Assembly (NCBI GenBank): GCA_020721745.1 | Contig: DYMC01000001.1 | Location: 1 to 34,480, forward strand | Origin: Lentisphaera sp. | GTDB taxonomy: Bacteria; Verrucomicrobiota; Lentisphaeria; Victivallales; GWF2-50-93 | Direction: 5' to 3' | Length of the DNA: 34,480 nt | In this document: positions 1 through 34,480 of the stretch, one piece after another | Position numbering within the stretch: position 1 is the first letter of the stretch | Layout of the letters: each line of letters opens with the position of its first letter | Translations under genes and position numbers: made by a program | The notes under the pieces: generated by a model | Told to the model about the DNA's origin: nothing | What the model saw: only the letters and a program-made list of their open reading frames with translations | The model's database searches: none

Positions 1-8
1 TAAGAGGA

Positions 9-50
9 GAATAGGAAAACGACTGTAGCTGTAGCAGCTTCTGTAGCAAG
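9..50. repeat. Left arm of imperfect terminal inverted repeat (partner at ~34439-34480)
   Basis: gaataggaaaacgactgtagctgtagcagcttctgtagca (9-48) matches the reverse complement of the last ~42 nt of the window (gaataaggaaaatactgtagctgtagcagattctgtagca), with a few mismatches or indels. It contains three TGTAGC units. Confidence 0.85.
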
Positions 51-113
51 GGCCGCCCAACATCGGCTCGGCATGGGCCGAGGCCGCCCAACATCGGCTC
101 GGCATGGGCCCGA
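51..113 (+). repeat. Tandem direct repeat, 2 x ~31 bp (ggccgcccaacatcggctcggcatgggcc(c)ga)
   Basis: Unit 1 at 51-81 and unit 2 at 82-113 are identical except for one extra c. Each unit has a short gccca...tgggc inverted element. The repeat lies immediately inside the left terminal inverted repeat. Confidence 0.9.
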
Positions 114-262
114 GAGGCCCTAGGATTGATTCTGGGCTCCTCAGAGCATCAGACCCTAGTCACCCTATTACCTGCTGTGCAAAACGCCTCTGGGACCTTC
201 TGGGGCCTCTGGCGGCCGGGGCCCACGCGGCTCCGCGTTCGCTCTCCGTGCCTACTCGGCTA

Positions 263-291
263 TGTACTTCCAGCAAAGTTTAACGTAGAAT
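263..291 (+). promoter_or_regulatory. Candidate sigma70-type promoter for the leftmost gene (good -10, weak -35)
   Basis: tgtact-N17-tagaat, about 30 nt upstream of the ATG at 321. The -35 matches the consensus at only 3 of 6 positions. Confidence 0.3.
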
Positions 292-320
292 CTTCCAGAC
301 AACTTCCTAAAGATTCCGAA

Positions 321-713
321 ATGAAAAAGACTGACAAGAAGCCTGACCCACAACTCATCAAGGATCTATTTGATGTTGTGAGCGCCATCCAAGCATCCAA
401 GCGCCAAGAAGTGGCAGACCAGATCATTCGATTGCAGACCTATGTAGGTTCCACAGATGACCTCTTTGTTGACCGCCGTAAAGCTGCCTGGGCGCCAGGA
501 GGCAAAGCGCGGGCTACCGTCGAGGCTCGAGCACAGAACCCAAATTGCCGCGTTACATGGCAAGGGGGCGGCTCAGTTCTTTGTACAACTGGGGAGGCGG
601 CTGAGCTTATCAAGAAGACGCCTGCTACGCTGGCTGTCTATCTCAGCAAAGGTAAAGGACGTTATGACTGCATAGTTGATGATGATAAGATCATCACAAT
701 CGAGCGGCTCTAG
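321..713 (+). CDS. Hypothetical early protein with a probable helix-turn-helix (Xis/AlpA-like) segment
   Basis: First ATG (MKKTDKK...) in ORF 126-713. The segment TTGEAAELIKKTPATLAVYLSKG resembles an HTH_17/excisionase-type DNA-binding motif. It is the first gene of the left arm. Confidence 0.5.
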   Translation: MKKTDKKPDPQLIKDLFDVVSAIQASKRQEVADQIIRLQTYVGSTDDLFVDRRKAAWAPGGKARATVEARAQNPNCRVTWQGGGSVLCTTGEAAELIKKTPATLAVYLSKGKGRYDCIVDDDKIITIERL

Positions 714-720
714 TCAGCTA

Positions 721-749
721 TTTACAGTCGAAGTTGAGTGCGATAAGAT
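721..749 (+). promoter_or_regulatory. Sigma70-like promoter (TTTACA-N17-TAAGAT)
   Basis: tttaca at 721-726, a 17 nt spacer, and taagat at 744-749. It lies in the intergenic gap upstream of the primase-helicase gene and shares its pattern with sites at 3039, 4301 and 11065. Confidence 0.6.
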
Positions 750-929
750 TCTAAGCGTCAGACCGGCTGTGTTCCTCCTCTTTCCCTTCTGGGAATCTCC
801 GGTGGTGCAAATTCCCTCAGCAAGAATTGGTCGGTCTGACACCTTTCTTCATGGCTGAGCATGTGGAACGTCGCAACGCGCTGAGGGGCGACGCAAAACG
901 CACAGTTGACAACCGGAGATACATACTAA

Positions 930-3029
930 ATGGCACGGACAACCAAGAAGAAACCAGCAGTTACTAATTCAAAAGCATTCAGCCTGGGTGAAGCAAAGTT
1001 AGCCTCATCTGGCCTCACCATCGAGGATGCCAATATCCTCGGCATGACGTTCCTTAGCGGCGAGCAGACGGCCGCCCTCCACCCAGCTTTCAAGCCGCTT
1101 TGCAGTCTGCGCCTCGACTACTTCGGCATCGATGGGGAACCTCTGGCTGACTGGCCTGGGTCCAAGCCGTTCTACCGGCTGCGGTATCTCGAGACAGGCG
1201 CTGACTTCGCCTCACTGGCTAACAAGAAACCGCTACGCTACGCGCAGGAGCCCAACACAGCTCCTGTTGCCTATTTCCCAGCCAACCAAGCATGGGCTGA
1301 GTTGGTTGAGGACGTCGATCGGCCACTGATCATCACAGAAGGCGAGCTGAAGTCGGCCAAGGCCTGCAAGGAGGGGTTCCCCACCATCGGTATCGGTGGA
1401 GTTTATAATTGGCGCAGCCGCAAGCTGGGTCTTGACTGGCTTCCCAGCCTCGAGCCTGTTCGGTGGGTGAAGCGCAACGTCTACATCTGCTTCGACTCGG
1501 ATTACACCACCAACCCCATGGTCTGCGCGGCTTTGCATGAGCTGGCTGAGGAGCTTCATCGCCGAGGTGCCTTCGCCCACATTGTCTCGCTGCCCGCCCT
1601 TGAGGGTCTGGAGAAGGTCGGCTTGGATGACTTCCTCGTGCACGCCGGGCCGACTGCCAACCAGATGTTCCGGAACCTGCTGGCTGAGGCTGAGCCCCTG
1701 GGGCTGACTCGTCCCCTCTGGGCGCTCAATCAGAAGTACGTCTACGTGCAGAACCCGGGTCTGATCATTGACCAGCAGACGGCCTTCAAGTCAACGCCCA
1801 ACGCTTTCACCGGCCACCTTGAAGCCACCCGCAACTACCAGGAGCGGAAGCTCAAGGCCGACGGTTCAGTGAGCTTCACTACCGTGCCAGCCGCCCAGGC
1901 TTGGCTCCGCTGGCCGTTGCGTACTGAGGTGGCTAAACTCACCTACCAACCAGGCCGCGACAAGTTCATCGATGGCCCGCTACCGATGTACAACATCTGG
2001 CCGGGTTGGGGTGTTGAGCCAGTTAAGGGCGACGTCAGCTTGTTCTTGCAGCTCGTTGACCACATCTTCACCGGTGCCGAACCTAAAGCCAAGGACTGGT
2101 TTCTCAAGTGGTGCGCGTACCCGCTGCAGCACCCAGGCGTCAAGCTGTTCAGCTCGGTCGTCATCCACGGCATCAAGCACGGCACTGGTAAGTCGCTGAT
2201 CGGCTACACCTTGGGTAGGATTTATGGCCAGAACTTCACCGAGATCAGCCAGATGGACCTGCACAGCAGCTTCAACGAGTGGGCTGAGGGCCGTCAGTTT
2301 GTTATGGGCGACGACGTGACCGGATCGAACAAGCGGCAAGATGCTGACTTCCTCAAGAAGCTCATCACCCAGCGCGATCTCCGTGTCAACGGTAAGTATG
2401 TCCCAACCTACGTGGTGCCTGACTGCATCAACTACTTCTTTACGGCCAACCACCCGGACTCGTTTTTCCTTGAAGACGATGACCGGCGGTTCTTCATCCA
2501 TGAGGTGCAGGTAGGGCCGATGGACGAAGCGTTCTACATGGAGTACGACCTCTGGTTGGACACCGGAGGATCGGCTGCCGTGTTCGACTACCTGCTGAAC
2601 CTGGACCTCGGCGACTTCAACCCAGCAGCCCCGGCCTTCAAGACCATGGCCAAGGAGCGCATGATCGCGAACATGCAGTCTGATCTGGCCGGCTGGGTGC
2701 GAAGCCTCATGGCGTCTCCTGACTTTGTTCTGCGTGTCGGCGACGTTGTGGTTGGCAAGGACCTGTTCACGTCGAAGGAGCTGCTGCAGTTCTACGACCC
2801 GACCGGCAAGACGGGTACGACCGCCAACGGTCTTGGTCGCGAGCTGGCTAGGGCCGGGGTTCGTCAAATCTGCGGTGGCAAGCCGGTGCGGCTTCACGAT
2901 GGATCGCAAGGCCGGTACTACGCGGTGCGCAACGCGGACCAGTGGTTGACGGCGACTCCGCAAGCTGCTGTGAAGCACCTCGATGACTGGATGAAGAAAC
3001 AAAGCGGCTCGAAAGGCTCAAAATATTGA
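930..3029 (+). CDS. Bifunctional DNA primase (Toprim) / SF3 helicase (P4/D5-like)
   Basis: 699 aa. Toprim-like segments LIITEGELKSAKA and VYICFDSDYTTNP in the N-terminal half. Walker A (HGIKHGTGKS), Walker B (FVMGDDV) and a P4-family C-terminal region (NYFFTANH, DDRRFF). Confidence 0.9.
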   Translation: MARTTKKKPAVTNSKAFSLGEAKLASSGLTIEDANILGMTFLSGEQTAALHPAFKPLCSLRLDYFGIDGEPLADWPGSKPFYRLRYLETGADFASLANKKPLRYAQEPNTAPVAYFPANQAWAELVEDVDRPLIITEGELKSAKACKEGFPTIGIGGVYNWRSRKLGLDWLPSLEPVRWVKRNVYICFDSDYTTNPMVCAALHELAEELHRRGAFAHIVSLPALEGLEKVGLDDFLVHAGPTANQMFRNLLAEAEPLGLTRPLWALNQKYVYVQNPGLIIDQQTAFKSTPNAFTGHLEATRNYQERKLKADGSVSFTTVPAAQAWLRWPLRTEVAKLTYQPGRDKFIDGPLPMYNIWPGWGVEPVKGDVSLFLQLVDHIFTGAEPKAKDWFLKWCAYPLQHPGVKLFSSVVIHGIKHGTGKSLIGYTLGRIYGQNFTEISQMDLHSSFNEWAEGRQFVMGDDVTGSNKRQDADFLKKLITQRDLRVNGKYVPTYVVPDCINYFFTANHPDSFFLEDDDRRFFIHEVQVGPMDEAFYMEYDLWLDTGGSAAVFDYLLNLDLGDFNPAAPAFKTMAKERMIANMQSDLAGWVRSLMASPDFVLRVGDVVVGKDLFTSKELLQFYDPTGKTGTTANGLGRELARAGVRQICGGKPVRLHDGSQGRYYAVRNADQWLTATPQAAVKHLDDWMKKQSGSKGSKY

Positions 3030-3038
3030 AACCACATG

Positions 3039-3067
3039 TTTACGACGGCGGTCCCGCGGCGTAAAAT
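3039..3067 (+). promoter_or_regulatory. Sigma70-like promoter (TTTACG-N17-TAAAAT)
   Basis: tttacg at 3039-3044, a 17 nt spacer, and taaaat at 3062-3067, in the gap after the primase-helicase stop. Confidence 0.55.
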
Positions 3068-3122
3068 GCAATTACTGAGGGAACCGTCCCAAAGCTTTCA
3101 TCAACCACCTGGAGTGAATATC

Positions 3123-3329
3123 ATGAACGCAAAAGAAGTGAAAGCCGCCCTGGCCGACGAAGCTGTGCAGGCCGCGATCGAAAAGGAAGTGGCCAAGGCC
3201 GTCAAGGCCGAGACCAAGCGTTGCTTGGCAGTGGTCAAGGGCACCAAGCTGCCGGAAGACAAGGCCGCAGCCAAGGCTGTGAAAGAAGCGCTGAAGAGCG
3301 TGACCGCCGGCATCAAGGAAGCTGCGTAA
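3123..3329 (+). CDS. Hypothetical small Ala/Lys-rich helical protein (68 aa)
   Basis: ATG at 3123 preceded by ggag (~3109). The upstream extension to 3036 lacks an RBS. A hairpin follows the gene. Confidence 0.6.
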   Translation: MNAKEVKAALADEAVQAAIEKEVAKAVKAETKRCLAVVKGTKLPEDKAAAKAVKEALKSVTAGIKEAA

Positions 3330-3346
3330 GCAGCCTCTGCCCAGTG

Positions 3347-3385
3347 AGGCGCCAAGGAGCTCAGTTCAAAGGCGCCTTTCTTTTC
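3347..3385 (+). terminator. Candidate rho-independent terminator
   Basis: 7 bp stem aggcgcc (3347-3353) / ggcgcct (3371-3377) followed by a tttcttttc tract. The 17 nt loop is larger than usual. Confidence 0.45.
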
Positions 3386-3411
3386 ACCTCAATGTAAATA
3401 AGGAGTTTATC

Positions 3412-3627
3412 ATGCGTTGCTACCTCGTAACAGGCCCTGGTGCCAAGCGCTACGCTGCCACGAATGCCGACGCCCGCACTACCCGCAATGCACTGGTCGA
3501 GCAGCTGGGCTGCAAGAAGAAGGACGTCAAGATTGAGCAGACCGACATCCCGGTTGCCAAGGCCGACCTGCTCGAGTTCATCAACATCTTGTGCGCCGAA
3601 ACCGACGTGAAGGACGCGGAAGAATGA
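3412..3627 (+). CDS. Hypothetical protein (71 aa)
   Basis: Strong RBS aaggag 6 nt upstream of the ATG. ATGA overlap with the next gene. Confidence 0.7.
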   Translation: MRCYLVTGPGAKRYAATNADARTTRNALVEQLGCKKKDVKIEQTDIPVAKADLLEFINILCAETDVKDAEE

Positions 3628-3875
3628 GCCAAGTCCGTCTGAAGGACATGGTCAACCACCCGCCGCACTACGCTGAGACCGACAACGGGGTCGAGTGCAT
3701 CGACGCCATCCGCGCTGCCCTGGGCCGGGAGCAGTTCATCGGTTTTCTGCGTGGCCAGGTCATCAAGTACCAGTGGCGCCTGGGCAAGAAGGACAGCGCG
3801 GTCGAGGACAACCGCAAGGCCATCTGGTACGCCAACAAGCTTGACGAGGTGCTCAGCAATGAACTGGAGGCGTGA
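3624..3875 (+). CDS. DUF3310-type protein, similar to the C-terminal domain of T7 gp1.7 nucleotide kinase
   Basis: HPPHY...ECIDAI...GQVIKYQWRLGKK...NRKAIWYANKL matches the pattern I recall for the T7 gp1.7 C-terminus (PSHY...IEVI...GNILKYRLRAGKK...LAKADFY). ATGA coupling to the upstream gene. Confidence 0.7.
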   Translation: MSQVRLKDMVNHPPHYAETDNGVECIDAIRAALGREQFIGFLRGQVIKYQWRLGKKDSAVEDNRKAIWYANKLDEVLSNELEA

Positions 3876-3881
3876 TCATTT

Positions 3882-4163
3882 ATGAGCAAGGCGTTCACGG
3901 CTTTAGGCTTGCCTGAGACCGCGACGCCTGACGAAGTCAAGGCGAAGTGGCGCGAGCTGGTCATGGTGAACCACCCCGATCGCGGAGGGAATCCTTGCGA
4001 CTTCAACGAGATTCGCAAGGCCTACAAGATCGCCATGGAGGAAGCCTCGGCACCCAAGGCGTGCCCTCAGTGCAACGGAACCGGCAAGATCAAGCAAAGC
4101 CGTGGGTTCAGCTCGATCGACATGCCCTGCATGGCCTGCGGAGGAACCGGGCATGTTCAATAG
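3882..4163 (+). CDS. J-domain co-chaperone-like protein with one DnaJ-type zinc centre
   Basis: HPD tripeptide in a J-domain context (KAKWRELVMVNHPDRGG...IRKAYKI). Two CxxCxGxG motifs (CPQCNGTG, CMACGGTG). Confidence 0.85.
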   Translation: MSKAFTALGLPETATPDEVKAKWRELVMVNHPDRGGNPCDFNEIRKAYKIAMEEASAPKACPQCNGTGKIKQSRGFSSIDMPCMACGGTGHVQ

Positions 4164-4293
4164 CCCTCGCCGCTACCATGTCGTGCCGGTCAACGACCTG
4201 AGCGAGCACGAGCTTACACTCGAGTGCTGGTGTAAGCCAATGCCAAATGAGGAGCACGACAGCGATGCTGGTCGGTTGATCGCGGTCGAATAA
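4153..4293 (+). CDS. Hypothetical small protein (46 aa)
   Basis: ATG at 4153 with a ggagga RBS 8 nt upstream. It overlaps the end of the J-domain gene. Confidence 0.45.
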   Translation: MFNSPRRYHVVPVNDLSEHELTLECWCKPMPNEEHDSDAGRLIAVE

Positions 4294-4300
4294 TTAGTTA

Positions 4301-4329
4301 TTTACAACCAGGCCGGTCTGAGATACGAT
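4301..4329 (+). promoter_or_regulatory. Sigma70-like promoter (TTTACA-N17-TACGAT)
   Basis: tttaca at 4301-4306, a 17 nt spacer, and tacgat at 4324-4329, in the gap before the gene at 4361. Confidence 0.6.
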
Positions 4330-4360
4330 TGGCCTACCTTAAACTTGCTGAGGAGCTATC

Positions 4361-4762
4361 ATGAGCGAAGTCGAGAACCCCAAGTACAAATTCCCCAAGG
4401 CCATGGGCGCTTGCGCCGACCGTCTGTACCAGCTGCGCCAAAAGCGACTGGAGATGCAGAAGGAGGTTGACAAGGTCGCGGCTGAGGAGTCTGCTCTCAA
4501 GGAGCACATCATCAACACGCTGCCTAAGTCTGAGGCCTCTGGCGTGGCTGGCAAGCTGGCCCGCGTGACGGTCGTGACCAAGCAGATCCCGCAGGTCAAG
4601 GACTGGGGCGCCTTCTACGAGTATGTCAAGAAGACCGGCCAGTTCGACCTCATGCAGCGTCGCATCACTGATGCTGCCATCAAGGAGCGTTGGGAAGCTG
4701 GCGAGGAGGTGCCGGGTGTCGAGCGCTTCAACGCCGTGTCCATCAGCATCAACAAGGTGTAG
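4361..4762 (+). CDS. Hypothetical protein with an N-terminal coiled coil (133 aa)
   Basis: RBS gaggag upstream of the ATG. No motif recognised. Confidence 0.7.
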   Translation: MSEVENPKYKFPKAMGACADRLYQLRQKRLEMQKEVDKVAAEESALKEHIINTLPKSEASGVAGKLARVTVVTKQIPQVKDWGAFYEYVKKTGQFDLMQRRITDAAIKERWEAGEEVPGVERFNAVSISINKV

Positions 4763-4846
4763 CTCAACCCAGCTGCTTGAGGGCGCGGCCTCAGGCGGTT
4801 GGTTCTTCAACCCCGCGAACGTGTAACTAGTTAGGAGTTCCTAATC

Positions 4847-5665
4847 ATGGCAACAACCAAAAAAGCAACGGCATCCGAATCCACCGCCCTAGTCAAGTGG
4901 GACGAAGAACTGGCCAAGCAGGCCGATATTGCGGCTGGCATGGAAGCCAACACTGGCGGCGGTCAGTTCTTCAGCCTGAAGGGCGGCGTCCTCTCCTGGC
5001 AAGACGCCCCGCTGCCGAACAACCAGATGGCAGTCGTCATCCTGGATAGCATCTTCGAGACCACCTACTACAAAGGCAAGTACGACCCCGACGCCCCTCA
5101 GAGCCCGACGGCATTCGCCTTCGGCCGCGATGAGAAGACGATGACCTGGCACGAGAACTCCGATCCTGAGTTCGCCGGCAAGCTGTGCATCGAGTCGGAC
5201 GTCTGCCAGTGGGGCTCGGCCGATATTGGTCGCGGCAAGGCAGCTCGTGAGACGCGCCGTCTGGCGATGATCCCGGCTGGCTCGTTCAATCAGGCTGGCA
5301 AATTCGAGCTGTTTGAGGAAGAGGAGCACTTCGCCTCGACTGCGATCGGCTTCATGAAGCTGCCCGTCACTTCGGTCAAGGGCTACGCCAGCTTTGTCAA
5401 GCAGGTGGCTGGTGCTCTGCGTCGGCCACCCTTCGGCATCGTCACCAAGGTCAAGGTCGTTCCCGATCCGAAGACCCAGTTCAAGGTCGTCTTCGAGCCG
5501 ATCATGAACATCCCTGACGAGCTGATGGGCGTCATCATGCAGCGTCACGAGGAGGCGAAGGCCACCATCGAATTCCCGTACCAGCCAGCTGACGAGGAGA
5601 AGGCACCTCCTCCGAAGCGCGGCAGCCGCGCAGCAGCTATGCCTGCTCGCGGTCGCAAGTACTGA
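4847..5665 (+). CDS. Hypothetical protein (272 aa); candidate ssDNA-binding or annealing protein by position only
   Basis: RBS aggag upstream of the ATG. It sits just before the DNA polymerase module and is followed by a strong terminator. The function is not supported by any motif. Confidence 0.65.
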   Translation: MATTKKATASESTALVKWDEELAKQADIAAGMEANTGGGQFFSLKGGVLSWQDAPLPNNQMAVVILDSIFETTYYKGKYDPDAPQSPTAFAFGRDEKTMTWHENSDPEFAGKLCIESDVCQWGSADIGRGKAARETRRLAMIPAGSFNQAGKFELFEEEEHFASTAIGFMKLPVTSVKGYASFVKQVAGALRRPPFGIVTKVKVVPDPKTQFKVVFEPIMNIPDELMGVIMQRHEEAKATIEFPYQPADEEKAPPPKRGSRAAAMPARGRKY

Positions 5666-5683
5666 TTGCAGTAGCCGCCTTTG

Positions 5684-5733
5684 CCCGGCAGGTCTGACGG
5701 TAACCTCCTCCCGCCAGACCTGCCGGGTCTTTT
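5684..5733 (+). terminator. Rho-independent terminator
   Basis: 13 bp perfect stem cccggcaggtctg (5684-5696) / cagacctgccggg (5715-5727) followed by tctttt. Confidence 0.8.
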
Positions 5734-5751
5734 GACACAGGAGCAACAGCT

Positions 5752-5964
5752 ATGAAGAAGAAGCCGGTGAACAACCCAGCCTTGCAGTCTTGGCTAGCAC
5801 TGAACGATGCGCTTCGTGAGGCTGGTGAACCGGTCTGCGAGGCGTTGTTGAAAGAGGAGCTGGAGGGGCGCAGGCGCAAGCAGTTCATCAAGCGGATTCA
5901 CAGCAGATTCAACAAAGTCCGCGCCGATCGTGAGCGCGCCGAGCTCGAGGCCAAGGCATCATGA
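5752..5964 (+). CDS. Hypothetical protein (70 aa, basic/helical)
   Basis: RBS caggag upstream. ATGA overlap with the DNA polymerase start. Confidence 0.65.
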   Translation: MKKKPVNNPALQSWLALNDALREAGEPVCEALLKEELEGRRRKQFIKRIHSRFNKVRADRERAELEAKAS

Positions 5965-7874
5965 AGCAGCCTAAACCAGTGTGTTTGGATTTTGAAACAT
6001 TCGGTATTGAGGACAGGCCCAAGTACCCGCCGATGCCCGTTGGTGTTTCGATCAAGTACCCAGGCAAGAAGGCCAGGTACTACGCCTTCGGCCATTCTGA
6101 GGGCAACAACTGCTGTTGGTCTGAAGCAGCCGCTGAGCTGGCTAAGGCCTACGCGCACAAGGACGGCGTCCTGTTCCATAACGGCAAGTTCGACGTGGAC
6201 GTGGCTGACGTCCATTTTGGTCTGGCTGTCCCCAGCTGGGAACGCGTCCATGATACCCTCTTTCTGCTGTTCCTCGACGACCCCCACCAGATTGAGCTGG
6301 GCCTGAAGCCTGCTGCGGCCCGCCTGCTCAACATGCCGGCTGAGGAGCGCGATGCTGTGGGTGACTGGCTGATTGAGCACCAGCCGGTCCCAGGCGTCAA
6401 GATCAGCAAGTCGAGGTCATCTGAGCACTACTTCGGCCGCTACATCGCCTACGCACCTGGCGGCCTTGTGGGCACGTACGCCAACGGCGACGTTGACAGG
6501 ACTGAGGCTATCTTCAACCTGCTTTGGAAGAGGACGGTTGAGCGTGGCATGTTGGCCGCCTACGACCGCGAGCGCCAGCTCATGCCCATCTTGCTGGAGA
6601 TGGAGCGCCAAGGTCTGCCCGTGGACCTCAAGCGGCTGCGCAACGATGTGGCCATGTACAACGAGTGGCGCGACAAGATCAACCTCTGGATCATCAAGAC
6701 CCTGAAGGCCAGCCCCGACATCAACCTCGATTCTGGACAGCAGCTCGTCGATGCCATGGTGCTGTCTGGCAAAGCTGATCCCGATCTGGTGCCGCGGACC
6801 CCGACTGGCAAGTTCCAGACGAACAAGGAGGCTCTGCTGCAAGGGGTCACTGACAAGGTCCTGCTGGCCATCCTCAAGTACCGCACCCAGCTGAACACCT
6901 GCCTGAACACCTTCATGCAACCCTGGCTGGCGACGGCCGAGGCCTCAGATGGTCTGATCTTCACGACCTGGAACCAGACCAAGACCCCGTCAGGCGACAC
7001 CAACGTCGGCACGCGGACTGGTCGCCTGTCATCGACGCCGAACTTCCAGAACATCCCGAAGGAGTTCCAGCCGATCTTCCACCACGAGGCGCCCGACAAG
7101 AAGCTGCCCAAGTGCCCGTTCAAGGACCTGCCTCCGCTGCCCAAGGTGCGGAGCTACATCACGCCCTTCCCCGGGCACGTGATGATCGACCGCGACTACT
7201 CGCAGCAGGAGCCTCGGATCCTCGCCCACTTCGATGGCGGCGCCCTTATGGAGAAGTACCTCGAGAACCCGTGGATTGACTTCCACGACTACGCCAAGGC
7301 GGAGCTCGAAAAGATGGGCAAGTTCTACGACCGCAAGCCGGTGAAGAACACGAACCTGGGTCTGATTTACGGCATGGGCGTGGGCAAGCTGGCTGAGCGC
7401 AACGGCATGACGGTCGAGGAGTCAGCTGAGCTGAAGAAGGCCATCTTGCAGCTGTACCCGGGGCTGCGTGACATGTACAAGGACATGAAGGTCCGCGCTA
7501 AGTTCAAGCAGCCTATCCGCACCTGGGGTGGGCGTGAGTACTACTGCGAGGAACCCAAGCTGATCAACGGGCGCATCCAGGAGTTTGACTACAAGCTCGT
7601 GAACGTGCTCATTCAAGGCTCGGCTGCCGACTGCACCAAAGCCGCGATCATCAGCTACCACGCCGCCAAGCACCCTGAGGCGAAGATCATCCTCAGCGTT
7701 CATGACCAAATCACAGTCAGCGTGCCGAAGAAGATCATGAAGACTGAGATGGAGGTGCTGCGCCAAGCCATGGAAGGGGTGGAGTTCGACGTCCCTATCC
7801 TGAGCGAAGGCTCAATTTCATCAACCAACTGGGACGAACTCCAGGATTACGACAAACGAGGAAAGATCCTATGA
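5961..7874 (+). CDS. Family A DNA polymerase with a 3'-5' exonuclease domain (T7-like, no 5'-3' exonuclease)
   Basis: Exo motifs LDFETFG, HNGKFD and YANGDVD. Pol motif A (DYSQQEPRILAH), motif B (RKPVKNTNLGLIYGMG) and motif C (SVHDQI). Confidence 0.95.
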   Translation: MKQPKPVCLDFETFGIEDRPKYPPMPVGVSIKYPGKKARYYAFGHSEGNNCCWSEAAAELAKAYAHKDGVLFHNGKFDVDVADVHFGLAVPSWERVHDTLFLLFLDDPHQIELGLKPAAARLLNMPAEERDAVGDWLIEHQPVPGVKISKSRSSEHYFGRYIAYAPGGLVGTYANGDVDRTEAIFNLLWKRTVERGMLAAYDRERQLMPILLEMERQGLPVDLKRLRNDVAMYNEWRDKINLWIIKTLKASPDINLDSGQQLVDAMVLSGKADPDLVPRTPTGKFQTNKEALLQGVTDKVLLAILKYRTQLNTCLNTFMQPWLATAEASDGLIFTTWNQTKTPSGDTNVGTRTGRLSSTPNFQNIPKEFQPIFHHEAPDKKLPKCPFKDLPPLPKVRSYITPFPGHVMIDRDYSQQEPRILAHFDGGALMEKYLENPWIDFHDYAKAELEKMGKFYDRKPVKNTNLGLIYGMGVGKLAERNGMTVEESAELKKAILQLYPGLRDMYKDMKVRAKFKQPIRTWGGREYYCEEPKLINGRIQEFDYKLVNVLIQGSAADCTKAAIISYHAAKHPEAKIILSVHDQITVSVPKKIMKTEMEVLRQAMEGVEFDVPILSEGSISSTNWDELQDYDKRGKIL

Positions 7875-8605
7875 ACAAGAAAACCATCCCGATCAAGCAG
7901 GTCACCAGCTGGTCGTTCAGCCGCTACAGCACGTACAAGCAATGCCCGTTGAAGCTGAAACTCAGCGCGATCGATCATATACGCGAGCCGGGCAATGAGG
8001 CCATGGTGCGCGGCGACGCCATCCACAAGTTGGCTGAGAAGTACATCAAGGGTGAGGGCCGCTCGTTGCCGCCTGAACTCAAGCTGTTTGCTGACGAGTT
8101 CAAGAAGCTGCGGGCCCAGTACAAGAAGAAAATCAACGGCATGGTGGTCGAAGACAACTGGGCTTTCACAAAAGATTGGTCTGAAACACAGTGGGATAAT
8201 TGGGCAGAGTGCGTTGTGCGCATCAAGATTGATTGCGCCCACCATCAGGACGACGAGACCCTCATCATCACGGACTGGAAGACGGGCAAGTTCCGCCCTG
8301 AGATGAATGAGGAGTACGTCGAGCAGCTGGAGCTCTACGCGCTGGCCGCCCTGCTTCTTCACGAGCACATTCAGCAGGTCAAGCCACGCCTCGCCTACTT
8401 GGACCTCGGCATCACATACCCTGAGGCTGGCGCTGAGCTGGTGTTCACGCGCACTGACATCCCCAAGCTCAAGAAGCTGTGGAAGAAGCGGACCAAGGCC
8501 ATGCTGAATGATAAGCAGTTCGCGCCCCGCCCGAACGACAAGTGCCGATTCTGTTTTTACCGCAACAGCAACAAGGCTGCCGGTGGCGGCCAGTGCAAAT
8601 ACTGA
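7871..8605 (+). CDS. PD-(D/E)XK nuclease, Cas4/RecB-like, with a Cys cluster
   Basis: N-terminal Cys (YKQCPLK), DWKTGK and QLELYALA core motifs, and a C-terminal CRFC...C cluster typical of 4-Cys Cas4-like exonucleases. Confidence 0.85.
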   Translation: MNKKTIPIKQVTSWSFSRYSTYKQCPLKLKLSAIDHIREPGNEAMVRGDAIHKLAEKYIKGEGRSLPPELKLFADEFKKLRAQYKKKINGMVVEDNWAFTKDWSETQWDNWAECVVRIKIDCAHHQDDETLIITDWKTGKFRPEMNEEYVEQLELYALAALLLHEHIQQVKPRLAYLDLGITYPEAGAELVFTRTDIPKLKKLWKKRTKAMLNDKQFAPRPNDKCRFCFYRNSNKAAGGGQCKY

Positions 8606-8615
8606 GGAGATGAAC

Positions 8616-9146
8616 ATGGAACACGTGATGATTGACCTTGAGACCCTGGGCCGCCGCGCTGGCTGCGCCATCCTGTCCATTGGGGCAGTGGCCTTCGACG
8701 CCAAGGCCAAGGAGCTGGGTCCTGAGCTGTACACGGTCGTGCGCCTGGACAGCTGCGAGAAGGCAGGCCTGCACATCGACCCGGACACGATCGCTTGGTG
8801 GGAGAAGCAAAACCCCGAGGCGCAGAAGGTCCTCAAGCAGGCACGAGCTGCCAGTGGCAACAAGGTGCTGCCCGAGGCGCTGGAGGAGCTAACCAAGTAC
8901 CTCAGCCAGTTCGACCTCAAGAAGGTCAAGGTCTGGGGCAACGGATCGGACTTCGACAACGCCATCCTCACGGCTTGTTACGCCTCCGTCGAGAAGCCAC
9001 TGCCGTGGGAGTTCTGGAACAACCGCTGCTACCGCACGTTGAAGAGCCTGAAGCCGTCGATCAAGATGCAGCGCCAAGGCACCTGCCACAACGCGTTGGA
9101 CGATGCCAAGTCTCAGGCCTTCCACGCAATCGAGTTGCTGGGGTGA
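8616..9146 (+). CDS. DEDDh 3'-5' exonuclease (DnaQ / Rv2179c-like)
   Basis: MIDLETLG (Exo I), GNGSDFD (Exo II) and HNALDDA (Exo III, DEDDh). gaggag RBS at 8604-8609. The in-frame ATG at 8610 is an alternative start. Confidence 0.85.
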   Translation: MEHVMIDLETLGRRAGCAILSIGAVAFDAKAKELGPELYTVVRLDSCEKAGLHIDPDTIAWWEKQNPEAQKVLKQARAASGNKVLPEALEELTKYLSQFDLKKVKVWGNGSDFDNAILTACYASVEKPLPWEFWNNRCYRTLKSLKPSIKMQRQGTCHNALDDAKSQAFHAIELLG

Positions 9147-9149
9147 CCA

Positions 9150-9341
9150 ATGGTAGATGAAATTGATCGTCAGCTGGAGTGTGATGAGGTACTTGAAGCC
9201 GCGTGGGTGAAGAAGATACGCGAGCAGGCCAGTCAGATGCCAGCAGGGCGGCCAGGCGACTGCGATCTTTGCGGCGAGTGGTCAGCAAGGTTGGTCAACG
9301 GTGTCTGTGCTCCATGCCGTGACAGACACAAGCTGCCATGA
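9150..9341 (+). CDS. TraR/DksA-type C4 zinc-finger protein
   Basis: CDLCGE...CAPC arrangement near the C-terminus, 63 aa. ATGA overlap with the next gene. Confidence 0.7.
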   Translation: MVDEIDRQLECDEVLEAAWVKKIREQASQMPAGRPGDCDLCGEWSARLVNGVCAPCRDRHKLP

Positions 9342-9712
9342 GGCAGCTGGAAAGCAAGATCGAGCAGGACGCCTGCGACCTCGTGTGGAAGCACCTCGGG
9401 ATCATAGGTTCCAAGCTCGTTACGCCGGGCGACACGGGGTACCCAGACAGGATCTTCTGGCTGCCCGGTGGTCGTCCGTTGTTGATTGAGTTCAAGCGAC
9501 CTGGGGAAGAACTTGCGCCCAAGCAGATTTACATCCACACCCAGCTGAGAAAGTTGGGCTACCAAGTTGAGGTACATGACAATGCAATCCGAGCTTTTCA
9601 AGCCGTCATCGAAGCCGTGGCAACCACACGCCTATCAAAAGAAAGCCGTCAAGTTCTTGCTCGAGCACGACGCATCTGCGCTGTTCTTAGATCCGGGGTT
9701 AGGCAAGACTAG
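9338..9712 (+). CDS. VRR-NUC domain nuclease
   Basis: GYPDRIF...LLIEFKRPG...KQ...L..LGYQV pattern (PD...E.K active site of VRR-NUC). The 3' end overlaps the SNF2 gene by ~135 nt. Confidence 0.8.
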   Translation: MRQLESKIEQDACDLVWKHLGIIGSKLVTPGDTGYPDRIFWLPGGRPLLIEFKRPGEELAPKQIYIHTQLRKLGYQVEVHDNAIRAFQAVIEAVATTRLSKESRQVLARARRICAVLRSGVRQD

Positions 9713-11051
9713 TATCACGCTGGCCGCCATCAAGCTACTCAAGCAGAAGAAGCTGCTGGACAAGGTCCTGCTGATCGCTCCGCTCCGCGTCTGCTACAGC
9801 GTGTGGCCCAAGGAGGTCGAGAAGTGGGAGGACTTCAGCGGCATCCGTGTCTGCGTCCTCCACGGGCCGAACAAGGACGCGCTGCTCAAGACCGAGGCTG
9901 ACGTCTACGTCATCAACCCCGAGGGCCTTGAGTGGCTGCTGCAGGTTGAGAAAACCAAGACTGCCCAGGGTAAGACCAAGGTCAGCGTGGATATGCGCCG
10001 CTGGAAGCAGCTGGGTTTCGACACGCTGGTCGTTGACGAGCTGTCCAAGTTCAAGCACACGAACACCAACCGCTTCAAAGCGTTGAAGCTGGTGCTCAGC
10101 ACCTTCCGCCGCCGCTGGGGTCTGACAGGCTCGCCGGCATCGAATGGCCTGATGGACTTGTTTGGCCAGTGTTACATCCTTGACCAAGGTCGTGCGCTAG
10201 GTCAGTACGTCACCCACTATCGGATGAAGTATTTCGTGCCTAGCCATGACGGCTTCAGCTGGAACATCAGAGAAGGTGCCGAGCAAGAGATTTACGAGCG
10301 CCTGAACCCGCTCGCTTTGCGCATGGCGGCTGACGATTACCTCGACATGCCCACCTTGATCGAGAACAACATCCGGGTGGACCTGCCTGAGAAGATCATG
10401 GAAATGTACGACCGGCTTGAGAACGACCTGATCGCCAAGCTCGATGCCAAGGTTGTCGTGGCCAGCACAGCAGCGGCGGCTTCCATGAAGTGCAGGCAGG
10501 TGGCCAACGGCGGCATCTACCTCGATCCTGAGGTTGAAGCCCTGGTCAAGTTGCCCAAGTCCAAGCGTGAGTGGGTGAACCTGCACACTGAGAAAGTCGA
10601 TGCGCTGGCCGATCTGATCGAGGAGCTGCAGGGCTCACCCATTCTCGTGGCTTACGACTTCGAGCATGACCTCGATCGGCTCCGTGAGCGGCTGGGCAAG
10701 GACGTGCCCTACATCGGCGGCGGCGTGACGGCCAAGCGCTCGGCTGAGCTGGAGAAGGCGTGGAATGCTGGACACCTGCCTGTCTTGCTGGGGCATCCTC
10801 AGGCCATGGCCCACGGTCTGAACCTGCAAGAGGTGGGCAACCACGTCTGCTGGCACTCACTCACCTGGGACTACGAGCTCTATGATCAGTTCATCCGCCG
10901 GGTGCTGCGGCAGGGCAACAAGAGCAAAAAGGTCTTCGTGCACCACATCATGGCTCGTGGCACGATTGATGAGGCGATCCTAGCGGCTGTGAAGTCCAAG
11001 CGTCGTGGTCAGAATGCTCTGTTTGATGCGCTCAAAAAATTGCGCAAATAG
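9576..11051 (+). CDS. SNF2/DEAD-like superfamily 2 helicase
   Basis: HAYQKKAV, Walker A-like DPGLGKTS, DELSKFKH (motif II), and C-terminal helicase motifs (HPQAMAHGLNLQ, QFIRRVLRQG). The start may be 9582 (gagg RBS at 9569-9572). Confidence 0.9.
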   Translation: MTMQSELFKPSSKPWQPHAYQKKAVKFLLEHDASALFLDPGLGKTSITLAAIKLLKQKKLLDKVLLIAPLRVCYSVWPKEVEKWEDFSGIRVCVLHGPNKDALLKTEADVYVINPEGLEWLLQVEKTKTAQGKTKVSVDMRRWKQLGFDTLVVDELSKFKHTNTNRFKALKLVLSTFRRRWGLTGSPASNGLMDLFGQCYILDQGRALGQYVTHYRMKYFVPSHDGFSWNIREGAEQEIYERLNPLALRMAADDYLDMPTLIENNIRVDLPEKIMEMYDRLENDLIAKLDAKVVVASTAAAASMKCRQVANGGIYLDPEVEALVKLPKSKREWVNLHTEKVDALADLIEELQGSPILVAYDFEHDLDRLRERLGKDVPYIGGGVTAKRSAELEKAWNAGHLPVLLGHPQAMAHGLNLQEVGNHVCWHSLTWDYELYDQFIRRVLRQGNKSKKVFVHHIMARGTIDEAILAAVKSKRRGQNALFDALKKLRK

Positions 11052-11064
11052 TTGAAAATAGGTG

Positions 11065-11093
11065 TTTACAAGTCCATTGCGCCGCGCTAGAAT
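11065..11093 (+). promoter_or_regulatory. Sigma70-like promoter (TTTACA-N17-TAGAAT)
   Basis: tttaca at 11065-11070, a 17 nt spacer, and tagaat at 11088-11093, in the 85 nt gap after the SNF2 gene. Confidence 0.65.
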
Positions 11094-11136
11094 CTAATCA
11101 CGGTCACACATCGACCGGACTTGCTGAGGAACCATC

Positions 11137-11538
11137 ATGACCAAGACCACCCAAGCTGACGCCGTCAAGTTCTACGCCCGCCGCGACTCCGCCACCGCGG
11201 TGCTCCGCAAAATGGGCGTCCACGCCCGCGACTACAACGCCTTCATCGAGGTGATGAGCGACGGCCAATTCGCCTGCCACATCGCTCGTGCTGAGATGTA
11301 CCTCGAGTCCCTGAAGAACCCCAAGCCTGCTGAGACCAAGGCCGCCAAGGCTGCGCGCCCCGCTGCTGGGACCAAGCGGACGGGCATCTCCGCTACGGCC
11401 CGGGCCCTGATCCTGGCCGGCAAGACCAACCAAGAGGTGTGGGCTGAGCTCAAGCAGCAGTTCGATCTTGACGATTCCAAGAAGCACTACCCCACGTGGT
11501 ACCGCTGCGAGATGAAGCGTAAAGGCCAGTTGGTCTAA
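11137..11538 (+). CDS. Hypothetical protein with an Ala/Lys/Pro linker and a conserved C-terminal domain (paralog of 11903-12544)
   Basis: C-terminal ISATARALILAGKTNQEVWAELKQQFDLDDSKKHYPTWYRCEMKRKG aligns by eye with the C-terminus of the 11903-12544 product. Confidence 0.7.
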   Translation: MTKTTQADAVKFYARRDSATAVLRKMGVHARDYNAFIEVMSDGQFACHIARAEMYLESLKNPKPAETKAAKAARPAAGTKRTGISATARALILAGKTNQEVWAELKQQFDLDDSKKHYPTWYRCEMKRKGQLV

Positions 11539-11548
11539 GGTGTCCGTC

Positions 11549-11677
11549 ATGAAAGTACGCGTCCATTATCGTGACGGCCGGGCCGTCGATTTCGTAGTGC
11601 ATAAGGACATCCTCGTTGTTGATTTCGCTGCGATGGCGAAGGTGCACGGCCAGATTCGTCGGATCGAGTTCCTATGA
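11549..11677 (+). CDS. Small hypothetical protein (42 aa), not in the supplied ORF track
   Basis: My translation: MKVRVHYRDGRAVDFVVHKDILVVDFAAMAKVHGQIRRIEFL. aagg lies 8 nt upstream. ATGA overlap with the next gene fills an otherwise empty gap. Confidence 0.4.
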   Translation: MKVRVHYRDGRAVDFVVHKDILVVDFAAMAKVHGQIRRIEFL

Positions 11678-11913
11678 TCAGCGATCCCAATAGCATTGAG
11701 ATTCGCGACGAGAGCACCGACGAGGAGCAGCGCTTCCAGCTCTACATCAATGGCGGTCCTCGCGCAATGCTCAGCAAGAAGCATGGCACCGTGCAATTCC
11801 ACTGGCAGGTCTACGGCCCACAATACTGGCCTGGGGCCAAGGTCCTGATGCAGGGCCTGCTGGAACTGTCGGTGCTGGCTGATCAACTATATGGAGAGAA
11901 GAATGGCAAGTAA
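11674..11913 (+). CDS. Hypothetical protein (79 aa)
   Basis: ORF coupled to both neighbours. No motif recognised. Confidence 0.6.
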   Translation: MISDPNSIEIRDESTDEEQRFQLYINGGPRAMLSKKHGTVQFHWQVYGPQYWPGAKVLMQGLLELSVLADQLYGEKNGK

Positions 11914-12544
11914 AAAACCAACGCCGGGCATCATCCCGTGCTATGACCGCCAGCGCCGCACCTGCATTCAGGTTGAGCGGACTGACACCCACGTGAAGTA
12001 CATCCCGCTCGACGTCAATGAGGGCCTGCAGGTTTTGACGGCGGCGGCAAACGAGTTCGACCAGTGGTATGAGCCGATGGTCAACTACCCCGCAGAGAAG
12101 GCGTGTCAGTTGTTCCTCAACTACAGCCAGACCATCGGGGCAACCAAGGAGGCCTTGGGTTACCTGGGCCAGATTGTTAACGTGTCTAAACAGGAGGCCG
12201 ATATGGCAACCACCAATAAGACTGCGGCGACTGAGAAGGCTGCCGCCACCAAGACCGCTGCGAAGAAGGTAGCTCCCGCAAAACCTGCCGCAAAATCTGC
12301 CGCCAAGACGGCTCCGGTCAAGACAGCTAAGCCTGCTGCAAAACCAGCGGCCAAGACTGGCGAGAAGAAGACGTCTGCAGCCCAGATGTTCCAAGACCTG
12401 ATCATGCAGGGCAAGCTGACTGACGACCAGATTTTCGAGAAGGTCCAAGCTCAGTTCGGTCTGGATGAGAAGAAGCGCGGGTACACAAAATGGTATCGGA
12501 ACTATCTCAAGAAACAAGGCATGAATCCTCCTGAGGCAAAGTAG
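11903..12544 (+). CDS. Histone H1/AlgP-like protein (KPAAK-type repeats) sharing a C-terminal domain with 11137-11538
   Basis: ATG at 11903 follows ggagag. Low-complexity TAAKKVAPAKPAAKSAAKTAPVKTAKPAAKPAAKT is followed by SAAQMFQDLIMQGKLTDDQIFEKVQAQFGLDEKKRGYTKWYRNYLKKQG. An in-frame internal ATG at 12203 has an aggagg RBS. Confidence 0.7.
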   Translation: MASKKPTPGIIPCYDRQRRTCIQVERTDTHVKYIPLDVNEGLQVLTAAANEFDQWYEPMVNYPAEKACQLFLNYSQTIGATKEALGYLGQIVNVSKQEADMATTNKTAATEKAAATKTAAKKVAPAKPAAKSAAKTAPVKTAKPAAKPAAKTGEKKTSAAQMFQDLIMQGKLTDDQIFEKVQAQFGLDEKKRGYTKWYRNYLKKQGMNPPEAK

Positions 12545-12647
12545 ATAACCAGCTGTTCAATCTTGAACGGTGTACGGCCTCTGAAAAAAACTCACTCCAC
12601 GCCTATAGAGTATTGGGTGTGGGCAACACACGAAAGAGGTAATCATC

Positions 12648-13460
12648 ATGGCCAAATCCAAAGAAGTTTCACGCGACTCCCGCGACTACGACACCACCCA
12701 GCTACGTGAGGCAGGCCACGGCCGCACGCTTCACAGAGATTATTCCGCACATTTTTTCCGCTGGAGCTTTGCCCGCCGCTTCATCTCGGCCAAGGACAAC
12801 GTCCTCGAGGTCGGCTGCGGCGAGGACAAGCCGCTCAGCAAGATCCTGACTGGCGGAGCTGCTGCTCACGTTGGCCACTACACCGGCGTGGATCTGAACA
12901 AGCTCAAGCCGTCTAACAACCAGCGTCTGGAGTTCCACGGCGAGTTCAACTTCGTCGAGCGCTACAAGGAGTTGCTCAAGAAGCGTCCCGAGGGTTGGGA
13001 TGTCGTCGTTAACTACGAGGTCATCGAACACATGAAGGTCGAGCACGGTGCCAACCTGCTCAAGGCCATGTTCGCCTGCACCAAGCCGGGCGGTGTCCTG
13101 CTGCTCTCGACCCCGGTCTACGATGGCAAGCGCCACGCGGCCAACCACATCCACGAGTACACGGTGCCTGAGCTGCAGAGCTACATCGAGAAGGCTGGCT
13201 ACGTGGTCGAGCGCCGTTTCGGCACGTTCATGGACATCAAGCACATCGGCAAGGCCGACCCCACCGGCTGCAGCAAGGCGGCTGTGCTGGAGATTCGCAA
13301 GGCTTTGGAGCAGTACTTTGACAACGACGCCATCAGCAACATCTTTGGCCCGCTGTACGAGGACCATGCTCGCAACAACCTCTGGGTCTGCCGCAAAGCC
13401 GCTGACGGCAAGCCGGTCAAGCCTGCTCGCAAGACCACCACGAAAGGAGCGCCGTTCTGA
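12648..13460 (+). CDS. Class I SAM-dependent methyltransferase (small-molecule/UbiG-like type, not a recognisable DNA MTase)
   Basis: Motif I VLEVGCGEDKP, an acidic post-I residue (GVDLN), NYEVIEHM, and a KPGGVLLLSTP motif. No DPPY or PCQ DNA-MTase motifs. Confidence 0.85.
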   Translation: MAKSKEVSRDSRDYDTTQLREAGHGRTLHRDYSAHFFRWSFARRFISAKDNVLEVGCGEDKPLSKILTGGAAAHVGHYTGVDLNKLKPSNNQRLEFHGEFNFVERYKELLKKRPEGWDVVVNYEVIEHMKVEHGANLLKAMFACTKPGGVLLLSTPVYDGKRHAANHIHEYTVPELQSYIEKAGYVVERRFGTFMDIKHIGKADPTGCSKAAVLEIRKALEQYFDNDAISNIFGPLYEDHARNNLWVCRKAADGKPVKPARKTTTKGAPF

Positions 13461-13858
13461 TGATTGGCAATGTCGCTGAGTTCCACGAAAAGTTCGGCCT
13501 CCCTATGGGGGCTGTTGATCAACTCATGAACGACCCGGCAGCTCAGGAGTTCCGGGTCAAGTTCTTGCAAGAGGAGCTAGACGAGCTCAAGGAGGCGCTC
13601 GCCGAGGGCAACCGCGTGAAGGTGTTCGACGCTCTGCTGGATCTGGTCTACGTAGCCTACGGCACGGCGCTGTTCGCTGGCATCGATGCAGCTCAGTGGC
13701 ACGCTGGCATGGACGCCGTCCACTCGTGCAACATGGCCAAGGTCCGTGTGGCCAAGGCTGAGGACAGCAAGCGGGGCAGCGCCTTCGATGTCAAGAAGCC
13801 GGAAGGCTGGACTGGCCCCGAGGCGCGCCTGGAGGAGATTCTGTCATGGACCAAGTGA
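13460..13858 (+). CDS. MazG/HisE-like all-alpha NTP pyrophosphohydrolase (candidate dCTPase/dUTPase)
   Basis: LQEELDELKEAL (EExxE) and FDALLDLVYVAYG metal-binding helices. 132 aa. TGATG overlap with the methyltransferase gene. Confidence 0.8.
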   Translation: MIGNVAEFHEKFGLPMGAVDQLMNDPAAQEFRVKFLQEELDELKEALAEGNRVKVFDALLDLVYVAYGTALFAGIDAAQWHAGMDAVHSCNMAKVRVAKAEDSKRGSAFDVKKPEGWTGPEARLEEILSWTK

Positions 13859-14757
13859 GCTGCAAGCTGACGATCTTCGAGGGCCCGGACGGTGGCGGCA
13901 AATCGACTGCCGCCCAGTCCTACGCCCAGATGACCGGCGCCAAGTACGTGCACTTCACCTCGCTGCCTCGCGTCGGCAAGAACCTCGGCCGCATGTACGT
14001 CGAGGCCATGATGCCGGCGCTGCTTGGCTACCAGGACGTGGTCTTCGATCGCTGCTGGCTGAGTGAGATGCCGTACGGCGTCGCGTTCCGTGAGGGCAAG
14101 GATCGCTTGACGTCGGCCAGCCGCCGGATGCTCGAGCGGCTGGCCATGCGGTGCGGCGCTGTTGTGGTCAAGTGCCAACCCAGCTGGGAGACCGTCAAGG
14201 CCAACTACCTCAGCCGCAAGCACATCGAGATGCTGGACAACGAGTACCAACTCAAGACGGTCTACGACCTCTATGCTGAGCAGCCGACGGACTTGCCCTT
14301 GGTGGACTACGACTACACGAGGGGCGACCTGTTCGAGGTCAACAAGGTGGCTCTGCTGATCGATGGCCTGCGTATGCGCCAACACCCGCTTGGTCTGGCC
14401 TCGGCTGGCAACTGGGACGCCCGGATCGTGCTGATCGGCGAGTCGTTTGCTGAGCGCGAGGACAACGATCCCTGGTACCAGTGGCCCTTCGCCTCGTTCA
14501 GTGACGAGGGTTGCAGCCAGTGGTTGGCCGACCAACTGGACCTGATCGAGGTTGGCGAGGACGACATCCTCTGGCTGAACTCCGATCAGGACCTGTCCGT
14601 GCTGTATGACCTGGCGCCTGAGCGCATCATTGCCATGGGCACGGAGGCCTACCAGCAGCTGTACAAGCTCAAGATCAAAGCCGCTTCGGTCCAGCATCCC
14701 CAGACCTGGAAGCGCTTCAACTTCAAGCAGCGCTACCCGTTGCTTGACCTCATCTAA
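13846..14757 (+). CDS. Fusion: thymidylate-kinase-like P-loop dNMP kinase (N-terminal) + degenerate uracil-DNA-glycosylase-superfamily domain (C-terminal)
   Basis: The N-terminus has LTIFEGPDGGGKST (P-loop) and FDRCWLSEMPYG (TMK DR motif). The C-terminus (~aa 175-303) has IVLIGESFAERED...WPFAS...GCSQWL, resembling the family-4 UDG motif A (GEAPG..E...G.PF.G..G..L), and SVQHPQTW, resembling motif B (HPS). Confidence 0.75.
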   Translation: MDQVSCKLTIFEGPDGGGKSTAAQSYAQMTGAKYVHFTSLPRVGKNLGRMYVEAMMPALLGYQDVVFDRCWLSEMPYGVAFREGKDRLTSASRRMLERLAMRCGAVVVKCQPSWETVKANYLSRKHIEMLDNEYQLKTVYDLYAEQPTDLPLVDYDYTRGDLFEVNKVALLIDGLRMRQHPLGLASAGNWDARIVLIGESFAEREDNDPWYQWPFASFSDEGCSQWLADQLDLIEVGEDDILWLNSDQDLSVLYDLAPERIIAMGTEAYQQLYKLKIKAASVQHPQTWKRFNFKQRYPLLDLI

Positions 14758-14767
14758 GGAGAACAAC

Positions 14768-15553
14768 ATGCAAGACTTTTCACGCACTTGGCTTGAGGCC
14801 GTCAACGACATCTTGACCAACGGTGACCTCGTGGCACCGCGCGGCAAGATGACCCGTGAGATTCCGCAGCGCACCATCGTGGTGAACATGCGGAAACCCG
14901 TGCTCCGCGTGCCCGACCGCAGCCTGAGCTACAAGTTCATGGCGGCCGAGGCCTTCTGGATCCTGACTGGTGACGACCGGGTCGAGACGATCGCCCCGTA
15001 CAACAGCCGCATCAAGGACTTCAGCGACGACGGCGAGCGCTTTTTCGGCGCCTACGGCCCCAAGATCGTGGCCCAGCTGCCCTACATCATCGAGAAGCTG
15101 CGGGCCGATGAAAACAGCCGCCAAGCTGGCCTGACGATCTGGCGCGAGTGCCCGCCCCAGACGAAGGACGTGCCCTGCACGGTGGCCATCTTCTTCAACC
15201 TCCGTGGCGGCAAGCTCAATGCCCACGTGTTCATGCGGTCGAGCGACGTCTGGCTGGGCGTTCCCTACGACGTCTTCAACTTCAGCATGCTGAGCCACCT
15301 CGTCTGCGGCCTGCTGAATGGGCACCGACTGGCCGCTGATGCCGTGTCGCCTGGCAGGCTGTTCCTGACGGCGGCCAGTAGCCACCTGTACGAGACCAAC
15401 TGGGAGGACGCGAAGCTGTGTCTGGCCAGCCAGGTGCTCGATCAGGTTGAGACGCCCAAGCTGCTGTGGAACGACCCGGCCTACCTGATGTCGGAGCTCA
15501 AGATGATCCGTGACAGTCGGCCGGGTGACGCCTGCCGTTGGTGGGAGCTGTAA
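14768..15553 (+). CDS. ThyA-fold pyrimidine C5 hydroxymethylase/methylase, predicted dCMP-specific (T4 gp42-like)
   Basis: aaggag RBS. Catalytic Cys in VPCT (codon at 15176-15178). FMRSSDVWLGVPYDVFN aligns with E. coli ThyA YQRSCDVFLGLPFNIAS. Asp (15269-15271) replaces the dUMP-specifying Asn. SSHLY matches DTHLY. Confidence 0.8.
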   Translation: MQDFSRTWLEAVNDILTNGDLVAPRGKMTREIPQRTIVVNMRKPVLRVPDRSLSYKFMAAEAFWILTGDDRVETIAPYNSRIKDFSDDGERFFGAYGPKIVAQLPYIIEKLRADENSRQAGLTIWRECPPQTKDVPCTVAIFFNLRGGKLNAHVFMRSSDVWLGVPYDVFNFSMLSHLVCGLLNGHRLAADAVSPGRLFLTAASSHLYETNWEDAKLCLASQVLDQVETPKLLWNDPAYLMSELKMIRDSRPGDACRWWEL

Positions 15554-15554
15554 C

Positions 15555-16022
15555 ATGAGACCCAGCCGCGACGAATGGGCCCTGAAACTGGCCCTGCTGA
15601 CTGCCCAACGAACGACCTGCCGCCGCCGAGCAGTTGGCTGCGTGCTGCTGAACGCTCGTGGCCACGTGCTGGCCACCGGGTACAACGGCGTCGCGGCTGG
15701 CCTGCCTCACTGCAACCACCATGACCCGTACTCCGAGACGGGGTTCCCCCACGCCTGCTCAGGAGCCAACTCACCGAGCGGGACGAACCTCGACGGCTGC
15801 CAGGCGATCCACGCTGAGCAGAACGCTATGCTCCAGTGCAAGGACGTCTACAGCATCCACACGTGCTACGTGACGACCAGCCCGTGCATGACCTGCGTCA
15901 AGCTGCTGCTCAACACCAGCTGCGAGAGGATCGTCTTTGTGGAGGAGTACCCGCACTCGGCGGCTCGGGAGCTCTGGGCAGGCACCGGACGGGCCTGGGA
16001 GCAACTTCTTGTGGAGATTTGA
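15555..16022 (+). CDS. dCMP deaminase (zinc-dependent cytidine/deoxycytidylate deaminase fold)
   Basis: HAEQNA and SPCMTCVKLL zinc-binding motifs. ATG lies 1 nt after the stop of the upstream gene. Confidence 0.9.
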   Translation: MRPSRDEWALKLALLTAQRTTCRRRAVGCVLLNARGHVLATGYNGVAAGLPHCNHHDPYSETGFPHACSGANSPSGTNLDGCQAIHAEQNAMLQCKDVYSIHTCYVTTSPCMTCVKLLLNTSCERIVFVEEYPHSAARELWAGTGRAWEQLLVEI

Positions 16023-16060
16023 TCCAACTTGACCTTCAGGAATGACCCGAGGGATCACGA

Positions 16061-16104
16061 AATGGCTTAGCCCATAACTTCCTATGGTCTAAGCCATTCT
16101 TTTC
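16061..16104. terminator. Hairpin terminator at the convergence point of the two arms
   Basis: aatggcttag (16061-16070) pairs with ctaagccatt (16089-16098). The inner ccata/tatgg pairing extends the stem. cttttc follows on the + strand, and the upstream gaaa gives a short T tract on the - strand. Confidence 0.75.
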
Positions 16105-16133
16105 AACCCTGTATGGTTCCTGCCAGCCCCTGC

Positions 16134-16553
16134 TTACTTCGTAGCGCCGCGGACCTTCTCCCATGACCGTCCTGCGACGTAGCCAGTCATCACGACACCA
16201 AAGAGGGTTAGCACGGGCTCTGGGATGGCCAGCATCCAGGCCTTGAACCCGTCCGTGAAGGCGGCCGCAGCCTCTGGCCGGAAGATGGTCAAAATACCCA
16301 TCGGGATGCTCCACAAGAGTATCACGTAGACCACATACAGGAACGACGGTCTGGCTCGGCTGGTCCAAGGGTCTGCGGACTTGGCTTCGGCAATGATGGC
16401 GCTGAGCTGCGTCTTCATCTCGTCCAGGTCACCTGACTGCTGCATCTTGAGCAACTCCAGTTGGGCCTTCGCCTTCTGTTCAGGGTCTGGGAATATCTTG
16501 TCAATGAGCTTGGTTCCAATGCTGAAGATTCCGCTGAGTGTGACCGGGTCCAT
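16134..16553 (-). CDS. Holin, 3-TM GTA-type family (DUF3154-like)
   Basis: Start MDPVTLSGIF... The N-terminal LIDKIFPDPEQKAKAQLELLKMQQ and W.S.ARP motifs plus C-terminal hydrophobic helices fit the GTA-type 3-TM holin family. TAATG overlap with the endolysin gene. Confidence 0.7.
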   Translation of the reverse strand: MDPVTLSGIFSIGTKLIDKIFPDPEQKAKAQLELLKMQQSGDLDEMKTQLSAIIAEAKSADPWTSRARPSFLYVVYVILLWSIPMGILTIFRPEAAAAFTDGFKAWMLAIPEPVLTLFGVVMTGYVAGRSWEKVRGATK

Positions 16554-16936
16554 TATGGGTACTCCTTCCAAGGTAATTGCCAATGTGGTCCGTCTTTGAA
16601 CGTCGCCCAATCGCCTCCCCACTCGACTGGTATCTGTAACTCAGCGGCGGCCTGCTTGACGGCAACAGCAAGCTTGTGGTAAAGAGGCCAGTCCCAGCGA
16701 ACTGAGCCGGCCACGTAAGCACCGAGATCGACGGCATGACCAGTCAGGTGGCGCGATCGCATGGTCTGACTGGCGCCCGCCTTGACGAGTTGCTCTTGGC
16801 GAGTCTTGGAGCGAACTCCTTCGAGCACGACAAAGTCAATCTCAGTGATCTCAATGGCGCGTTCAACAACCTTGACGAGGTCCGGGTGAACCCCAGCAAG
16901 GCGGTCTCGCGACTTTTTGCTGAGGGTGTAGATCAT
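16553..16936 (-). CDS. Endolysin, peptidase M15 family (L-alanyl-D-glutamate / VanY-like zinc peptidase)
   Basis: SRHLTGHAVDL (H..D zinc ligands) and DGPHW motifs. 127 aa. Confidence 0.85.
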   Translation of the reverse strand: MIYTLSKKSRDRLAGVHPDLVKVVERAIEITEIDFVVLEGVRSKTRQEQLVKAGASQTMRSRHLTGHAVDLGAYVAGSVRWDWPLYHKLAVAVKQAAAELQIPVEWGGDWATFKDGPHWQLPWKEYP

Positions 16937-17187
16937 CTTTTGTCCGCCTTCTTGTCAATCTTGTCTTCAATTTTGTCGAGCTTGGCAAACAGTGTGGTCA
17001 TATGGGACATAAATTCATCCTTCTTGACGTAGTCGCCAGCCACCAAGATCTCAATCTCAGAGACCTTCTTCGTGAGCTCCTTGTCAGTAACCTGCAGGTC
17101 CTTGACAGATTGCCAAACTGCACTGAGCAAGAACCCGATGAGAGTTCCGAGGCCACCTAGCAGCCAATTTATAAGTGTTTGGTCCAT
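16933..17187 (-). CDS. Membrane protein with one N-terminal TM helix and a coiled-coil C-terminus (holin/antiholin or i-spanin-like)
   Basis: Start MDQTLINWLLGGLGTLIGFLLSAVW with a ggggag RBS. The C-terminus is charged and helical. ATGA overlap with the endolysin gene. Confidence 0.6.
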   Translation of the reverse strand: MDQTLINWLLGGLGTLIGFLLSAVWQSVKDLQVTDKELTKKVSEIEILVAGDYVKKDEFMSHMTTLFAKLDKIEDKIDKKADKR

Positions 17188-17305
17188 TCCCAGTCTCCCC
17201 TTCTTTATCACGCGTTAGTTCTTGAGTTACTCCGCACCAGTTGCATTCCTCGCCGTCTTCAACGTCAAGCAAGCACTTTTCGGAATTACAGTAGTGAGTC
17301 CACAT
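17084..17305 (-). CDS. Small Cys-rich hypothetical protein (possible zinc ribbon) overlapping the next gene
   Basis: Strong RBS aaggag 6 nt before the ATG at 17305. The N-terminus has C-x4-C-x9-C-x2-C (YCNSEKC...ECNWC). The last ~100 nt overlap the gene at 16933-17187 in another frame. Confidence 0.4.
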   Translation of the reverse strand: MWTHYCNSEKCLLDVEDGEECNWCGVTQELTRDKEGETGNGPNTYKLAARWPRNSHRVLAQCSLAICQGPAGY

Positions 17306-17328
17306 TATTAGCTCCTTGTTATCGATTC

Positions 17329-19350
17329 TTACCAGGTAATTGCATCTTTATTGTAGCGCAGCCACGCGCGGCAGATTCTGTCCTTGTTACCAGCATCTGT
17401 AGTGAATCGCGCTATGCTACCATCTATGTAAGCCAAAGTCATGGGCAACGATTCGCCGCTGTTACCTTTGTAAAACGCGGCAGCAGCCATCACGTAGCCG
17501 CCCCCATTCGCTGTGCCATGTGAAATATCAAAATTGCCCGATGCATCAACAACCCCACCATATTCGCATTCGACATACACGTCTCCGTGCCGTGTTAGTG
17601 GTGAGTTTACGACCTTATTCATGCAGTTGAAGAACTTGTTACTATCCAGAACGTCATTGGCAAACCAGCCGACCAGGTTCTGCAAATAGATGGCATTGCC
17701 ACAGGATACGAAATTATTTTCACTGATCGTAACTTCCGTGGATGTTGCGCCAACCACAACAGCCCCCTGATCGGCAGCTTGCAAGCCAAGAGTCAGAGTG
17801 TTTCCTGTTACCCGCACTCCTGTTGAGTTCCGAATAAGTAAGCGGCGTCCAAAGGCCGTGTTGTTGGCAATAAGACCGTAGCTGCTAGCAAAGTCAGCCC
17901 AGCTTCCGCCAGCTTCAGCATAAGTACCGGCGTTCACGGCGTTGCCGATGACCTGAACATTCTCAATGGCACCAACTACGATGTCTGTGCCAGCGTTATC
18001 GTGGAGAGTGTTGCTGCCGATAATCACATATTTGCATCCACCAATTGAGATGCCAATCCCATCGCCAACCGACCCGTCATGATCTGTACTGCCACAGTTA
18101 TAGATTGTGTTACCAACGATCGTGACATAGCCCGTCCAGCCATCATCGCTGCCATCATATCGTATCCCAGAGCGTTTACACTTAGCCACAGTGTTGCTAA
18201 CTATCTTAACGTTCCGGGGCCCTTTTCTTCCTTTATATGCAAACCATCCCATGTTGATGCCGTCGCCGCAAGCAACAATTTCATTACTGGAGATTAGTAA
18301 CGTGTGATCCTGATTAGCGTCTGTACCTTCCGGCCCTGCACCTACCCCAAGATCGCATTTATAAATGTAGTTGCCAACGATGCAGCCGCGCGCATCGTTA
18401 TTAAATGCGATGCCACCATCACCGCTATTTTTTGCCGTGTTGCCAGTTACAATAAAGTAGCCGTTGTTGAAGTTGTAAATGTCACCACCGCATTGTTCGG
18501 TATAGTTCCCACTGACGTAAGCCTCACCGTAATTTAACTGTATCGAGTGCATGCGTTGCCCAAGGTTTGTAGGGATGTTCAAGAATCGGTTGTTTGTGAT
18601 ACTCAACCCAGACATCGTCCCAGATGTGGTCGCAGAAGATATGCAGGCAGCTTCACCCATTGGAGAACCTTCTGTTACGAGTCCTGAAGCATCAAATGTT
18701 ATGCCGTGGATGGTGCTGTTTGCCGAACCGTCTGGGATGTAAATTTGATAATATGACCCAGATTTGGCTTTCAAAGTCCCACCATCTCCAACAAGACCTA
18801 CGCCAGATGGTAATGTGACAGTCCCGGCCGTGATAGTTTTACCTGACAAAGATAACCACTTGTGTCCAGAATTCAGCGCCGCTTGCAGATATGCAGTCTC
18901 ATCAGAACCATCGCCCTTAACACCAAAATCACACACACTGACAACATCAGCATTTTTCTCATGCTGCGTTCTGGCAACGCCACCAGGCAATAGTGACTTG
19001 ACTCCAACCAGGGCGTCGCCAAGAGTTTGGTTACTAGTATTTGATAAATCAGAGAACAGGGGAGGAACTGATGGCGCATAGAACACTACACGCTTGTTTT
19101 TGTCGGCGACGATAATGGAAAAATCCATTACAGCTGTAAACACTCTAGCCGGAGTTCCGTTGCGCACAATGTAGCCATTTGACGTACGAAGAGGTTGTGC
19201 TGCAGGCAGTGTACCAGCCTCATCCCAGAAGACGGCGATGGGGTTGGTCTCAGGGTTCTGGCCGGCAGCGCCAATGTAGATATTGCCGTCGTCAAGAGGA
19301 CCTCCCTCAAGACCAAAAAACTGCTGAAATGGCGACTGAACTTGAAACAT
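17329..19350 (-). CDS. Tailspike / tail fibre with a pectate-lyase-type right-handed beta-helix (probable polysaccharide depolymerase)
   Basis: 673 aa. VSVCDFGVKGDGSDETAYLQAAL is the Pectate_lyase_3 signature. Repetitive Gly/Asn/Ile-rich beta-helix coils follow. The N-terminus (~80 aa) resembles conserved tailspike head-binding domains. Confidence 0.85.
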   Translation of the reverse strand: MFQVQSPFQQFFGLEGGPLDDGNIYIGAAGQNPETNPIAVFWDEAGTLPAAQPLRTSNGYIVRNGTPARVFTAVMDFSIIVADKNKRVVFYAPSVPPLFSDLSNTSNQTLGDALVGVKSLLPGGVARTQHEKNADVVSVCDFGVKGDGSDETAYLQAALNSGHKWLSLSGKTITAGTVTLPSGVGLVGDGGTLKAKSGSYYQIYIPDGSANSTIHGITFDASGLVTEGSPMGEAACISSATTSGTMSGLSITNNRFLNIPTNLGQRMHSIQLNYGEAYVSGNYTEQCGGDIYNFNNGYFIVTGNTAKNSGDGGIAFNNDARGCIVGNYIYKCDLGVGAGPEGTDANQDHTLLISSNEIVACGDGINMGWFAYKGRKGPRNVKIVSNTVAKCKRSGIRYDGSDDGWTGYVTIVGNTIYNCGSTDHDGSVGDGIGISIGGCKYVIIGSNTLHDNAGTDIVVGAIENVQVIGNAVNAGTYAEAGGSWADFASSYGLIANNTAFGRRLLIRNSTGVRVTGNTLTLGLQAADQGAVVVGATSTEVTISENNFVSCGNAIYLQNLVGWFANDVLDSNKFFNCMNKVVNSPLTRHGDVYVECEYGGVVDASGNFDISHGTANGGGYVMAAAAFYKGNSGESLPMTLAYIDGSIARFTTDAGNKDRICRAWLRYNKDAITW

Positions 19351-19361
19351 ATGGACTCCTT

Positions 19362-21260
19362 TTATTCACCGAGAGCCCGCTTGACGCGGGCGCGAGTTTT
19401 CGCATCTTTGATGCTTTTTGTTGCCAATCGAAAGCTTGTCATGATTGGTGCAGGCACACCCGCCGTGCCACTGATGGCGATGTCCATCATGCCTGCAAGC
19501 ACGCTGGCCGTGTTGCTTGTATTGACCGCGCCAGCCGGAGTAGTAAGCACGTCCTTGGCCACGTCGTTGATGGTGCGTAGCTGTTCAGCGCCTTTCTTGC
19601 CGAACACAAAGTCGAGCTTGCCAGATTTGTCGAGCTGGGTGATAACGCGGTCGAGCTGCGCTGGCGACAAGACGGCATTGCCAAGCTCATCACGGCCCAC
19701 GCCCTTGGTGGCCTCGTCACGTATGAACTTGAGCGTACCGCCTTGCAGTTCCTTCCAAGCTTGCCGGCCATTCTGCCCCTCGGTCTGAAGCAGCCGGCGA
19801 ACTTGGCGGACCGTATCAAGCGACGTCGATGGGTCGATGACTGCGCGGCGAAGCACGTCTTCCATGGCTATGGCTCTATCATTAGAGCCGCGCTTCTGGC
19901 CAAGCAGGTTCTTCACCAGACCGATGTTCTCGTAGTCGTTGGCAAACCGAGCACGTGCTGCACGAGCCTGCTTGTACAAGTTGCCGCCCAGACCTTCGGT
20001 CGATGCGTCGATGAGGCTGCGCATCTGAGAAGCTTGCATGATGTTGGTCGGCTCAGCGTTGGTGGCACCGCTAATCGAGCGACGGAACAACTCAGCCGTC
20101 TTCAACGAGACAGGTCGGGCAATCAATGTGCCATCAGGCGCCTCAATGGCTACACCAAGCTGCAGAGCTTTAGCTCGAGCTGCCTTGAGCACATTGGCCA
20201 CCTCAGCTTCAGGCGCGTTGTCAACCAGATGCTGAACCACGGCGTCGAGTTTGACAGGGGCTTCCATCTCGCCGGCCTTCTCAGCCTCTTTGTACAAGGT
20301 GCGGATGCGCGTCTTGTCACGGGCTGCCCGGTCACGCAGCGCCTTGTCCACGGCCAGGCCTATGGAGCGCAGGTCAGGAGCCTCAGCTCCAGTCATGTCA
20401 ATGAAGGCCTCGAGGTTCTGCTGAAGCTGCTTATTCTGGATGGCAAAGCGCTCGCGGATGGGCGCCCCAACCTCAGGTAGCTTGGCGGTCTCGCGCTCAA
20501 AGCGCTGCTGCTCGAACTGACGAGTCTTCTGGCCTTCAGTCAGCTTGATGGGCACTGGCAACTCATTGGCCTTAGCTTGGCGCAGAGTAGCCATGTCCAC
20601 ACCAGCTGAACCGCCAGATGCCTGGGTGCCAGGGGTTGGGCTCTTGGAAGTTGCGCCAGGCATCATCTCACGAATCGGCTCAGTAACTTTGGCCGCGACC
20701 TGACCGGCTCGCTTGGTGGCAGCCACAACAGGAGCTGCGACACGACCGGCAGTTGCCGCCACCGCTGGCTGCGCCATCTTGGCACTAGTAGAGACGGCTC
20801 CGATAGGTCCAACAACTGGGATGACAGGAGGGACGTTCTGGAGCACTTCGCCGACGGCTTGTACTTGCTCCTGACCTGACTGCGTGCGGGGCGTGTAGGT
20901 CAGTGCCTGAGCTCCTTGCATGGCTGACTTCTCAACTAGGCTGGCCGCTTCTCGGCTGCCGAACTGGCCAGACAATATCTGCTCGGCCAGACCTTTCAAC
21001 GCGCCGGCGATCATGCCAATTGTTCCGCCAGTGGCACCAGTGCCAATTGTCAGGGCAGCTTCACCAGCGCCGACAATCTTCTCACCAAGGGATGGCTCAA
21101 CGTACTCTTGGGTCGTGCCAGGCACAATCATGTCTGGTATCTGGTTTTTGGGATCTTGGCGAGCCTTGACAAGCACGGCAGCCAAGCGTCGAGCGGCATC
21201 AAGGTCACCCGCCTTGTCGGCGTTGACCAAGGCCAGCTCAAGTTCTTGGAGTGTTGCCAT
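19362..21260 (-). CDS. Internal virion / DNA-ejection protein (large, P22 gp16/gp20-position analog)
   Basis: 632 aa, Ala/Gly/Gln-rich. Assigned by its position between the other ejection-type genes and the tailspike in a P22-like gene order. Confidence 0.6.
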   Translation of the reverse strand: MATLQELELALVNADKAGDLDAARRLAAVLVKARQDPKNQIPDMIVPGTTQEYVEPSLGEKIVGAGEAALTIGTGATGGTIGMIAGALKGLAEQILSGQFGSREAASLVEKSAMQGAQALTYTPRTQSGQEQVQAVGEVLQNVPPVIPVVGPIGAVSTSAKMAQPAVAATAGRVAAPVVAATKRAGQVAAKVTEPIREMMPGATSKSPTPGTQASGGSAGVDMATLRQAKANELPVPIKLTEGQKTRQFEQQRFERETAKLPEVGAPIRERFAIQNKQLQQNLEAFIDMTGAEAPDLRSIGLAVDKALRDRAARDKTRIRTLYKEAEKAGEMEAPVKLDAVVQHLVDNAPEAEVANVLKAARAKALQLGVAIEAPDGTLIARPVSLKTAELFRRSISGATNAEPTNIMQASQMRSLIDASTEGLGGNLYKQARAARARFANDYENIGLVKNLLGQKRGSNDRAIAMEDVLRRAVIDPSTSLDTVRQVRRLLQTEGQNGRQAWKELQGGTLKFIRDEATKGVGRDELGNAVLSPAQLDRVITQLDKSGKLDFVFGKKGAEQLRTINDVAKDVLTTPAGAVNTSNTASVLAGMMDIAISGTAGVPAPIMTSFRLATKSIKDAKTRARVKRALGE

Positions 21261-22555
21261 TAGTGGGCTCCTTGGGTATACTTCTTGACAAGCGCATCGA
21301 TGTCGGCACCAGAAGTGCTCACGGCAGGCGTGTCAGGGATGGTCTCAGGCATGCCTGACCGCGCGGTCAAGTTTTTGCGTGCCTTTATAATCAAACGCTG
21401 GGCCTCTCTGACGTTCTCGAGCAAACGCTCAGGAGACTGCTTCAAGCTGAAGTTCTGCAGAGCAGCTTGGAGCTTCTCGCCTTCAGCGTTAGACAGTGCG
21501 CCCATGCCCTTGATGATGGGTATCTGGGCCATGAACGACTGTGAGCCAAGCGTCTCAACCAGAGCCTCGAAGTCAGCCGTGTCCTGTCTGAGTGTGGGCA
21601 TGCGCGACGACACTGGGCCGGCAGCTGAATCAACCACGCCAATCGGCGTCTTCAGGATGCGGTCAGCCGTGTTGAGCATATTGTCCATGCTCGCGCGGGC
21701 GGCCTCAAGGTCAGCTGCCTTGGCGCGTACAGCCTCATCCCGTTTCTGGATCATGTCTTGCAACTTAAGTTGGTATTCCTCGCGCTTAATCTGGTTGCTC
21801 TCGCGAGCGATCTGGGCGTTGAGAGCGGCGATTGAAGCATTCTGTTTGGCGATCTTGATGTCCTCTTGTATCTTGGTGATGTCCCAACCTTTTTTCTGCA
21901 GGTCAAGCACGGCGTTGGCCTCGGCGAACTTGGCGCTGATCGCCGCTTTCTGGGCCTTGGCTTGTGACTCAGTCAGCTTCGACGGGTGGAGCTCAGCATC
22001 ACGCTGCTCACCTTGGAGCTTGGTGAACGTCTCGACGAACTTGTCAGGACCCATGGCCGAAGCAAGGAAGAGACCGACCGAGGTCTTCGCCGTCTCAGGG
22101 CTGATCTTGATCAGCATGCCCAGGTCCTCAAGCGTCTTGGCTTCACGCTCTTGGCCTGAGTTGCGGTAGGCCGCAGCTTGGTCAGTCAGCAGCTGCTGGG
22201 CGATCTCAGGCTTGTTGGATTGGAGTGCGGCGTAAACCTGCGTGGCTTGGCCCAGACGTGAATCCTTCTGCTCGGTGCTCAGCACGTCATAGGTGCGCTT
22301 GAAGCTCTCGCTCAGGCTGGGGTACTTGACCATCATGCTGGCCAGAGCCGACGGTGTCGGGTTCTTGGACAGAGCGCCAAGGTCAATCTCCATCTGGGCC
22401 TGTGTCTCACGAGCTTTCTGCAGGTCGAGGGCTTTCTGCTCGGCCAGGTTTCGCTGCGACATCATGTAGCCGATGTTGAGTGCATTTTGAATGCCGTCCA
22501 TGACCGACTGAGTCGGGTCAGGGACGTTGAGCATGTAGTTGAATGGTTGTGCCAT
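21260..22555 (-). CDS. Internal virion / DNA-ejection protein (coiled-coil rich)
   Basis: Start MAQPFNYML 2 nt after the upstream stop. 431 aa with long coiled coils. TAATG overlap with the next gene. Confidence 0.6.
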   Translation of the reverse strand: MAQPFNYMLNVPDPTQSVMDGIQNALNIGYMMSQRNLAEQKALDLQKARETQAQMEIDLGALSKNPTPSALASMMVKYPSLSESFKRTYDVLSTEQKDSRLGQATQVYAALQSNKPEIAQQLLTDQAAAYRNSGQEREAKTLEDLGMLIKISPETAKTSVGLFLASAMGPDKFVETFTKLQGEQRDAELHPSKLTESQAKAQKAAISAKFAEANAVLDLQKKGWDITKIQEDIKIAKQNASIAALNAQIARESNQIKREEYQLKLQDMIQKRDEAVRAKAADLEAARASMDNMLNTADRILKTPIGVVDSAAGPVSSRMPTLRQDTADFEALVETLGSQSFMAQIPIIKGMGALSNAEGEKLQAALQNFSLKQSPERLLENVREAQRLIIKARKNLTARSGMPETIPDTPAVSTSGADIDALVKKYTQGAH

Positions 22556-22557
22556 GG

Positions 22558-23202
22558 TTAGAATACCTTCATTGCTTTGAGCGTGGCGACATTGCCTATG
22601 GTCCCGCCGATATTCCCCCACATTTGGGCTTGCGCTTGTCCTTGGGCCAATGCCGCACCTGCCGCGGCCTGACCTTGTTGAGTCAACGCGTTGCCGATGT
22701 TGGCGCCAGTCTGCTGAGCTGCAGCTGCTTGACCAGCGGCCGACGCCTGACCGAGACCTGAGATGGTGCCGAGTTTACTGAACTGGGACTCGATCAATTG
22801 ATTCAACAATTGTGGTCGGAATTGAGCAAGGGTGGCTTGGACATTGCCGCCACGCAGCCCACCAGTCGCTGAGGCATTCTGCAAGATGGCGTTCTCACCT
22901 TGTTGCATCATCGAAGCAAACTGGGGCGATGATTCGATACCGGCAATTGCCTGGCGCTGAGCTTCTGGCCCAGCAAGACCGAGCAGTTCTTGCTGACCAC
23001 CAATTGCTTGTACACCAGCGCTCACGTATGGAGCCAGAAGTTTCTGGATCGCGTCAAACTGGCGCCGCTGCTCCTCGATCGATGACCGACTCGAGGTAAT
23101 CTGCGCGTCGGCGGCATGTTCAGCTGCGTCAGACTGGGCTTTGCTAGCCATGACGCCAGTAATGACTGAACCGGCCACGACGGCCGTTGCGATTCCGCTC
23201 AT
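22558..23202 (-). CDS. Internal virion / ejection protein with an N-terminal TM helix and a Gly/Ala/Gln-rich C-terminus
   Basis: MSGIATAVVAGSVITGVMA hydrophobic N-terminus. aaggag RBS. ATGA overlap with the SET-domain gene. Confidence 0.6.
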   Translation of the reverse strand: MSGIATAVVAGSVITGVMASKAQSDAAEHAADAQITSSRSSIEEQRRQFDAIQKLLAPYVSAGVQAIGGQQELLGLAGPEAQRQAIAGIESSPQFASMMQQGENAILQNASATGGLRGGNVQATLAQFRPQLLNQLIESQFSKLGTISGLGQASAAGQAAAAQQTGANIGNALTQQGQAAAGAALAQGQAQAQMWGNIGGTIGNVATLKAMKVF

Positions 23203-24053
23203 TGTGATTCTCCTTCGATTAAATTGATGCCCGAGAGGGCGAGAGCTTGACGATAGTCAACCGTGACCTCTTCTCCTTGGCCGCCGCCGACACAACCAGC
23301 AATTCGCTGAGTGGCCACGAGCCAAATGGTACCGCTCTCGTCCTTGGTGAACTTGGCATTGGGAGTTTTTGAGTGGTTGGTATATCGGCCAGCAGGTGTA
23401 CGGCGTCCCATGACTCTAGCTGGTCCAAGCACCTCACCAGCTTCAGCAGGCGAGCTGAGGAACACGCCAAGGCCCTCGATGGCCGATGGGCGAATAGTCA
23501 ACTTGGCGCCAAACCCTTCAGGCATGGGTATCTGGTCGTGAGGGTTTTCTGATTGAGCTCGCACGACGTCTGGAGTGAAGCCAGCAAGGCGGACCACCAG
23601 CTCGAAGTCTTCACGGTCTTCACGACGGCGGTAAGACTCAAGCTGCTTAGCTGCCTCAGCATGGGCTTGCCATGTGGGACTCTTGTCGAGGAACATCGAT
23701 TCGAGCTTGTCGATGTCACGCTCCTCGGTAGCGTAGACGTTCTGCCAGACGCAGGTCTCGAGCACGTAGCCGAGCTTGCGCCCAGGCTTGCCAACGAAGA
23801 TCATGGGTGCTCGCAGCACCTTGGTCTGCCCGTCGTCACCAACCATTGCGACTGCGCCTGTCAACATGATGTTAAGGTGCTCAAACCGCTGGGCGTGTCC
23901 AATGGCGATTGTGCCAGCAGGCAGGGTAACTTCTCGGATGTAGATGCCAGGTCCGAAGTGATGAACAACCGGGCATTCGACCTGTGGAAAGTTGAGCATG
24001 TAGCCTTCAAGGGCTTCCAACGCTGTTGCTTTTTTGATTGCGGTGCCACTCAT
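23199..24053 (-). CDS. Cupin-like N-terminal domain fused to a minimal SET-domain (protein lysine methyltransferase) C-terminus
   Basis: SET motifs: IEGLGVF (GxG), GRYTNHSKTPNAKF (NHS.xPN) and GEEVTVDY (EELxxDY). These closely resemble my recollection of chlorella virus vSET (FNHSKDPNA, GEEITISY). The N-terminus HHFGPGIYIREVTLPAGTIAIGHAQRFEHLNIMLTG is cupin-like. ATG at 24053 follows aaggag. Confidence 0.8.
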   Translation of the reverse strand: MSGTAIKKATALEALEGYMLNFPQVECPVVHHFGPGIYIREVTLPAGTIAIGHAQRFEHLNIMLTGAVAMVGDDGQTKVLRAPMIFVGKPGRKLGYVLETCVWQNVYATEERDIDKLESMFLDKSPTWQAHAEAAKQLESYRRREDREDFELVVRLAGFTPDVVRAQSENPHDQIPMPEGFGAKLTIRPSAIEGLGVFLSSPAEAGEVLGPARVMGRRTPAGRYTNHSKTPNAKFTKDESGTIWLVATQRIAGCVGGGQGEEVTVDYRQALALSGINLIEGESQ

Positions 24054-24137
24054 CACTTCACTCCTTGGTGGGACTTGTGAGCTGCTGGCGGCTCGAGTCT
24101 CGGCTCAGCTGAGATGGTATCTGCCATGAATCTATAG

Positions 24138-24167
24138 AAAAAAGCGAACCACTTTAGGTGATTTCGC
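24138..24167 (-). terminator. Rho-independent terminator on the - strand (the stop codon of the 111-aa gene lies in the loop)
   Basis: On the - strand: gcgaaatcac / gtggttcgc stem (9 bp with a 1 nt bulge), ctaaa loop containing TAA, then tttttt. Confidence 0.65.
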
Positions 24168-24489
24168 GGCCTGAAGCGCTGATAGTCAACGACGTGGCAG
24201 CACCAGCCAACGTAGAAATGAACCCGCCTGGCTCAAGGACCTGACCCACAAGCTCAGGGCAGGTGTAGGTCTCGCCGGCGGCGATCGATCTAGTGCTCAG
24301 CACCAGGTTCGACACCCCGGCAGCTTCACCTGAGGCCACCAGGTTGCAAGCGAAGGTCACGGCTCCTGCTGTGGTGTTAGTCACAGTGAACTTATCGATG
24401 ATTGTTTTGCAGTTTGTCGCAGTGTATTGTGTCGTCTGCACGTTCTCAGCTTGCTTGCGCGGGATGATGTTCTTGACGGTGACGGTCAT
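24154..24489 (-). CDS. Hypothetical beta-rich virion-module protein (111 aa)
   Basis: Start MTVTVKNIIP with a ggagat RBS. The extension to 24552 overlaps the upstream gene and lacks an RBS. A terminator follows the gene. Confidence 0.65.
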   Translation of the reverse strand: MTVTVKNIIPRKQAENVQTTQYTATNCKTIIDKFTVTNTTAGAVTFACNLVASGEAAGVSNLVLSTRSIAAGETYTCPELVGQVLEPGGFISTLAGAATSLTISASGREIT

Positions 24490-24500
24490 GGTGGATCTCC

Positions 24501-25028
24501 TTACCAGGTTGGGATGTAACGAATTGTGCCATTGTCGTTTATGGCAACCCATTTTGTAGGATCGCCATCTACAGGGGCGTTAGATAGTGTGCCGACAGCG
24601 GCTGCCGCCCCGTTTGAAAGTGTAGTGGTCGTTTCAAGCAAAATTGTTTGGTTGTTCTTGAGATTAGCAGATACTGTGCCGCCAGATATTGAGACGCATT
24701 CCGCCTGTTGTTGCCCAAGCGTGCCAACCTGAACAGGCGGCGCGAGATTATCGGCTTGCAACAATTCGACTGCTGGCATGACAATTACGTCTTCTCCCAA
24801 AACCGCCGGGGCGGCTGGCGACAAAGCGAGCAGTTCCAAAGCATCGGCGATGCGGTGAAGAGCGTCTAAAGCCTCCTGAACTTTGGCGGCTGCCGATTCT
24901 GCAATTTGCGCATCGCTGGACGCCAGCACATCATTCACAACCTGGAAAAGCCGTTCAAACTGCTTGATCGACTGGTGGTCTTTCAGAAAGGCCGCCAATT
25001 GGTCACGAGTGAGATTTAAGCGCGCCAT
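24501..25028 (-). CDS. Tail needle / fibre-like protein (helical N-terminus, beta C-terminal knob), P22 gp26-position analog
   Basis: 175 aa. Assigned by position directly after the gp10-like gene. The N-terminal half is helical (AKVQEALDALHRIADALELL). Function assignment is positional. Confidence 0.5.
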   Translation of the reverse strand: MARLNLTRDQLAAFLKDHQSIKQFERLFQVVNDVLASSDAQIAESAAAKVQEALDALHRIADALELLALSPAAPAVLGEDVIVMPAVELLQADNLAPPVQVGTLGQQQAECVSISGGTVSANLKNNQTILLETTTTLSNGAAAAVGTLSNAPVDGDPTKWVAINDNGTIRYIPTW

Positions 25029-25030
25029 GG

Positions 25031-26431
25031 TTACACCGCCAATGCTTCAAGATGCGCCTCAAGACGCGCCACCGAGATAAACGCCCGGCTGTCGCCTCTG
25101 AATCGCTGCATTCGCCAATTGCGCATATGACCTTGCTGTAACCACACGATGCGCTTAAGTCGGTCACCCTGCTTGCCAACCTTTACGAACTTGTCTTGGC
25201 TCCAAGTTTCGCCGTCCACCGAGTATGACGTGCTAATCTGCGGGTCTTTGCCAAACTCTACACGACCAGTCAAACAAACAAGTTCCAACTCGTGGAAGAT
25301 GGCTCCGCGACCCTCGTTGTAGATGATCAGCGAGCCAAACTCCCATCGCACAGTCTCGCCAAAATGGGAGGCGATAGAGTCGTCCAGGTAGCCGACGTTT
25401 GAGGTCTCAGCATCTCCAATAAGCCATCTGTCGTAGCACCACACCAAATCCTTTGCACGGTACGCCGAGAAACCATTAATCGCGCTCGTCAGATGGAACC
25501 AAACCGGTTCTTCCAGCGCTTGAGACGCCGCCGCGTCATAGACAAGCGTCCGATCTGGCAACCGCACCCACAGATGTTGATGCGCTTTATCATTGCGCGT
25601 CTCCAGCACCGACAGAGCTAGTTGTGCCTCAGTATAGCCCGACAAGATCGTGTCGATTTCGCGGGTGCTGATCTTGATTGCGTTTGCGTTGCTGCCAAGA
25701 TATACGCCGGGGGATTCATTGCGTCCGCCGCCAAGAAAAGCTACTGCATCCATAAAGATGCAAGCGGCATGTGTACCTATAACGCCCTTCTGAATCTGTG
25801 CACTTTCAATTCTGGCGAATGGGAAAAACTCTCCGCCTACGTTGTCGAATACCTCGATTGTGTGCCGGTTCAACGCGTAGACCTCATTGCGCACCTTGAG
25901 CACCGCCTTGATTGGGTCTGGATCGACTTCAGAACTGCCGTACTTCAGTGGATTAACAGAGGTCGGATTGTTGAGTTCTGTAACGACAAGTGACGTGCCG
26001 TCTGTGGTGAGGAAGTAGCCATCCACCCAGCAAAAGTCGAGCACTGTGCCGAGGTTGGCGTCGGCCACACGCGTTAGCGTTGACCCGTCCCAGTAAAACA
26101 AGTTGCCACCTGATGCGATGCCGAGGCGGTCGAAGGAGTAATCGAACGTCACTTGACCTGATCCGCCCACGTCGCCCAATTCAGTGATCGTGCCGTTCTC
26201 CGCTACCGTCACCAGCTTTGTGCCCATGACACGATAGCAGATACCAGACCAGTTGATTCCGCCGCGGCTGACACCGGGGCCTGTGCCATTGGCAACCAAG
26301 CCATCTGCCGGGCGCAAGTATCCTTTGCTAATCCCTTGCTCTTTTGGCACCGGCACCATGTTGACAGGGTAGGAAGTTCGGAAATCCGCCACCCCGTCAG
26401 TATAGATGCCGTTTAGAACAGGAATTTGCAT
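25031..26431 (-). CDS. P22 gp10-like tail hub / packaged-DNA stabilisation protein
   Basis: 466 aa (I recall P22 gp10 as a similar size). Shared stretches by eye: GVSRG, YRV.G.KL, GDV.GSG.V, VYDA..SQ. Correct position in the P22 gene order. Confidence 0.75.
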   Translation of the reverse strand: MQIPVLNGIYTDGVADFRTSYPVNMVPVPKEQGISKGYLRPADGLVANGTGPGVSRGGINWSGICYRVMGTKLVTVAENGTITELGDVGGSGQVTFDYSFDRLGIASGGNLFYWDGSTLTRVADANLGTVLDFCWVDGYFLTTDGTSLVVTELNNPTSVNPLKYGSSEVDPDPIKAVLKVRNEVYALNRHTIEVFDNVGGEFFPFARIESAQIQKGVIGTHAACIFMDAVAFLGGGRNESPGVYLGSNANAIKISTREIDTILSGYTEAQLALSVLETRNDKAHQHLWVRLPDRTLVYDAAASQALEEPVWFHLTSAINGFSAYRAKDLVWCYDRWLIGDAETSNVGYLDDSIASHFGETVRWEFGSLIIYNEGRGAIFHELELVCLTGRVEFGKDPQISTSYSVDGETWSQDKFVKVGKQGDRLKRIVWLQQGHMRNWRMQRFRGDSRAFISVARLEAHLEALAV

Positions 26432-26434
26432 GTC

Positions 26435-26896
26435 TCAGCATCCCTTGAAGAGCTGCGCACCAAAAGATACCACCATGTAGTCAGCGGCAGGGTCAACGGC
26501 TGCCGAGTCGTGGAATCGAATAGTCGAACCAGCGGGCAGATACAGGTCAATGGGGATTGGAACTTGAATCATGTTGTCTATAAATGACGTTTCACGATTA
26601 ATGCCCTGAAAGAATCCATAGTTGTATACCAAGGATGAATTCTGCACCGCGCCTGCCGAGATATAACCAACTTCGTTGCCGCTTGGATCGGTCATAGTGA
26701 GACGCAATTGACGGGCGCCAGCTGTTGCGGACGTTACAAGTTTGACGTTGGCATACATGATCTTCCACATTTCGCCAGCCGGAACAGTAAAAGACTTGTC
26801 ACTGCCGTTTGCCGTGTTGTCAAAAACGCTGTAGATGGGAGCAACCGAGGTGACACCTTCGGTAAAGTTATCCCCACTTGAAAAGTTGAAACACAT
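26435..26896 (-). CDS. Hypothetical beta-rich virion-module protein (153 aa)
   Basis: Start MCFNFSSGDNF with an aaggag RBS. The longer track ORF (to 26929) overlaps the upstream gene. Confidence 0.6.
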   Translation of the reverse strand: MCFNFSSGDNFTEGVTSVAPIYSVFDNTANGSDKSFTVPAGEMWKIMYANVKLVTSATAGARQLRLTMTDPSGNEVGYISAGAVQNSSLVYNYGFFQGINRETSFIDNMIQVPIPIDLYLPAGSTIRFHDSAAVDPAADYMVVSFGAQLFKGC

Positions 26897-26910
26897 AATG
26901 TTCTCCTTAG

Positions 26911-27366
26911 TCAGCCGACGCGATACCACGTCGAGGTTACGGCGTCGAATTTGAGCGTGAAGAATGCATTGGCTGCCAATGCGGTTGGTGCACCAGTTAC
27001 GGTAGCACCGTTCCCAGATACGGTCAGAGCGGTCACGGCTTGGGTGCAGTTCACCAAGACTTCTTGACGGTCAACGCAGTTGGCCACAGCAGGAAGCACC
27101 AGAGTGCCAGCGGCAAAGTCAGCAGTCGGTGCAAGCACCAGCCAGACACTGTCCGAGTTGTTGTTGACCTGAATGCTGAAGCCAGTTGCTGAAGGGGCGG
27201 CGAACTGAGTGATCTTGTCGTCGGAAGCAGTGATACCTTCTTGGAAGAAGGTCTTGAGCAGCGAGAGCGCGGCCTTACGCGCGTCGCCGTTGGCTGCCGA
27301 GTAGATTGGCACTTGGTCGCCAGACTGGACTTGATCGACGGCAGCGAGCTGATTGATTTGTGGCAT
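26911..27366 (-). CDS. Hypothetical tail-associated protein (151 aa)
   Basis: aggag RBS. The N-terminus QINQLAAVDQVQSGDQVPIYSAANGDARK resembles conserved N-termini of podovirus fibre/adaptor proteins. Confidence 0.6.
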   Translation of the reverse strand: MPQINQLAAVDQVQSGDQVPIYSAANGDARKAALSLLKTFFQEGITASDDKITQFAAPSATGFSIQVNNNSDSVWLVLAPTADFAAGTLVLPAVANCVDRQEVLVNCTQAVTALTVSGNGATVTGAPTALAANAFFTLKFDAVTSTWYRVG

Positions 27367-27377
27367 GTGAGGTTCTC

Positions 27378-27860
27378 CTAGTTGAACTCGATTGGGCCGT
27401 CTTCACCTGCAAGCAGGGGATCAACTGGTCGATGAAAGAACGGATCGTTATAGACCCGCCATGGTTTGTTGCCTGCGCCAGAAGGCATCGTGCCTGGGAA
27501 CTGCTGCTCAGGTGGCACGGCGGCACGAGACAGCAAGACATCGTAGGCCATCTTGGCCGCGGCCTTGGTCTCAGGGGCTACAGTCTTGCCGAAGCCAGGA
27601 GCGATGCGGATCCCGAGGTTCAGGTAGATGGCCTCATTGGCCGAGTCAGGTACGTTGGTTTCTTCGTCAAGGTCGCTATTTTGTGGGTTTGACGCGATGG
27701 GGTAACCGAGACGGATTCCTTTAGCGTTCCACGACGCCATCATGGAGTCCAGCCGGTTCAAGGCGCTTTGCAGCTGCGCAGGGGTCAGGTCGAAAACGTA
27801 AGCCGCCAACCCGACTTCTTCGAAGGCCTGTGTGACGAATTGGCGCTTAGTCCAGCCCAT
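27378..27860 (-). CDS. P22 gp4-like head-to-tail adaptor (tail accessory factor)
   Basis: 160 aa. LNRLDSMMASWNAKGI and TMPSGAGNK match P22 gp4 DDLEAMMAEWYQDGKGI and RMPTGSGNS as I recall them. aaggag RBS. Confidence 0.75.
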   Translation of the reverse strand: MGWTKRQFVTQAFEEVGLAAYVFDLTPAQLQSALNRLDSMMASWNAKGIRLGYPIASNPQNSDLDEETNVPDSANEAIYLNLGIRIAPGFGKTVAPETKAAAKMAYDVLLSRAAVPPEQQFPGTMPSGAGNKPWRVYNDPFFHRPVDPLLAGEDGPIEFN

Positions 27861-27902
27861 GGTTGCTCCTTGGCGAGTGCTTTAGTGATTGAGGCGCTGA
27901 GT

Positions 27903-28190
27903 TCAGCGTCTAGTCGTCTTCTTGCCGAACTGGATGCCCAGCTCTTTGGCCTTGGTCTCGAGCTCAGCACGAGTTGCCGGCGCGTCATCAGACTTCACCG
28001 CGGGCTTGTCGTGGGCGTCAATGGCCTCAGGCAACGTGGTGAACCAGCCATCAGCCAGCTTGGCGTCGAGCTCTTCCTGGTCGTTAATAGCAGCGTAGTC
28101 GTACGTGCCGCCGGCGCGGGAGTGCGGGCCATGGCCCTTGTAGACGAGCGTGGGAAACTGGTCGTCAGCAGCTTGAACTTCTTCAGTCAT
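27903..28190 (-). CDS. Hypothetical protein with a C-terminal HeH/Rho-N-like motif (95 aa)
   Basis: ATG start (MTEEVQAADD) with a gaggg RBS. The TTG extension to 28253 would run through an intergenic hairpin. The C-terminus is TRAELETKAKELGIQF. Confidence 0.55.
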   Translation of the reverse strand: MTEEVQAADDQFPTLVYKGHGPHSRAGGTYDYAAINDQEELDAKLADGWFTTLPEAIDAHDKPAVKSDDAPATRAELETKAKELGIQFGKKTTRR

Positions 28191-28223
28191 TTCGGTGCCC
28201 TCAGGTGGATTGATCGGTAGGTT

Positions 28224-28251
28224 GAAGGAAGGGACCGGAGCCCCTTCCTTC
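28224..28251 (-). promoter_or_regulatory. Stable stem-loop immediately downstream of the coat gene (no U tract)
   Basis: gaaggaaggg (28224-28233) pairs with cccttccttc (28242-28251): a 10 bp perfect stem with an 8 nt loop, 8 nt after the coat stop codon. Confidence 0.6.
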
Positions 28252-28258
28252 AATCAGC

Positions 28259-29533
28259 TTAGGGTTGGCTGAACATCATGATGCCGGCCATTTCAGGCTG
28301 CTTACACACGACACCGAAGAGAGTGTCCAAGCGGTACTTGGTCGTCATTGTGTTGATGTCATAAAACTTCTGCATGACCAGTTCGATACCCTGATCAGTG
28401 GTGGCACGCATCACTGCGGTACCAGCATCGGACGGGACGGCGTAACGGCCGGGCAGAATTTCCAGCGCGTCCTTCTGCCAGAACGGATTCTGGTAGCCGT
28501 CAGCGGTGTTCAAGAACACGATGGCCGAGGTCGAAGACTTGGCATTCACCACGCAGTTCTGGTACTGGGCCGAAGCGTCGTTAGGCACCTGGTTGCTGAT
28601 GATTGGCGGGCTGATGACCATCGTGGTGCCGCTGGTCACGCTGATGACGCGGAAGGTCTTCAGCTGGCCGGTGTCGCCCTTGGTGATGGCGTGCACGCTG
28701 TTCACACCAGCGATCGTGAAGGCGTCGCCAGCAGCCACCGAAGCGGTGCTCGAAACAGTCACGGTCTGGTAACGGTTGTCAACGTTGATCTTGCCGCCCG
28801 CGGAGGTGATCGTGGCCTTGGGGATGTAGTAGTTGCCAGCAGAGTCCAGAGTGCTGATGGTCAGACCTGAGCCGCCGGCAGCGGCCGCCTTGCGGTTGGC
28901 GTAGTCCAGTTTGTACGTGTCGAACGAGGCGATCATGCCGACGTAGGCGCGGCGGTAGGCTTCCTTCGGCAGGTCAGTCACGTTCTGACGACCAGCCAAG
29001 TTGCCCGCCATGCCGTTGTAATCGCGTGTGCTCAGAGCGAGGTAGCGATCGTATGAAGGCACACCGATTTCGTTGAACACTGCTTCGCACTGGGCGACGT
29101 CGTCGAAACCAGAAGCCGCAGCGGTGCGCTTCACGAACAAGGTACCTTGGGAGGATGCCACGTTCATGATTGCCACGTTGATGTCGCTGGCCAGCTTCTG
29201 CTTGGCGCTGTCGCCCAGACGACCTTCTTGCAGAGCGTCGCGCAGTTCCTTGGCGTTCAGGGTCCAAGGCACAGTCCTGCTGAAGCCCAGGGTGGCGGGC
29301 ACAGACAGCTGAACCATGTCCTTGTACTGGGCGGAGATGTCAGTACCAGGTGCACCGTCAATCGAGTTAGCGATGTACGGCTGGGGACGCCAGATGGTGT
29401 CTTGCGAGCGCTCCATCTCGGTGCCGCCGACGTTGTAGGTCGCGACGTTGCGGCTCAGGACCAAGGCGTCATTGAAGCCTTCGAGGATGTCTTCAAACGC
29501 GATGCGTTCTTCTTTGGAAAATGCATTTGCCAT
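28259..29533 (-). CDS. Major capsid (coat) protein, P22 gp5-like
   Basis: 424 aa. QDTIWRP and NVDNRYQTVTVSSTASVAAGDAFTIAGV match P22 coat SNTIWMP and [28 protein letters not shown] as I recall them. aggag RBS. Confidence 0.9.
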   Translation of the reverse strand: MANAFSKEERIAFEDILEGFNDALVLSRNVATYNVGGTEMERSQDTIWRPQPYIANSIDGAPGTDISAQYKDMVQLSVPATLGFSRTVPWTLNAKELRDALQEGRLGDSAKQKLASDINVAIMNVASSQGTLFVKRTAAASGFDDVAQCEAVFNEIGVPSYDRYLALSTRDYNGMAGNLAGRQNVTDLPKEAYRRAYVGMIASFDTYKLDYANRKAAAAGGSGLTISTLDSAGNYYIPKATITSAGGKINVDNRYQTVTVSSTASVAAGDAFTIAGVNSVHAITKGDTGQLKTFRVISVTSGTTMVISPPIISNQVPNDASAQYQNCVVNAKSSTSAIVFLNTADGYQNPFWQKDALEILPGRYAVPSDAGTAVMRATTDQGIELVMQKFYDINTMTTKYRLDTLFGVVCKQPEMAGIMMFSQP

Positions 29534-29557
29534 GATTGGCTCCTATTCAAAAATGGT

Positions 29558-30454
29558 CTACTTAGCCGCTTGCTTCGACCTCTTGTACTGGATGACTTTG
29601 GTGAAGTCACCAGACTTTGCCGCCTCTGCACGCAGCCGCTCGAGGGTTGGGTCCACAGTCCCAGACTTGTTGCCAGTTCCCTGGACAATGCGCTCAGGTG
29701 CTGTGGCTGCTTTGCGTTGCGTAACTTTCAATTGAGTCTCCAGTTTAGCCACCGCGAAAGCAAATTTCACGGGGTCAGTGATGGTCGAGATTTCCTTGGC
29801 CTTCTTTGGGTTCTTGCCCAGCGCGTAGATAACCAACGCAGGGTTCTCAGCTCCTTGCAGCATGATGCCTTGCTGGGTGCCGTTGAAGATGTCCTGGACA
29901 GTCGCCTCGGCGTCGTCGAAGTCCCTGACCTTCAGTTTAGCTTTCGCCTCGTTGTAGGCATCCAGTTTGGCCTGCCAAGCTTTCTGCTGTTCCTTTTGTG
30001 CAGCTTCAGCTTGTGCAGCAGCTTGGTCGGCTTCACGTTTCCGGTCGTACCAAGCTGTCAATGCTTGCTCGAACCTCTCAGCGTCATAATCGTAATCTTC
30101 AAGAGCGGGCTTCTTACCCAAGGCTGCCGGCTTGGTCTCAGCAGTCTTGATGGCGTTGAGCTTCTCTTCCAGTTCACGGATGCGACGCTTGTCCTCGCGG
30201 TTGATCCTGCGCAGTTCACGTACCCATTCGGGCGCTCGGGTCTCTTCCTCAGTGGGTGGCGCTTCCTCACCAATGGTCACCACAACATCATCGGACTCAG
30301 TGGCAGTTTCCTGGGTGCCTTCACCTTCGTTGTCATCGGACTGGGTTTCGTCGGTGTTGCTGTCTTCACCCTCGCCGTCCACAACCGTGGTTTCGTCTTC
30401 CAAGGTTACCACTTCATCGTCTGCCGCTGCTTGGTCGTCTGCCTTTTTGTTCAT
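29558..30454 (-). CDS. Scaffolding protein (acidic N-terminus, long coiled coil)
   Basis: Lies between the portal and coat genes. Highly charged, Ala/Glu/Lys-rich and helical. The ATG at 30454 was chosen; the track start at 30472 is a TTG. Confidence 0.6.
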   Translation of the reverse strand: MNKKADDQAAADDEVVTLEDETTVVDGEGEDSNTDETQSDDNEGEGTQETATESDDVVVTIGEEAPPTEEETRAPEWVRELRRINREDKRRIRELEEKLNAIKTAETKPAALGKKPALEDYDYDAERFEQALTAWYDRKREADQAAAQAEAAQKEQQKAWQAKLDAYNEAKAKLKVRDFDDAEATVQDIFNGTQQGIMLQGAENPALVIYALGKNPKKAKEISTITDPVKFAFAVAKLETQLKVTQRKAATAPERIVQGTGNKSGTVDPTLERLRAEAAKSGDFTKVIQYKRSKQAAK

Positions 30455-30519
30455 TTCAATGACCCCATTCAAACCTCACCCATTAGAGCGGCTGGGTGGG
30501 AACCGCATAAACAAAGATA

Positions 30520-32598
30520 TTACAGTGAAGTGCCGTTCTGGGATACAGTTTCGGCCCCTTGAGGTTGGACCTGGCCCAATCCACCTAACTTTTCGATGAC
30601 CTCAATGGCCTGGCGCTGCTCTGACGAGTTCACTTCAGCCAGTGTCTTCATAGTCTTGGCCTTGGTTTCATCTGCCTGGGCAATCGTGAGGATGGTCTTG
30701 GCGCGAGCCTGAGTGGCATTGGCCGTGGCCTCATCGGCCGCTGCCTGCAAGTACTGCTCATTCGGATTGGGCTTGGCGTTCTGAGCTTCCTCAGCCATGG
30801 CCCGCTGTTCTTCCTCAGTGGGCTTGACGACTCCCATGCGGAGCAACTTCTTGCGGAAGTAGTCGCGCACCTCAGTGATACCTTCGCCTTCCATATTCAT
30901 CATGGCCATGGCGCCAAGGACCTGCTTGGTCTCAGCGTCATCGGTCAGGGAAGCCATACCGGTTAGAGCACGGACCGTGGCGGCACGCTTACTAGAAGAC
31001 GAAGGGCCGACGTCCACACTGACGTCGAACTCGGCGTCAGACAAGTCGTTCTCAATCCCAATCTCGCCCTTCTCGTTAATCATGGGCTTGGCCAGTTCGA
31101 CTGACTGAATCTCGCCTTGTGGGCCGATGGACTTCATCTTGCGGCCTTCTTCGACCAGAACATCCTTAGCCATGCTCAACCAAATTTCACCTGAGCGTTT
31201 GATGGCCTTGCTCATGTTGCTCATGTAGATGAAGGTTTGCATGTCGAGCTTGTTCTGCACGAGCTCAACTGCTTTGCCACTGATATTGGGCTGGAGCTCT
31301 TCGCCGGCCTGCTGGTTACCAAGCAGGTCCTTCATGTCCTGCTCAGTGATTTGCAGCAGAGCAGCCAAAGCCTGTGGAACCTGAGGCGGTTTGGTGTAAC
31401 CGATCGGACCAGAAATGGCTTGATTACCATTGGCGTCAGTAATGGGATTGACAAGCAGATAGGGAAAGTTCTTGATGTTGTCATTAGCCCACATTATTTG
31501 GTGGCCGGCAACTTGTTCAGGTGTGAGGATGGGCTTCTCAACCGAGGACATGGCGCTGATTTCACCGAGCTTCGACAGCTGCATGTTCTTCAAGCGCTGA
31601 GCATCCTTGGCCAAGCGGACATGACCCATGCAGCGCTCAACGTTGTCAACGAACCAGCGCTTGCCGTACATGGGCACGATGGGGATGCACTTACCGGCTA
31701 TGTAGCCGCAGTCCTCGAGAATCTTGGCGCCTGACAGGATGTACTTGCGGACGCGGCGGCGCTTGATGGTCTTCTGGCGAACCTCACGGCTGCCAACAGC
31801 GAGCAGGCGCTCTTCCAAGGTCTCATCAGCCTCGAAGTCGGCGTCATTGTAGCGTTCCTCATCGCCGTTCAGGGTCTCCCAGACGTAGACGGTCTCACGG
31901 GTCTCCTCGACGCGGTAGTACTCAGCCACATAGACGACGTCAGGCGTCAGCCAATCGAACTCATACCGATGGACTTCCTTCGGCCACGAAGCTGGATCAT
32001 CGCCCCACTCATCCTTGTAAGCTTGGTGCGTCATGGACGTGATGACGAAGCAGCTCTTGGCGTCAGCCTTGTCTTGGCGCTTGGCGTTCAGGTCAAAGAA
32101 TACAGACGAGTCGGCATCAAAGATCGGCTCAATGCGGATACGCTGCCTCTCGTCCTCTTTGTCCTCTTCGTTCTCGTACACTGTGCGCAGACGCCACGCA
32201 CCAAAGCCGCCAGCCACACCTTCCTCAAAGGCGTTGTCATAAGCTTCTTCAGCGCCGCTGTCCTGCTCGTCGGCACGGTACAGGCCGGCGCATATGTCAG
32301 CCAGCTTGTCGTGCTCCTTGCCTTCCTTGCTCACGAAGTTGACGGTGATGCGGTTGTTGCGGTACTCGTTGATGATGCGGATGACAGCCAAGTGAATCTT
32401 GTTAACCTCGAACTTGGGCTTGTTCTCGAACTGCTCGCCCAATGGACCTTCCCACTGAGCACCTGCGACCGAGTAAAACCGGCGGTCTTGTAGGCACTGC
32501 AGTCGCTCATCGCGCAGGGCAGATTGGATGTTGTCGAACTCGACGAGTGCCTCCTTGTGGATGGCAGCAAGTCGTTGCTCTTTGGTTGGTCGGGCCAT
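30520..32598 (-). CDS. Portal protein, P22 gp1-like
   Basis: 692 aa. GGFGAWRLRT, IKRRRVRKYILSG, CIPIVPMYG and VRLAKDAQRLKNM parallel P22 portal AGVGAWRLVT, IKRRRVYKSIITC, HIPIVPVFG and VRLTKDGQRLRNM. Confidence 0.9.
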   Translation of the reverse strand: MARPTKEQRLAAIHKEALVEFDNIQSALRDERLQCLQDRRFYSVAGAQWEGPLGEQFENKPKFEVNKIHLAVIRIINEYRNNRITVNFVSKEGKEHDKLADICAGLYRADEQDSGAEEAYDNAFEEGVAGGFGAWRLRTVYENEEDKEDERQRIRIEPIFDADSSVFFDLNAKRQDKADAKSCFVITSMTHQAYKDEWGDDPASWPKEVHRYEFDWLTPDVVYVAEYYRVEETRETVYVWETLNGDEERYNDADFEADETLEERLLAVGSREVRQKTIKRRRVRKYILSGAKILEDCGYIAGKCIPIVPMYGKRWFVDNVERCMGHVRLAKDAQRLKNMQLSKLGEISAMSSVEKPILTPEQVAGHQIMWANDNIKNFPYLLVNPITDANGNQAISGPIGYTKPPQVPQALAALLQITEQDMKDLLGNQQAGEELQPNISGKAVELVQNKLDMQTFIYMSNMSKAIKRSGEIWLSMAKDVLVEEGRKMKSIGPQGEIQSVELAKPMINEKGEIGIENDLSDAEFDVSVDVGPSSSSKRAATVRALTGMASLTDDAETKQVLGAMAMMNMEGEGITEVRDYFRKKLLRMGVVKPTEEEQRAMAEEAQNAKPNPNEQYLQAAADEATANATQARAKTILTIAQADETKAKTMKTLAEVNSSEQRQAIEVIEKLGGLGQVQPQGAETVSQNGTSL

Positions 32599-32607
32599 GG
32601 TAGTTCC

Positions 32608-33933
32608 TTAACGGTTGAAATGATTAACGGACGCGATCGGCTCGACCTTAACATCCTCCTTGAAGTTGATCGGCCATTCGTAATCGACGCAGTAACCAAT
32701 GGCCGTCGTGATGTGCTGGTACTCGCTGCAATCTTCCAGGAAGGTGCTGCCCTTCTTGATCTGCACTGTGGAAAAGCCCTTGTGGGCGTACTTGGCTTTC
32801 TCAATGTTCACGAACAGGCTGACCTCACCCCTAGCGTTCTTGATCTTGGCACGCACGGAGTTCTGCCGGTCCTTGATGGCTGGTGCCGCGTTCTTCACTT
32901 TGCGTGTCACGGTCCAGTTGTTGGAGCGAAGAACCTGTTCTATCTCAGTGTAGTCAGAGGCGTGTCCATGCTTCTCACCTGCACGGCCTGCTGGGTCGCC
33001 GTAAATGATGACGCTGCGGTTCTGGTGGTTCTTGAACTTCTCCACGAACTCAAGGGCCGACTGCCTGGCCACTGCGGACTGGAGAACAATCTCATCGAGG
33101 ATGAAGAAGTCATTGCCACGACGGACCCCGACGCCTGAGCTCATGGGCGTGAAGTTGAAGTCATGGCACCACATTAACTGCTCATGGGGCTTGATGACCT
33201 CGTTCGTGTAGTTGTCTGGGCCGTAGTCCTCGTACACACGGCCGGACGCGGTCTCGAAGCTGGCCTCGTATTCCTGCCGATATTGACGCGGCGACATGCG
33301 GCGCTTAGCTGCATCGATCACATCCTTGGGCAGAATGTCTGCGCTCTTCCACGTGTATAGCTTCCAGTCAGGATCGCCACTGGTCCGAGCGTACTCAGCC
33401 ATCTCGAAATAGTGATTCAAGCCGTCAGGGACGCCGATCAACCAGCACCATGGGCGATAGTCGGGCCTCGACGGGTTGAACGTATCAAGGGCTGGGCTGA
33501 TGTGCTCCTGCCACGCACCTTCGCGCACGTCGGCAATCTCATCAATGATGCCTCCGATCCAGTGCACACCTTCCATGCGCTGAGGTTGATCAAGACCGAT
33601 GAGGCTGATCGTGCTGCCGTTGGGCAAGCGAATCTGGAGCTCAGACTCGCTGACTGAGCGGTCACCGAAAACTGACGTGAAGCAGAGACGCTTGAGGTCG
33701 GTCCAGTAGATACGCTTGACTTGGTCCCGAGTAGGAGCAGCCACGAAGTAGGGCCCGGGCTCCCTCATGGCCTCACGCACCACAAAGCGCTTGGCGCGTT
33801 CGGACTTGCCGGACCGCCGCCCTGCTGGGACCACCTTGAACCGCACCTTGTCATTGACCAAGGCGGTTTGAATGGGGTGCTCGGCTAGTGGATACCAACG
33901 CTCCATGTCCTTCTGATGGGCGTGGTCAGTCAT
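32608..33933 (-). CDS. terL: Terminase large subunit
   Basis: Walker A-like VPAGRRSGKSE near the N-terminus. 441 aa. C-terminal nuclease-type acidic motifs. Lies between terS and the portal gene. Confidence 0.9.
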   Translation of the reverse strand: MTDHAHQKDMERWYPLAEHPIQTALVNDKVRFKVVPAGRRSGKSERAKRFVVREAMREPGPYFVAAPTRDQVKRIYWTDLKRLCFTSVFGDRSVSESELQIRLPNGSTISLIGLDQPQRMEGVHWIGGIIDEIADVREGAWQEHISPALDTFNPSRPDYRPWCWLIGVPDGLNHYFEMAEYARTSGDPDWKLYTWKSADILPKDVIDAAKRRMSPRQYRQEYEASFETASGRVYEDYGPDNYTNEVIKPHEQLMWCHDFNFTPMSSGVGVRRGNDFFILDEIVLQSAVARQSALEFVEKFKNHQNRSVIIYGDPAGRAGEKHGHASDYTEIEQVLRSNNWTVTRKVKNAAPAIKDRQNSVRAKIKNARGEVSLFVNIEKAKYAHKGFSTVQIKKGSTFLEDCSEYQHITTAIGYCVDYEWPINFKEDVKVEPIASVNHFNR

Positions 33934-34298
33934 ACTGGAAGCTTCTCCGCGATCGACTTGAGGGCCTCGGACACGGCGTCTGAGTTGCCGCTGATGGAGA
34001 CGGTTTGTGTAGCAAGGCGCGGTGCGTAGTACGGAGCTGCTGCTTTCGCGGCGTCAATGCGTGTGGGAAAGTCAGCATAGAACTCTTCTTCCACAAGTTT
34101 TTTGCTCTTCTCGTTGCCCTTGGCGTCATACTCGACGACCCAACGCTTGTGCACGATGCCTTCACCACGGCTGACCTTCAGCAACCACTCGTGTGGGAGC
34201 AACCCAGCTTTCATCGCCTCTTCGCGAGCTTTGGTCGTGATCTTTTGCACGGAACCCCTGGGCCGACCAGCCCCGCGCCTTGCGCCACCTAAAGCCAT
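33930..34298 (-). CDS. terS: Terminase small subunit
   Basis: 122 aa. The N-terminus GGARRGAGRPRGS is typical of small terminase DNA-binding N-termini. aggagg RBS. ATGA overlap with terL. Confidence 0.7.
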   Translation of the reverse strand: MALGGARRGAGRPRGSVQKITTKAREEAMKAGLLPHEWLLKVSRGEGIVHKRWVVEYDAKGNEKSKKLVEEEFYADFPTRIDAAKAAAPYYAPRLATQTVSISGNSDAVSEALKSIAEKLPV

Positions 34299-34342
34299 GT
34301 AGAGTCCTCCTAAATGTAATTAAGATTCACCTTATAGAATGG

Positions 34343-34371
34343 ATTATAGCTTGCCGGCGGGGCGATGTATA
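34343..34371 (-). promoter_or_regulatory. Sigma70-like promoter for the structural arm (TATACA-N17-TATAAT on the - strand)
   Basis: On the - strand: tataca (34371-34366), a 17 nt spacer, and a perfect tataat (34348-34343), about 45 nt upstream of the terS ATG. Confidence 0.6.
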
Positions 34372-34438
34372 CCCCATCGACGCACGCGCGTGTTATGGCG
34401 CGAAACCATCTGAAGTGGCGCCGGCGGAGTCCACAAGT

Positions 34439-34480
34439 CCTGCTACAGAATCTGCTACAGCTACAGTATTTTCCTTATTC
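34439..34480. repeat. Right arm of imperfect terminal inverted repeat (partner at 9-50)
   Basis: cctgctacagaatctgctacagctacagta(t)tttccttattc is the reverse complement of the left-end sequence with a few mismatches. It contains three GCTACA units. Confidence 0.85.

Follow-up and report, generated by a model that had tools for sequence, protein, structure and literature searches.

The two ends of the DNA analysed here are inverted near-copies of each other, and they raise the question whether a linear phage genome terminates at this point, whether the two copies are parts of one interrupted element, and, in that case, what the element is for. The stretch is 34,480 nucleotides long, is referred to below as the window, and constitutes the entire contig C24 of a metagenome-assembled genome (MAG) of 351 contigs with an assembly size of 2.4 Mb, so that its two ends abut only on paper.

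The genes form two arms, each transcribed from its contig end toward the interior, and the arms meet near 16 kb. The plus-strand arm includes genes for a 130-aa protein, a primase-helicase, a PD-(D/E)XK nuclease, an exonuclease, a family A DNA polymerase (5961-7874; match to phrog_17, 3.6e-91), a further helicase (9567-11051), and nucleotide modification, and the minus-strand arm includes terS, terL, and genes for the portal, scaffold, coat, and ejection proteins, a tailspike, and a holin. An earlier note on this DNA, made from the sequence alone, had listed a family A polymerase and a primase among the gene products, and both are identified here, the latter as a primase-superfamily 3 (SF3) helicase. 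The same note placed the window ends exactly between two divergently transcribed arms, in agreement with the gene map and with the junctions of relatives described below. The contig measures 34.5 kb, against 37.6-41 kb for relatives rated complete by CheckV, and, as both sides of the junction are present, this shortfall of ∼3-4 kb must lie in gene content elsewhere. Exact look-ups of the terS protein and of the 130-aa protein returned no near-identical copies.

A repeat search identified the two ends (left and right iteron arms, Table 1) as the longest inverted repeat of the window. They are reverse complements over 40 nt without gaps, with matches at 35 of the 40 positions (88%) and a longest exact common run of 16 nt. 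Each arm holds three TGTAGC hexamers, six in total, and the two sets are inverted to each other; the left end reads TAAGAGGA-GAATAGGAAAACGACTGTAGCTGTAGCAGCTTCTGTAGCA, and the right end, taken as its reverse complement, reads GAATAAGGAAAATACTGTAGCTGTAGCAGATTCTGTAGCA. When 20,000 random pairs of 50-mers were drawn from the window, none exceeded 25/40 in 40-nt complementarity, compared with the 35/40 observed, and CTGTAGCA occurs five times in the window against an expectation of 0.79, with four of the five copies at the ends. The inverted repeat is far beyond chance, and its earlier description as an imperfect inverted repeat with triple TGTAGC units is accurate. No further copy of the pair CTGTAGC-N(0-8)-CTGTAGC exists anywhere in the 2.4-Mb assembly.

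Table 1. Coordinates of the element, its neighbours, and its counterparts in cultured phages (window positions unless an accession is given)
Feature	Position	Strand	Remarks
Inner continuation of left arm, TAAGAGGA	1-8		Homologous to the GA-rich inner arm '..TAGAAGAATAGAG' of L060 (window ends aligned to L060)
Left (primase-side) iteron arm	9-48	+	TGTAGC at 24-29, 30-35, 42-47
Two tandem 31-nt GC-rich repeats, directly after left arm	51-113	+	Part of lineage-specific GC-rich insert (∼49-320)
First early gene, 130 aa, no family match	321-713	+	Variable slot between candidate origin and primase
Primase-SF3 helicase	930-3029	+	DUF3854 Toprim-like + DUF5906/D5-type helicase + putative C-terminal helical/winged domain; proposed iteron reader
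Small terminase terS, first late-arm gene	33930-34298	-	41% identity to terS of G001
Sigma-70-like promoter TATACA-N17-TATAAT facing terS	34343-34371	-	Outside the arm, ∼70 nt away
Right (terS-side) iteron arm	34441-34480	-	GCTACA at 34442-34447, 34454-34459, 34460-34465
Homologous element, AXL3	MT536174.2 47387-47545 / 1-210		Record opened exactly at the outer edge of one arm
Homologous element, PW916	OL960029.1 18930-19070

More than 100 related contigs are present in IMG/VR, the complete ones measuring 37-41 kb, and over 40 related viral contigs continue straight across the junction, where the genes for the primase-helicase and terS point away from each other. This divergent pair, with 590-1090 bp between the two genes, is found in ∼30 contigs recovered by a terL search and in ∼45 recovered by a primase search, and it is the arrangement obtained by joining the two ends of the window. 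Ten of 20 complete relatives were classed as direct-terminal-repeat (circular) assemblies, and their contig ends lie 2.7-25 kb from the element, at unrelated map positions. Relatives thus span the junction and circular assemblies are opened elsewhere, from which it follows that the map is very probably circular, whether permuted or circular in replication, and that the window ends are adjacent on it.

The closest relatives, L060 and L061 (primase 90% identical at the amino acid level), also indicate what the contig lacks. Their layout is ...GCTACAGAAGCTACTACACTACAG-CCCCTCCTATTCTC-[AT-rich]-TAGAAGAATAGAGAAA-CTGTAGTGTAGTAGCTTCTGTAGC..., and the right end of the window aligns to positions 139-212 of L060, and the left end, from nucleotide 5 onward, to positions 275-314; the 62 nt of L060 between the aligned parts, ∼80% AT, are without counterpart in the window. 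The spacing of inverted TCTGTAGC pairs is 109-131 bp in five complete relatives and 136 bp in L060, versus ∼79 bp when the window ends are joined directly, a comparison that suggests that ∼30-60 nt are missing from the window. The relatives' core includes (TTC)n runs and homopolymers and is 70-90% AT, and an independent contig, L027, also starts inside it. The right end of the window stops within the inner CT-rich part of its arm, CCTTATTC.

On this comparison of sequences, the contig is most likely an essentially complete phage genome that the assembler broke inside the core of a single non-coding element between the early and late arms. Loss of the core from the contig would leave the iteron arms at its extreme ends, where they mimic terminal inverted repeats, and the right-side partner of the first eight nucleotides would be among the unassembled bases, giving rise to an apparent 8-nt spacer. 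The earlier proposal of a large palindrome with an 8-nt spacer must accordingly be abandoned, as TAAGAGGA continues the left arm inward and the arms of relatives flank an AT-rich core. The palindrome was also considered as the cause of the break and was rejected: the arms share at most 16 exact bases, fewer than any usual assembly k-mer and too few to be expected to interrupt a de Bruijn assembly, and the contig holds both arms in full. Among the possibilities that had been offered, a circular genome opened at the palindrome is therefore right in part. The circular map agrees with it, and an origin is the best fit of the three functions proposed for the site (operator, origin, or terminase recognition element), but the palindrome did not cause the opening, and the break lies in the AT-rich core.

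Several further sequence features adjoin the arms. A GC-rich non-coding insert (49-320) contains two exact 29-nt repeats (51-79 and 82-110) spaced 31 nt apart; the insert is absent from L060 and L061, where a promoter directly follows the arm, and a search of the MAG for a host-derived repeat as its source found no second copy. Just outside the right arm lies GTCCACAAG (34428-34440), which is duplicated in L060 (155-170), and in other relatives its place is taken by CTCCACA(T/C)GTG-type motifs. The TCCACA core of these motifs resembles part of a DnaA box and may be a site for a host factor.

Across the relatives, the element consists of opposed (T)CTGTAGC hexamer iterons around an AT-rich core and is found once per genome. 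Hexamers of the GCTACA/CTACAG type number 5-8 per 300-nt junction in every junction-spanning relative, against 0.2-0.55 per 300 nt elsewhere, and 70 sites from 13 lineages give the consensus A-W-T-S-TGTAG-C. The core-nearest sites are in opposite orientation in 12 lineages, at about -30 to -60 from the core centre on the terS side and about +50 to +80 on the primase side, and the inverted TCTGTAGC pairs spaced 109-131 bp apart are essentially unique in complete genomes. At least two opposed iterons per side are also found in L060, L107, L026, L019, and others. The arrangement of the window triplet, with two abutting units and a third after a short gap (CTGTAGCTGTAGC-N-CTGTAGC in the left arm), is found again in L107, a 53.7-kb phage, where it lies on the primase side of the core.

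Of the two inner arms, one is rich in CT and the other in GA (CCTATTCTC ... GAGAATAGG), and the core, ∼60-95 bp in the closest relatives, has a pyrimidine/purine strand skew. It is AT-rich in every junction-spanning relative, with spacers of 68-88% AT in relatives other than L060. In L060 the arms match at 25 of 26 positions around a 95-nt spacer, and the region folds as single-stranded DNA with z = -8.6. Outward-facing sigma-70-like promoters lie outside the arms, and that of L060, TTTACT-N17-TATAAT, begins ∼20 nt past the last iteron. A 26-nt arm pattern had no match in viral or metagenome contigs, and the GC skew gave no origin signal.

The nearest cultured phages by primase are Stenotrophomonas phage AXL3 (59%) and Pseudoxanthomonas phage PW916 (58%). 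Both carry a homologous element with ACAGAA-type arms, CT/GA inner arms, and an AT core, located between the primase-side gene and the terminase genes (Table 1). The element is annotated in neither record, and the AXL3 paper mentions neither termini nor an origin. By large terminase, the nearest cultured group is the Queuovirinae (63% identity), which includes phage 9g, reported to be a pac/headful packager (PMC5567051).

Relatives that share only one of the two flanking modules with the window show which of them the motif accompanies. In L101, L107, L111, L110, and L097, the primase is homologous (57-68%) and the terminase is unrelated or only 24-33% identical, and the hexamers around the AT core are kept; L107 has 14 hits to the hexamer patterns in 300 nt, representing ∼8 sites. 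Conversely, the hexamer cluster was found in none of 15 loci with a homologous terL but a different primase, and these loci carry other inverted-repeat motifs around an AT core. Sequence divergence of terS gives the same picture, since L038-L042, with terS 48-62% identical and another primase type, differ in this respect from L104 and L115, in which terS is equally diverged (51-54%) but the primase is homologous and CTACAG/CTGTAG is retained. Upstream of terS in L038-L042 there is an inverted-repeat/AT-core/inverted-repeat arrangement built of other words: GGCCGTGTG three times and CACACGGCC twice, AATCCCCGTGAAA, and CCATCGCCTCAGAA. The design of the element appears to be modular, with an exchangeable word.

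Two further genomes separate the modules physically. G001 has homologues of both proteins (terS 41%, E 1e-20), and its element lies ∼300-400 nt upstream of the primase gene and 4.5 kb, or four genes, from terS. Between element and primase, a long array of ∼45-nt tandem repeats (TTCTTCGGCCTAAGGTCTTGGG...) occurs directly upstream of the primase gene (L128 400-690), and ATGCA-rich direct repeats are found upstream of terS (L128 4380-4660). In G005, TGTAGC-like sites are at the arm divergence beside terS and the primase is 10 kb downstream, a layout that fits an origin at the divergence point but fits other readings equally. At the level of lineages, the motif tracks the replication module rather than the packaging module.

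The gene for the candidate initiator starts ∼880 nt from the left arm and encodes 699 aa comprising a DUF3854 Toprim-like domain, a DUF5906/D5-type SF3 helicase, and ∼130 aa at the C terminus (residues ∼565-699). A sequence search matches the NrS-1 helicase, and an AlphaFold model (pLDDT 78.6) matches the C-terminal region of that helicase (6K9C, E 3e-14), PriRep5 of the Staphylococcus aureus pathogenicity island SaPI5 (7OLA, E 1.5e-7), PriRep1-dsDNA (7PDS, ∼1e-7), and the D5-type primase-helicases of poxviruses and ASFV; sequence identity to the SaPI proteins is only 11-15%. When the C-terminal region was modelled alone (pLDDT 80), all top hits were winged-helix DNA binders, namely PadR, MarR, Cdt1, Orc1/Cdc6, and RTP, as weak matches of which the best had E 0.09. 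No helicase column separates the iteron classes perfectly. Thirteen columns at various places in the protein come close to doing so; T630 is among them, and the T-T-A-N-G stretch to which it belongs (629-633) is intact in all TGTAG-class lineages except L089 (V-T-A-N-G) and altered in five lineages of other classes. The tree can be accounted for with a single switch of iteron class.

Upstream of the primase start, a leader at 790-905 contains CCCTCAGCAAG ... GACACCTTT ... GGCTGAGC ... GCTGAGGG, segments that could pair alternatively. It is kept in relatives down to ∼57% primase identity and in PW916, an Rfam scan of positions 1-1000 gave no match, and the leader may control the primase-helicase in cis, as a regulatory RNA or attenuator. 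The gene between the arm and this leader, which the earlier note called an early helix-turn-helix (HTH) protein, has no HTH family match, and a search of metagenome and genome contigs found no relatives of its product. As a general binder of the iterons it was rejected, as it is missing or replaced in many relatives that retain them.

The element is probably a replication origin of the iteron type, serving the phage primase-SF3 helicase. The C-terminal domain of this protein would bind the iterons on both sides, two helicase hexamers would load face to face at the iteron arms, the AT-rich core would melt, and, if firing is bidirectional, forks would leave both ways, each co-directional with transcription of its arm. 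The contig itself is without the core, and an AT-rich core in this phage is predicted from its relatives.

Among the other explanations, a linear genome with genuine inverted repeats or hairpin telomeres at its ends, both raised in the earlier note, would account for a repeat at the two extreme contig ends, but these readings are very improbable. Protein-primed phages of the phi29/PRD1 type carry their repeats at physical ends, and here more than 40 relatives read through the junction and circular assemblies are opened elsewhere; moreover, the replication genes comprise a family A polymerase, the primase-SF3 helicase, and a further helicase rather than a family B protein-primed system, and 8 nt at the left end have no partner at the right end. 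Hairpin telomeres of the N15/PY54 type need a protelomerase and a perfect telRL palindrome, and neither is found. The ResT/TelK domain (PF16684) has no match in the whole assembly, as expected from the earlier statement that no protelomerase gene is present, no tyrosine recombinase or integrase is encoded on the contig, the arms are 88% complementary, and the relatives' core is not a perfect palindrome. That sequencing or assembly created the inverted ends artificially, for instance through a fold-back chimera or an adapter, deserves next to no credence. Inverted duplications at contig ends are a known class of artefact, yet such an artefact would be exact, and these arms differ at 5 of 40 positions and are homologous to arms in the independent assemblies of L060, L061, L107, AXL3, and PW916.

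The position of the element fits some other functions as well as it fits an origin. Transcriptional control, in which the iterons would bind an activator or repressor of divergent early and late promoters and the core would be an UP-like or bending element, has a modest outside chance. The element is always located at the arm divergence between outward sigma-70-like promoters (that of the window is given in Table 1), a position that fits such a role equally well, and the TGTAGC-like sites of G005 mark the start of the early arm even though the primase is 10 kb away. The iterons, however, lie upstream of the -35 boxes and not over the core promoters, no conserved regulator gene adjoins them, the first early gene being variable or missing, and the motif occurs once per genome and so defines no promoter family, whereas opposed multi-copy hexamers around a 60-95 bp AT core are the standard layout of an origin (PMC9371898). 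A transcriptional role would also be compatible with an origin, as initiators often autoregulate. That the iterons are instead TerS sites (pac or cosB-like), with the terminase cutting the AT core and the contig ends lying near the virion ends, is distinctly unlikely. As with lambda-type cos and 9g-type pac sites, repeated short motifs are found just upstream of the small terminase gene, 143 nt from the terS start codon in the window and within 150-250 nt of terS in most relatives, which is the usual pac/cos neighbourhood (PMC5567051). Two independent assemblies, this contig and L027, end inside the core, when ∼0.3 such events would be expected for ∼150 contig ends, and in the more distant phages L038-L042, whose terS is homologous, an inverted repeat with an AT core still lies upstream of this gene although no primase gene is its divergent neighbour. 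Against packaging, the motif follows the primase lineage and not the terminase lineage, as the hexamers persist with the unrelated terminases of L101, L107, and L111, are lost where terS/terL are homologous but the primase is another, and in G001 are far from a homologous terS. Relatives assemble across the element with scattered contig ends, and no termini map to it in their direct-terminal-repeat assemblies; cos ends would lose at most an overhang and not ∼60 nt of core, and in headful packagers such as 9g, a member of the nearest TerL group, most molecules span pac. There is, finally, a slim chance that genome ends are also generated in the AT core of the origin, or that this site has an unusual chemistry or structure in virion DNA, for example a persistent nick, a gap, or a primer remnant. 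Were this so, replication initiation would be coupled to packaging next to terS, and it would be understood why both ends of this contig and the start of L027 stop in the same ∼70-nt core and why dozens of other assemblies, which may derive from intracellular DNA, continue across it.

For annotation, the contig may be treated as circular on paper and, but for some tens of bases, complete, and, because its ends are halves of one element, the genome should not be annotated with inverted terminal repeats. With the origin as the preferred reading of the element, a probable origin is identified for a large and mostly uncultured phage group, comprising more than 100 IMG/VR contigs of ∼37-41 kb and relatives of 47-56 kb that include AXL3 and PW916, and the iteron word together with the initiator could be used to sort lineages. 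This kind of element is already known and the conceptual gain is small; the group would nevertheless offer a clear example, in virulent phages, of the pairing of iterons with a self-loading primase-helicase that is familiar from SaPIs and P4.

The origins of SaPIs provide the closest comparison. An AT-rich region at their centre separates 6-12 iterons of five or six nucleotides, of which each side has two or more, oriented oppositely to those of the other side. The iterons are recognised by the winged helix at the C terminus of Rep, a self-loading SF3 helicase that in SaPI5 is fused to the primase, and one hexamer is proposed to load on either side (PMC9371898). The six hexanucleotide iterons of the window are within this range and are opposed three against three, the central AT-rich region is seen in the relatives, and a neighbouring gene encodes a ∼700-aa primase-SF3 helicase whose predicted fold matches 7OLA and 7PDS and which has a putative C-terminal helical/winged domain. 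Differences are also apparent. SaPIs are satellite islands, whereas the present element belongs to a lytic-type phage with a P22-like head from Gram-negative-type lineages; the SaPI origin is immediately downstream of the helicase gene, whereas the element here is ∼880 nt upstream, often with a gene between; and the primase domain here is the Toprim-like DUF3854.

In satellite phage P4, primase, SF3 helicase, and C-terminal origin-binding domain are parts of one polypeptide, the alpha protein, which recognises short direct and inverted repeats near an AT-rich stretch. By description, its ori resembles the present element in pairing a single-polypeptide initiator with short repeats beside AT-rich DNA, but the P4 repeats are octamers and P4 has crr as a second cis site, in contrast to the single cluster per genome found here; no P4 alpha structure was among the structural hits. 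In eukaryotic viruses, polyomavirus large T antigen and papillomavirus E1 form head-to-head double hexamers on opposed penta- or hexanucleotide sites beside AT-rich DNA and replicate bidirectionally. Opposed short sites beside AT-rich DNA are likewise a feature of the present element, of which these origins, like that of P4, would be functional analogues; the origin-binding domains of these proteins are of another fold, however, and their sites abut a short central palindrome, whereas the iterons described here flank a core of 60-95 bp.

Follow-up and report, generated by a model that had tools for sequence, protein, structure and literature searches.

Two neighboring genes in the window (the whole stretch of DNA analyzed, 34,480 nucleotides long) encode basic proteins, here called P1 and P2, that share a C-terminal module of about 55 residues, and it is very likely that a shorter product is also translated from the P2 gene, beginning at a conserved internal start. 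We take P1 and P2 to be non-structural paralogues encoded by a phage whose DNA probably contains modified cytosine, and we give this explanation as a whole a probability of about 0.55. Each protein would consist of its own small folded N-domain, followed by a disordered basic tail rich in Ala, Lys, Pro, and Thr, and then the shared module. The P2 gene would yield both a 213-residue protein from the ATG at 11903 and a 113-residue tail-plus-module form from the ATG at 12203, in the manner of T7 gene 4A/4B. The features are arranged as follows.

11065–11093, + strand: promoter-like site of the sigma-70 type (TTTACA-N17-TAGAAT), 3′ of the SNF2 helicase gene
11137–11538, + strand: P1 gene, an ORF of 133 amino acids, pI 9.8
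P1 residues 10–60, + strand: N-domain of P1, beta-alpha-alpha-beta-beta-alpha (AlphaFold, pLDDT about 90)
11323–11376 (P1 residues 63–80), + strand: disordered basic linker of P1 (AlphaFold, pLDDT <50)
11377–11535 (P1 residues 81–133), + strand: shared three-helix module of P1 (AlphaFold, pLDDT about 90)
11540–11677, + strand: orf45, a short GTG-initiated ORF directly abutting P1, with an ATGA overlap with orf79
11674–11913, + strand: orf79, a small ORF with an 11-nt overlap with the P2 start
11903–12544, + strand: full-length P2, an ORF of 213 amino acids, 23.5 kDa, pI 9.5
P2 residues 1–100, + strand: N-domain of P2, acidic and folded, pI 5.3 (AlphaFold, pLDDT about 90 for residues 10–100)
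12192–12197, + strand: internal Shine-Dalgarno (SD) sequence AGGAGG, 5 nt 5′ of the ATG at 12203
12203–12544, + strand: predicted nested short isoform, Met101–Lys213, 113 amino acids, 12.2 kDa, pI 10.1, net charge +15
12212–12367 (P2 residues 104–155), + strand: Ala/Lys/Pro/Thr-rich disordered linker of P2
12368–12541 (P2 residues 156–213), + strand: C-terminal three-helix module of P2, helices at residues 159–169, 174–185, and 194–204 (AlphaFold, pLDDT about 86)

Both ORFs are present as a first-pass annotation of this DNA had described them, and searches return 285 homologues of P1 (E ≤ 1e-3) and 377 of P2. The P2 start at 11903 is conserved, and an upstream ATG at 11891 is CTG in relatives. 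The small orf45 is conserved in some relatives only, and Pfam and PHROG searches gave no family match for it. In a consensus scan, the promoter-like site has 10 of 12 consensus matches. In 27 of the 31 related loci scanned, among them that of the cultured Stenotrophomonas phage AXL3, the pattern TTTACA-N17-TAnnAT recurs, in most cases at the equivalent place behind the SNF2 gene; in the same scan it was absent from L019–L022 and L068. The first-pass annotation had placed P1 and P2 in a promoter-driven unit of their own. The promoter is borne out by its recurrence, but the self-contained unit is not, as the P2-type gene in relatives lies 1 to 20 nt from a methyltransferase gene. Because of this spacing, and because P1, orf45, orf79, and P2 overlap or abut one another, the promoter at 11065 probably drives a single long operon.

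The ATG at 12203 is in frame with P2, and its calculated pairing with the anti-SD sequence (−10.3 kcal/mol) is the strongest among 14 starts tested in the window; the value for the start of P2 itself is −6.4. The internal ATG with its AGGAGG, which had been proposed as a possible nested start, is confirmed in the sequence, and both start and SD are kept across lineages. Met101 is kept in all 27 aligned genes, at identities down to 39%. Codon K96 is AAA in 21 of 21 genes, even though AAA is the minor Lys codon (27%), and all 22 genes compared at Q97 use CAG; unlike these two, the neighboring residues V94, S95, L99, and A102 have freely varying codons. On a wider scale, 38 of 39 lineages have a start codon (ATG or GTG) at the aligned junction position, the one exception having CTC (Leu) and no SD. 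An SD core is found 5 to 10 nt 5′ of the junction in all 38 lineages with a start codon, while the tripeptides encoded there number 27, and the two homologues with Val at the junction both have GTG with an SD. For 36 representatives that are less than ~75% similar to one another, the junction SD beats at least 90% of the in-frame positions of its own gene in every case (36/36). The mean is −7.8 kcal/mol; in-frame positions overall average −2.4 and the remaining in-frame ATGs −2.7 (Mann-Whitney p about 1e-16 to 1e-21, for lineages that are not phylogenetically independent). Moreover, where the second residue is Ala, 24 of 35 cases use GCA or GCT as its codon, relative to 41% gene-wide. Two sequence features of a nested gene are therefore found together here: an in-frame start with an SD at functional spacing, and nucleotide conservation beyond what the protein needs. 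We infer that two proteins are actually made from the P2 gene. Glu and Lys codons are purine rich, and part of the SD-likeness could stem from a conserved acidic or basic helix.

An alternative is that only full-length P2 is made. In this scenario, the Met and the purine stretch would be a protein feature, for example helix packing on the N-domain or a conserved E-x-x-M-A-T-K-K peptide, or else the fossil of an old fusion, and the SD-like sequence would be at most a pause site. Met101 is located inside a predicted helix (residues 96–117, pLDDT 72–86) and could be a structural residue, and the Glu at −3 is invariant in 25 aligned genes, with Asp, Val, or Lys instead in several wider lineages. 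In addition, Met is replaced by Leu, Thr, Ala, or Lys in some lineages, and the gene persists in the checked lineage that has CTC and lacks the SD. However, the nucleotides at the junction are conserved where the amino acids vary, the Val variants retain a start codon, and a fossil site would be expected to decay across lineages sharing only 30 to 40% identity. Met and the SD are also retained on an unrelated N-domain (L073 and L087) and in a separate gene (L037), and Met is therefore not needed for packing on the P2 N-domain. Given this pattern, synthesis of full-length P2 only appears unlikely.

The loci just mentioned bear on how the tail and the module travel. In L037, the tail-plus-module cassette stands alone as a gene, with an SD of its own and in the same genomic location; in L073, L074, and L087, it is fused directly to an orf79 homologue, and the E-x-x-M-A-(T/K) junction is retained in the L073 and L087 fusions. 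Read as gene architectures, these arrangements show modular shuffling of the cassette. Two apparent stand-alone short proteins, P0244 (112 residues) and P0304 (100 residues), were set aside as contig-end calls in which the gene-calling program had picked the internal ATG as the start.

In-frame nested genes with internal initiation are known from several phages: T7 gene 4A/4B, lambda C/Nu3, and phiX174 A/A*. The P2 gene resembles these in having, within one frame, a second start preceded by an SD of its own, and in its predicted short product, which lacks the N-domain; as in nested genes of the T7 4A/4B type, the internal start signal is conserved among relatives. The proteins themselves are unrelated, and the short form of P2, as predicted from its sequence, would be a basic tail with a three-helix module. 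The nested start predicts a 12-kDa product beginning (M)ATTNK... beside the 23.5-kDa full-length P2. It offers a clean case, backed by comparison and missed by gene callers, of one phage gene predicted to encode two proteins.

The first-pass annotation had regarded the two C-termini as paralogous, which a significant alignment supports: P1 residues 78–130 and P2 residues 153–206 share 35% identity and 65% positives (BLASTP, E=5e-10). When the window is translated in six frames and searched with a module profile, exactly P1 and P2 are matched (E=5e-35 and 9e-31) and no third copy is detected. A structure prediction had also been recommended for the shared domain, and AlphaFold models it as a three-helix bundle in both paralogues (pLDDT 86–92 across the P1 and P2 models). 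Both paralogue families share invariant residues I, L, K, Y, W-Y-R, and G, and helix 3, which carries the invariant K, Y, W-Y-R, and K-K, is basic and aromatic (Y-x-x-W-Y-R-x-x-[LM]-K-K). A three-helix core with a basic third helix, as in helix-turn-helix (HTH) domains, is accordingly present in the predicted models; neither sequence nor structure comparison gave a significant match to an established HTH family.

The module is not confined to P1 and P2. An exhaustive profile search retrieved 1158 protein clusters (50% identity), 654 of them at E ≤ 1e-10, and nearly all are without a known domain. Several proteins carry tandem copies. P0277 has three copies, and the N-terminal region ahead of them hits PHROG 314, "homing endonuclease" (E=9e-6). 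This nuclease assignment rests on one PHROG match, as Pfam, NCBIfam, and PDB gave none; a by-eye likeness to a GIY-YIG nuclease was not confirmed by the same three resources, and we keep the description "homing-endonuclease-like". P1 matches phrog_17205 (4.3e-6) and PHROG 34102 (2.3e-4), P2 matches weakly (0.04), and other module proteins match the 17205/34102 profiles at 1.9e-11 to 5e-7. PHROG families 17205, 34102, and 38698, of unknown function, are direct homologues of P1 and P2 that are themselves uncharacterized. When 149 family representatives were scanned with Pfam to look for fusion partners, the only matches were to low-complexity HC2 (three), Extensin (one), and RA (one).

Searches for a known counterpart of the module gave little. 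Pfam, NCBIfam, PDB, and BFVD did not identify it, and PADLOC, Pfam, and NCBIfam returned nothing above threshold, the NCBIfam matches all falling in the low-complexity tract. For DUF6465 (PF20069), P2 scores 17.7 bits (E=0.0038) against a gathering threshold of 26 bits, two homologues score 16 to 17 bits, and none of the 149 representatives reaches E ≤ 0.001. The match of the module to Mrr_N (E=0.02–0.04) is likewise under its threshold. Foldseek found nothing significant in the PDB for the P1 or P2 model (E ≥ 0.1). The best small neighbors, all at E ≥ 1.6, are the TbiB1 RRE, the H1.0 globular domain, TRF2 Myb, and MuA I-beta; the weak structural neighbors of the module are all HTH or winged-helix DNA binders. 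Against BFVD, Foldseek returned only uncharacterized phage proteins and one labeled "TolA" due to its AKP tract. PDB sequence searches with P1, P2, P0277, and the module profile gave chance matches only; a tubulin H11–H12 segment (F..KFDLMYSKRAFVHWY, E=0.014) and a designed "CAP repeat" protein were rejected as such. Megablast against cultured phages gave partial matches to neighboring genes only, and a literature search found no paper on the family. As judged from these comparisons, the module is an uncharacterized, mobile, phage-wide cassette.

The tails in front of the module had been described as Ala/Lys/Pro-rich, and both composition and predicted disorder (pLDDT <50) agree with this. P2 residues 104–155 (52 of 213 amino acids) are 87% A+K+P+T with a net charge of +11, and P1 residues 63–80 are 83% A+K+P+T with a net charge of +4. 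In the P2 model, residues 117–155 are below pLDDT 50, and the linker varies in length and sequence among homologues. The long KPAAK array that had been proposed for P2 did not hold up: the tract shows compositional bias and weak periodicity, with 2.3 copies of a 12-nt unit at 12276–12303 (Tandem Repeats Finder), and no regular array.

This composition is the basis for another view, in which P1 and P2 are nucleoid proteins of the histone H1/AlgP type that coat or remodel DNA globally. Chlamydia Hc2 (PF07382), Pseudomonas AlgP, and the Burkholderia H1-like proteins (NF038053) likewise have a Lys/Ala/Pro-rich, highly basic, disordered tract. Three of the 149 family representatives match Pfam HC2 through their tails, one homologue has a precomputed PF07382 match, and P2 gives a weak match to NCBIfam hist_H1_lk_Burk (NF038053) of 20.7 bits. 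However, this last match is confined to P2 residues 92–160, and all such matches fall within the low-complexity tract and far under the family thresholds of 80 bits; P2 itself had no match to Pfam HC2 at E ≤ 1. In P2, the tract is a short, variable stretch of 52 residues that links two folded domains and does not form the body of the protein; it shows hardly any repetition, and the conserved portions are the folded domains. The first-pass assignment to the bacterial H1/AlgP/Hc2 class is consequently not upheld. The resemblance to histone H1 and AlgP is compositional only, and a global DNA-coating role seems quite improbable.

In the reading that we prefer, the tail and helix 3 would bind nucleic acid, most probably double-stranded DNA. 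The N-domain would add a second activity, such as oligomerization or partner binding, and the ratio of the two isoforms could therefore tune that activity. We infer DNA binding from the charge of the tail, the pI of the short isoform (10.1), the architecture of P0277, the weak HTH neighbors, and Mrr_N. The module also resembles HTH/Myb/homeodomain-like modules and the DNA-binding units of homing endonucleases in its size (~55 residues), its three helices, its basic aromatic helix 3, and its occurrence in tandem and behind a homing-endonuclease-like domain. It differs from all of these families in having no significant sequence or structure match to them, and the lack of a significant match to any solved or annotated DNA-binding domain is a point against DNA binding.

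That same lack would suit a module that is a protein-binding adaptor rather than a DNA binder, with the basic tail as a mere flexible spacer. Candidate partners, from phage or host, include the downstream methyltransferase or kinase, the SNF2 helicase, and RNA polymerase. The strict adjacency of the P2-type gene to the methyltransferase gene fits an adaptor, as does the best small structural neighbor, TbiB1, an RRE domain that binds peptides (probability 0.90, though with E=1.6). A spacer, however, hardly accounts for a net charge of +11. An arrangement in tandem behind a homing-endonuclease-like domain is what one typically sees for DNA-targeting modules, and Lys, Arg, Trp, and Tyr are abundant in helix 3. 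We consider an adaptor role unlikely.

The genomic setting suggests what the DNA might be. Among 69 loci retrieved by the module pattern alone, with SNF2 identity down to 45%, a methyltransferase homologue lies directly downstream of the P2-type gene in about 68, with AXL3 among them. The operon that follows the P2-type genes, methyltransferase-MazG-kinase-ThyA-like (hydroxymethylase), is predicted to make modified cytosine DNA. As P2-type genes are the fixed first gene of this modification operon, P2-type proteins may work on or alongside the modified phage DNA or the machinery that modifies it. A role of P1 and P2 related to DNA modification, read from gene order, thereby gains support from the strict synteny. 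The synteny could also merely reflect inheritance of the replication and modification module as a block. A large family of no known function is tied by gene order to a widespread phage pathway that is predicted to modify cytosine.

First position in the operon behind a conserved promoter could also point to P2 and its short form as sequence-specific regulators of transcription, an activator/anti-activator pair acting on their own operon. The predicted three-helix, HTH-like module and the common use of long and short isoforms as a regulatory device would agree with this. The tandem occurrence of the module in many architectures better suits a generic DNA-binding unit, though, and no evidence is specific to regulation; we therefore hold this alternative to be very doubtful.

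A bolder version of the DNA-binding reading makes P2 and its short isoform dedicated handlers of hypermodified-cytosine DNA and the module a new class of modified-base-aware DNA-binding domain, a proposal that is tentative and, in our view, unlikely in this full form. One variant has them sitting on DNA as a platform, bringing the downstream methyltransferase-like and kinase-UDG enzymes to new phage DNA. Another is a reader that tells modified phage DNA from unmodified host DNA, for which T4 Alc and SPO1 TF1 (hydroxymethyluracil DNA) offer an analogy of role. If the module binds DNA, it is the obvious candidate in this phage group for linking the modification enzymes, or host/phage discrimination, to the DNA itself.

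The siphovirus AXL3 has the same gene order as the window. Its gp32 is a direct homologue of P2 (46% identical, with the same E-x-M-A-T junction) and its gp34 is a direct homologue of P1; both are uncharacterized and annotated as hypothetical proteins. AXL3 is a cultured, tractable member of this phage group, and its DNA resists almost all of the restriction enzymes tested, 35 of 37 (PMC7504290).

The first-pass annotation described two neighboring proteins, P1 and P2, with related C-terminal domains that are each preceded by an Ala/Lys/Pro-rich tract, an in-frame ATG with a Shine-Dalgarno (SD) sequence inside the second gene, and a promoter upstream of the pair. All elements of this observation are confirmed. 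The features of the region are:

9567-11051, SNF2 helicase
11065-11093, promoter-like TTTACA-N17-TAGAAT
11137-11538, + strand, P1, ORF of 133 aa
11540-11677, orf45, small ORF
11674-11913, orf79, small ORF
11903-12544, + strand, P2, ORF of 213 aa
12648, methyltransferase
13460, MazG
13846, dNMP-kinase-like protein

Residues 78-130 of P1 and 153-206 of P2 are 35% identical (65% positives; BLASTP, E=5e-10), and a profile of this common C-terminal module, built from alignment A2 and taking in both paralogue families, matches only the P1 and P2 ORFs in a six-frame translation of the window (E=5e-35 and 9e-31). On these sequence comparisons, the paralogy of the two C-termini is certain. The tract before the module is basic and disordered in both AlphaFold models (pLDDT <50), with A+K+P+T making up 87% of the P2 linker (residues 104-155; net charge +11) and 83% of the P1 linker (residues 63-80; net charge +4). 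The "KPAAK array" of P2 has weak periodicity at the DNA level (2.3 copies of a 12-nt unit). The proposed likeness to H1/AlgP/Hc2-type proteins is one of composition alone; searches with the family models gave no match. An in-frame ATG upstream of P2 (11891-11893), which would give a 217-aa protein, is unique to the window and is CTG in relatives; the conserved start is 11903.

Within P2, AGGAGG at 12192-12197 is followed, after a 5-nt spacer, by the in-frame ATG 12203, which encodes Met101. Pairing at this internal SD (-10.3 kcal/mol) surpasses that at the P2 start (-6.4) and at 12 further starts that were tested in the window. Met101 is unchanged in 27/27 aligned genes with identity as low as 39%. 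K96 is AAA in 21/21 genes, though AAA is a minor Lys codon (27% gene-wide), Q97 is CAG in 22/22 (vs 57% gene-wide), and 23 of 27 genes have GAG at E98; on either side, synonymous codons vary freely at V94, S95, L99, and A102. SD:anti-SD pairing was scored upstream of the start at the junction (the position of Met101) in 36 representatives less than ~75% similar, the divergent loci having been retrieved by the module pattern. In each of the 36, pairing at the junction outranks that at 90% or more of the in-frame positions in the gene concerned. The junction SDs average -7.8 kcal/mol, compared with -2.4 at 7736 other positions and -2.7 at 149 other in-frame ATGs; the Mann-Whitney p-values (3e-21 and 3e-16) overstate the significance, given the relatedness of the lineages and the choice of loci with a locatable junction Met. 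In 38/38 lineages, the junction start is preceded by an SD core 4-mer at a distance of 5-10 nt (mostly 6-7 nt), despite 27 different tripeptides being encoded at positions -5 to -3, which indicates that a nucleotide motif, not a peptide, is conserved here. Where the junction residue is Val (two homologues), the codon is GTG and the SD is kept in both; where it is Leu (one homologue), the codon is CTC and the SD is absent, in a lineage with two tandem modules and a downstream gene without a recorded Pfam match. The second codon is GCA or GCT in 24 of 35 Ala cases (vs 41% gene-wide).

Several independent comparative lines hence support an internal start, and we put the probability that the nested start at 12203 is functional at about 0.75. 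The gene would then be of the same kind as the well-known nested-start genes T7 4A/4B, lambda C/Nu3, and phiX174 A/A*. A second strong SD-like sequence, AAGGAGG at 12146-12152, lies within the conserved G-A-T-K-E-A-L motif of the P2 N-domain; initiation behind it is unlikely, because only 2 nt separate it from the in-frame TTG 12155, and no other start-type codon is near.

A constant Met101 could also reflect purely structural packing on the P2 N-domain. Against this stands the finding, from comparison of related loci, that the Met and the SD travel with the tail-plus-module cassette. In three loci (L073, L074, and L087), the P2 N-domain is absent and an orf79 homologue is fused straight to ...E-E-I-D-M-A-T-K-K followed by tail and module. 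In the GC-rich relative L037, the gene adjoining the methyltransferase on its upstream side has the module at its beginning and a (KKPAA)n tail at its end; this gene possesses an SD of its own and lies behind an 85-nt spacer containing a hairpin, and in the gene before it another module is preceded by an unrelated N-domain. Several proteins have two or three modules. Tail-plus-module thus constitutes a unit working in several contexts, as a separate gene, in fusions, and in multi-module proteins.

The in-frame fusions span 2147-2689 in L073 and 2147-2671 in L087, and the P2 N-domain is deleted precisely up to the E-x-x-M-A junction. The basic tract can sit on either side of the module, since gp34 of the cultured Stenotrophomonas phage AXL3 (L034 2839-3486, with an extra very Lys-rich ~60-aa tail), L037, and P0334 carry it after the module. 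A subset of P2-type proteins, 340-400 aa long (L025 2611-3627, L078, L090, L092, P0245, P0264, P0329, P0377), has an extra ~130-aa N-terminal domain that by eye looks like a divergent second copy of the strand-rich N-domain of P2. Two apparent short stand-alone proteins (P0244, P0304) were discarded as gene calls at contig ends.

Structure prediction of the common domain, a check proposed in the first-pass annotation, yields a three-helix bundle in both proteins (AlphaFold; P1 helices 84-93, 98-109, and 118-128, pLDDT ~92; P2 helices 159-169, 174-185, and 194-204, pLDDT ~86). The P1 N-domain (residues 10-60) is modeled as beta-alpha-alpha-beta-beta-alpha and that of P2 (residues 10-117) as five strands and three helices, with pLDDT ~90 to residue 100 dropping to ~50 by residue 117. 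Foldseek gave no significant PDB match for either model. The best compact neighbors, all non-significant, have HTH or winged-helix-type folds: the TbiB1 RRE (probability 0.90, rmsd 1.6 Å over 52 columns, yet E=1.6), the histone H1.0 globular domain, the TRF2 Myb domain, and the MuA I-beta subdomain. A BFVD search returned uncharacterised phage proteins only. These results predict a fold class, a small bundle of three helices of which the third is basic and aromatic, but do not establish homology to any known family.

For both P1 and P2, metagenomic homologues number in the hundreds and come mostly from 38-41 kb contigs. Among cultured phages, AXL3 encodes homologues of P2 (gp32, 46% identity) and P1 (gp34), and Pseudoxanthomonas phage PW916 is a second relative; all are annotated hypothetical. 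An exhaustive search with the module profile gave 1158 clusters at E<=1e-3, 654 of them at E<=1e-10, in proteins of 52-495 aa with a mostly C-terminal module. When 149 representatives were scanned with Pfam, the only matches to known domains were of low complexity (three to HC2, one each to Extensin and RA), and the PHROGs covering the module (17205, 34102, 38698) have no assigned function. We regard the module as a family not described before, whose predicted fold is HTH-like.

The predicted short isoform (Met101-Lys213) has a pI of 10.1 and a net charge of +15, owing to its very basic tail, and in helix 3 the K, Y, W-Y-R, and K-K residues are invariant in both families. One homologue, P0277, carries three modules behind a region matching PHROG 314, "homing endonuclease" (E=9e-6), although Pfam, NCBIfam, and PDB searches left a nuclease fold for that region unconfirmed. 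The basic tail, helix 3, the tandem module arrays, and the P0277 architecture make an indirect case for nucleic-acid binding, and from sequence we lean slightly toward these proteins binding DNA. Many homologues of both families have the linker motif K-A-G-R-R-A-x-D-P-(V/E)-V (P0072, P0084, P0096, P0108, and P0113 in the P2 family; P0148, P0160, P0169, P0215, and P0230 in the P1 family), which is absent from the window's copies; in the P0242 linker, a related motif, P-(R)-R-G-R-R-x-(A/S)-x-P-P, occurs about nine times. These may be AT-hook-like minor-groove or partner-binding motifs.

The window is the replication and nucleotide-metabolism arm of a phage, also encoding a primase, a family-A DNA polymerase, exonucleases, and a VRR-NUC-like nuclease. 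P1, orf45, orf79, and P2 abut or overlap and therefore form one translationally packed unit. The promoter noted at 11065 recurs as TTTACA-N17-TAnnAT in 27 of 31 relatives scanned, AXL3 among them, mostly directly behind the SNF2 gene. On the + strand, scanning turned up neither a promoter-like nor a terminator-like site in 12545-12647, the stretch from P2 to the methyltransferase gene, so that the 11065 unit probably runs into the predicted modification operon that this gene heads. In 69 loci retrieved via P2 or the module pattern alone (SNF2 identity 97% to 45%; contigs 12-82 kb), a homologue of the window's methyltransferase lies directly downstream of the module gene in ~68, L096 being the sole locus without a match, and MazG, kinase(-UDG), and ThyA-like genes follow in most. 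P1 is less constant, several distant loci lacking a P1 match outside the module region. AXL3 has the gene order of the window, and 35 of 37 restriction enzymes failed to cut its DNA, the exceptions being two with A/T-only sites (PMC7504290). A functional tie of P1 and P2 to modified DNA is a tentative suggestion, and a specific role as reader or recruiter on such DNA is improbable. The gap between module gene and methyltransferase, often just 1-20 nt in relatives, is 103 nt in the window (12545-12647), unusually long for this phage group.

Follow-up and report, generated by a model that had tools for sequence, protein, structure and literature searches.

Here, we describe a cluster of five co-directional genes (positions 12648-16022, + strand; Table 1) in a window of 34,480 nucleotides, the whole stretch of DNA analysed, whose structural arm is that of a P22-like podovirus. 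The initial annotation had reported five tightly coupled genes, and all five open reading frames (ORFs) are indeed present on the + strand, overlapping or spaced by no more than 10 nt. The start of the class I SAM-dependent methyltransferase (MT) gene at 12648 has GAAAGAGG upstream; the MazG-type gene overlaps the MT gene by 1 nt (start context GAAAGGAG) and is itself overlapped by 13 nt by the kinase-UDG gene, which has GGAGGAG ahead of its start. The ThyA-like gene begins at the ATG at 14768, with TAAGGAGA ahead of it; a longer version of this ORF, starting at 14606, was rejected. The deaminase ATG (15555) lies one base past the ThyA-like stop. Within the cluster, we found no promoter-like site and no + strand terminator-like site, and its end faces a - strand lysis cassette head-to-head. 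The scanned ORFs of the window include no glycosyltransferase, as first annotated, and neither dihydrofolate reductase (DHFR) nor ThyX.

Table 1. Genes and domains of the five-gene cluster.
Feature	Position	Strand	Length	Basis of assignment
Class I SAM-dependent methyltransferase (MT)	12648-13460	+	270 aa	Pfam Methyltransf_23, 1.7e-14
MazG/PRA-PH-type all-alpha NTP pyrophosphohydrolase	13460-13858	+	132 aa	Pfam PRA-PH, 3.8e-12
Kinase-UDG fusion	13846-14757	+	303 aa	P-loop kinase and UDG-fold domain
Fusion, N-terminal kinase domain	13846-14361	+	about aa 1-172	TMK/dNMP-kinase-like
Fusion, C-terminal UDG-fold domain	14362-14757	+	about aa 173-303	Minimal, family-4-like
ThyA-fold dCMP C5-transferase	14768-15553	+	261 aa	Pfam Thymidylat_synt, 2.8e-21
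dCMP/dCTP deaminase family enzyme	15555-16022	+	155 aa	Pfam dCMP_cyt_deam_1, 2.1e-19

A probable nucleotide-pool module for modified cytosine

The ThyA homologue carries D143 (three residues before the cysteine), C146, T147, D169, and D177 in E. coli numbering. All five residues are identical to T4 gp42, with which it shares only 22% identity overall; the E. coli enzyme has L143/H147/N177 and the Xp12 enzyme N143/P147. By published residue rules, N177D denotes dCMP, an acidic residue at 143 hydroxymethyl transfer, and D169N 5-hydroxylation (PMC13326640), the rule for L143 being a correlation only, as the methylase of Xp12 has Asn there and not a bulky hydrophobic residue. Neither the Xp12 methylase signature nor the 5-hydroxy-dCMP synthase signature is present in the ThyA homologue, and its top PDB match is the CMP 5-hydroxymethylase MilA (9.2e-16). 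Asp replaces Asn177 in all 63 related loci in which this position is readable; one further sequence ends before position 177 and is not counted. Judged by two or three residues, the protein is quite likely a 5-hydroxymethyl-dCMP synthase.

The PRA-PH match of the MazG-type protein exceeds the Pfam cut-off, and the protein also matches phrog_671 'nucleotide pyrophosphohydrolase' (2e-24). It is a putative dCTP (and dUTP) pyrophosphatase that would exclude dCTP and supply dCMP. The predicted deaminase (phrog_174, 6.7e-36), with HAE and PCxxC zinc motifs legible in its sequence, could act on dCMP, dCTP or modified dCTP. PRA-PH belongs to the domains that rank highest for co-localisation with a deaminase and a ThyA homologue on modified-cytosine contigs, and the combination of deaminase, dCMP-type ThyA homologue, and PRA-PH has been derived by experiment as a marker for cytosine-modifying phages (bioRxiv 10.1101/2024.12.05.627091). 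This core of the module is therefore already published and not new.

The N-terminal domain of the fusion carries the P-loop GPDGGGKST and a DRC motif and matches phrog_761 'thymidylate kinase' (7e-16), while Pfam Thymidylate_kin reaches only 14 bits, under its cut-off. The initial annotation had read the fusion as a TMK-like kinase joined to a UDG-like domain, and structure prediction with structural-similarity search led to the same two folds: an AlphaFold model (pLDDT 87.8) retrieved YorR (6.6e-7) and many thymidylate kinases as top Foldseek matches of the kinase part, and the C-terminal domain retrieved UDGs. No similarity was found between the kinase domain and the 5-hmdU DNA kinase gp54 of phage M6. 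We regard this domain as a putative 5hm-dCMP kinase.

With this gene content, tight coupling, ThyA active-site signature, and conservation of the module observed, the operon on balance appears to be a nucleotide-pool module that swaps dC for a C5-substituted cytosine, most probably 5-hydroxymethylcytosine (5hmC). The T4-like logic proposed in the initial annotation fits, as the ThyA homologue holds the dCMP/hydroxymethylase residues, and the steps can be drawn by analogy with T4 gp56, gp42, gp1, and Cd. Briefly, the MazG/PRA-PH enzyme would convert dCTP to dCMP, thereby keeping normal dCTP from the polymerase and feeding the ThyA step. The ThyA homologue would then move a methylene group from methylene-THF onto C5 of dCMP, and attack by water would yield 5hm-dCMP. 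The TMK-like kinase would form 5hm-dCDP and host NDP kinase the triphosphate, for incorporation by the phage's family-A polymerase; the deaminase may channel some of the cytosine pool into dUMP/dTMP synthesis.

At the nucleotide level, this scheme covers the same four functions as the T4 5hmC pathway (gp56 dCTPase, gp42, gp1 dNMP kinase, Cd). T4, however, adds alpha- and beta-glucosyltransferases, whereas the window has a SAM methyltransferase instead. The dCTPase has a MazG/PRA-PH fold here and a dUTPase-like fold in T4 gp56, and, unlike in T4, a TMK-like kinase carries a fused UDG fold and all genes lie in one operon.

Carriers of the module and the DNA of phage AXL3

About 60 IMG/VR loci and four GenBank phage records show the same five-gene order, which is therefore not due to chance; carriers include the siphovirus AXL3 and the unrelated podovirus ct3Et533. 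Stenotrophomonas phage AXL3 (gp31-gp27), Pseudoxanthomonas phage PW916, and Caudoviricetes ctUtU524 share the gene order at 46-75% protein identity, although AXL3 and PW916 are siphoviruses, and ctUtU524 was deposited as one, in contrast to the podovirus-like window. In these three phages the cluster is annotated as thymidylate synthesis, and the kinase-UDG gene carries no annotation in PW916 and ctUtU524. AXL3 additionally encodes ThyX for dTMP.

The DNA of AXL3 was cut by only two of 37 enzymes, TasI and Tru1I; all 35 enzymes with G/C in their site failed, among them KpnI and the AhdI isoschizomer Eam1105I (PMC7504290). The initial prediction of modified cytosine agrees with this resistance at every G/C-containing site tested in a cultured phage that shares all five genes (PMC7504290), and a modified C5-cytosine very probably replaces C in the DNA of the phage analysed here. 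KpnI cuts the 5-methylcytosine (5mC) DNA of Xp12 completely and AhdI cuts it at least partially, whereas 5hmC T4gt DNA is cut by neither. The AXL3 panel has little power to tell 5hmC from bulkier adducts, a distinction made only by XbaI and XmnI/PdmI, each of which cuts T4gt DNA only partially.

The methyltransferase and the UDG-fold domain

No DNA-methylase Pfam family matches the MT, which the initial annotation had already set apart from DNA-type enzymes. A profile of the MT family retrieved from the PDB the Hen1 MTase (1.6e-8) and UbiG (4.9e-8), as well as HEN1, HENMT1, and JHAMT; its nearest relatives of known structure are metal-site O-methyltransferases. NCBIfam models for UbiG and Hen1 hit 20 of 20 and 16 of 20 family members, respectively, all far under the family cut-offs. 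The invariant residues E124, E127, H128, and H167 match Hen1 at its EVIEH and His positions in the alignment; the C-terminal tail is Lys-rich and ends in APF. The MT is the module's most conserved protein and is almost confined to phage-sized contigs (185,579 species genomes searched).

A ThyA homologue lies within 6 kb of the MT in 68 of 70 MT-anchored viral loci. Since about 20 related loci hold the core with no MT within 6 kb, the MT is not obligatory. MT-lacking relatives hold other candidate tailoring genes (PF18723/M6 gp55-like, C5-methylase-like, PLP enzyme, GT-like); PF18723 genes occur alongside the MT in none of 80 MT loci, nor in the window. The tight linkage to ThyA and the occupation of the slot by other tailoring genes make a role of the MT in the pathway likely. 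As a dedicated pathway member it would most likely O-methylate the 5-hydroxymethyl group, on nucleotide or DNA, to give 5-methoxymethylcytosine or a related derivative. Action of the MT on modified cytosine is a tentative proposal, and 5-methoxymethylcytosine as the specific final product is doubtful; the comparative data fit, without proving, a further derivative of this kind.

The C-terminal domain of the fusion, modelled alone (pLDDT 80), matches 1ui0 (Foldseek 7.8e-5, TMq 0.59), and its best 36 PDB matches all belong to the UDG superfamily, family 4 or UdgX. At the sequence level, no PDB match was obtained, and PF03167 was found in 7 of 35 homologues. In hhalign alignments, GESFA pairs with GEGPG, PF with PF, N with N89, and HP with H155-P. 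The initial description as a degenerate UDG domain therefore holds for the fold but not for strong degeneracy, as the Gly-Glu, Pro-Phe, Asn, and His-Pro positions of the family-4 enzymes (T. thermophilus UDGA, UdgX) align. The domain nevertheless differs from these in its length (131 versus about 200 aa), its fusion to a kinase, the loss of the four Fe-S cysteines with their segment, and the replacement of GEGPG by GESFA. As the motif Glu varies among homologues, glycosylase activity is doubtful. The family comprises 955 clusters at 50% identity, mostly of about 300-340 aa, i.e., kinase fusions. The kinase-UDG gene is wholly absent from two close relatives with a 96% identical MT (L074, L076), so that the fusion is dispensable or replaceable. 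The domain may be a pyrimidine-flipping or pyrimidine-binding module that anchors the kinase on DNA or at the replisome, or polices unmodified or deaminated bases.

It is also conceivable, if rather unlikely, that plain 5hmC is the final base and that the MT and the UDG-fold domain are unrelated accessories merely sharing an early operon. Hen1-type metal sites bind the cis-diol of ribose, whereas the hydroxymethyl substituent, an aliphatic alcohol, has no vicinal hydroxyl; the MT could therefore be a Hen1-like RNA 3'-terminal 2'-O-methyltransferase, or else another small-molecule methyltransferase, serving for example RNA repair or anti-ribotoxin defence. The rank of Hen1, HEN1, and HENMT1 among its best matches and the coincidence of its invariant residues with all four Hen1 metal ligands are in line with such a function, as are the loci with a core but no MT. 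However, the MT lacks the Hen1 N-terminal domain and scores 33.6 bits against a Hen1 cut-off of 340 bits, UbiG is an equally good match, and the window yielded neither a Pnkp nor an RNA ligase partner. A structural or replisome-tethering UDG-fold domain would have parallels in the poxvirus UDG, a weak structural match that serves as a polymerase processivity subunit, and in a DNA polymerase I fused to a family-4 UDG domain (PDB 9qhs). Plain 5hmC is also consistent with the restriction results for AXL3. Against this reading stand the MT-ThyA linkage, which holds across siphoviruses and podoviruses whose genomes differ otherwise, and the other DNA-tailoring genes in MT-lacking relatives.

Alternative chemistries and related phage systems

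A route of the Xp12 type, in which the ThyA homologue makes 5-methyl-dCMP, 5mC replaces C, and the deaminase turns 5m-dCTP into dTTP, is improbable. The Xp12/Pamexvirus 5mC module consists of DHFR, deaminase, dCMP methylase, NTP pyrophosphatase, and an Endo III-like protein. Like the window, Xp12 and AXL1 cluster a deaminase and an NTP pyrophosphatase with a ThyA homologue, which in Xp12 and the window has Asp at N177 and is dCMP-specific; many such deaminases prefer 5mdCTP, and the same module in one relative (L058) includes a methylase-like L143/H147 enzyme. The clusters of Xp12 and the window also share a DNA-glycosylase-fold protein, of HhH fold in Xp12 but UDG fold here. Yet the window enzyme has Asp143/Thr147 as in T4 gp42 and not the Asn/Pro of Xp12, where position 143 is non-acidic, and the Xp12 cluster has neither methyltransferase nor kinase. 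Dihydrofolate is a by-product of reductive methylation; DHFR, which adjoins the methylase in Xp12 and AXL1, is encoded by every 5mC Pamexvirus, and the lack of DHFR and ThyX among the window's scanned ORFs thus favours hydroxymethyl transfer over 5mC. The failure of KpnI and Eam1105I on AXL3 DNA and the provision of dTMP by ThyX in AXL3 likewise speak against 5mC. A plain thymidylate-salvage role (dCMP to dUMP to dTMP to dTDP) without DNA modification is highly improbable: the AXL3 and PW916 papers annotate homologous genes in this way and all five families are also known from normal nucleotide metabolism, but Asn177, the dUMP-specificity determinant, is Asp throughout the readable loci, AXL3 already has ThyX and refractory DNA, and the module matches the modified-cytosine signature.

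A hydroxymethylated cytosine with a further tailoring step also has parallels in other phages. MetaGPA signature systems combine the same deaminase, dCMP-type ThyA homologue, and PRA-PH, and 5-carbamoyloxymethylcytosine involves a dCMP hydroxymethylase together with a group-transfer enzyme acting on the 5-hydroxymethyl oxygen (PMC8670742; bioRxiv 10.1101/2024.12.05.627091); the tailoring enzyme there is a carbamoyltransferase, in contrast to the O-methyltransferase-like protein of the window. Thymidine hypermodification (5-hmdU DNA kinase and aGPT-Pplase; M6, ViI, PaMx11) likewise joins a hydroxymethylpyrimidine core to a variable tailoring cassette and associates a kinase with a DNA-glycosylase-type fold, and the PF18723 protein of MT-lacking relatives resembles M6 gp55. 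These systems, however, act on a uracil base rather than cytosine, and aGPT-Pplases have the HhH fold (PMC8989533), unlike the UDG fold of the window domain. The literature on modified-cytosine systems that we examined makes no mention of a methyltransferase or UDG-fold partner. Together, the O-methyltransferase-like enzyme and the UDG-like domain may yield a cytosine modification that has not yet been described.

Gene content and arrangement of the operon

The operon comprises five forward-strand ORFs that encode, in this order, a SAM methyltransferase (MT), a MazG-type pyrophosphatase, a TMK-like kinase fused to a UDG-fold domain (kinase-UDG), a ThyA homologue, and a dCMP deaminase. Genes 1 and 2 overlap by 1 nt and genes 2 and 3 by 13 nt, and gaps of 10 and 1 nt follow genes 3 and 4, respectively. 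Shine-Dalgarno-like sequences precede the most plausible starts of all five, and neither a sigma-70-like promoter nor a forward-strand terminator was found in the cluster interior. Genes for a family-A DNA polymerase, a PD-(D/E)XK nuclease, an exonuclease, and an SNF2 helicase lie upstream; a holin, an endolysin, a tailspike, and a P22-like head/ejection module follow downstream on the opposite strand. ORFs, junctions, and neighbours thus bear out the initial annotation, which had described five tightly coupled genes closing the replication arm. The MazG gene product is a PRA-PH/MazG pyrophosphohydrolase (PF01503, 46.9 bits vs. a cut-off of 21.3, 3.8e-12), and the deaminase (PF00383, 69.7 bits vs. 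a cut-off of 25) carries the zinc motifs HAE and PCxxC (IHAEQNA, SPCMTC).

Coordinates of further genes of the replication arm are listed in the table. The arm starts with a protein of 699 aa in which a DUF3854 (Toprim-like) and a DUF5906 domain were recognized; it is probably a primase or primase-helicase, as it aligns with the position of a gene annotated as primase in Stenotrophomonas phage AXL3. A 94-aa DUF3310 protein (PF11753, 1.3e-16) matches PHROG families annotated as nucleotide kinase, which we take to be T7 gp1.7-like, and may be a second nucleotide kinase. Ala/Lys/Pro-rich (histone-H1-like) linkers characterize two paralogous proteins, which have the C-terminal motif K..Y..WYR...K..G in common. 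Pfam and PHROGs returned no function for this family, which in most related loci adjoins the MT gene on its upstream side, or the MazG gene where MT is absent.

Coordinates of features in the window and in related IMG/VR loci (L-numbers)
Feature	Coordinates	Strand	Remark
699-aa DUF3854/DUF5906 protein	930-3029	+	start of replication arm
DUF3310 protein	3591-3875	+
Lys-rich paralogues	11137-11538; 11891-12544	+
Five-gene operon	12648-16022	+
MT C-terminal tail	13398-13460	+	Lys-rich, probably disordered, ends APF
ThyA-like gene start	ATG 14768	+	not the longer ORF start
Deaminase gene start	ATG 15555	+	not the longer ORF start
Structural arm, P22-like	16134-34298	-	portal, major head protein, Hc3, gp7-like ejection protein, tail accessory factor gp4, tailspike
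PF18723 protein	L039:864-1982; also L046, L051, L053-57, L065, L068		MT-lacking relatives
C5-methylase-like gene	L031:4252-5571; L035:4138-5481; L036:2282-3349; L047:4077-5429; L050:4534-5595; L059; L140-L148		between MT and MazG
ORF in place of kinase-UDG	L074:2869-3270; also L076		133 aa
ThyA-like gene with intein-like insert	L068:~6894-8429		IMGVR_UViG_3300005937_000429

Predicted C5 chemistry of the ThyA homologue

The ThyA homologue (PF00303, 76 bits vs. a cut-off of 24.3, E 2.8e-21) aligns at the catalytic residues E58, Y94, and C146, and its nearest solved relative is the CMP hydroxymethylase MilA (9.2e-16). A 2026 paper of the Weigele and Peters groups lists diagnostic ThyA positions in E. 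coli numbering: N177D leads to dCMP specificity, D169N is the mark of flavin-dependent 5-hydroxy-dCMP synthases, and position 143 is a bulky hydrophobic residue (L143) in enzymes with methyl products but acidic in those with hydroxymethyl products, such as T4 gp42 and MilA (PMC13326640). In our alignment, the window enzyme has D143, C146, T147, D169, and D177 and agrees with T4 gp42 at 5/5 positions, which upholds the proposal that the operon follows a T4-like logic; the Xp12 5-methyl-dCMP synthase has N143/P147 and the E. coli enzyme L143/H147/N177. The Asp at position 177 lies in PYDVF (PFNIA in E. coli, RNDYA in T4), and that at position 143, where an acidic residue admits water, three residues before the catalytic Cys in KDVPC (SDFMC in T4, ALAPC in E. 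coli). A second MAFFT run moved the latter column by one gap; we took the ungapped register from the catalytic Cys, which gives Asp, as decisive. Among 64 aligned related loci, Asp169 (RSSDVW in the window) is kept in all and the D143/T147 signature in 63; position 177, readable in 63, is Asp in each of these, the sequence of L062 ending before it. Based on these residues and the published rules, we predict that the ThyA homologue is a 5-hydroxymethyl-dCMP synthase; thymidylate synthase, Xp12-type methylase, and 5-hydroxylase activities are not predicted. As the L143 rule is correlative, the hydroxymethyl step stays a prediction.

A 5-methyl-dCMP synthase of the Xp12 type does not agree with Asp143 (Asn in Xp12), and no DHFR, the partner expected for dihydrofolate recycling, was found among the window ORFs scanned; Xp12 and AXL1, which have 5mC, encode a DHFR-deaminase-methylase-pyrophosphatase set and an Endo III-like protein. 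UbiG-type enzymes methylate phenolic OH groups, which had made a route via 5-hydroxycytosine and O-methylation to 5-methoxycytosine attractive, but this was rejected because of Asp169 in the window and in 64/64 related loci. A 5-hydroxy-dCMP synthase of the RB69 gp48 type was likewise dismissed, as Asp169 is kept where Asn is expected.

The exception to the D143/T147 signature is the methylase-like locus L058 (IMGVR_UViG_3300049569_000086), which keeps the MazG, kinase-UDG, ThyA-like, and deaminase genes without MT. Its ThyA homologue combines Leu143/His147 (TS- or methylase-like) with Asp177, and the locus probably represents a 5mC version of the module. In another relative, L068, the ThyA-like gene is split by an intein-like insert of ~270 aa directly after the catalytic Cys (KDIPC/LAGS...HNC/T, slashes marking its ends).

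The methyltransferase and the kinase-fused UDG fold

MT belongs to the class I SAM methyltransferases, and among these to the small-molecule type (Methyltransf_23, 1.7e-14). Its only Pfam matches are Methyltransf_11/12/23/25/31, with no DNA-methylase family among them, and neither a (D/N/S)PPY nor a PC motif was found in its sequence, in keeping with its earlier description as a non-DNA-type enzyme. The MT family profile ranks bacterial Hen1 MTase domains first (1.6e-8), followed by UbiG (4.9e-8), plant HEN1, human HENMT1, and juvenile-hormone acid O-methyltransferase. The NCBIfam models for UbiG and Hen1 match 20/20 and 16/20 members, respectively, all far under the family cut-offs, and MT belongs to neither family. 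Its closest relatives are hydroxyl-activating O-methyltransferases, and methylation of the 5-CH2OH group would fit. Our literature searches returned no mention of methoxymethylcytosine as a component of phage DNA.

E124, E127, H128, and H167 are invariant across the MT family and align with the EVIEH and His (...DH) positions of Hen1, which are its metal ligands; MT, as a class I MTase, thereby has the E-x-x-E-H plus His pattern of Hen1. With these residues and Hen1 among the closest relatives, a Hen1-like 2'-O-methylation of RNA is the main rival and would explain the MT gene equally well. However, the full Hen1 architecture is missing (TIGR04074, 33.6 bits vs. a cut-off of 340, with matches only to model positions 284-450), and the Hen1 partners Pnkp and RNA ligase were not detected in the window. 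Many MT homologues have a Lys-rich tail with a terminal APF, an ending found in 30 of 80 MT-anchored loci, and this tail could be a docking or nucleic-acid/partner-binding element.

The N-terminal half of the full-length AlphaFold model of kinase-UDG (pLDDT 87.8) matches YorR (6.6e-7) and thymidylate kinases (1e-5 to 1e-6) in Foldseek, and its sequence has a P-loop and a DR(Y/H/C) motif, with scores of 14 bits for Pfam TMK (cut-off 27) and 20.8 for TIGR00041 (cut-off 83). Comparison with 5-HMUDK, the M6 gp54-type kinase, gave no match to PF18723 and nothing at E<=1 in tblastn against the M6 region. We favour a dNMP kinase because of the TMK-like fold and motifs, the lack of 5-HMUDK similarity, and the need for such a kinase (PMC13326640).

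Foldseek matches of the full-length model were dominated by the kinase, and the UDG fold emerged from a model of the C-domain alone (residues 173-303, pLDDT 80). Its top 36 PDB matches are all UDG family 4/UdgX, with TMq 0.54-0.60 to 1ui0, 1l9g, 1vk2, and UdgX (best match 1ui0: E 7.8e-5, probability 1.00, TMq 0.59); a sequence profile of the domain gave no UDG match in the PDB. Aligned by hhalign with 1ui0, the sequence used being identical to the PDB chain, GESFA falls on GEGPG, PF on PF, Asn on Asn89, and His-Pro on His155-Pro. The domain has GESFA in place of the family-4 motif GE(A/G)PG and HPQ for HP(S/A). The motif Glu varies among homologues, and the four [4Fe-4S] Cys ligands and the segment bearing them are absent; we therefore do not place the domain in UDG family 4, with which it has the fold alone in common. 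We favour a pyrimidine-binding or base-flipping role for it. Membership in a cytosine counterpart of the 5-HMUDK and aGPT-Pplase pair was rejected, as aGPT-Pplases have an HhH fold (PMC8989533) and not a UDG fold, M6 gp54 is dissimilar to the kinase, and PF18723 and aGPT Pfam matches were none.

The UDG-like domain family forms 955 clusters at 50% identity (E <= 1e-3), and most of its best matches are kinase-fused proteins of 300-340 aa that carry it C-terminally. The domain stands alone in a Ralstonia jumbo phage, and the kinase occurs without it in the podovirus ct3Et533 and in L066 and L070. The fusion is optional or replaceable in the module, as the very close relatives L074 and L076 (MT 96%, ThyA-like 93% identical) lack its gene; the possible second nucleotide kinase (DUF3310) may explain how they can do without it. 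In its place they have a short ORF matching the C-terminal half of phrog_18404, a two-domain 'hydrolase' PHROG whose N-terminal half is matched by the window MazG.

Relatives, exchangeable candidate tailoring genes, and the final base

A DNA megablast of the region matched only the MT gene, in two phages, and relationships were therefore traced at the protein level. Genes of GC-rich related loci were called on the + strand only (longest-ORF calling on both strands picked antisense ORFs). The kinase-UDG-anchored scan gave 64 IMG/VR loci with a recurrent order of polymerase, nuclease, exonuclease, SNF2 helicase, and two paralogous Lys-rich proteins, followed by optional MT and C5-DNA-methylase-like genes, MazG, kinase-UDG, ThyA-like, and deaminase. 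Anchoring on MT gave 80 loci; downstream sequence of 3.5 kb or more was available for 70, and 68 of these contain the ThyA homologue. The unrelated ct3Et533 encodes MT (31% identity) and a pyrophosphatase, followed by a kinase of 187 aa, the ThyA homologue, the deaminase, and then the polymerase. MT is the most conserved module protein (70-80% identity vs. 35-45% for MazG and 40-50% for the UDG domain), and among 185,579 species genomes it was found only on six phage-sized MAG contigs.

AXL3 has the cluster in the same order (gp31 methyltransferase, gp30 hydrolase, gp29 'thymidylate kinase' of 327 aa, gp28 'thymidylate synthase', gp27 dCMP deaminase) with 46-72% protein identity to the window. 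The cluster also occurs in Pseudoxanthomonas phage PW916 and in the metagenomic phage ctUtU524, in both of which the kinase-UDG gene was left unannotated. AXL3 and PW916 are siphoviruses, whereas the window has a P22-like structural arm, so the nucleotide module has moved between morphotypes. As AXL3 encodes ThyX (gp50), it does not depend on the ThyA homologue for dTMP; a ThyX counterpart is absent among the window ORFs. AXL3 DNA was uncut by 35/37 restriction enzymes, only TasI (AATT) and Tru1I (TTAA) being active, from which the authors of that study deduced an unknown modification of G/C bases (PMC7504290). Among the enzymes that failed were KpnI and the AhdI isoschizomer Eam1105I (PMC7504290); KpnI and AhdI cut 5mC-containing Xp12 DNA but not the 5hmC-containing T4gt DNA (PMC7653180). 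Only XbaI and XmnI/PdmI of the AXL3 panel cut T4gt DNA partially, and AXL3 DNA resisted both, a weak hint that its base is bulkier than 5hmC.

The deaminase/ThyA/MazG core is a known kind of system, as the NEB MetaGPA study showed by experiment that dCMP-deaminase genes in C5-modified-cytosine contigs co-localize with a ThyA homologue, for which dCMP is mostly the predicted substrate, and with PRA-PH genes. Many of the deaminases prefer 5m- or 5hm-dCTP (bioRxiv 10.1101/2024.12.05.627091). The same approach also found a carbamoyltransferase that tailors 5hmC (PMC8670742). MT and the UDG-fold domain were the two components initially said to be left unexplained by known pathways, and this assessment stands.

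Loci without MT hold other candidate tailoring genes, namely PF18723, PF00145 C5-methylase-like, an unknown family (c27), a PLP enzyme, and glycosyltransferase-like genes. The PF18723 (HMUDK_hel)/phrog_2396 protein (3.2e-24) was found in 9 loci, all without MT and from about 5 independent lineages, vs. 0/80 MT loci. Its homologue in M6 is the ORF that immediately follows the 5-hmdU DNA kinase gene, which suggests that 5hmC is hypermodified after replication in these lineages. The C5-methylase-like gene (PF00145, 3.8e-11; motifs TNPPC and QNRPR) is odd in this module, as C5 of every cytosine should be substituted already, and it may perform a different chemistry on 5hmC. Thymidine hypermodification clusters combine a conserved core with an exchangeable cassette (PMC8989533), and the same arrangement here is our main argument that MT acts on the modified base.

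A new final modification beyond 5hmC, as suggested in the initial annotation, is a hypothesis. MT could O-methylate 5hmC to 5-methoxymethylcytosine, either on the nucleotide or in DNA, and the UDG-fold domain might flip out 5hmC for modification or, alternatively, remove or recognize unmodified C/U, leaving only modified DNA. That a phage-restricted, metal-dependent O-methyltransferase makes 5-methoxymethylcytosine while the kinase-fused UDG fold works on DNA, together a so far undescribed hypermodification, is a tentative proposal that we consider rather unlikely to hold in all its parts. The final base is directly testable, as there are cultured phages with an identical cluster and demonstrably modified DNA.

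The module is widespread, the kinase-UDG fusion alone accounting for hundreds of 50%-identity clusters, and it is present in cultured phages considered as therapy candidates against Stenotrophomonas and Pseudoxanthomonas; present annotations of these phages mistake it for thymidylate salvage. Modifications of phage DNA decide on attack by restriction enzymes, CRISPR nucleases, and type IV systems and have repeatedly been a source of enzymes for epigenetic sequencing. The phage-only O-methyltransferase-like enzyme and the kinase-fused, minimal UDG fold devoid of Fe-S are two protein families that are candidates for new nucleic-acid chemistry. If the proposal is true, one core would be combined with alternative tailoring enzymes (M6 gp55-like, C5-methylase-like, PLP, GT-like) in relatives of the window phage, and the resulting pathways would make up a combinatorial cytosine hypermodification family in parallel to the thymidine pathways.

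Follow-up and report, generated by a model that had tools for sequence, protein, structure and literature searches.

The window, the whole stretch of 34,480 nucleotides analysed here, encodes a class I Rossmann-fold SAM-dependent methyltransferase (MT) with an intact SAM site, and both the fold and the site are confirmed. Since genes of this family almost always sit with genes that replace cytosine by 5-hydroxymethylcytosine (5hmC), the enzyme probably methylates 5hmC. It is likely that MT acts on the hydroxymethylcytosine product of the adjoining gene cassette in some form. As to substrate, target atom and level (DNA or nucleotide), we infer a metal-assisted O-methylation of 5hmC to 5-methoxymethylcytosine, probably on DNA, a tentative reading which falls somewhat short of an even chance. 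A shade more tentative is its extension to the family as a whole, according to which these proteins would be 5hmC O-methyltransferases and cytosine would be replaced by 5-methoxymethylcytosine in hundreds of environmental phages as well as in the cultured phages AXL3 and PW916.

Table 1. Positions in the window of the methyltransferase gene, its motifs, its upstream region and the adjoining cassette.
Feature	Positions	Strand	Basis or remarks
Sigma-70-like site TTTACA-17-TAGAAT	11065..11093	+	Nearest such site 5' of the block; precedes two H1-like genes, then MT
Two H1-like genes	11137-11538 and 11891-12544		Between the sigma-70-like site and MT; syntenic with the block in relatives
Shine-Dalgarno AAGAGG	12634..12639	+	8 nt 5' of the MT ATG; direct sequence reading
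MT, class I SAM-dependent, 270 aa, phage-restricted family	12648..13460	+	Motifs, Pfam, alignments, AF2 model
VLEVGCGEDKP	12801-12833		MT residues 52-62
NYEVIEHM	13011-13034		MT residues 122-129
KPGGVLLL	13083-13106		MT residues 146-153
MazG/PRA-PH-type all-alpha NTP pyrophosphohydrolase, presumed dCTPase	13460..13858	+	Pfam PRA-PH E 3.8e-12; phrog_671 E 2e-24
P-loop dNMP-kinase-like N-terminal domain plus extra C-terminal domain	13846..14757	+	phrog_761 (thymidylate kinase) E 7e-16, residues 7-166; NCBIfam hits weak
Thymidylate-synthase-fold enzyme (ThyA homologue), predicted dCMP 5-hydroxymethylase	14768..15553	+	PF00303 E 1.4e-21
dCMP deaminase	15510..16022	+	Pfam dCMP_cyt_deam_1 E 2e-19; phrog_174 E 7e-36; ORF opens with GTG 15510, likely start ATG 15555, two bases past the ThyA-homologue stop

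The methyltransferase and its characterised relatives

The MT ORF, confirmed as a real gene, encodes a protein that matches Pfam Methyltransf_23 with 54.3 bits (cut-off 27, E 1.7e-14) and also hits Methyltransf_11, _12 and _25. Motif I (VGCG) lies at residues 55–58 and the acidic residue of motif II is D82; G56-C57-G58 and D82 show no or hardly any variation across 31 to 40 MT sequences, down to 31% identity (alignments A1 and A2), and a family-specific N-terminal motif, HRDYxAHxFRW, occupies residues 29–39. The AF2 model (pLDDT 87.9) adopts a class I fold, and a Foldseek search with this model returned many class I methyltransferases at a probability of 1.0. With motif I and D82 kept and a confident class I model, MT is predicted to be an active enzyme.

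The first-pass annotation had described a small-molecule-type methyltransferase which carries three class I motifs and none of the motifs of DNA N6, N4 or C5 methyltransferases. This description holds: all three class I motifs are present at the positions given in Table 1, fold and sequence support the small-molecule type over a canonical DNA methyltransferase, and none of the DNA-methyltransferase motifs was found in the sequence or in the Pfam scan. The amino-methyltransferase motif (D/N/S)PP(Y/F/W) is absent from the 270 residues, which contain no PP dipeptide and have EVIEH at the motif IV position. The PC dipeptide and ENV are likewise absent from the sequence, PF00145 does not match, and the Pfam scan of MT gave no hit to a DNA-methyltransferase family, the N6 and N4 families included. 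The basic C-terminal tail stressed in the annotation exists (KPVKPARKTTTKGAPF, residues 255–270) but is not conserved in the family, most members of which stop shortly past the conserved NNLWV..K (alignment A1), and is lineage-specific. The predicted pI of MT is 9.2, or 8.7 minus the tail, and the four pool enzymes of the cassette range from 4.5 to 7.6; across the MT family, values extend from 5.3 to 10.2.

By sequence, the nearest characterised relatives of MT are O-methyltransferases. Searching the PDB with a profile of the family places UbiG first (4e-11), followed by HENMT1 (5e-10), plant HEN1 (2e-9) and bacterial Hen1 (2.8e-9), and the best NCBIfam matches are again Hen1 and UbiG. Foldseek searches against the PDB and BFVD returned generic class I small-molecule methyltransferases with a TM of about 0.5, as well as one uncharacterised phage homologue; Hen1 and UbiG were not among the best 50 Foldseek matches of the MT model, and the structure searches offered no hint of the substrate.

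Four residues, E124, E127, H128 and H167, are invariant across the family (alignment A1) and align with E110, E113, H114 and H162 of bacterial Hen1 chain 3jwg. In plant HEN1, the Mg/Mn ligands Glu796, Glu799, His800 and His860 hold the ribose hydroxyls to be methylated (PMC10781085). A Hen1-type metal tetrad in MT, which would be fit for the methylation of an aliphatic hydroxyl, is therefore suggested by the alignment, suggestive rather than diagnostic as ExxEH is common in the Methyltransf_11/23 group.

Gene neighbourhood and family distribution

In the sequence TGATG, the last base of the MT stop codon TGA (13458–13460) is also the first base of the ATG that opens the MazG-like ORF. This 1-nt overlap recurs in close relatives, for example L006, L007 and L013, in keeping with the translational coupling noted at first pass. 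The accompanying claim that MT heads an operon stands in part: MT does stand first among five closely spaced nucleotide genes, but the 103-nt gap 5' of it contains no sigma-70-like site, and the nearest one precedes the H1-like genes. This site is itself a weak call, with two such sites found against 1.1 expected in shuffles. The gene order helicase, p133, p217, MT is kept in relatives. That MT belongs functionally to the nucleotide-modification block, as also proposed at first pass, is likewise supported.

The ThyA homologue has Asp at the position of E. coli L143 (DVPC), retains Cys146 and Asp169 and has Asp at the position of N177 (PYD), and in the PDB it comes closest to the CMP hydroxymethylase MilA (E 9e-16). 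The rule for dCMP hydroxymethylases is Asp at N177, an acidic residue at L143 and a retained D169 (PMC13326640). The residue pattern thus supports the prediction that the cassette targets cytosine. Asp143, Cys146, Asp169 and Asp177 are found in all 85 ThyA homologues on MT contigs, in addition to the window's own, and the same pattern occurs in each of the 75 that adjoin MT.

Two other pathways were considered and rejected. Thymidine hypermodification by a 5hmU-type cluster, as in M6 and ViI, conflicts with the Asp, not Asn, at N177 and with the cutting of AXL3 DNA at AATT and TTAA. A 5-hydroxycytosine pathway, which would lead to 5-methoxycytosine by O-methylation, conflicts with the Asp at position 169 in 85 of 85 homologues, Asn at this position being diagnostic of 5ho-dCMP synthases (PMC13326640).

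In public data the MT family comprises 710 clusters at 90% identity, with 503 IMG/VR stretches and 120 representatives of 50% clusters at E ≤ 1e-30, numbers that speak against a chance ORF, and it is almost confined to phages. A search of 185,579 species genomes gave only 10 hits, seven of which lie on phage-size MAG contigs (35–54 kb) and two on short fragments, while the remaining one lies on a 635-kb contig with uninformative neighbours.

A ThyA homologue is present in the fetched flank of 70 of 80 IMG/VR MT loci, the usual order being MT, MazG, kinase, ThyA, deaminase, and six of the ten loci without one end just past MT. Where MT and ThyA are non-adjacent (six phage records), the homologue lies at another place on the contig in five, and the sixth record, which has none, is only 38% complete. 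In the ThyA-less record L093, a 356-aa neighbour was considered as a divergent ThyA and rejected (hhalign probability 0.1). The cassette is retained at 30% MT identity in an unrelated podovirus. Conversely, the 80 loci in which the ThyA homologue was found comprise 61 with MT and 19 without it, and about 11 related cassettes lack MT despite ample upstream sequence. The same region holds a module of a PLP enzyme, an SGNH hydrolase and an unknown in eight of the 19 MT-less loci, as opposed to none of 227 MT loci; the PLP/SGNH module also occurs in six of the roughly 11 MT-less cassettes with ample upstream sequence. This module and MT give the impression of two alternative means of tailoring attached to a single core pathway. 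The dependence is one-way, with MT needing a ThyA homologue on the contig and not the reverse. Such one-way dependence, taken with MT-less cassettes bearing the alternative module, argues for MT as a tailoring enzyme that acts downstream of 5-hydroxymethyl-dCMP and is optional.

A further association, unforeseen by the first-pass annotation, links MT with CmoX-like C5 cytosine transferases. A PF00145 domain occurs in eight of ten long MT homologues, in either order, and MT and a C5 gene are fused or lie within a few kb of each other at 23 viral loci. The C5 domains of these relatives carry NPPCA, ESV and an Arg or Lys at the position of M.HhaI N304, where the Arg of CmoX binds the carboxymethyl group of carboxy-SAM (PMC12783734). 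CmoA was found in none of 12 phage records with a C5 partner, six of which are complete. A C5 gene accompanies MT in 28 loci and is absent in 199, and in at least one complete phage, L228, the C5 gene occurs while MT is missing. A PF00145 gene is absent from the window, whose left-arm ORFs were scanned as well, and from its whole MAG. In one homologue, P0167, MT is instead fused to a MazG domain. The CmoX-like fusions and adjacency point to DNA over the nucleotide pool as the level at which MT acts. They also leave a simple model of 5hmC O-methylation incomplete, because CmoX-like transferases would have no obvious substrate in fully 5hmC-substituted DNA.

Two further candidates were rejected in this context. 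MT does not qualify as a CmoA carboxy-SAM synthase, as TIGR00740 is not among its NCBIfam matches at E ≤ 0.01 and the CmoA structure 1im8 reaches only E 2e-4 by profile. A TET route to 5hmC in the C5-methylase-bearing relatives was sought in 10 neighbour ORFs, five of which have no Pfam family while the rest yielded no dioxygenase.

Proposed reaction and competing explanations

In the proposed pathway, the MazG-like enzyme, presumed to be a dCTPase, would remove dCTP, the ThyA homologue would convert dCMP to 5-hydroxymethyl-dCMP, the kinase would begin conversion of the latter to the triphosphate, and the phage polymerase would insert 5hmC instead of C. MT, with SAM and a divalent metal bound by E124, E127, H128 and H167, would then deprotonate and methylate the 5-CH2OH group to yield 5-methoxymethylcytosine, most likely on DNA after replication and less likely on the nucleotide. 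That the substrate may be a nucleic acid is hinted at by the basic pI of MT and by the repeated C5-methylase-like fusions in both orders. The biological role of the enzyme may be concealment, the methyl cap hiding the hydroxyl from host enzymes which recognise 5hmC. Against this reading, the fusion in P0167 and the translational coupling to MazG fit a role in the nucleotide pool as well, and the pI of the family spans the wide range given above.

AXL3 carries the same five genes at 72% identity. Of the enzymes tested on its DNA, none of the 35 with G/C in the recognition site could cut it, and cleavage occurred only at AATT and TTAA (PMC7504290). T4 DNA exhibits the same restriction behaviour (PMC7653180). 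Since 82% of type II enzymes are already stopped by plain 5hmC (PMC7653180), the AXL3 digests cannot separate 5hmC from a derivative and require no further modification. Nor could the authors of the AXL3 study tell modification of G from that of C (PMC7504290). PW916 is a second cultured phage with the MT gene; neither the AXL3 nor the PW916 paper contains nucleoside data. Among the papers searched, none mentions methoxymethylcytosine and nothing relevant on a 5hmC O-methyltransferase turned up, and hence neither precedent nor contradiction.

Unlikely, yet the strongest of the alternatives, is an action of MT, as a non-canonical DNA or nucleotide methyltransferase, on the cytosine product of the cassette or on phage DNA at another atom, giving for example N4-methyl-5hmC or a methylated guanine of the kind known from the historical m7G-containing phage DDVI. 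The genomic linkage is identical to that expected for O-methylation, MT is basic, and G and C modification could not be separated in AXL3 (PMC7504290). Moreover, the cap guanine-N7 methyltransferase 1ri1 is a weak match (E 0.11 by single sequence, 4.6e-5 by profile), enzymes of this type occupy Foldseek ranks 22–24 with many viral capping enzymes also matched, and one deposited MT relative is annotated as “capping protein.” However, the profile places MT nearest, among characterised enzymes, to O-methyltransferases and the amino-methyltransferase motif is absent from MT; in addition, we know of no role in N-methylation for an invariant Glu/Glu/His/His cluster. A guanine target is further disfavoured by the strict linkage to cytosine-type ThyA homologues (85 of 85) and by the chemical lability of m7G in DNA.

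Somewhat less probable is that MT has its substrate in the nucleotide pool or in some small molecule, so that any change to the DNA would be indirect or absent; 5hm-dCMP might be methylated ahead of its phosphorylation, dCMP/dCTP or another metabolite might be marked or inactivated, or MT might consume SAM. Such a role would suit the small-molecule-type fold and sequence, the coupling to the MazG-like gene and the natural fusion in P0167, as well as a neighbourhood made up entirely of pool enzymes, and the conserved R30 and R38 could bind phosphate. By contrast, the groups that phages attach in pyrimidine hypermodification are usually placed on a hydroxyl which the DNA already contains (PMC13326640). 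DNA C5-methylase-like fusions are also far commoner than the MazG fusion, MT is basic whereas the pool enzymes are acidic, and kinase and polymerase would both need to accept a methylated nucleotide.

The CmoX-like transferases suggest a different function, which we consider improbable, where MT would methyl-esterify a carboxymethyl group on cytosine or make a SAM-derived cofactor for its C5 partner, and partnerless copies such as the window's would use another activity or be relics. The fused and nearby C5 genes, their CmoX-type residues (PMC12783734) and the missing CmoA all accord with this explanation, as does the presence of CmoM among the fold matches (rank 37). It is countered by the lack of a PF00145 gene in the window and whole MAG, by the excess of MT loci without a C5 gene over those with one, by the C5 gene without MT in L228 and by the lack of a CmoA match in MT itself, where TIGR00740 is absent and 1im8 scores only E 2e-4 by profile.

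Least probable is a Hen1-like RNA 3'-terminal ribose 2'-O-methyltransferase that guards host or phage tRNA or repaired RNA ends from ribotoxins and is linked to the cassette by position only: with the single sequence, bacterial Hen1 comes out on top in the PDB (3jwg, E 0.0024), as it does in NCBIfam (E 1.5e-8), its four metal ligands are all conserved in MT and phrog_4752 “tRNA methyltransferase” is matched at E 2.7e-6, but MT scores 33.6 bits on TIGR04074 against a cut-off of 340 and has no Hen1 N-terminal domain, no Pnkp, kinase-phosphatase-ligase or RNA ligase was detected by Pfam among the 18 left-arm and cassette ORFs scanned, and RNA repair would explain neither the near-absolute one-way tie to a dCMP-hydroxymethylase-type gene nor the mutually exclusive modules.

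Significance and comparison with known systems

If the proposed O-methylation is correct, MT would generate a natural DNA base not yet described, and the enzyme responsible would be a class I methyltransferase, metal-dependent and taken over from the Hen1/UbiG lineage. Phages are known to tailor 5hmC with sugars or carbamoyl; capping it with a single O-methyl carbon would be a novel form of concealment, and a very cheap one, hiding 5hmC from McrBC, PvuRts1I/AbaSI and GmrSD-type host enzymes. Because the large MT family belongs to phage lineages that are common in soil and freshwater, the base would occur widely and could alter the behaviour of such phage DNA in restriction digests. Furthermore, a SAM-dependent, 5hmC-specific alkylating enzyme could serve 5hmC mapping, as beta-glucosyltransferase does.

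Hen1 and HENMT1 share with MT the class I subgroup and the aligned ExxEH...H ligands, and Hen1 methylates an aliphatic hydroxyl with Mg/Mn. In contrast to Hen1, MT covers only positions 284–450 of the 462 in the TIGR04074 model, lacks the RNA-binding N-terminal domain and sits in a context of DNA cytosine modification; the Hen1 metal holds a vicinal ribose diol, whereas 5hmC offers a single primary alcohol and no diol. UbiG/Coq3, the best PDB profile match, has an EMLEH-type motif and a core in common with MT. Nevertheless, MT reaches 31.2 bits on TIGR01983 (cut-off 102.95), has no quinone genes nearby and belongs to a phage-restricted family set apart by its N-terminal HRDYxAHxFRW motif and a C-terminal lid.

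A possible functional likeness is found in enzymes of the tRNA wobble uridine, where CmoM and Trm9 form the methyl esters of cmo5U and cm5U and TrmR converts ho5U to mo5U. All of these belong to the class I SAM enzymes and transfer the methyl to an oxygen of a substituent at pyrimidine C5, and the CmoX-like neighbour of MT recalls the logic of CmoA/CmoB/CmoM. Unlike them, MT would use cytosine in DNA or a dNMP as its substrate; it has no specific sequence match to these enzymes, and the window contains no carboxymethyl-transferase gene.

With regard to the hydroxymethylcytosine pathway of T4, the ThyA homologue of the window has the dCMP-hydroxymethylase residue pattern, and the domain families of pyrophosphatase, kinase and deaminase are present, with specificities that are not readable from sequence; the pyrophosphatase is of the MazG type and not homologous to T4 gp56. 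The alpha- and beta-glucosyltransferases of T4 are, like MT, optional enzymes beside a set of dCTPase, dCMP hydroxymethylase, dNMP kinase and deaminase. Similarly, MT would be expected to cap the 5-CH2OH group and to be dispensable for 5hmC synthesis, as related cassettes lack it. A 5hmC carbamoyltransferase was reportedly found in the MetaGPA study. From both the glucosyl- and the carbamoyltransferases MT differs in its unrelated fold, and the group transferred by its predicted activity on 5hmC would be methyl. No glycosyltransferase was detected by Pfam among the left-arm ORFs of the window, and MT may fill the accessory role held in T4 by the glucosyltransferase.

The methyltransferase gene and its family

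The 270-residue product of the gene at the head of the cassette matches Methyltransf_23 at 54.3 bits against a cut-off of 27, with related class I families also matching (Pfam), and carries the three class I motifs quoted in the first-pass annotation at residues 52-62, 122-129 and 146-153. The absence of DNA-methyltransferase motifs noted there holds as well: there is no (D/N/S)PP(Y/F/W), PC dipeptide or ENV, and no DNA-methyltransferase family was matched in Pfam. The described translational coupling is equally evident, the TGA stop and the ATG of the MazG-like gene having one base in common, an overlap kept in close relatives; the observation as a whole (gene, motifs and coupling) is thereby confirmed. 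The reported basic tail (residues 255-270) exists but is missing in most family members. No sigma-70-like site was found in the 103-nt gap 5' of the gene. The block has a single promoter-like site, ahead of both H1-like genes, whose products have a common C-terminal domain and which in relatives always lie between a SNF2-type helicase gene and the methyltransferase.

The family comprises 710 clusters at 90% identity, with 120 representatives of 50% clusters at E <= 1e-30 and 503 IMG/VR stretches, and is almost confined to phages. Among 185,579 species genomes it occurs at 10 loci, namely seven phage-size MAG contigs (35-54 kb), two short fragments and one 635-kb contig; the window is itself an entire 34.5-kb contig, binned in a 2.4-Mb MAG. 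The 635-kb contig, from an uncultured proteobacterium MAG, carries the sole member on a chromosome-size contig, a 612-residue protein whose N-terminal methyltransferase domain is followed by ~350 residues of unknown sequence and whose gene lies close to a metallophosphoesterase gene and serS; no thymidylate-synthase (ThyA) cassette was found in this 16.7-kb locus. Across 40 representatives with identity down to 31%, the SAM site (G56-C57-G58 and D82), E124, E127, H128, H167 and E170, S154-T155-P156 and the N-terminal motif HRDYxAHxFRW are invariant or nearly so.

Positions of the features in the window and in related loci (L-numbers)
Feature	Position	Strand	Remarks
Nearest sigma-70-like site upstream of the methyltransferase	11065-11093		Ahead of two H1-like genes that accompany the block in relatives
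H1-like proteins, two	11137-11538; 11891-12544		Ala/Lys/Pro-rich, basic, pI 9.6-9.8
Methyltransferase ORF, 270 aa	12648..13460	+	ORF translation; AAGAGG 8 nt ahead of ATG
MazG/PRA-PH pyrophosphohydrolase	13460..13858	+	Downstream of methyltransferase
P-loop dNMP-kinase-like protein with extra C-terminal domain	13846-14757	+	Downstream of methyltransferase
Thymidylate-synthase-fold protein (ThyA homologue)	14768..15553	+	Downstream of methyltransferase
dCMP deaminase	15510..16022	+	Downstream of methyltransferase
~130-aa substitute protein	L005 2869-3267; L007 4562-4960; L016 9217-9612		Methyltransferase there 83-96% identical
CmoX-like C5 genes next to methyltransferase	L063 5224-6570; L068 8798-10120; L074 6571-8001		
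CmoX-like C5 genes fused with methyltransferase	L085 9006-11015; L086 9911-12442		
PALP-fold PLP enzyme, SGNH/GDSL and unknown proteins (380-477 aa)	L226 5736-8793; L227 4129-6117; L250 4639-9054; L248 4386-8665		IMG/VR relatives without methyltransferase
Family member on 635-kb contig	L167 7848-9686		

Linkage to a predicted cytosine hydroxymethylation pathway

Among solved structures, the ThyA homologue is best matched by the CMP hydroxymethylase MilA (E 9e-16). Within the ThyA family (E. coli numbering), cytosine is selected by N177 -> Asp, an acidic residue at L143 marks non-methyl products and D169 -> Asn marks 5-hydroxy-dCMP synthases (PMC13326640). The window's homologue has Asp143 (DVPC), Cys146, Asp169 and Asp177 (PYD), which is the residue pattern predicted for a dCMP hydroxymethylase, so that the block would resemble the T4 route to 5-hydroxymethylcytosine (5hmC) DNA. 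The same Asp/Cys/Asp/Asp pattern is found in all 85 ThyA homologues examined. In the deposited records of the cultured phages AXL3 (gp28, MT536174.2) and PW916 (ORF60, OL960029.1) the ThyA homologue is named thymidylate synthase and deoxyuridylate hydroxymethyltransferase, respectively; Asp at both N177 and L143 indicates a dCMP hydroxymethylase in each case, and these labels are probably wrong. The methyltransferase of MW202621.1 is deposited as 'capping protein'. In some close relatives a ~130-aa protein (MDQLTLEGFEMKTKSLL...DYNQG...NYAGFF) stands in for the gene encoding the kinase and its C-terminal domain, in which case those phages would be without a dNMP kinase of their own.

A ThyA homologue flanks the methyltransferase at 70 of the 80 fetched IMG/VR loci, usually in the order methyltransferase, MazG, kinase, ThyA, deaminase; the locus sets of separate searches overlap, so these and the following counts are of loci and not of independent phages. 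Six of the 10 loci without the homologue end just past the methyltransferase, and of six phage records searched in which the two genes lie apart, five have a ThyA-family gene elsewhere on the contig, the sixth being only 38% complete. An unrelated podovirus whose methyltransferase is down to 30% identity still has the cassette.

AXL3 carries the same five genes, its methyltransferase being 72% identical to that of the window. On AXL3 DNA, each of the 35 enzymes tested whose site contains G/C was blocked, and cleavage was seen with TasI (AATT) and Tru1I (TTAA) alone (PMC7504290); the isoschizomers MluCI and MseI likewise cut T4 DNA, and 82% of type II enzymes are already blocked by plain 5hmC DNA (PMC7653180). 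The AXL3 result is accordingly consistent with replacement of cytosine and cannot reveal a further methyl group. Nucleoside analysis is not reported in the AXL3 or PW916 papers.

Candidate substrates and chemistry

Against the PDB, the family profile matches UbiG best (4e-11), followed by HENMT1, plant HEN1 and bacterial Hen1 at about 1e-9. In pairwise alignment, E124, E127, H128 and H167 pair with E110, E113, H114 and H162 of bacterial Hen1 (chain 3jwg), and this ExxEH...H pattern matches the Mg/Mn ligands of plant HEN1 (Glu796, Glu799, His800 and His860), which hold the hydroxyls undergoing methylation (PMC10781085). With a confident AF2 model (pLDDT 87.9), fold searches found nothing beyond generic class I small-molecule methyltransferases (TM about 0.5), so the fold gives nothing specific on the substrate. 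In the mechanism we propose, the cassette would swap dCTP for 5hm-dCTP, from which the phage polymerase would make 5hmC DNA; the methyltransferase, holding SAM and a divalent metal via E124, E127, H128 and H167, would then act on DNA, where the metal, with H128 possibly serving as base, would activate the primary alcohol of 5hmC for methyl transfer, yielding 5-methoxymethylcytosine. The enzyme probably acts on the hydroxymethyl-cytosine product of the cassette; O-methylation specifically is a tentative assignment, somewhat short of an even chance. Within the literature searched, there was no mention of methoxymethylcytosine or of a 5hmC O-methyltransferase.

A C5 cytosine DNA-methylase domain is present in eight of 10 long homologues, placed before or after the methyltransferase domain and in some cases interrupted by inteins, and the two genes form a fusion or sit no more than a few kb apart at 23 viral loci, mostly within the same cassette as the ThyA homologue. 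These fusions point to a DNA-level role, as does the basic pI of the methyltransferase (9.2 versus 4.5 to 7.6 for pool enzymes). Methyl transfer to a different atom or base in DNA is unlikely. A role in the nucleotide pool or on a small molecule, to which one methyltransferase-MazG fusion and the translational coupling point, is less likely again in view of the same C5 fusions and pI.

The catalytic Cys and Glu are retained in the partner C5 domains, which have NPPCA for PCQ, ESV for ENV and Arg/Lys where M.HhaI has N304; at that position Arg permits carboxy-SAM binding in the phage enzyme CmoX (PMC12783734). The CmoX-like genes occur alongside the dCMP hydroxymethylase and a presumed dCTPase; CmoA is not encoded in 12 partner-bearing phage records, six of them complete. 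The 5hmC model offers no explanation for a C5 transferase in a genome expected to be without unsubstituted cytosine. A role tied to such a partner, in methyl ester formation or cofactor synthesis, is improbable for the enzyme studied here, as neither the window nor its MAG has a C5 methylase gene. That it is a Hen1-like RNA end methyltransferase is very improbable despite the matching tetrad, since it falls below the curated cut-off for Hen1; it also falls below that for UbiG and is placed in neither family.

Accessory modules of the predicted 5hmC pathway

The dependence between the two genes is one-way, of the methyltransferase on the ThyA homologue and not the reverse. The methyltransferase is present in 61 of 80 fetched loci with a ThyA homologue; about eight of the others are truncated at the upstream edge, and in about 11 it is absent although upstream sequence is plentiful and the helicase and H1-like neighbours are the same. 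A module of co-occurring PLP enzyme (PALP fold), SGNH/GDSL and unknown protein takes up that region at eight of the 19 loci without the methyltransferase versus none of 227 with it, and appears to be an alternative 5hmC-tailoring module not described before. The first-pass suggestion of methylation of a nucleotide or modified base, for example on a hydroxymethyl group, is partly supported, its chemistry being retained as a proposal. This large, uncharacterised and phage-restricted family behaves as a tailoring step that the 5hmC pathway can do without, a reading directly testable in two cultured phages. Taken together, the loci share a core 5hmC pathway and their accessory modules exclude one another, as expected of alternative tailoring steps and as is the case for the T-even phage glucosyltransferases.

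Follow-up and report, generated by a model that had tools for sequence, protein, structure and literature searches.

A widespread phage protein joining a thymidylate-kinase-like domain to a reduced UDG-superfamily domain, with a possible role in cytosine replacement

The window analyzed here, a stretch of 34,480 nucleotides (contig DYMC01000001.1 of GenBank assembly GCA_020721745.1, Lentisphaera sp.), carries a gene whose product resembles a thymidylate kinase (TMK) in its first half and a UDG-superfamily domain in its second. Is this a single protein, and if so, what could a nucleotide kinase and a base-flipping fold do on one polypeptide? A sequence-only reading had recognized the two halves from their motifs and offered two explanations: (a) a kinase for a modified dNMP, tethered to a base-flipping or DNA-binding module that may be inactive as a glycosylase, or (b) a kinase acting on DNA itself. 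The features of the locus are listed in Table 1.

Table 1. Features of the kinase-UDG gene and its neighbors (window coordinates; residue numbers refer to the fusion protein).
Feature	Position	Strand	Basis or remark
Class I SAM methyltransferase (Methyltransf_23; Hen1/UbiG-like)	12648..13460	+	domain match; position conserved in relatives
MazG/PRA-PH-type NTP pyrophosphohydrolase, probable dCTP/dUTPase	13460..13858	+	domain matches
Kinase/mini-UDG fusion ORF, 303 aa + stop	13846..14757	+	complete, uninterrupted translation
Short P-loop dNMP-kinase domain, TMK/YorR-like, residues 1-165	13846..14340	+	PHROG 761, YorR, Foldseek
P-loop GPDGGGKST, residues 13-21	13882..13908	+	conservation in 120 representatives
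D68-R69, 'DR' motif of TMK-type kinases	14047..14052	+	conservation
Linker helix between domains, residues 166-176	14341..14373	+	helix 165-175 in AF2 model
Compact UDG-superfamily domain without 4Fe-4S cysteines, residues 177-303	14374..14754	+	fold, hhalign, weak HMM hits
Motif A equivalent GESFA, residues 198-202	14437..14451	+	hhalign, aligned to family-4 GEAPG
P214-F215, aligned to Thermus UDGA Pro53-Phe54 (base-stacking Phe)	14485..14490	+	hhalign
N245, end of strand beta2, aligned to uracil-recognizing Asn (Tth N80 / UdgX N91)	14578..14580	+	hhalign
Motif B equivalent HPQTWKR, residues 284-290, aligned to HP(S/A)xLLR	14695..14715	+	hhalign
ThyA homologue, predicted dCMP 5-hydroxymethylase	14768..15553	+	diagnostic residues
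dCMP-deaminase-family protein	15555..16022	+	open from GTG 15510; likely start ATG 15555

The fusion gene starts with an ATG inside the upstream MazG gene, the two sharing 13 nt, and the motifs quoted from the sequence lie where they had been placed (FEGPDGGGKST at residues 11-21, FDRCW at 67-71, GESFA at 198-202 and HPQ at 284-286). The full-length protein matched 555 database proteins at E<=0.001, and among the 120 matches listed nearly all are full-length, with identity down to 58%. The same fusion is encoded by the cultured phages AXL3 and PW916 and by the metagenomic phage MW202621, so that the suggested search for this architecture in related phages was successful. Because of these matches and phage copies we regard the two halves as a real single protein. 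The reservation that a frameshift or stop might separate two genes does not apply, as a sequencing or assembly artefact of this kind is ruled out by the stop-free ORF together with the many full-length homologues.

For the C-terminal domain (hereafter mini-UDG), a single-sequence database search, which relies on a word-index prefilter, returned 1 protein, and an exhaustive profile search was used instead. This search matched 997 cluster representatives (50% identity); in the best 150 of these, 119 proteins reach 280 aa or more and have the domain at ~170-310. The fusion architecture is widespread and very common (~1000 clusters at 50% identity), yet undescribed: our literature searches found no description of a kinase-UDG fusion, as the earlier reading had supposed. 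One match is a true standalone mini-UDG, RsoM2USA_394 of the jumbo phage RsoM2USA. No split kinase is found among its neighbors, which include an RNA ligase and unknowns, nor does it have neighbors in nucleotide metabolism. Since this copy keeps the PF, N and HPQ-WKRF residues, we posit that the mini-UDG can act without the kinase. A second candidate, P0163, was rejected because it starts at base 15 of a 1.8-kb contig and is a truncated fusion, and the other short matches begin inside the kinase domain.

According to its modeled structure, the C-terminal domain is a member of the UDG superfamily, closest to family 4. The full-length AlphaFold2 model reached a pTM of 0.89. Because the kinase domain dominated the Foldseek search with the whole protein, residues 170-303 were also modeled alone (pLDDT 82), and the top 37 matches of this model in the PDB all belong to the UDG superfamily (E ~1e-5, TM ~0.6), including family 4 (1l9g, 1ui0, 1vk2, 4zby), UdgX and BdiUNG (5gn2). 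An unrelated fold, which would have spoken against the assignment, was thus not what the search returned. In a viral structure library, the domain's own family is followed by phage COG1573 UDGs and UDG-PolA domains. On the sequence level, direct HMM matches to Pfam UDG and the NCBIfam type-4 UDG are marginal, and the C-domain profile, run as an HMM against PDB sequences, gave nothing relevant. The decisive profile comparison is that of 120 C-domains with 120 family-4 UDGs (hhalign; Prob 96.3%, E 1.6e-9, 105-121 columns), whereas an earlier comparison with a four-sequence family-4 profile had given a weak, off-register local match (67%). The larger alignment confirms the motif register that had been guessed from spacing.

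All residue conservation figures refer to 120 representatives that are at most ~50% identical to one another. In motif A, G198 is conserved in 98% and position 199 is acidic in 93% (Glu 57%, Asp 37%; neither in 7%), while the Pro-Gly of GEAPG is replaced by F/Y-x. P214 is found in 99%, F215 in 97% and N245 in 116 of the 120 (97%). Motif B shows H284 (98%), P285 (100%), Gln (81%) and R290 (94%), the latter at His+6 with the same spacing as R184 of UdgX; compared with HPS(S/A)(L/V)(L/V)R, Ser is exchanged for Gln and Leu-Leu for (W/H)-K. The roles of these residues in family 4 and UdgX, including base recognition by the Asn, have been described, and the motif-B Arg at His+6 of UdgX contacts the DNA backbone (PMC10359453).

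The mini-UDG shares with the family-4 UDGs of Thermus thermophilus (UDGA, 1ui0), Thermotoga maritima (TM0511, 1l9g/1vk2) and Sulfurisphaera tokodaii (4zby) the alpha/beta fold with a four-stranded parallel sheet, and with family-4 UDGs and UdgX the succession of its key residues and their distances (G-E acid, P-F, beta2-terminal Asn, L-G, H-P...R(+6)). It differs from both in being fused to a kinase, and from family 4 in its size (~125 aa compared with ~190-200), in its motifs (GE/D-x-F-x instead of GEAPG, HPQxWKR instead of HPSxLLR) and in a longer loop from motif A to PF. About 40 family-4 residues are deleted, among them the segment after beta2 with the cluster region and the 'ITKVRG' beta-hairpin. 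The four-Cys 4Fe-4S cluster of family-4 UDGs is absent. Because C223 is the one conserved cysteine of the domain (81%) and the segments that bear the cluster in family 4 are deleted, we exclude the domain from family 4 proper and classify it, by these sequence characters, as a new subfamily close to family 4 that lacks the cluster. The description of the domain as 'degenerate' is not appropriate: the 4Fe-4S cysteines and two surface segments are lost, but the catalytic-site residues are 93-100% conserved, and 'reduced' is the better term because the active site is so strongly retained. The same conservation of the family-4 catalytic constellation speaks against the suggested inactivity of the module. 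DNA binding could be impaired, as ~40 family-4 residues are missing. Net charge is uninformative in this respect, because the family spans -9 to +8 (mean -1.7), with the window phage at -9 (pI 4.5).

The N-terminal half belongs, judging from profile and structure matches, to the TMK fold class, but it is no orthologue of cellular Tmk. It remains below threshold for Pfam Thymidylate_kin (PF02223; 14.4 bits, cut-off 27) and for the NCBIfam thymidylate kinase TIGR00041 (20.8 bits, threshold 83), and it matches PHROG 761 (E 7e-16). The YorR protein of SPbeta is the best match in sequence (2axp, E 5e-4) as well as in structure (3kb2, E 6.6e-7 with the whole-protein model), followed in Foldseek by TMKs and dNKs. 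Within the P-loop, G13, D15, G18 and K19 are conserved in 97-99% and S/T20 in 99%. D68 (120/120) and R69 (119/120), which we take to form the NMP-binding motif known from TMKs, are followed by Cys (DRC) and not by an aromatic residue as in DR(Y/F/H), and R124 (91%) lies in the stretch that aligns with the LID region of YorR. The domain has the P-loop FEGxDGxGK(S/T)T, the DR motif and the ~165-aa size in common with short phage TMK-like dNMP kinases, from which the fusion protein differs by its extra C-terminal domain.

Standalone homologues of the kinase domain adjoin MazG or hydrolase genes in the phages Lebethron and SunnyD, and YorR-like kinases adjoin ThyA homologues in other modified-cytosine phages (PMC13326640). 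No other dNMP-kinase candidate was found in the scanned ORFs, which comprised most of the replication module and 10 structural/lysis ORFs. Based on these sequence relationships, the N-terminal domain most likely phosphorylates 5-hydroxymethyl-dCMP (or 5-methyl-dCMP). Phosphorylation of 5-hydroxymethyl-dCMP is also the role of the T4 gp1 dNMP kinase, to which the fusion kinase has no sequence relation.

The gene order of methyltransferase, MazG-type NTP-PPase, kinase-UDG, ThyA homologue and dCMP deaminase is conserved across relatives, with a dUTPase_2 protein in the slot of the MazG-type gene in one of them. The ThyA homologue is closest to the CMP hydroxymethylase MilA, has Asp at the positions of E. 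coli N177 and L143, and retains D169. These residues are diagnostic for dCMP hydroxymethylation (PMC13326640), and the enzyme is predicted to make 5-hydroxymethyl-dCMP, the call between methyl and hydroxymethyl following a correlative rule. A 5-hydroxy-dCMP synthase is ruled out, as the D169 position holds Asp and not Asn (PMC13326640). A neighborhood of deaminase, TS(N177D) and PRA-PH is known to mark modified-cytosine contigs (bioRxiv 10.1101/2024.12.05.627091), and the DNA of the related phage AXL3 is resistant to 35 enzymes with G/C-containing sites (PMC7504290). The pathway appears to act on cytosine, not on uracil.

We tentatively favor the reading that the phage has a 5-modified cytosine in place of cytosine and that the fusion is a bifunctional protein, acting as kinase for the modified dCMP and as uracil-type glycosylase. 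In this pathway, the MazG-type enzyme would convert dCTP to dCMP, and the ThyA homologue would convert dCMP to 5-hydroxymethyl-dCMP or possibly 5-methyl-dCMP, both steps being suggested by the genomic context. The TMK/YorR-like domain, a strong candidate for the next step, would form the diphosphate, a step for which host kinases are expected to be inefficient with modified dCMP, and host NDK would then make the triphosphate. Among the residues that the mini-UDG retains are the acid that activates water, the Phe that stacks on the base, the Asn that reads it, the leaving-group His and the Arg that binds the backbone. Given these residues, its fold and its homology, the domain most likely flips uracil-type bases out of DNA and probably also excises them. 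Such excision may keep dU or deaminated modified cytosine, by-products of a deaminase-rich pathway, out of the phage DNA. A single polypeptide would combine precursor synthesis with DNA surveillance, perhaps at the replication fork.

A precedent is found in phages, often ones with modified pyrimidines, where family-4 UDG domains are fused to PolA (PMC10201439; bioRxiv 10.1101/2025.03.26.645540). These fusions (SPO1, SP-10, SP-15, YerA41, N4-like; PDB 9qhs) likewise carry a family-4-type UDG on a replication or precursor protein, but with the UDG N-terminal to a polymerase, whereas in the window protein a much smaller UDG follows a dNMP kinase at the C-terminus. For the PolA encoded in the window (5961-7874), Pfam gives no UDG match. 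Among the two explanations offered from the sequence, (a) is the better supported one, on account of the dNMP-kinase hallmarks, the MazG-adjacent standalone relatives, the sole kinase candidate in the scanned ORFs and the ThyA prediction.

The UDG-fold domain could also be a non-catalytic tether to DNA or the replisome, or a base reader, that binds DNA, perhaps with a base flipped out, and so holds the kinase at the fork for precursor channeling. N4-like UDG-PolAs without catalytic residues have been proposed to be processivity modules (PMC10201439), and the strong reduction of the domain, the missing Pro-Gly of motif A and the tolerance of position 199 for Asp or Gln are consistent with such a role, as is the confident single-body model, which suggests a fixed two-domain unit. 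We nevertheless consider a tether unlikely, because it would not need an acid, Phe, Asn, His and Arg that are maintained to this degree across ~120 diverged lineages, and because a standalone copy exists without any kinase to be tethered.

Less probable still is a UDG pocket that binds a free pyrimidine mononucleotide (dUMP, dTMP, dCMP) and serves as a specificity, allosteric or channeling module for the kinase or for the ThyA homologue and the deaminase. All neighboring genes act on nucleotides, yet the RsoM2USA homologue lacks such a setting. UDG pockets can hold dUMP, as in the UdgX-dUMP structure 6ajp that is among the Foldseek matches, but we know of no UDG-superfamily member that works on free nucleotides. 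The motif A loop is modeled with a pLDDT of 71-83 in the full-length protein and of ~50 in the isolated domain and may pack on the kinase, although this difference may reflect alignment depth (52 vs 34 sequences). The conserved Arg of motif B, whose counterpart in UdgX is a DNA-backbone contact (PMC10359453), also argues against this reading.

Quite improbable, in our estimate, is a new specificity class of UDG that polices base composition in phages whose cytosine is fully substituted, by excising unmodified cytosine or the deamination products 5-hmU or T (opposite G). If this were true, host DNA would be destroyed or the phage genome proofread, with the kinase supplying the modified replacement nucleotide on site, and in a more radical variant both domains would cooperate on the flipped base in DNA.

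Explanation (b), in which the UDG fold would flip a 5-hydroxymethylpyrimidine and the P-loop domain would phosphorylate its hydroxymethyl group in DNA, is very improbable even though a hydroxymethyl pyrimidine is the predicted product of the ThyA homologue, the model joins base-flipping fold and kinase in an apparently rigid arrangement, and 5-HMUDKs are a case of P-loop kinases acting on a base within DNA (PMC8989533). The 5-hmdU DNA kinase of M6 (gp54, PF18748) is likewise a P-loop kinase near a ThyA-type hydroxymethylase in a modified-DNA phage, but it belongs to another family, has partner transferases and serves a uracil pathway. The fusion has no PF18748 match even at E<=1 (control M6 gp54, 7.7e-18) and in BLASTP aligns with gp54 over the P-loop only, which rules out 5-HMUDK membership; the DR motif of TMK-type kinases is retained, and the matches of the kinase domain place it with YorR, TMKs and dNKs. 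No aGPT-Pplase/AADT, PLP enzyme or glycosyltransferase was found in the window or the related loci examined, and a DNA-level kinase would leave the phage without the dNMP kinase needed for 5-hm-dCMP.

Phages that exchange all of their cytosine are a source of enzymes for epigenetic sequencing and of restriction-resistant DNA. Such enzymes have already been sought in the neighborhood of deaminase, ThyA(N177D) and PRA-PH, where the gene in between stayed invisible because no Pfam family matches it. The bifunctional reading points to a 5-(hydroxy)methyl-dCMP kinase candidate in these phages and to a testable link between the synthesis of modified nucleotides and the surveillance of base content in DNA. 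With ~125 aa and no iron-sulfur cluster, the mini-UDG is, to our knowledge, smaller than any other natural UDG-fold domain whose pocket appears intact, and it could serve as a scaffold for base flipping or base excision.

Our analysis also corrects the annotations of two phages. AXL3 gp29 is annotated merely as 'thymidylate kinase', and in PW916 the fusion gene carries no annotation, while the ThyA homologue is named dUMP hydroxymethyltransferase.

The kinase-UDG fusion gene forms one open reading frame, 303 codons long and free of internal stops. Its spacing to both neighbours is typical of an operon: at the start codon there is a 13-nt overlap with the stop region of the preceding gene, and the downstream gene begins 11 nt past the fusion stop. 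The motifs singled out in the sequence-only reading are present as described: FEGPDGGGKST (residues 11-21), FDRCW (67-71), GESFA (198-202) and HPQ (284-286). Queried with the whole protein, the database gave 555 matching proteins at E<=0.001, of which the best 120 are nearly all full-length, with identities down to 58%. The same architecture, for which a search in related phages had been suggested, is encoded by AXL3 (gp29, 46% identity), PW916 (unannotated, 47%) and the metagenomic phage MW202621 (54%). These matches rule out an assembly or frameshift artefact, and together with the stop-free frame they speak against two separate genes divided by a frameshift or stop, which had been considered at first. 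When a profile of the C-terminal domain alone was searched exhaustively, 997 representatives of 50% identity clusters matched at E<=0.001 (509 at E<=1e-10); 119 of the 150 best matches are at least 280 aa long and carry the domain at about 170-310, while the shorter ones inspected are fragments whose start lies at the end of a contig or within the kinase domain.

Direct Pfam, PHROG and PDB-sequence searches gave no match to the C-terminal domain; marginal matches were obtained to Pfam UDG (only 4 of 34 members) and to NCBIfam type-4 UDG (residues 186-207). Modelled separately by AlphaFold2 (residues 170-303, pLDDT 82), the domain matched UDG-superfamily structures in the top 37 consecutive PDB hits (E about 1e-5, query TM about 0.6), namely family-4 enzymes of Thermotoga, Thermus and Sulfurisphaera, UdgX and one Bradyrhizobium UNG, after which E falls off to >0.02. 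In a viral structure library its own family ranked top, ahead of COG1573 UDGs from phages and the UDG domains found in phage polymerases. The structure prediction and similarity search proposed for this half thus returned a UDG fold, not something unrelated. Aligning 120 C-terminal domains with a 120-sequence family-4 alignment in hhalign (probability 96.3%, E 1.6e-9, 105-121 columns) reproduced exactly the family-4 motif register proposed from the sequence: VLIGE corresponds to the beta1 strand and the GE of GEAPG, P214-F215 to Thermus P53-F54, GCSxWL to AGxLL, LWLN245 to YITN80, IAMG to IVPLG, and H284-P-Q-T-W-K-R290 to H155-P-A-Y-L-L-R161. We regard UDG-superfamily homology as very probable at the least.

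Studies of family-4 enzymes and UdgX assign water activation to the motif-A Glu, uracil binding to an Asn and a His, and contact with the DNA backbone to the motif-B Arg (PMC10359453). According to residue counts over 120 diverged fusion homologues, mutually <= about 50% identical, the counterparts of these functional residues are under strong purifying selection: G198 is conserved in 98%, position 199 is acidic in 93% (Glu 57%, Asp 37%), and P214, F215, N245, H284, P285 and R290 reach 99%, 97%, 97%, 98%, 100% and 94%, respectively. The domain is thus reduced rather than degenerate, as it had been described earlier: GESFA and HPQ depart from the literal motifs, but the pocket residues are 93-100% conserved. 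Compared with family-4 UDGs, this mini-UDG lacks the cysteine-bearing stretch after beta2, the ITKVRG hairpin and the N-terminal cluster cysteines. Since C223 (81%) is the sole conserved cysteine, the domain should have no 4Fe-4S cluster, and for this reason, along with its divergent literal motifs (GESFA, HPQxWKR), we place it beside family 4 rather than inside it. The most fitting description is that of a minimal UDG which lacks the cluster but whose pocket appears intact. RsoM2USA_394 of a Ralstonia jumbo phage is a standalone mini-UDG (152 aa, 34% identity) that retains PF, N and HPQ-WKRF, with Ala-Glu replacing Gly-Glu in motif A. As no kinase gene occurs among its neighbours, the mini-UDG can function independently of the kinase. 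The neighbours of the RsoM2USA_394 gene encode two paralogous PHROG 3054 proteins and an RNA ligase.

The TMK-like character of the N-terminal half was likewise recovered. Residues 7-166 match PHROG 761 'thymidylate kinase' (E 7e-16), and the family profile matches the short kinase YorR of prophage SPbeta among PDB sequences (E 5e-4). The whole-protein AlphaFold2 model (pLDDT 90.4, pTM 0.89) has YorR (3kb2, E 6.6e-7), thymidylate kinases and deoxynucleoside kinases as top structural matches. Over the same 120 homologues, P-loop residues are conserved in 97-99%, the TMK-type 'DR' motif in 100% (D68) and 99% (R69), and R87 and R98 are invariant. Since the domain scores below the curated cut-offs of both Pfam Thymidylate_kin and TIGR00041, we classify it as a predicted dNMP kinase that belongs to the TMK/YorR fold class without being orthologous to cellular Tmk; a nucleotide-kinase role of the fusion is likely. 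In unrelated phages, for example Lebethron and SunnyD, the kinase domain occurs alone (156-180 aa), with MazG-like or hydrolase genes next to it.

The fusion lies in a five-gene block (see table) whose order is repeated in AXL3, PW916 and metagenomic contigs, distant members included. AXL3 DNA resists 35 restriction enzymes with G/C-containing sites, and only AATT and TTAA cutters work (PMC7504290). The ThyA homologue is closest to the CMP hydroxymethylase MilA (E 9e-16) and carries Asp at the E. coli N177 and L143 positions, which determine cytosine specificity and hydroxymethyl rather than methyl, respectively; D169 is retained, which under the same rules excludes a 5-hydroxy-dCMP synthase (PMC13326640). 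On these grounds, it is predicted to be a dCMP 5-hydroxymethylase, and the substrate implied by the names given in PW916 ('deoxyuridylate hydroxymethyltransferase') and AXL3 ('thymidylate synthase') is probably wrong. The combination of deaminase, TS(N177D), PRA-PH and PolA independently marks modified-cytosine contigs (bioRxiv 10.1101/2024.12.05.627091), where the fusion gene was overlooked, most likely for want of a Pfam match. In a 59%-identical relative, a dUTPase_2-family protein occupies the PRA-PH/MazG slot, apparently a non-orthologous enzyme that has taken over the same function. The methyltransferase holds its position in most relatives and is once replaced, in a divergent member, by a C5 cytosine DNA methylase (PF00145). 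It matches Methyltransf_23, and its weak Hen1 and UbiG similarity hints at a small-molecule or ribose O-methyltransferase type rather than a classical DNA methyltransferase; it could conceivably O-methylate the 5-hydroxymethyl group or a nucleotide sugar. Within a 3.5-kb query (12600-16100) it was the only gene similar to known phages at the nucleotide level (76-78% to PW916 and MW202621, whose copies are named 'capping protein'). The window ORFs scanned held no further kinase candidate. A 94-aa ORF matches many 'nucleotide kinase' PHROGs, but only over about 70 aa at the C-terminal side of their profiles; it is too short for a kinase and probably represents a small accessory domain whose presence lent those PHROGs their name.

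Coordinates of genes and regions in the window and, where a locus is named, elsewhere
Feature	Coordinates	Strand	Remark
Class I SAM methyltransferase	12648-13460	+	First gene of block
MazG/PRA-PH pyrophosphohydrolase	13460-13858	+	Second gene of block
Kinase-UDG fusion	13846-14757	+	Third gene of block
ThyA homologue	14768-15553	+	Fourth gene of block
dCMP-deaminase homologue	to 16022	+	Fifth gene of block
94-aa ORF	3591-3875	+	Rejected as kinase
699-aa protein	930-3029	+	DUF3854 (Toprim-like) and DUF5906 (helicase-type) domains
Polymerase	5961-7874		DNA_pol_A match
Rv2179c-like 3'-5' exonuclease	8508-9146		Separate gene
Low-G+C stretch	17001-19000
Tail or tail-spike-like gene	17329-19350	-	673 aa
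dUTPase_2-family protein	5648-6007		Locus L006
C5 cytosine DNA methylase	4428-5477		Locus L009
ThyA homologue of a relative	3280-4098		Locus L003
RsoM2USA_394	4950-5408		Locus L002

Taking homology and gene context together, the most economical reading is a three-step precursor pathway: the pyrophosphatase would return dCTP (and dUTP) to the monophosphate, the ThyA homologue would produce 5-hydroxymethyl-dCMP, and the N-terminal domain of the fusion would phosphorylate it, host NDK finishing the triphosphate. The fusion kinase would then have the role of gp1 in T4. Judging by its fold, homology and conserved catalytic residues, the C-terminal domain would flip, and probably excise, a uracil-type base from DNA, a plausible need in a pathway where deaminase and dUMP/dUTP intermediates abound. 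Coupling of this kind to the replication or precursor machinery has a precedent: there are phages with modified pyrimidines whose polymerase carries a fused family-4 UDG domain (PMC10201439; bioRxiv 10.1101/2025.03.26.645540). Real glycosylase activity is quite possible, and we posit, tentatively, that one protein unites a modified-dNMP kinase with a uracil-flipping or -excising mini-UDG. A non-catalytic tether or base reader, consistent with how strongly the domain is reduced and with an N4-like precedent, would leave the conserved catalytic residues unexplained, and we consider it unlikely. The neighbouring genes are all nucleotide-related and the motif-A loop is better ordered in the full-length model than in the isolated-domain model, as might be expected of a mononucleotide-binding regulatory or specificity module; the conserved backbone-binding Arg conflicts with this role, which to our knowledge has no precedent in the UDG superfamily and seems rather improbable. 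A kinase acting at the DNA level, the second option of the sequence-only reading, is very improbable, as the fusion gives no PF18748 match (control 5-hmdU DNA kinase M6 gp54, 7.7e-18), BLASTP against gp54 aligns the P-loop only, an enzyme using the phosphorylated base is absent from every locus examined, and the phage would be left without the required dNMP kinase.

Both folds are already known, and so are fusions of UDG domains with replication proteins of phages. The literature searched yielded neither the kinase-UDG architecture, nor a cluster-less 125-aa UDG subfamily, nor its tight association with the modified-cytosine module, and Pfam, PHROG and NCBIfam models do not capture the architecture or the subfamily. 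The fusion is frequent and sharply delimited, lends itself to direct tests and could uncover a new activity in base surveillance; no new principle is needed to account for the present evidence.

The window is a nearly complete phage genome, with the replication module on the plus strand (primase-helicase-like protein, family-A polymerase, PD-(D/E)XK nuclease, 3'-5' exonuclease and SNF2 helicase) and lysis and structural genes on the minus strand. The 699-aa protein is likely the phage primase-helicase, and the DNA_pol_A match of the polymerase starts only at residue 249. A stretch of low G+C (0.47-0.49 versus about 0.58 elsewhere) and negative GC skew lies over the tail or tail-spike-like gene, which suggests a recently exchanged receptor-binding module.

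Follow-up and report, generated by a model that had tools for sequence, protein, structure and literature searches.

What pyrimidine nucleotide does the ThyA-fold enzyme encoded at positions 14768..15553 (+) act upon, and what does it make of it? The gene lies within the window, the whole stretch of 34,480 nucleotides that was analysed, and its product of 261 amino acids is predicted to be a dCMP hydroxymethylase (5hm-dCMP synthase). The start codon, ATG at 14768, follows a ribosome-binding site read directly in the sequence, AAGGAG (14756..14761, +), at a distance of 6 nt, and the next gene starts one base after the end of the ORF. The protein matches PF00303 (Thymidylat_synt) with an E-value of 1.4e-21 and a score of 77 bits (cut-off 24.3) over positions 2-235 of the 266 in the profile. 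The catalytic set is intact and comprises R25, E61, Y96, R118, C137, R157, S158, D160, H206 and Y208, of which C137, E61, Y96, R157, H206 and Y208 are the equivalents of the E. coli-type catalytic Cys, Glu58, Tyr94, Arg166, His207 and Tyr209. The nucleophile, Cys137 (TGC, 15176..15178, +; E. coli Cys146), occupies a column that is invariant in an alignment with 13 reference enzymes. At E. coli positions 143/146/147/165/169/177 the protein reads D-C-T-M-D-D, a signature identical to that of T4 gp42.

The top PDB sequence match is the CMP 5-hydroxymethylase MilA (5b6d; E 9e-16). The residues nevertheless speak against a MilA/BcmA-type activity on the ribonucleotide: MilA has an Ala at the position of E. 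coli Ser167 and a Lys at that of Arg126, where the window enzyme has the deoxyribose-type residues Ser158 and Arg118. A megablast search of the region 13400-16100 against 50,697 phage records returned no match, and relatives of this region are detectable at the protein level only.

The choice between dUMP and dCMP is associated with a single residue, Asn177 in E. coli ThyA and Asp179 in T4 gp42, and the Asn/Asp switch is backed by the mutational literature that PMC8670742 and PMC13326640 cite. The original prediction had placed Asp168 (GAC, 15269..15271, +) at this pyrimidine-specificity position, and the HMMER and MAFFT alignments agree. With HMMER against PDB 7ta9 'VPYDVFNF' stands opposite 'VPFNIASY', so that Asp168 faces the thymidylate synthase Asn, and the same pairing is obtained by MAFFT with 13 reference enzymes and in two further MAFFT runs. 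In the alignment that places Asp168, T4 gp42 falls at D145, C148, D179 and Y96, which matches the published numbering, and the register is hence correct. A multiple alignment, which had been proposed as a check, thus puts Asp and not Asn at the specificity position. The residue is kept in 120 of 120 homologues with at least 69% identity, in ~148 of the 150 diverse sequences that represent clusters at 50% identity and in all 137 of the IMG/VR loci scored; it is neither a chance occurrence nor a sequencing error.

Among the aligned references, Asp is found at this position in the enzymes acting on dCMP (T4 gp42, RB69 gp48, Xp12, AXL1 and PaMx74) and Asn in the dUMP hydroxymethylases SPO1 gp29, Sonora and PAKlein3, as well as in E. 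coli ThyA. Moreover, the D179N variant of T4 gp42 loses dCMP binding (PMC6400193). The resemblance to T4 gp42 that had been suspected from the VPCT and MRS motifs was also borne out, with 'PCT' and 'MRS' here against 'MCT' and 'MRS' in T4, where ThyA has 'PCH' and 'QRS'. The proposal that dCMP rather than dUMP is the substrate fits all of the aligned references, the cited mutational literature and the restriction pattern of phage AXL3 described below, and dCMP is thereby supported as the predicted substrate.

The product had been considered unreadable from the sequence, a view that was too cautious, as published diagnostics at E. coli positions 143 and 169 predict 5-hydroxymethyl-dCMP here. 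Asp134 (GAC, 15167..15169, +) lies three residues before the catalytic Cys, within 'KDVPC', and aligns with E. coli Leu143 and T4 Asp145. The T4 residue is the water-activating residue of the hydroxymethylases, and its D145N substitution abolishes the formation of 5hm-dCMP (PMC6400193); a hydroxymethyl product also correlates with L143D/E (PMC13326640). The window enzyme has an Asp where the T4 gp42-type hydroxymethylases have their water-activating residue. At the second position, Asp160 (15245..15247, +; E. coli Asp169) is retained here and across all of the homologues aligned, D169N being diagnostic of 5-hydroxy-dCMP synthases (PMC13326640). Both residues point to 5-hydroxymethyl-dCMP as the likely product.

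One part of the published hydroxymethylase signature, T4 Ser94, is replaced by Gly94, in 'GAY', so that the Ser/Thr two positions before the catalytic Tyr is absent. The homologues from Sonora and PAKlein3 also have 'GAY'; they carry the dUMP-hydroxymethylase signature and occur in contexts of the thymidine-hypermodification type. This feature does not discriminate, because the Xp12 methylase carries 'SAY'. As to the rule for position 143, it consists of a correlation together with one T4 mutant, and the rationale of 'water exclusion' is incomplete, Xp12 having an Asn at 143 and no bulky hydrophobic residue.

The gene belongs to a compact cassette in which the order is Hen1-like methyltransferase, MazG-type NTP pyrophosphatase, dNMP kinase, ThyA-fold enzyme and dCMP deaminase. 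The second gene (13460..13858, +) encodes a MazG/PRA-PH-type NTP pyrophosphohydrolase (PF01503, E 3.8e-12; phrog_671, annotated as nucleotide pyrophosphohydrolase), a putative dCTPase that would supply dCMP, and is present in 63/67 and 67/70 of the related IMG/VR loci. The third (13846..14757, +) encodes a P-loop dNMP kinase (phrog_761 thymidylate kinase, E 7e-16), presumably a 5hm-dCMP kinase, in which kinase residues 1 to ~170 are followed by a C-terminal alpha/beta domain at ~180-303. Its AlphaFold model (pLDDT 87.9) has YorR (3kb2) and thymidylate kinases as top Foldseek matches, the search with the full model being dominated by the kinase domain, and full-length matches in BFVD are uncharacterised viral proteins only. 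A family-4 uracil-DNA-glycosylase fold, seen by eye in the C-terminal domain, found no support from phmmer or from a 32-sequence profile against PDB sequences and was rejected. The last gene (15555..16022, +) encodes a dCMP deaminase with the zinc motifs HAE...PCxxC (PF00383, E 1.4e-19); it is present in 67/67 related loci, and the window protein has 53% identity with its Xp15 counterpart and 25% with the one from Xp12.

Pfam scans of all window ORFs of at least 90 aa found no DHFR, ThyX or second thymidylate synthase, and no glycosyltransferase or sugar-nucleotide genes were found in the window by Pfam. A DHFR lies just downstream of the thymidylate synthase homologue and deaminase in Xp12, AXL1 (directly after) and PaMx74 (after a short gap). 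The window phage itself is a P22-like podovirus of ~35-40 kb, with a P22-like morphogenesis module and a family A polymerase.

In a neighbour-joining tree the clade of the window enzyme forms a lineage of its own, apart from T4 gp42. T4 gp42, RB69 gp48 and Xp15 cluster at 80% bootstrap with the window clade outside, and the Xp12 and PaMx74 dCMP methylases form a clade separate from the window enzyme at 99%. The deep nodes have less than 50% bootstrap, for which reason no known group is named as the sister. IMG/VR contains at least 595 relatives of the enzyme, and 603 cluster representatives have an E-value of 1e-30 or better. AXL3 gp28 and PW916 ORF60 are 54-56% identical to the window enzyme and lie in the same five-gene cassette, which is also kept in ctUtU524, ct3Et533, metagenomic contigs of ~14-40 kb and one 67-kb contig. 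Within the clade there are two N143/L165 variants, P0290, which is on a short contig, and L020; no DHFR was found within 6 kb of L020, and no link between N143/L165 and DHFR was seen inside the clade.

Restriction data exist for one of these relatives, the cultured phage AXL3. Of 37 enzymes tried on its DNA, only TasI and Tru1I cut (AATT and TTAA), and all 35 with G/C in their sites, KpnI and Eam1105I/AhdI among them, fail to do so (PMC7504290). KpnI and AhdI digest the 5mC DNA of Xp12 and partly that of AXL1, and the 5hmC DNA of T4gt resists both. XbaI and PdmI/XmnI leave AXL3 DNA uncut and cut T4gt DNA partly, so that the former is slightly more resistant. In a literature search on AXL3 and hydroxymethylation, no earlier identification of the base turned up. 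The pattern comes from a relative of the window phage, and it separates 5hmC neither from bulkier derivatives nor, strictly speaking, from a modification of guanine.

The best explanation, which we hold to be probable, is a T4-like pre-replicative 5hmC pathway in which the product of the ORF is a phage deoxycytidylate 5-hydroxymethylase that works like T4 gp42 but belongs to a separate ThyA-fold lineage. Cys137 would attack C6 of dCMP, with Asp168 recognising and protonating the N3/N4 face of the cytosine, and the one-carbon unit of methylene-tetrahydrofolate would be transferred to C5. The resulting exocyclic methylene intermediate is then thought to be hydrated by a water molecule activated by Asp134, with no hydride reduction from the folate, to give 5hm-dCMP and tetrahydrofolate. 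As tetrahydrofolate would be released, DHFR would not be needed. The MazG-type pyrophosphatase may convert dCTP to dCMP, thereby depleting dCTP and feeding the enzyme, and the dNMP kinase would phosphorylate 5hm-dCMP. Some of the dCMP may be drawn off by the deaminase as dUMP, from which dTMP would be made by the host or, in AXL3 and PW916, by their own ThyX. Finally, the family A DNA polymerase would incorporate 5hm-dCTP, and replacement of virion cytosine by 5hmC or a derivative would protect against restriction. In the DNA of the window phage, cytosine is probably exchanged for a modified base. Fold, active-site residues, their conservation and the linkage of the genes are direct observations, from which the substrate, the product, the tasks of the neighbouring genes and the make-up of the DNA are deduced.

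Several other readings of the enzyme have to be weighed against this pathway. An Xp12-type dCMP methylase would convert dCMP to 5-methyl-dCMP by reductive methylation, leaving 5mC in place of cytosine, with the deaminase making dTMP or dTTP from 5mdCMP or 5mdCTP. Asp168 is compatible with such an activity, and ordinary thymidylate synthase is reported to become a dCMP methylase through the mutation N177D or N229D. The neighbourhood of thymidylate synthase homologue, deaminase and PRA-PH protein is also that of the deaminase-linked MetaGPA homologues, of which 5/7 tested make 5mdCMP (bioRxiv 2024.12.05.627091), and the window phage, like Xp12, encodes neither ThyX nor ThyA. This last point was counted against the 5hmC pathway, the window phage having no ThyX, unlike AXL3 and PW916, and an Xp12-like deamination of 5-methyl-dCMP to dTMP fits neatly. 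However, Xp12, AXL1 and PaMx74 have N143/P147/L165 (N-C-P-L-D-D) where the window enzyme has D/T/M, the DHFR present in all three of these Xp12-type phages is absent from the window, and the deaminase shares its low identity of 25% with the Xp12 protein. Moreover, AXL3 DNA resists KpnI and AhdI, both cutters of 5mC DNA. A PF18723 5-hmdU-DNA-kinase-like (HMUDK-like) gene is found nearby in 5/10 of the related loci that are without the methyltransferase and in 0/57 of those with it; this type of enzyme needs a hydroxymethyl group, and its occurrence in sister cassettes was counted in favour of a hydroxymethyl product. Methylation of dCMP is on balance unlikely.

A reading in which the enzyme uses dUMP made by the deaminase, either as an ordinary thymidylate synthase (the label of AXL3 and JGI) or as a dUMP hydroxymethyltransferase (that of PW916), has these annotations on its side, together with the adjoining deaminase as a possible source of dUMP, the marginally highest overall identity being to SPO1 gp29 (31%), and the 'TKD-PC' motif shared with the dUMP hydroxymethylases. 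Against it, the window enzyme differs from ThyA at four active-site positions (L143D, H147T, Q165M and N177D) and from the dUMP hydroxymethylases at three (N147T, N165M and N177D), and dCMP binding is lost in T4 D179N. AXL3 and PW916 already encode a ThyX, and the resistance of AXL3 follows G/C-containing sites, 5hmdU DNA resisting only ~8% of enzymes. An ordinary thymidylate synthase was rejected, Asn177, Leu143, His147, Gln165 and Trp80 being replaced by Asp, Asp, Thr, Met and a gap; on this protein, none of the NCBIfam equivalog models for thymidylate synthase comes anywhere near its cut-off. The SPO1 gp29 type does not fit either, as the Asn at 177, 147 and 165 is missing and Asp143 alone is common to both. 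The use of dUMP is thus very improbable. Even less credence is given to a flavin-dependent 5-hydroxy-dCMP synthase of the RB69/DLP3 type that would feed glycosylated 5-hydroxycytosine: RB69 gp48 likewise has Asp177 and an acidic residue at 143, but the diagnostic D169N is absent, Asp160 being kept in all homologues, and the window has none of the glycosyltransferase or sugar-nucleotide genes sought with Pfam. The retained Asp169 equivalent led to the rejection of RB69 gp48 and DLP3 gp80 as models.

The first gene of the cassette (12648..13460, +) raises the question of whether 5hmC formed by the predicted hydroxymethylase is processed further. It encodes a Hen1-like metal-dependent SAM O-methyltransferase (PF13489, E 1.7e-14; NCBIfam bacterial Hen1 TIGR04074, E 1.5e-8), the family profile of which matches the Hen1 domain structures 3jwg/3jwi (E 3e-5), with the EVIEH...H metal ligands, taken from PMC10781085, in alignment. 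Foldseek with its model (pLDDT 72.8) finds nothing more specific than small-molecule methyltransferases of class I at TM ~0.5, so that the fold by itself does not point to a substrate. The methyltransferase is the most conserved cassette gene, with 72% identity to its AXL3 counterpart gp31 where the ThyA-fold enzyme reaches 54%, and the distant podovirus ct3Et533 has an orthologue (31% identity) at the same position. It is present in 57/67 loci of the enzyme, and a D-C-T-M-D-D enzyme lies downstream of it in 70/70 IMG/VR loci that carry it. This linkage, and the seeming alternation with the 5-hmdU-DNA-kinase-like gene, hints at further tailoring of 5hmC.

Such tailoring is an extension of the 5hmC pathway and not a strict rival to it. 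Possibly, and we put it forward tentatively, 5hm-dCMP or 5hmC is an intermediate on which the methyltransferase acts, for example by O-methylation to 5-methoxymethylcytosine, an undescribed virion base. Besides the linkage and the Hen1 metal-ligand motif, this would agree with the slightly greater resistance of AXL3 DNA than of T4gt DNA, and with the lack of the methyltransferase in L020, the only N143/L165 variant with context. Conversely, Hen1 methylates the ribose 2'-OH of the 3'-terminal RNA nucleotide, the vicinal diol of which it binds through its metal, and 5-CH2OH is a different acceptor. The fold matches are generic, no 5-methoxymethylated phage cytosine turned up in a full-text search of the literature, co-occurrence is no proof of substrate, as RNA or a metabolite could be the target, and the mutual exclusion with the kinase comes from 10 loci. 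The fuller proposal is more doubtful still, namely that the methyltransferase modifies the hydroxymethyl group or another nucleotide hydroxyl as an alternative to the HMUDK-like kinase, and that AXL3-like and P22-like phages carry an undescribed cytosine derivative. If true, the tailoring enzyme would belong to a family so far known only for 2'-O-methylation of RNA 3'-ends, and the linked gene is in any case a lead to a possible new DNA base.

The modified-cytosine trick is already known and is met here in a large, mis-annotated phage group. A phage gene that is very common in the environment receives a corrected annotation. The restriction resistance of PW916 and of AXL3, a candidate for phage therapy, had lacked an explanation; the analysis supplies a concrete one that can be tested, in that their cytosines are probably 5hmC or a derivative. 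This bears on the sequencing, cloning and engineering of the two phages and on predicting their sensitivity to modification-dependent nucleases. A predicted dCMP hydroxymethylase lineage separate from that of the T-even phages moreover provides a natural test of the 143/169/177 diagnostics.

Among known systems, T4 gp42 (PDB 1B5E family; ternary complex, PMC6400193) shares with the window enzyme the ThyA fold, the catalytic Cys, D179/D168 and D145/D134, the Thr after the Cys, 'MRS' and the Asp169 equivalent. Its companions also have counterparts, gp56 in the NTP pyrophosphatase, gp1 in the dNMP kinase and cd in the dCMP deaminase. The two enzymes differ in that they are only 22% identical and fall into separate clades, and in the Gly at the Ser94 equivalent. 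Whilst the pathway genes are scattered in T4, they form one tight cassette in the window, which has no glucosyltransferases. The Xp12 and PaMx74 methylases have the specificity Asp, a deaminase directly after and a nucleotide hydrolase before, but are 27% identical, with N143/P147/L165 instead of D/T/M and an accompanying DHFR. The SPO1 gp29 type, including Sonora and PAKlein3, shows the highest overall identity (28-31%) and has 'TKDxPC' with Asp143 in common with it, but carries Asn at 147, 165 and 177 where the window enzyme has Thr, Met and Asp; the equivalent of E. coli Arg127 is Gln in the window enzyme, as in SPO1 gp29.

The Xp15 enzyme has the full D-C-T-M-D-D signature and adjoins a carbamoyltransferase. 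As the MetaGPA paper (PMC8670742) does not speak of Xp15, the assignment of 5hmC or carbamoyl status to this phage is drawn from its carbamoyltransferase gene alone. In the MetaGPA studies PF00303 with Asp177, PF00383, PF01503 and a family A polymerase statistically mark phage contigs with modified cytosine (PMC8670742; bioRxiv 2024.12.05.627091), the top discriminating columns being positions 177 and 147 (Yang et al. 2021, PMC8670742). Those studies followed the carbamoyltransferase and 5mC-selective deaminases; the term 'Methyltransf' is absent from the eLife MetaGPA text, and no Hen1-like cassette member was found described there. AXL3 and PW916, finally, are siphoviruses that encode ThyX and a ligase, whereas the morphogenesis module of the window phage is P22-like and both of these genes are absent.

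The gene for the ThyA-fold enzyme lies at 14768-15553 (+) and encodes a protein of 261 residues with an ATG start; an AAGGAG motif is found at 14756-14761 and the preceding gene ends at 14757. A longer ORF starting at 14606 was rejected, since it overlaps the upstream gene and is not supported by the homologues, which are 258-266 residues long. The protein matches the Pfam thymidylate synthase family (PF00303, E 1.4e-21) and the codon at 15269-15271 is GAC, specifying Asp168. HMMER alignment to PDB chain 7ta9 pairs the query segment SSDVWLGVPYDVFNF with SADVFLGVPFNIASY, placing Asp168 opposite the thymidylate synthase Asn, and a MAFFT alignment of 13 sequences puts it in the same column as E. 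coli ThyA Asn177 and T4 gp42 Asp179. The register is validated by the recovery of the published gp42 numbering (D145, C148, D179 and Y96). The assignment of an Asp to the Asn177 position, with which the original prediction began, is thus confirmed in every alignment, and the description of the PCT and MRS motifs as gp42-like was correct when judged against the reference enzymes. Asp168 is not an isolated oddity of this protein: Asp occupies column 177 in all 120 homologues with at least 69% identity, in about 148 of the 150 sequences that represent clusters at 50% identity (themselves 41-74% identical to the query) and in all 137 scored IMG/VR loci.

In E. coli ThyA numbering, Asn at position 177 selects dUMP and Asp selects dCMP, a rule based on the specificity-switching mutations to which PMC8670742 and PMC13326640 refer; the T4 D179N variant loses both dCMP binding and activity (PMC6400193). 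Methylating thymidylate synthases have Leu at position 143, where hydroxymethylases have Asp or Glu (PMC13326640). In the T4 enzyme the residue is Asp145; it activates a water molecule for attack on the exocyclic methylene, and D145N gives no product (PMC6400193). The flavin-dependent 5-hydroxy-dCMP synthases, among them RB69 gp48 and DLP3 gp80, are recognised by a change from Asp to Asn at position 169 (PMC13326640). Ser and Arg at positions 167 and 126 denote a deoxyribose substrate, whereas MilA, with Ala and Lys, prefers ribose (PMC5175136); the query carries the deoxyribose-type residues, Ser158 and Arg118.

The residues at positions 143, 146, 147, 165, 169 and 177 were compared with those of reference genes taken from annotated records. 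By alignment, the query bears the entire T4 gp42 pattern, D-C-T-M-D-D, which is shared by its relatives in Stenotrophomonas phage AXL3, Pseudoxanthomonas phage PW916, ctUtU524, ct3Et533 and HTVC200P, by the Xp15 enzyme, whose gene adjoins a carbamoyltransferase, and by 139 of the 150 diverse representatives. RB69 gp48 has E-C-T-M-N-D, the enzymes of the 5mC phages Xp12, AXL1 and PaMx74 have N-C-P-L-D-D, the dUMP hydroxymethylases SPO1 gp29, Sonora and PAKlein3 have D-C-N-N-D-N, and E. coli ThyA has L-C-H-Q-D-N. One difference from gp42 is that T4 has a Ser two residues ahead of the catalytic Tyr where the query has Gly (GAY). However, the Sonora and PAKlein3 homologues, with their dUMP-hydroxymethylase signature and thymidine-hypermodification-type contexts, have GAY as well, and the Xp12 methylase has SAY, so this element does not discriminate. 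Asp168 and the position-177 rule support the earlier proposal that the substrate would be dCMP, and the enzyme probably produces 5-hydroxymethyl-dCMP, a judgement that applies to the mechanism as a whole.

A neighbour-joining tree (40 sequences, 256 columns, Kimura distances, 200 bootstraps) recovered the dUMP hydroxymethylases (96% support), T4 gp42 with RB69 gp48 and Xp15 (80%) and Xp12 with AXL1 and PaMx74 (99%); the query falls in a large fourth clade and the deeper nodes are unsupported. The query is 22% identical to gp42 and 31% to SPO1 gp29. Its clade is thus a separate lineage, outside the T-even gp42 clade, although predicted by residue logic to be gp42-like in function. Two rare members of the broader clade, P0290 and P0376 (L020, 6001-6855), have Asn143 and Leu165 (NCTLDD), resembling the Xp12 methylase pattern, and the residues at 143 and 165 apparently vary together, D with M and N with L. 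The only such variant with usable context, on contig L020, has neither the Hen1-like methyltransferase considered below nor a DHFR within 6 kb. Seven representatives (P0242, P0257, P0268, P0276, P0326, P0336 and P0386) are 425-540 residues long and carry, besides the ThyA-fold domain, an extra domain of ~170-270 residues, which is N-terminal and about 200 residues long in several.

The main alternative, that the enzyme is an Xp12-type dCMP methylase, is improbable. It draws some support from the window phage having no thymidylate synthase of its own; no DHFR, ThyX or second thymidylate synthase was found in the window. In Xp12, AXL1 and PaMx74, in contrast, a DHFR gene lies just downstream of the synthase and deaminase genes, as expected because a reductive methylase yields dihydrofolate, and the window deaminase shares 53% identity with its Xp15 counterpart but only 25% with the Xp12 one. 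Restriction data from AXL3 bear on the same question. Of 37 enzymes with sites in its genome, only TasI (AATT) and Tru1I (TTAA) cut AXL3 DNA, and the authors concluded that G or C is modified, without naming the base (PMC7504290). KpnI and AhdI digest the 5mC DNA of Xp12 and leave the 5hmC DNA of T4gt uncut (PMC7653180, Table S1 for T4gt), and the Xp12-like AXL1, tested in the same laboratory as AXL3, is partially cut by KpnI and by the AhdI isoschizomer Eam1105I (PMC9206674). AXL3 DNA resists these enzymes as T4gt DNA does, unlike Xp12 and AXL1, and across the panel the two patterns are nearly the same, the sole exceptions being XbaI and XmnI/PdmI, to which T4gt DNA is partly susceptible and AXL3 DNA fully resistant. 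This argues for 5hmC or a bulkier base, and against plain 5mC, in AXL3 and, by homology, in the window phage.

The phage genome consists of a plus-strand replication and nucleotide module (1-16022), related to AXL3 in its primase (59% identity), family A DNA polymerase (66%), RecB-type nuclease (52%) and SNF2 helicase (64%), and a minus-strand module (16134-34298) of lysis genes and P22-like coat (PF11651), portal (PF16510), gp4, gp7 and gp10-like proteins, with a beta-helix tailspike bearing a P22 head-binding domain. Judged by gene similarity, it is a mosaic in which P22-like morphogenesis genes are joined to the replication and nucleotide module of an AXL3-like siphovirus. The window covers almost all of a public contig of 34.9 kb. 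Among the ejection-protein genes, 23199-24056 (-) encodes 285 residues with a weak match to the SET domain of protein lysine methyltransferases (PF00856, E 4e-5, 24.4 bits with the cut-off at 22.4).

The ThyA-fold gene is the fourth of a tightly packed five-gene cassette, the others encoding a SAM methyltransferase (12648-13460, +), a MazG/PRA-PH NTP pyrophosphatase (13460-13858, +), a P-loop dNMP kinase fused to an alpha/beta domain (13846-14757, +) and a dCMP deaminase (15555-16022, +). The cassette recurs in AXL3, PW916, Manatee Spring phage ctUtU524, related metagenomic contigs ranging from ~14 kb to 40 kb, a 67-kb contig that belongs to a different lineage, and podovirus ct3Et533, in which the ThyA-fold enzyme has 46% identity. 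Just upstream, 11891-12544 (+) encodes 217 residues with a lysine/alanine-rich, histone-H1-like stretch (weak NCBIfam matches) and no significant Pfam match (E<=0.001); it is kept in most related loci, with AXL3 gp32 as its counterpart. The fused domain of the kinase (residues ~180-303, about 125 residues) is well predicted in the model and has invariant YQWPFASF..GCS and HPQ motifs. It has no match to a characterised sequence or structure, the Foldseek search of solved structures having used the full-length model, with hits dominated by the kinase domain; full-length structural matches were uncharacterised viral proteins only, including Bacillus phage G gp315. The ct3Et533 kinase lacks this domain.

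The methyltransferase gene is strictly linked to the ThyA-fold gene. Among 70 IMG/VR loci from a methyltransferase-family scan whose downstream sequence extends 3 kb or more, every one has a ThyA-fold gene downstream (median distance 1.3 kb; 40-93% identity to the query), always with D-C-T-M-D-D. An enzyme-family scan of IMG/VR gave at least 595 relatives, and the best 67 loci for which 4 kb or more of upstream sequence was available all have the signature and the deaminase, 63 the pyrophosphatase and 57 the methyltransferase. A gene with PF18723, the helical domain of 5-hmdU DNA kinase (HMUDK), occurs in five of the ten loci lacking the methyltransferase and in none of the 57 with it, in a small sample weighted to the closest relatives of the query. 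These genes lie near the Asp177 enzyme (L162, 12-1079, E 5.7e-29; L171, L179, L180 and L182). Kinases of this type phosphorylate the 5-hydroxymethyl group in DNA, so their presence indirectly supports a hydroxymethyl product for the clade and suggests, by analogy with thymidine hypermodification, post-replicative hypermodification of 5hmC by the sister cassettes.

The methyltransferase is the most conserved cassette gene (72% identity to AXL3 gp31). Its best family match is the NCBIfam model of bacterial Hen1, a 3'-terminal RNA ribose 2'-O-methyltransferase (TIGR04074), with E 1.5e-8, far below the model cut-off; its best structure matches, reached by a profile of 30 family members, are PDB 3jwg and 3jwi (E 3e-5), which represent the Clostridium thermocellum Hen1 methyltransferase domain; a fold search gave nothing informative. 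The invariant E124-V-I-E127-H128 and the downstream His of HAANHIHEY align with EVIEH ... HRDHRFEW of Hen1. In plant HEN1, the corresponding residues (Glu796, Glu799, His800 and His860) coordinate the Mg/Mn ion by which the acceptor hydroxyls are held, an arrangement described as unique to HEN1 in a paper that also cites 3JWG in this context (PMC10781085). O-methylation of 5hmC by this protein is a live hypothesis because of its strict linkage to the predicted hydroxymethylase and its apparent alternation with the HMUDK-like kinase; our literature search found no report of an O-methylated 5hmC base.

Public labels conflict with the Asp177/Asp143 signature as aligned. AXL3 gp28 (L003, 5977-6786) was annotated as a thymidylate synthase by its authors (PMC7504290), a label that JGI also gives to many metagenome copies, and PW916 ORF60 (L001, 3280-4098) is called a deoxyuridylate hydroxymethyltransferase. 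Both phages also encode ThyX (for AXL3, PMC7504290), which would make a second thymidylate synthase redundant. The query family thus represents a distinct and very abundant lineage of predicted enzymes with mis-annotated cultured members; the predicted dCMP modification offers an explanation for the restriction resistance of AXL3, and the linked Hen1-like methyltransferase provides a lead. The type of system is well known: the putative pyrophosphatase, kinase and deaminase match the logic of the T4 dCTPase gp56, dNMP kinase gp1 and dCMP deaminase cd, and, beyond the T-even phages, MetaGPA work has shown that modified-cytosine phages are marked by Asp177 homologues beside genes for a deaminase and PRA-PH.
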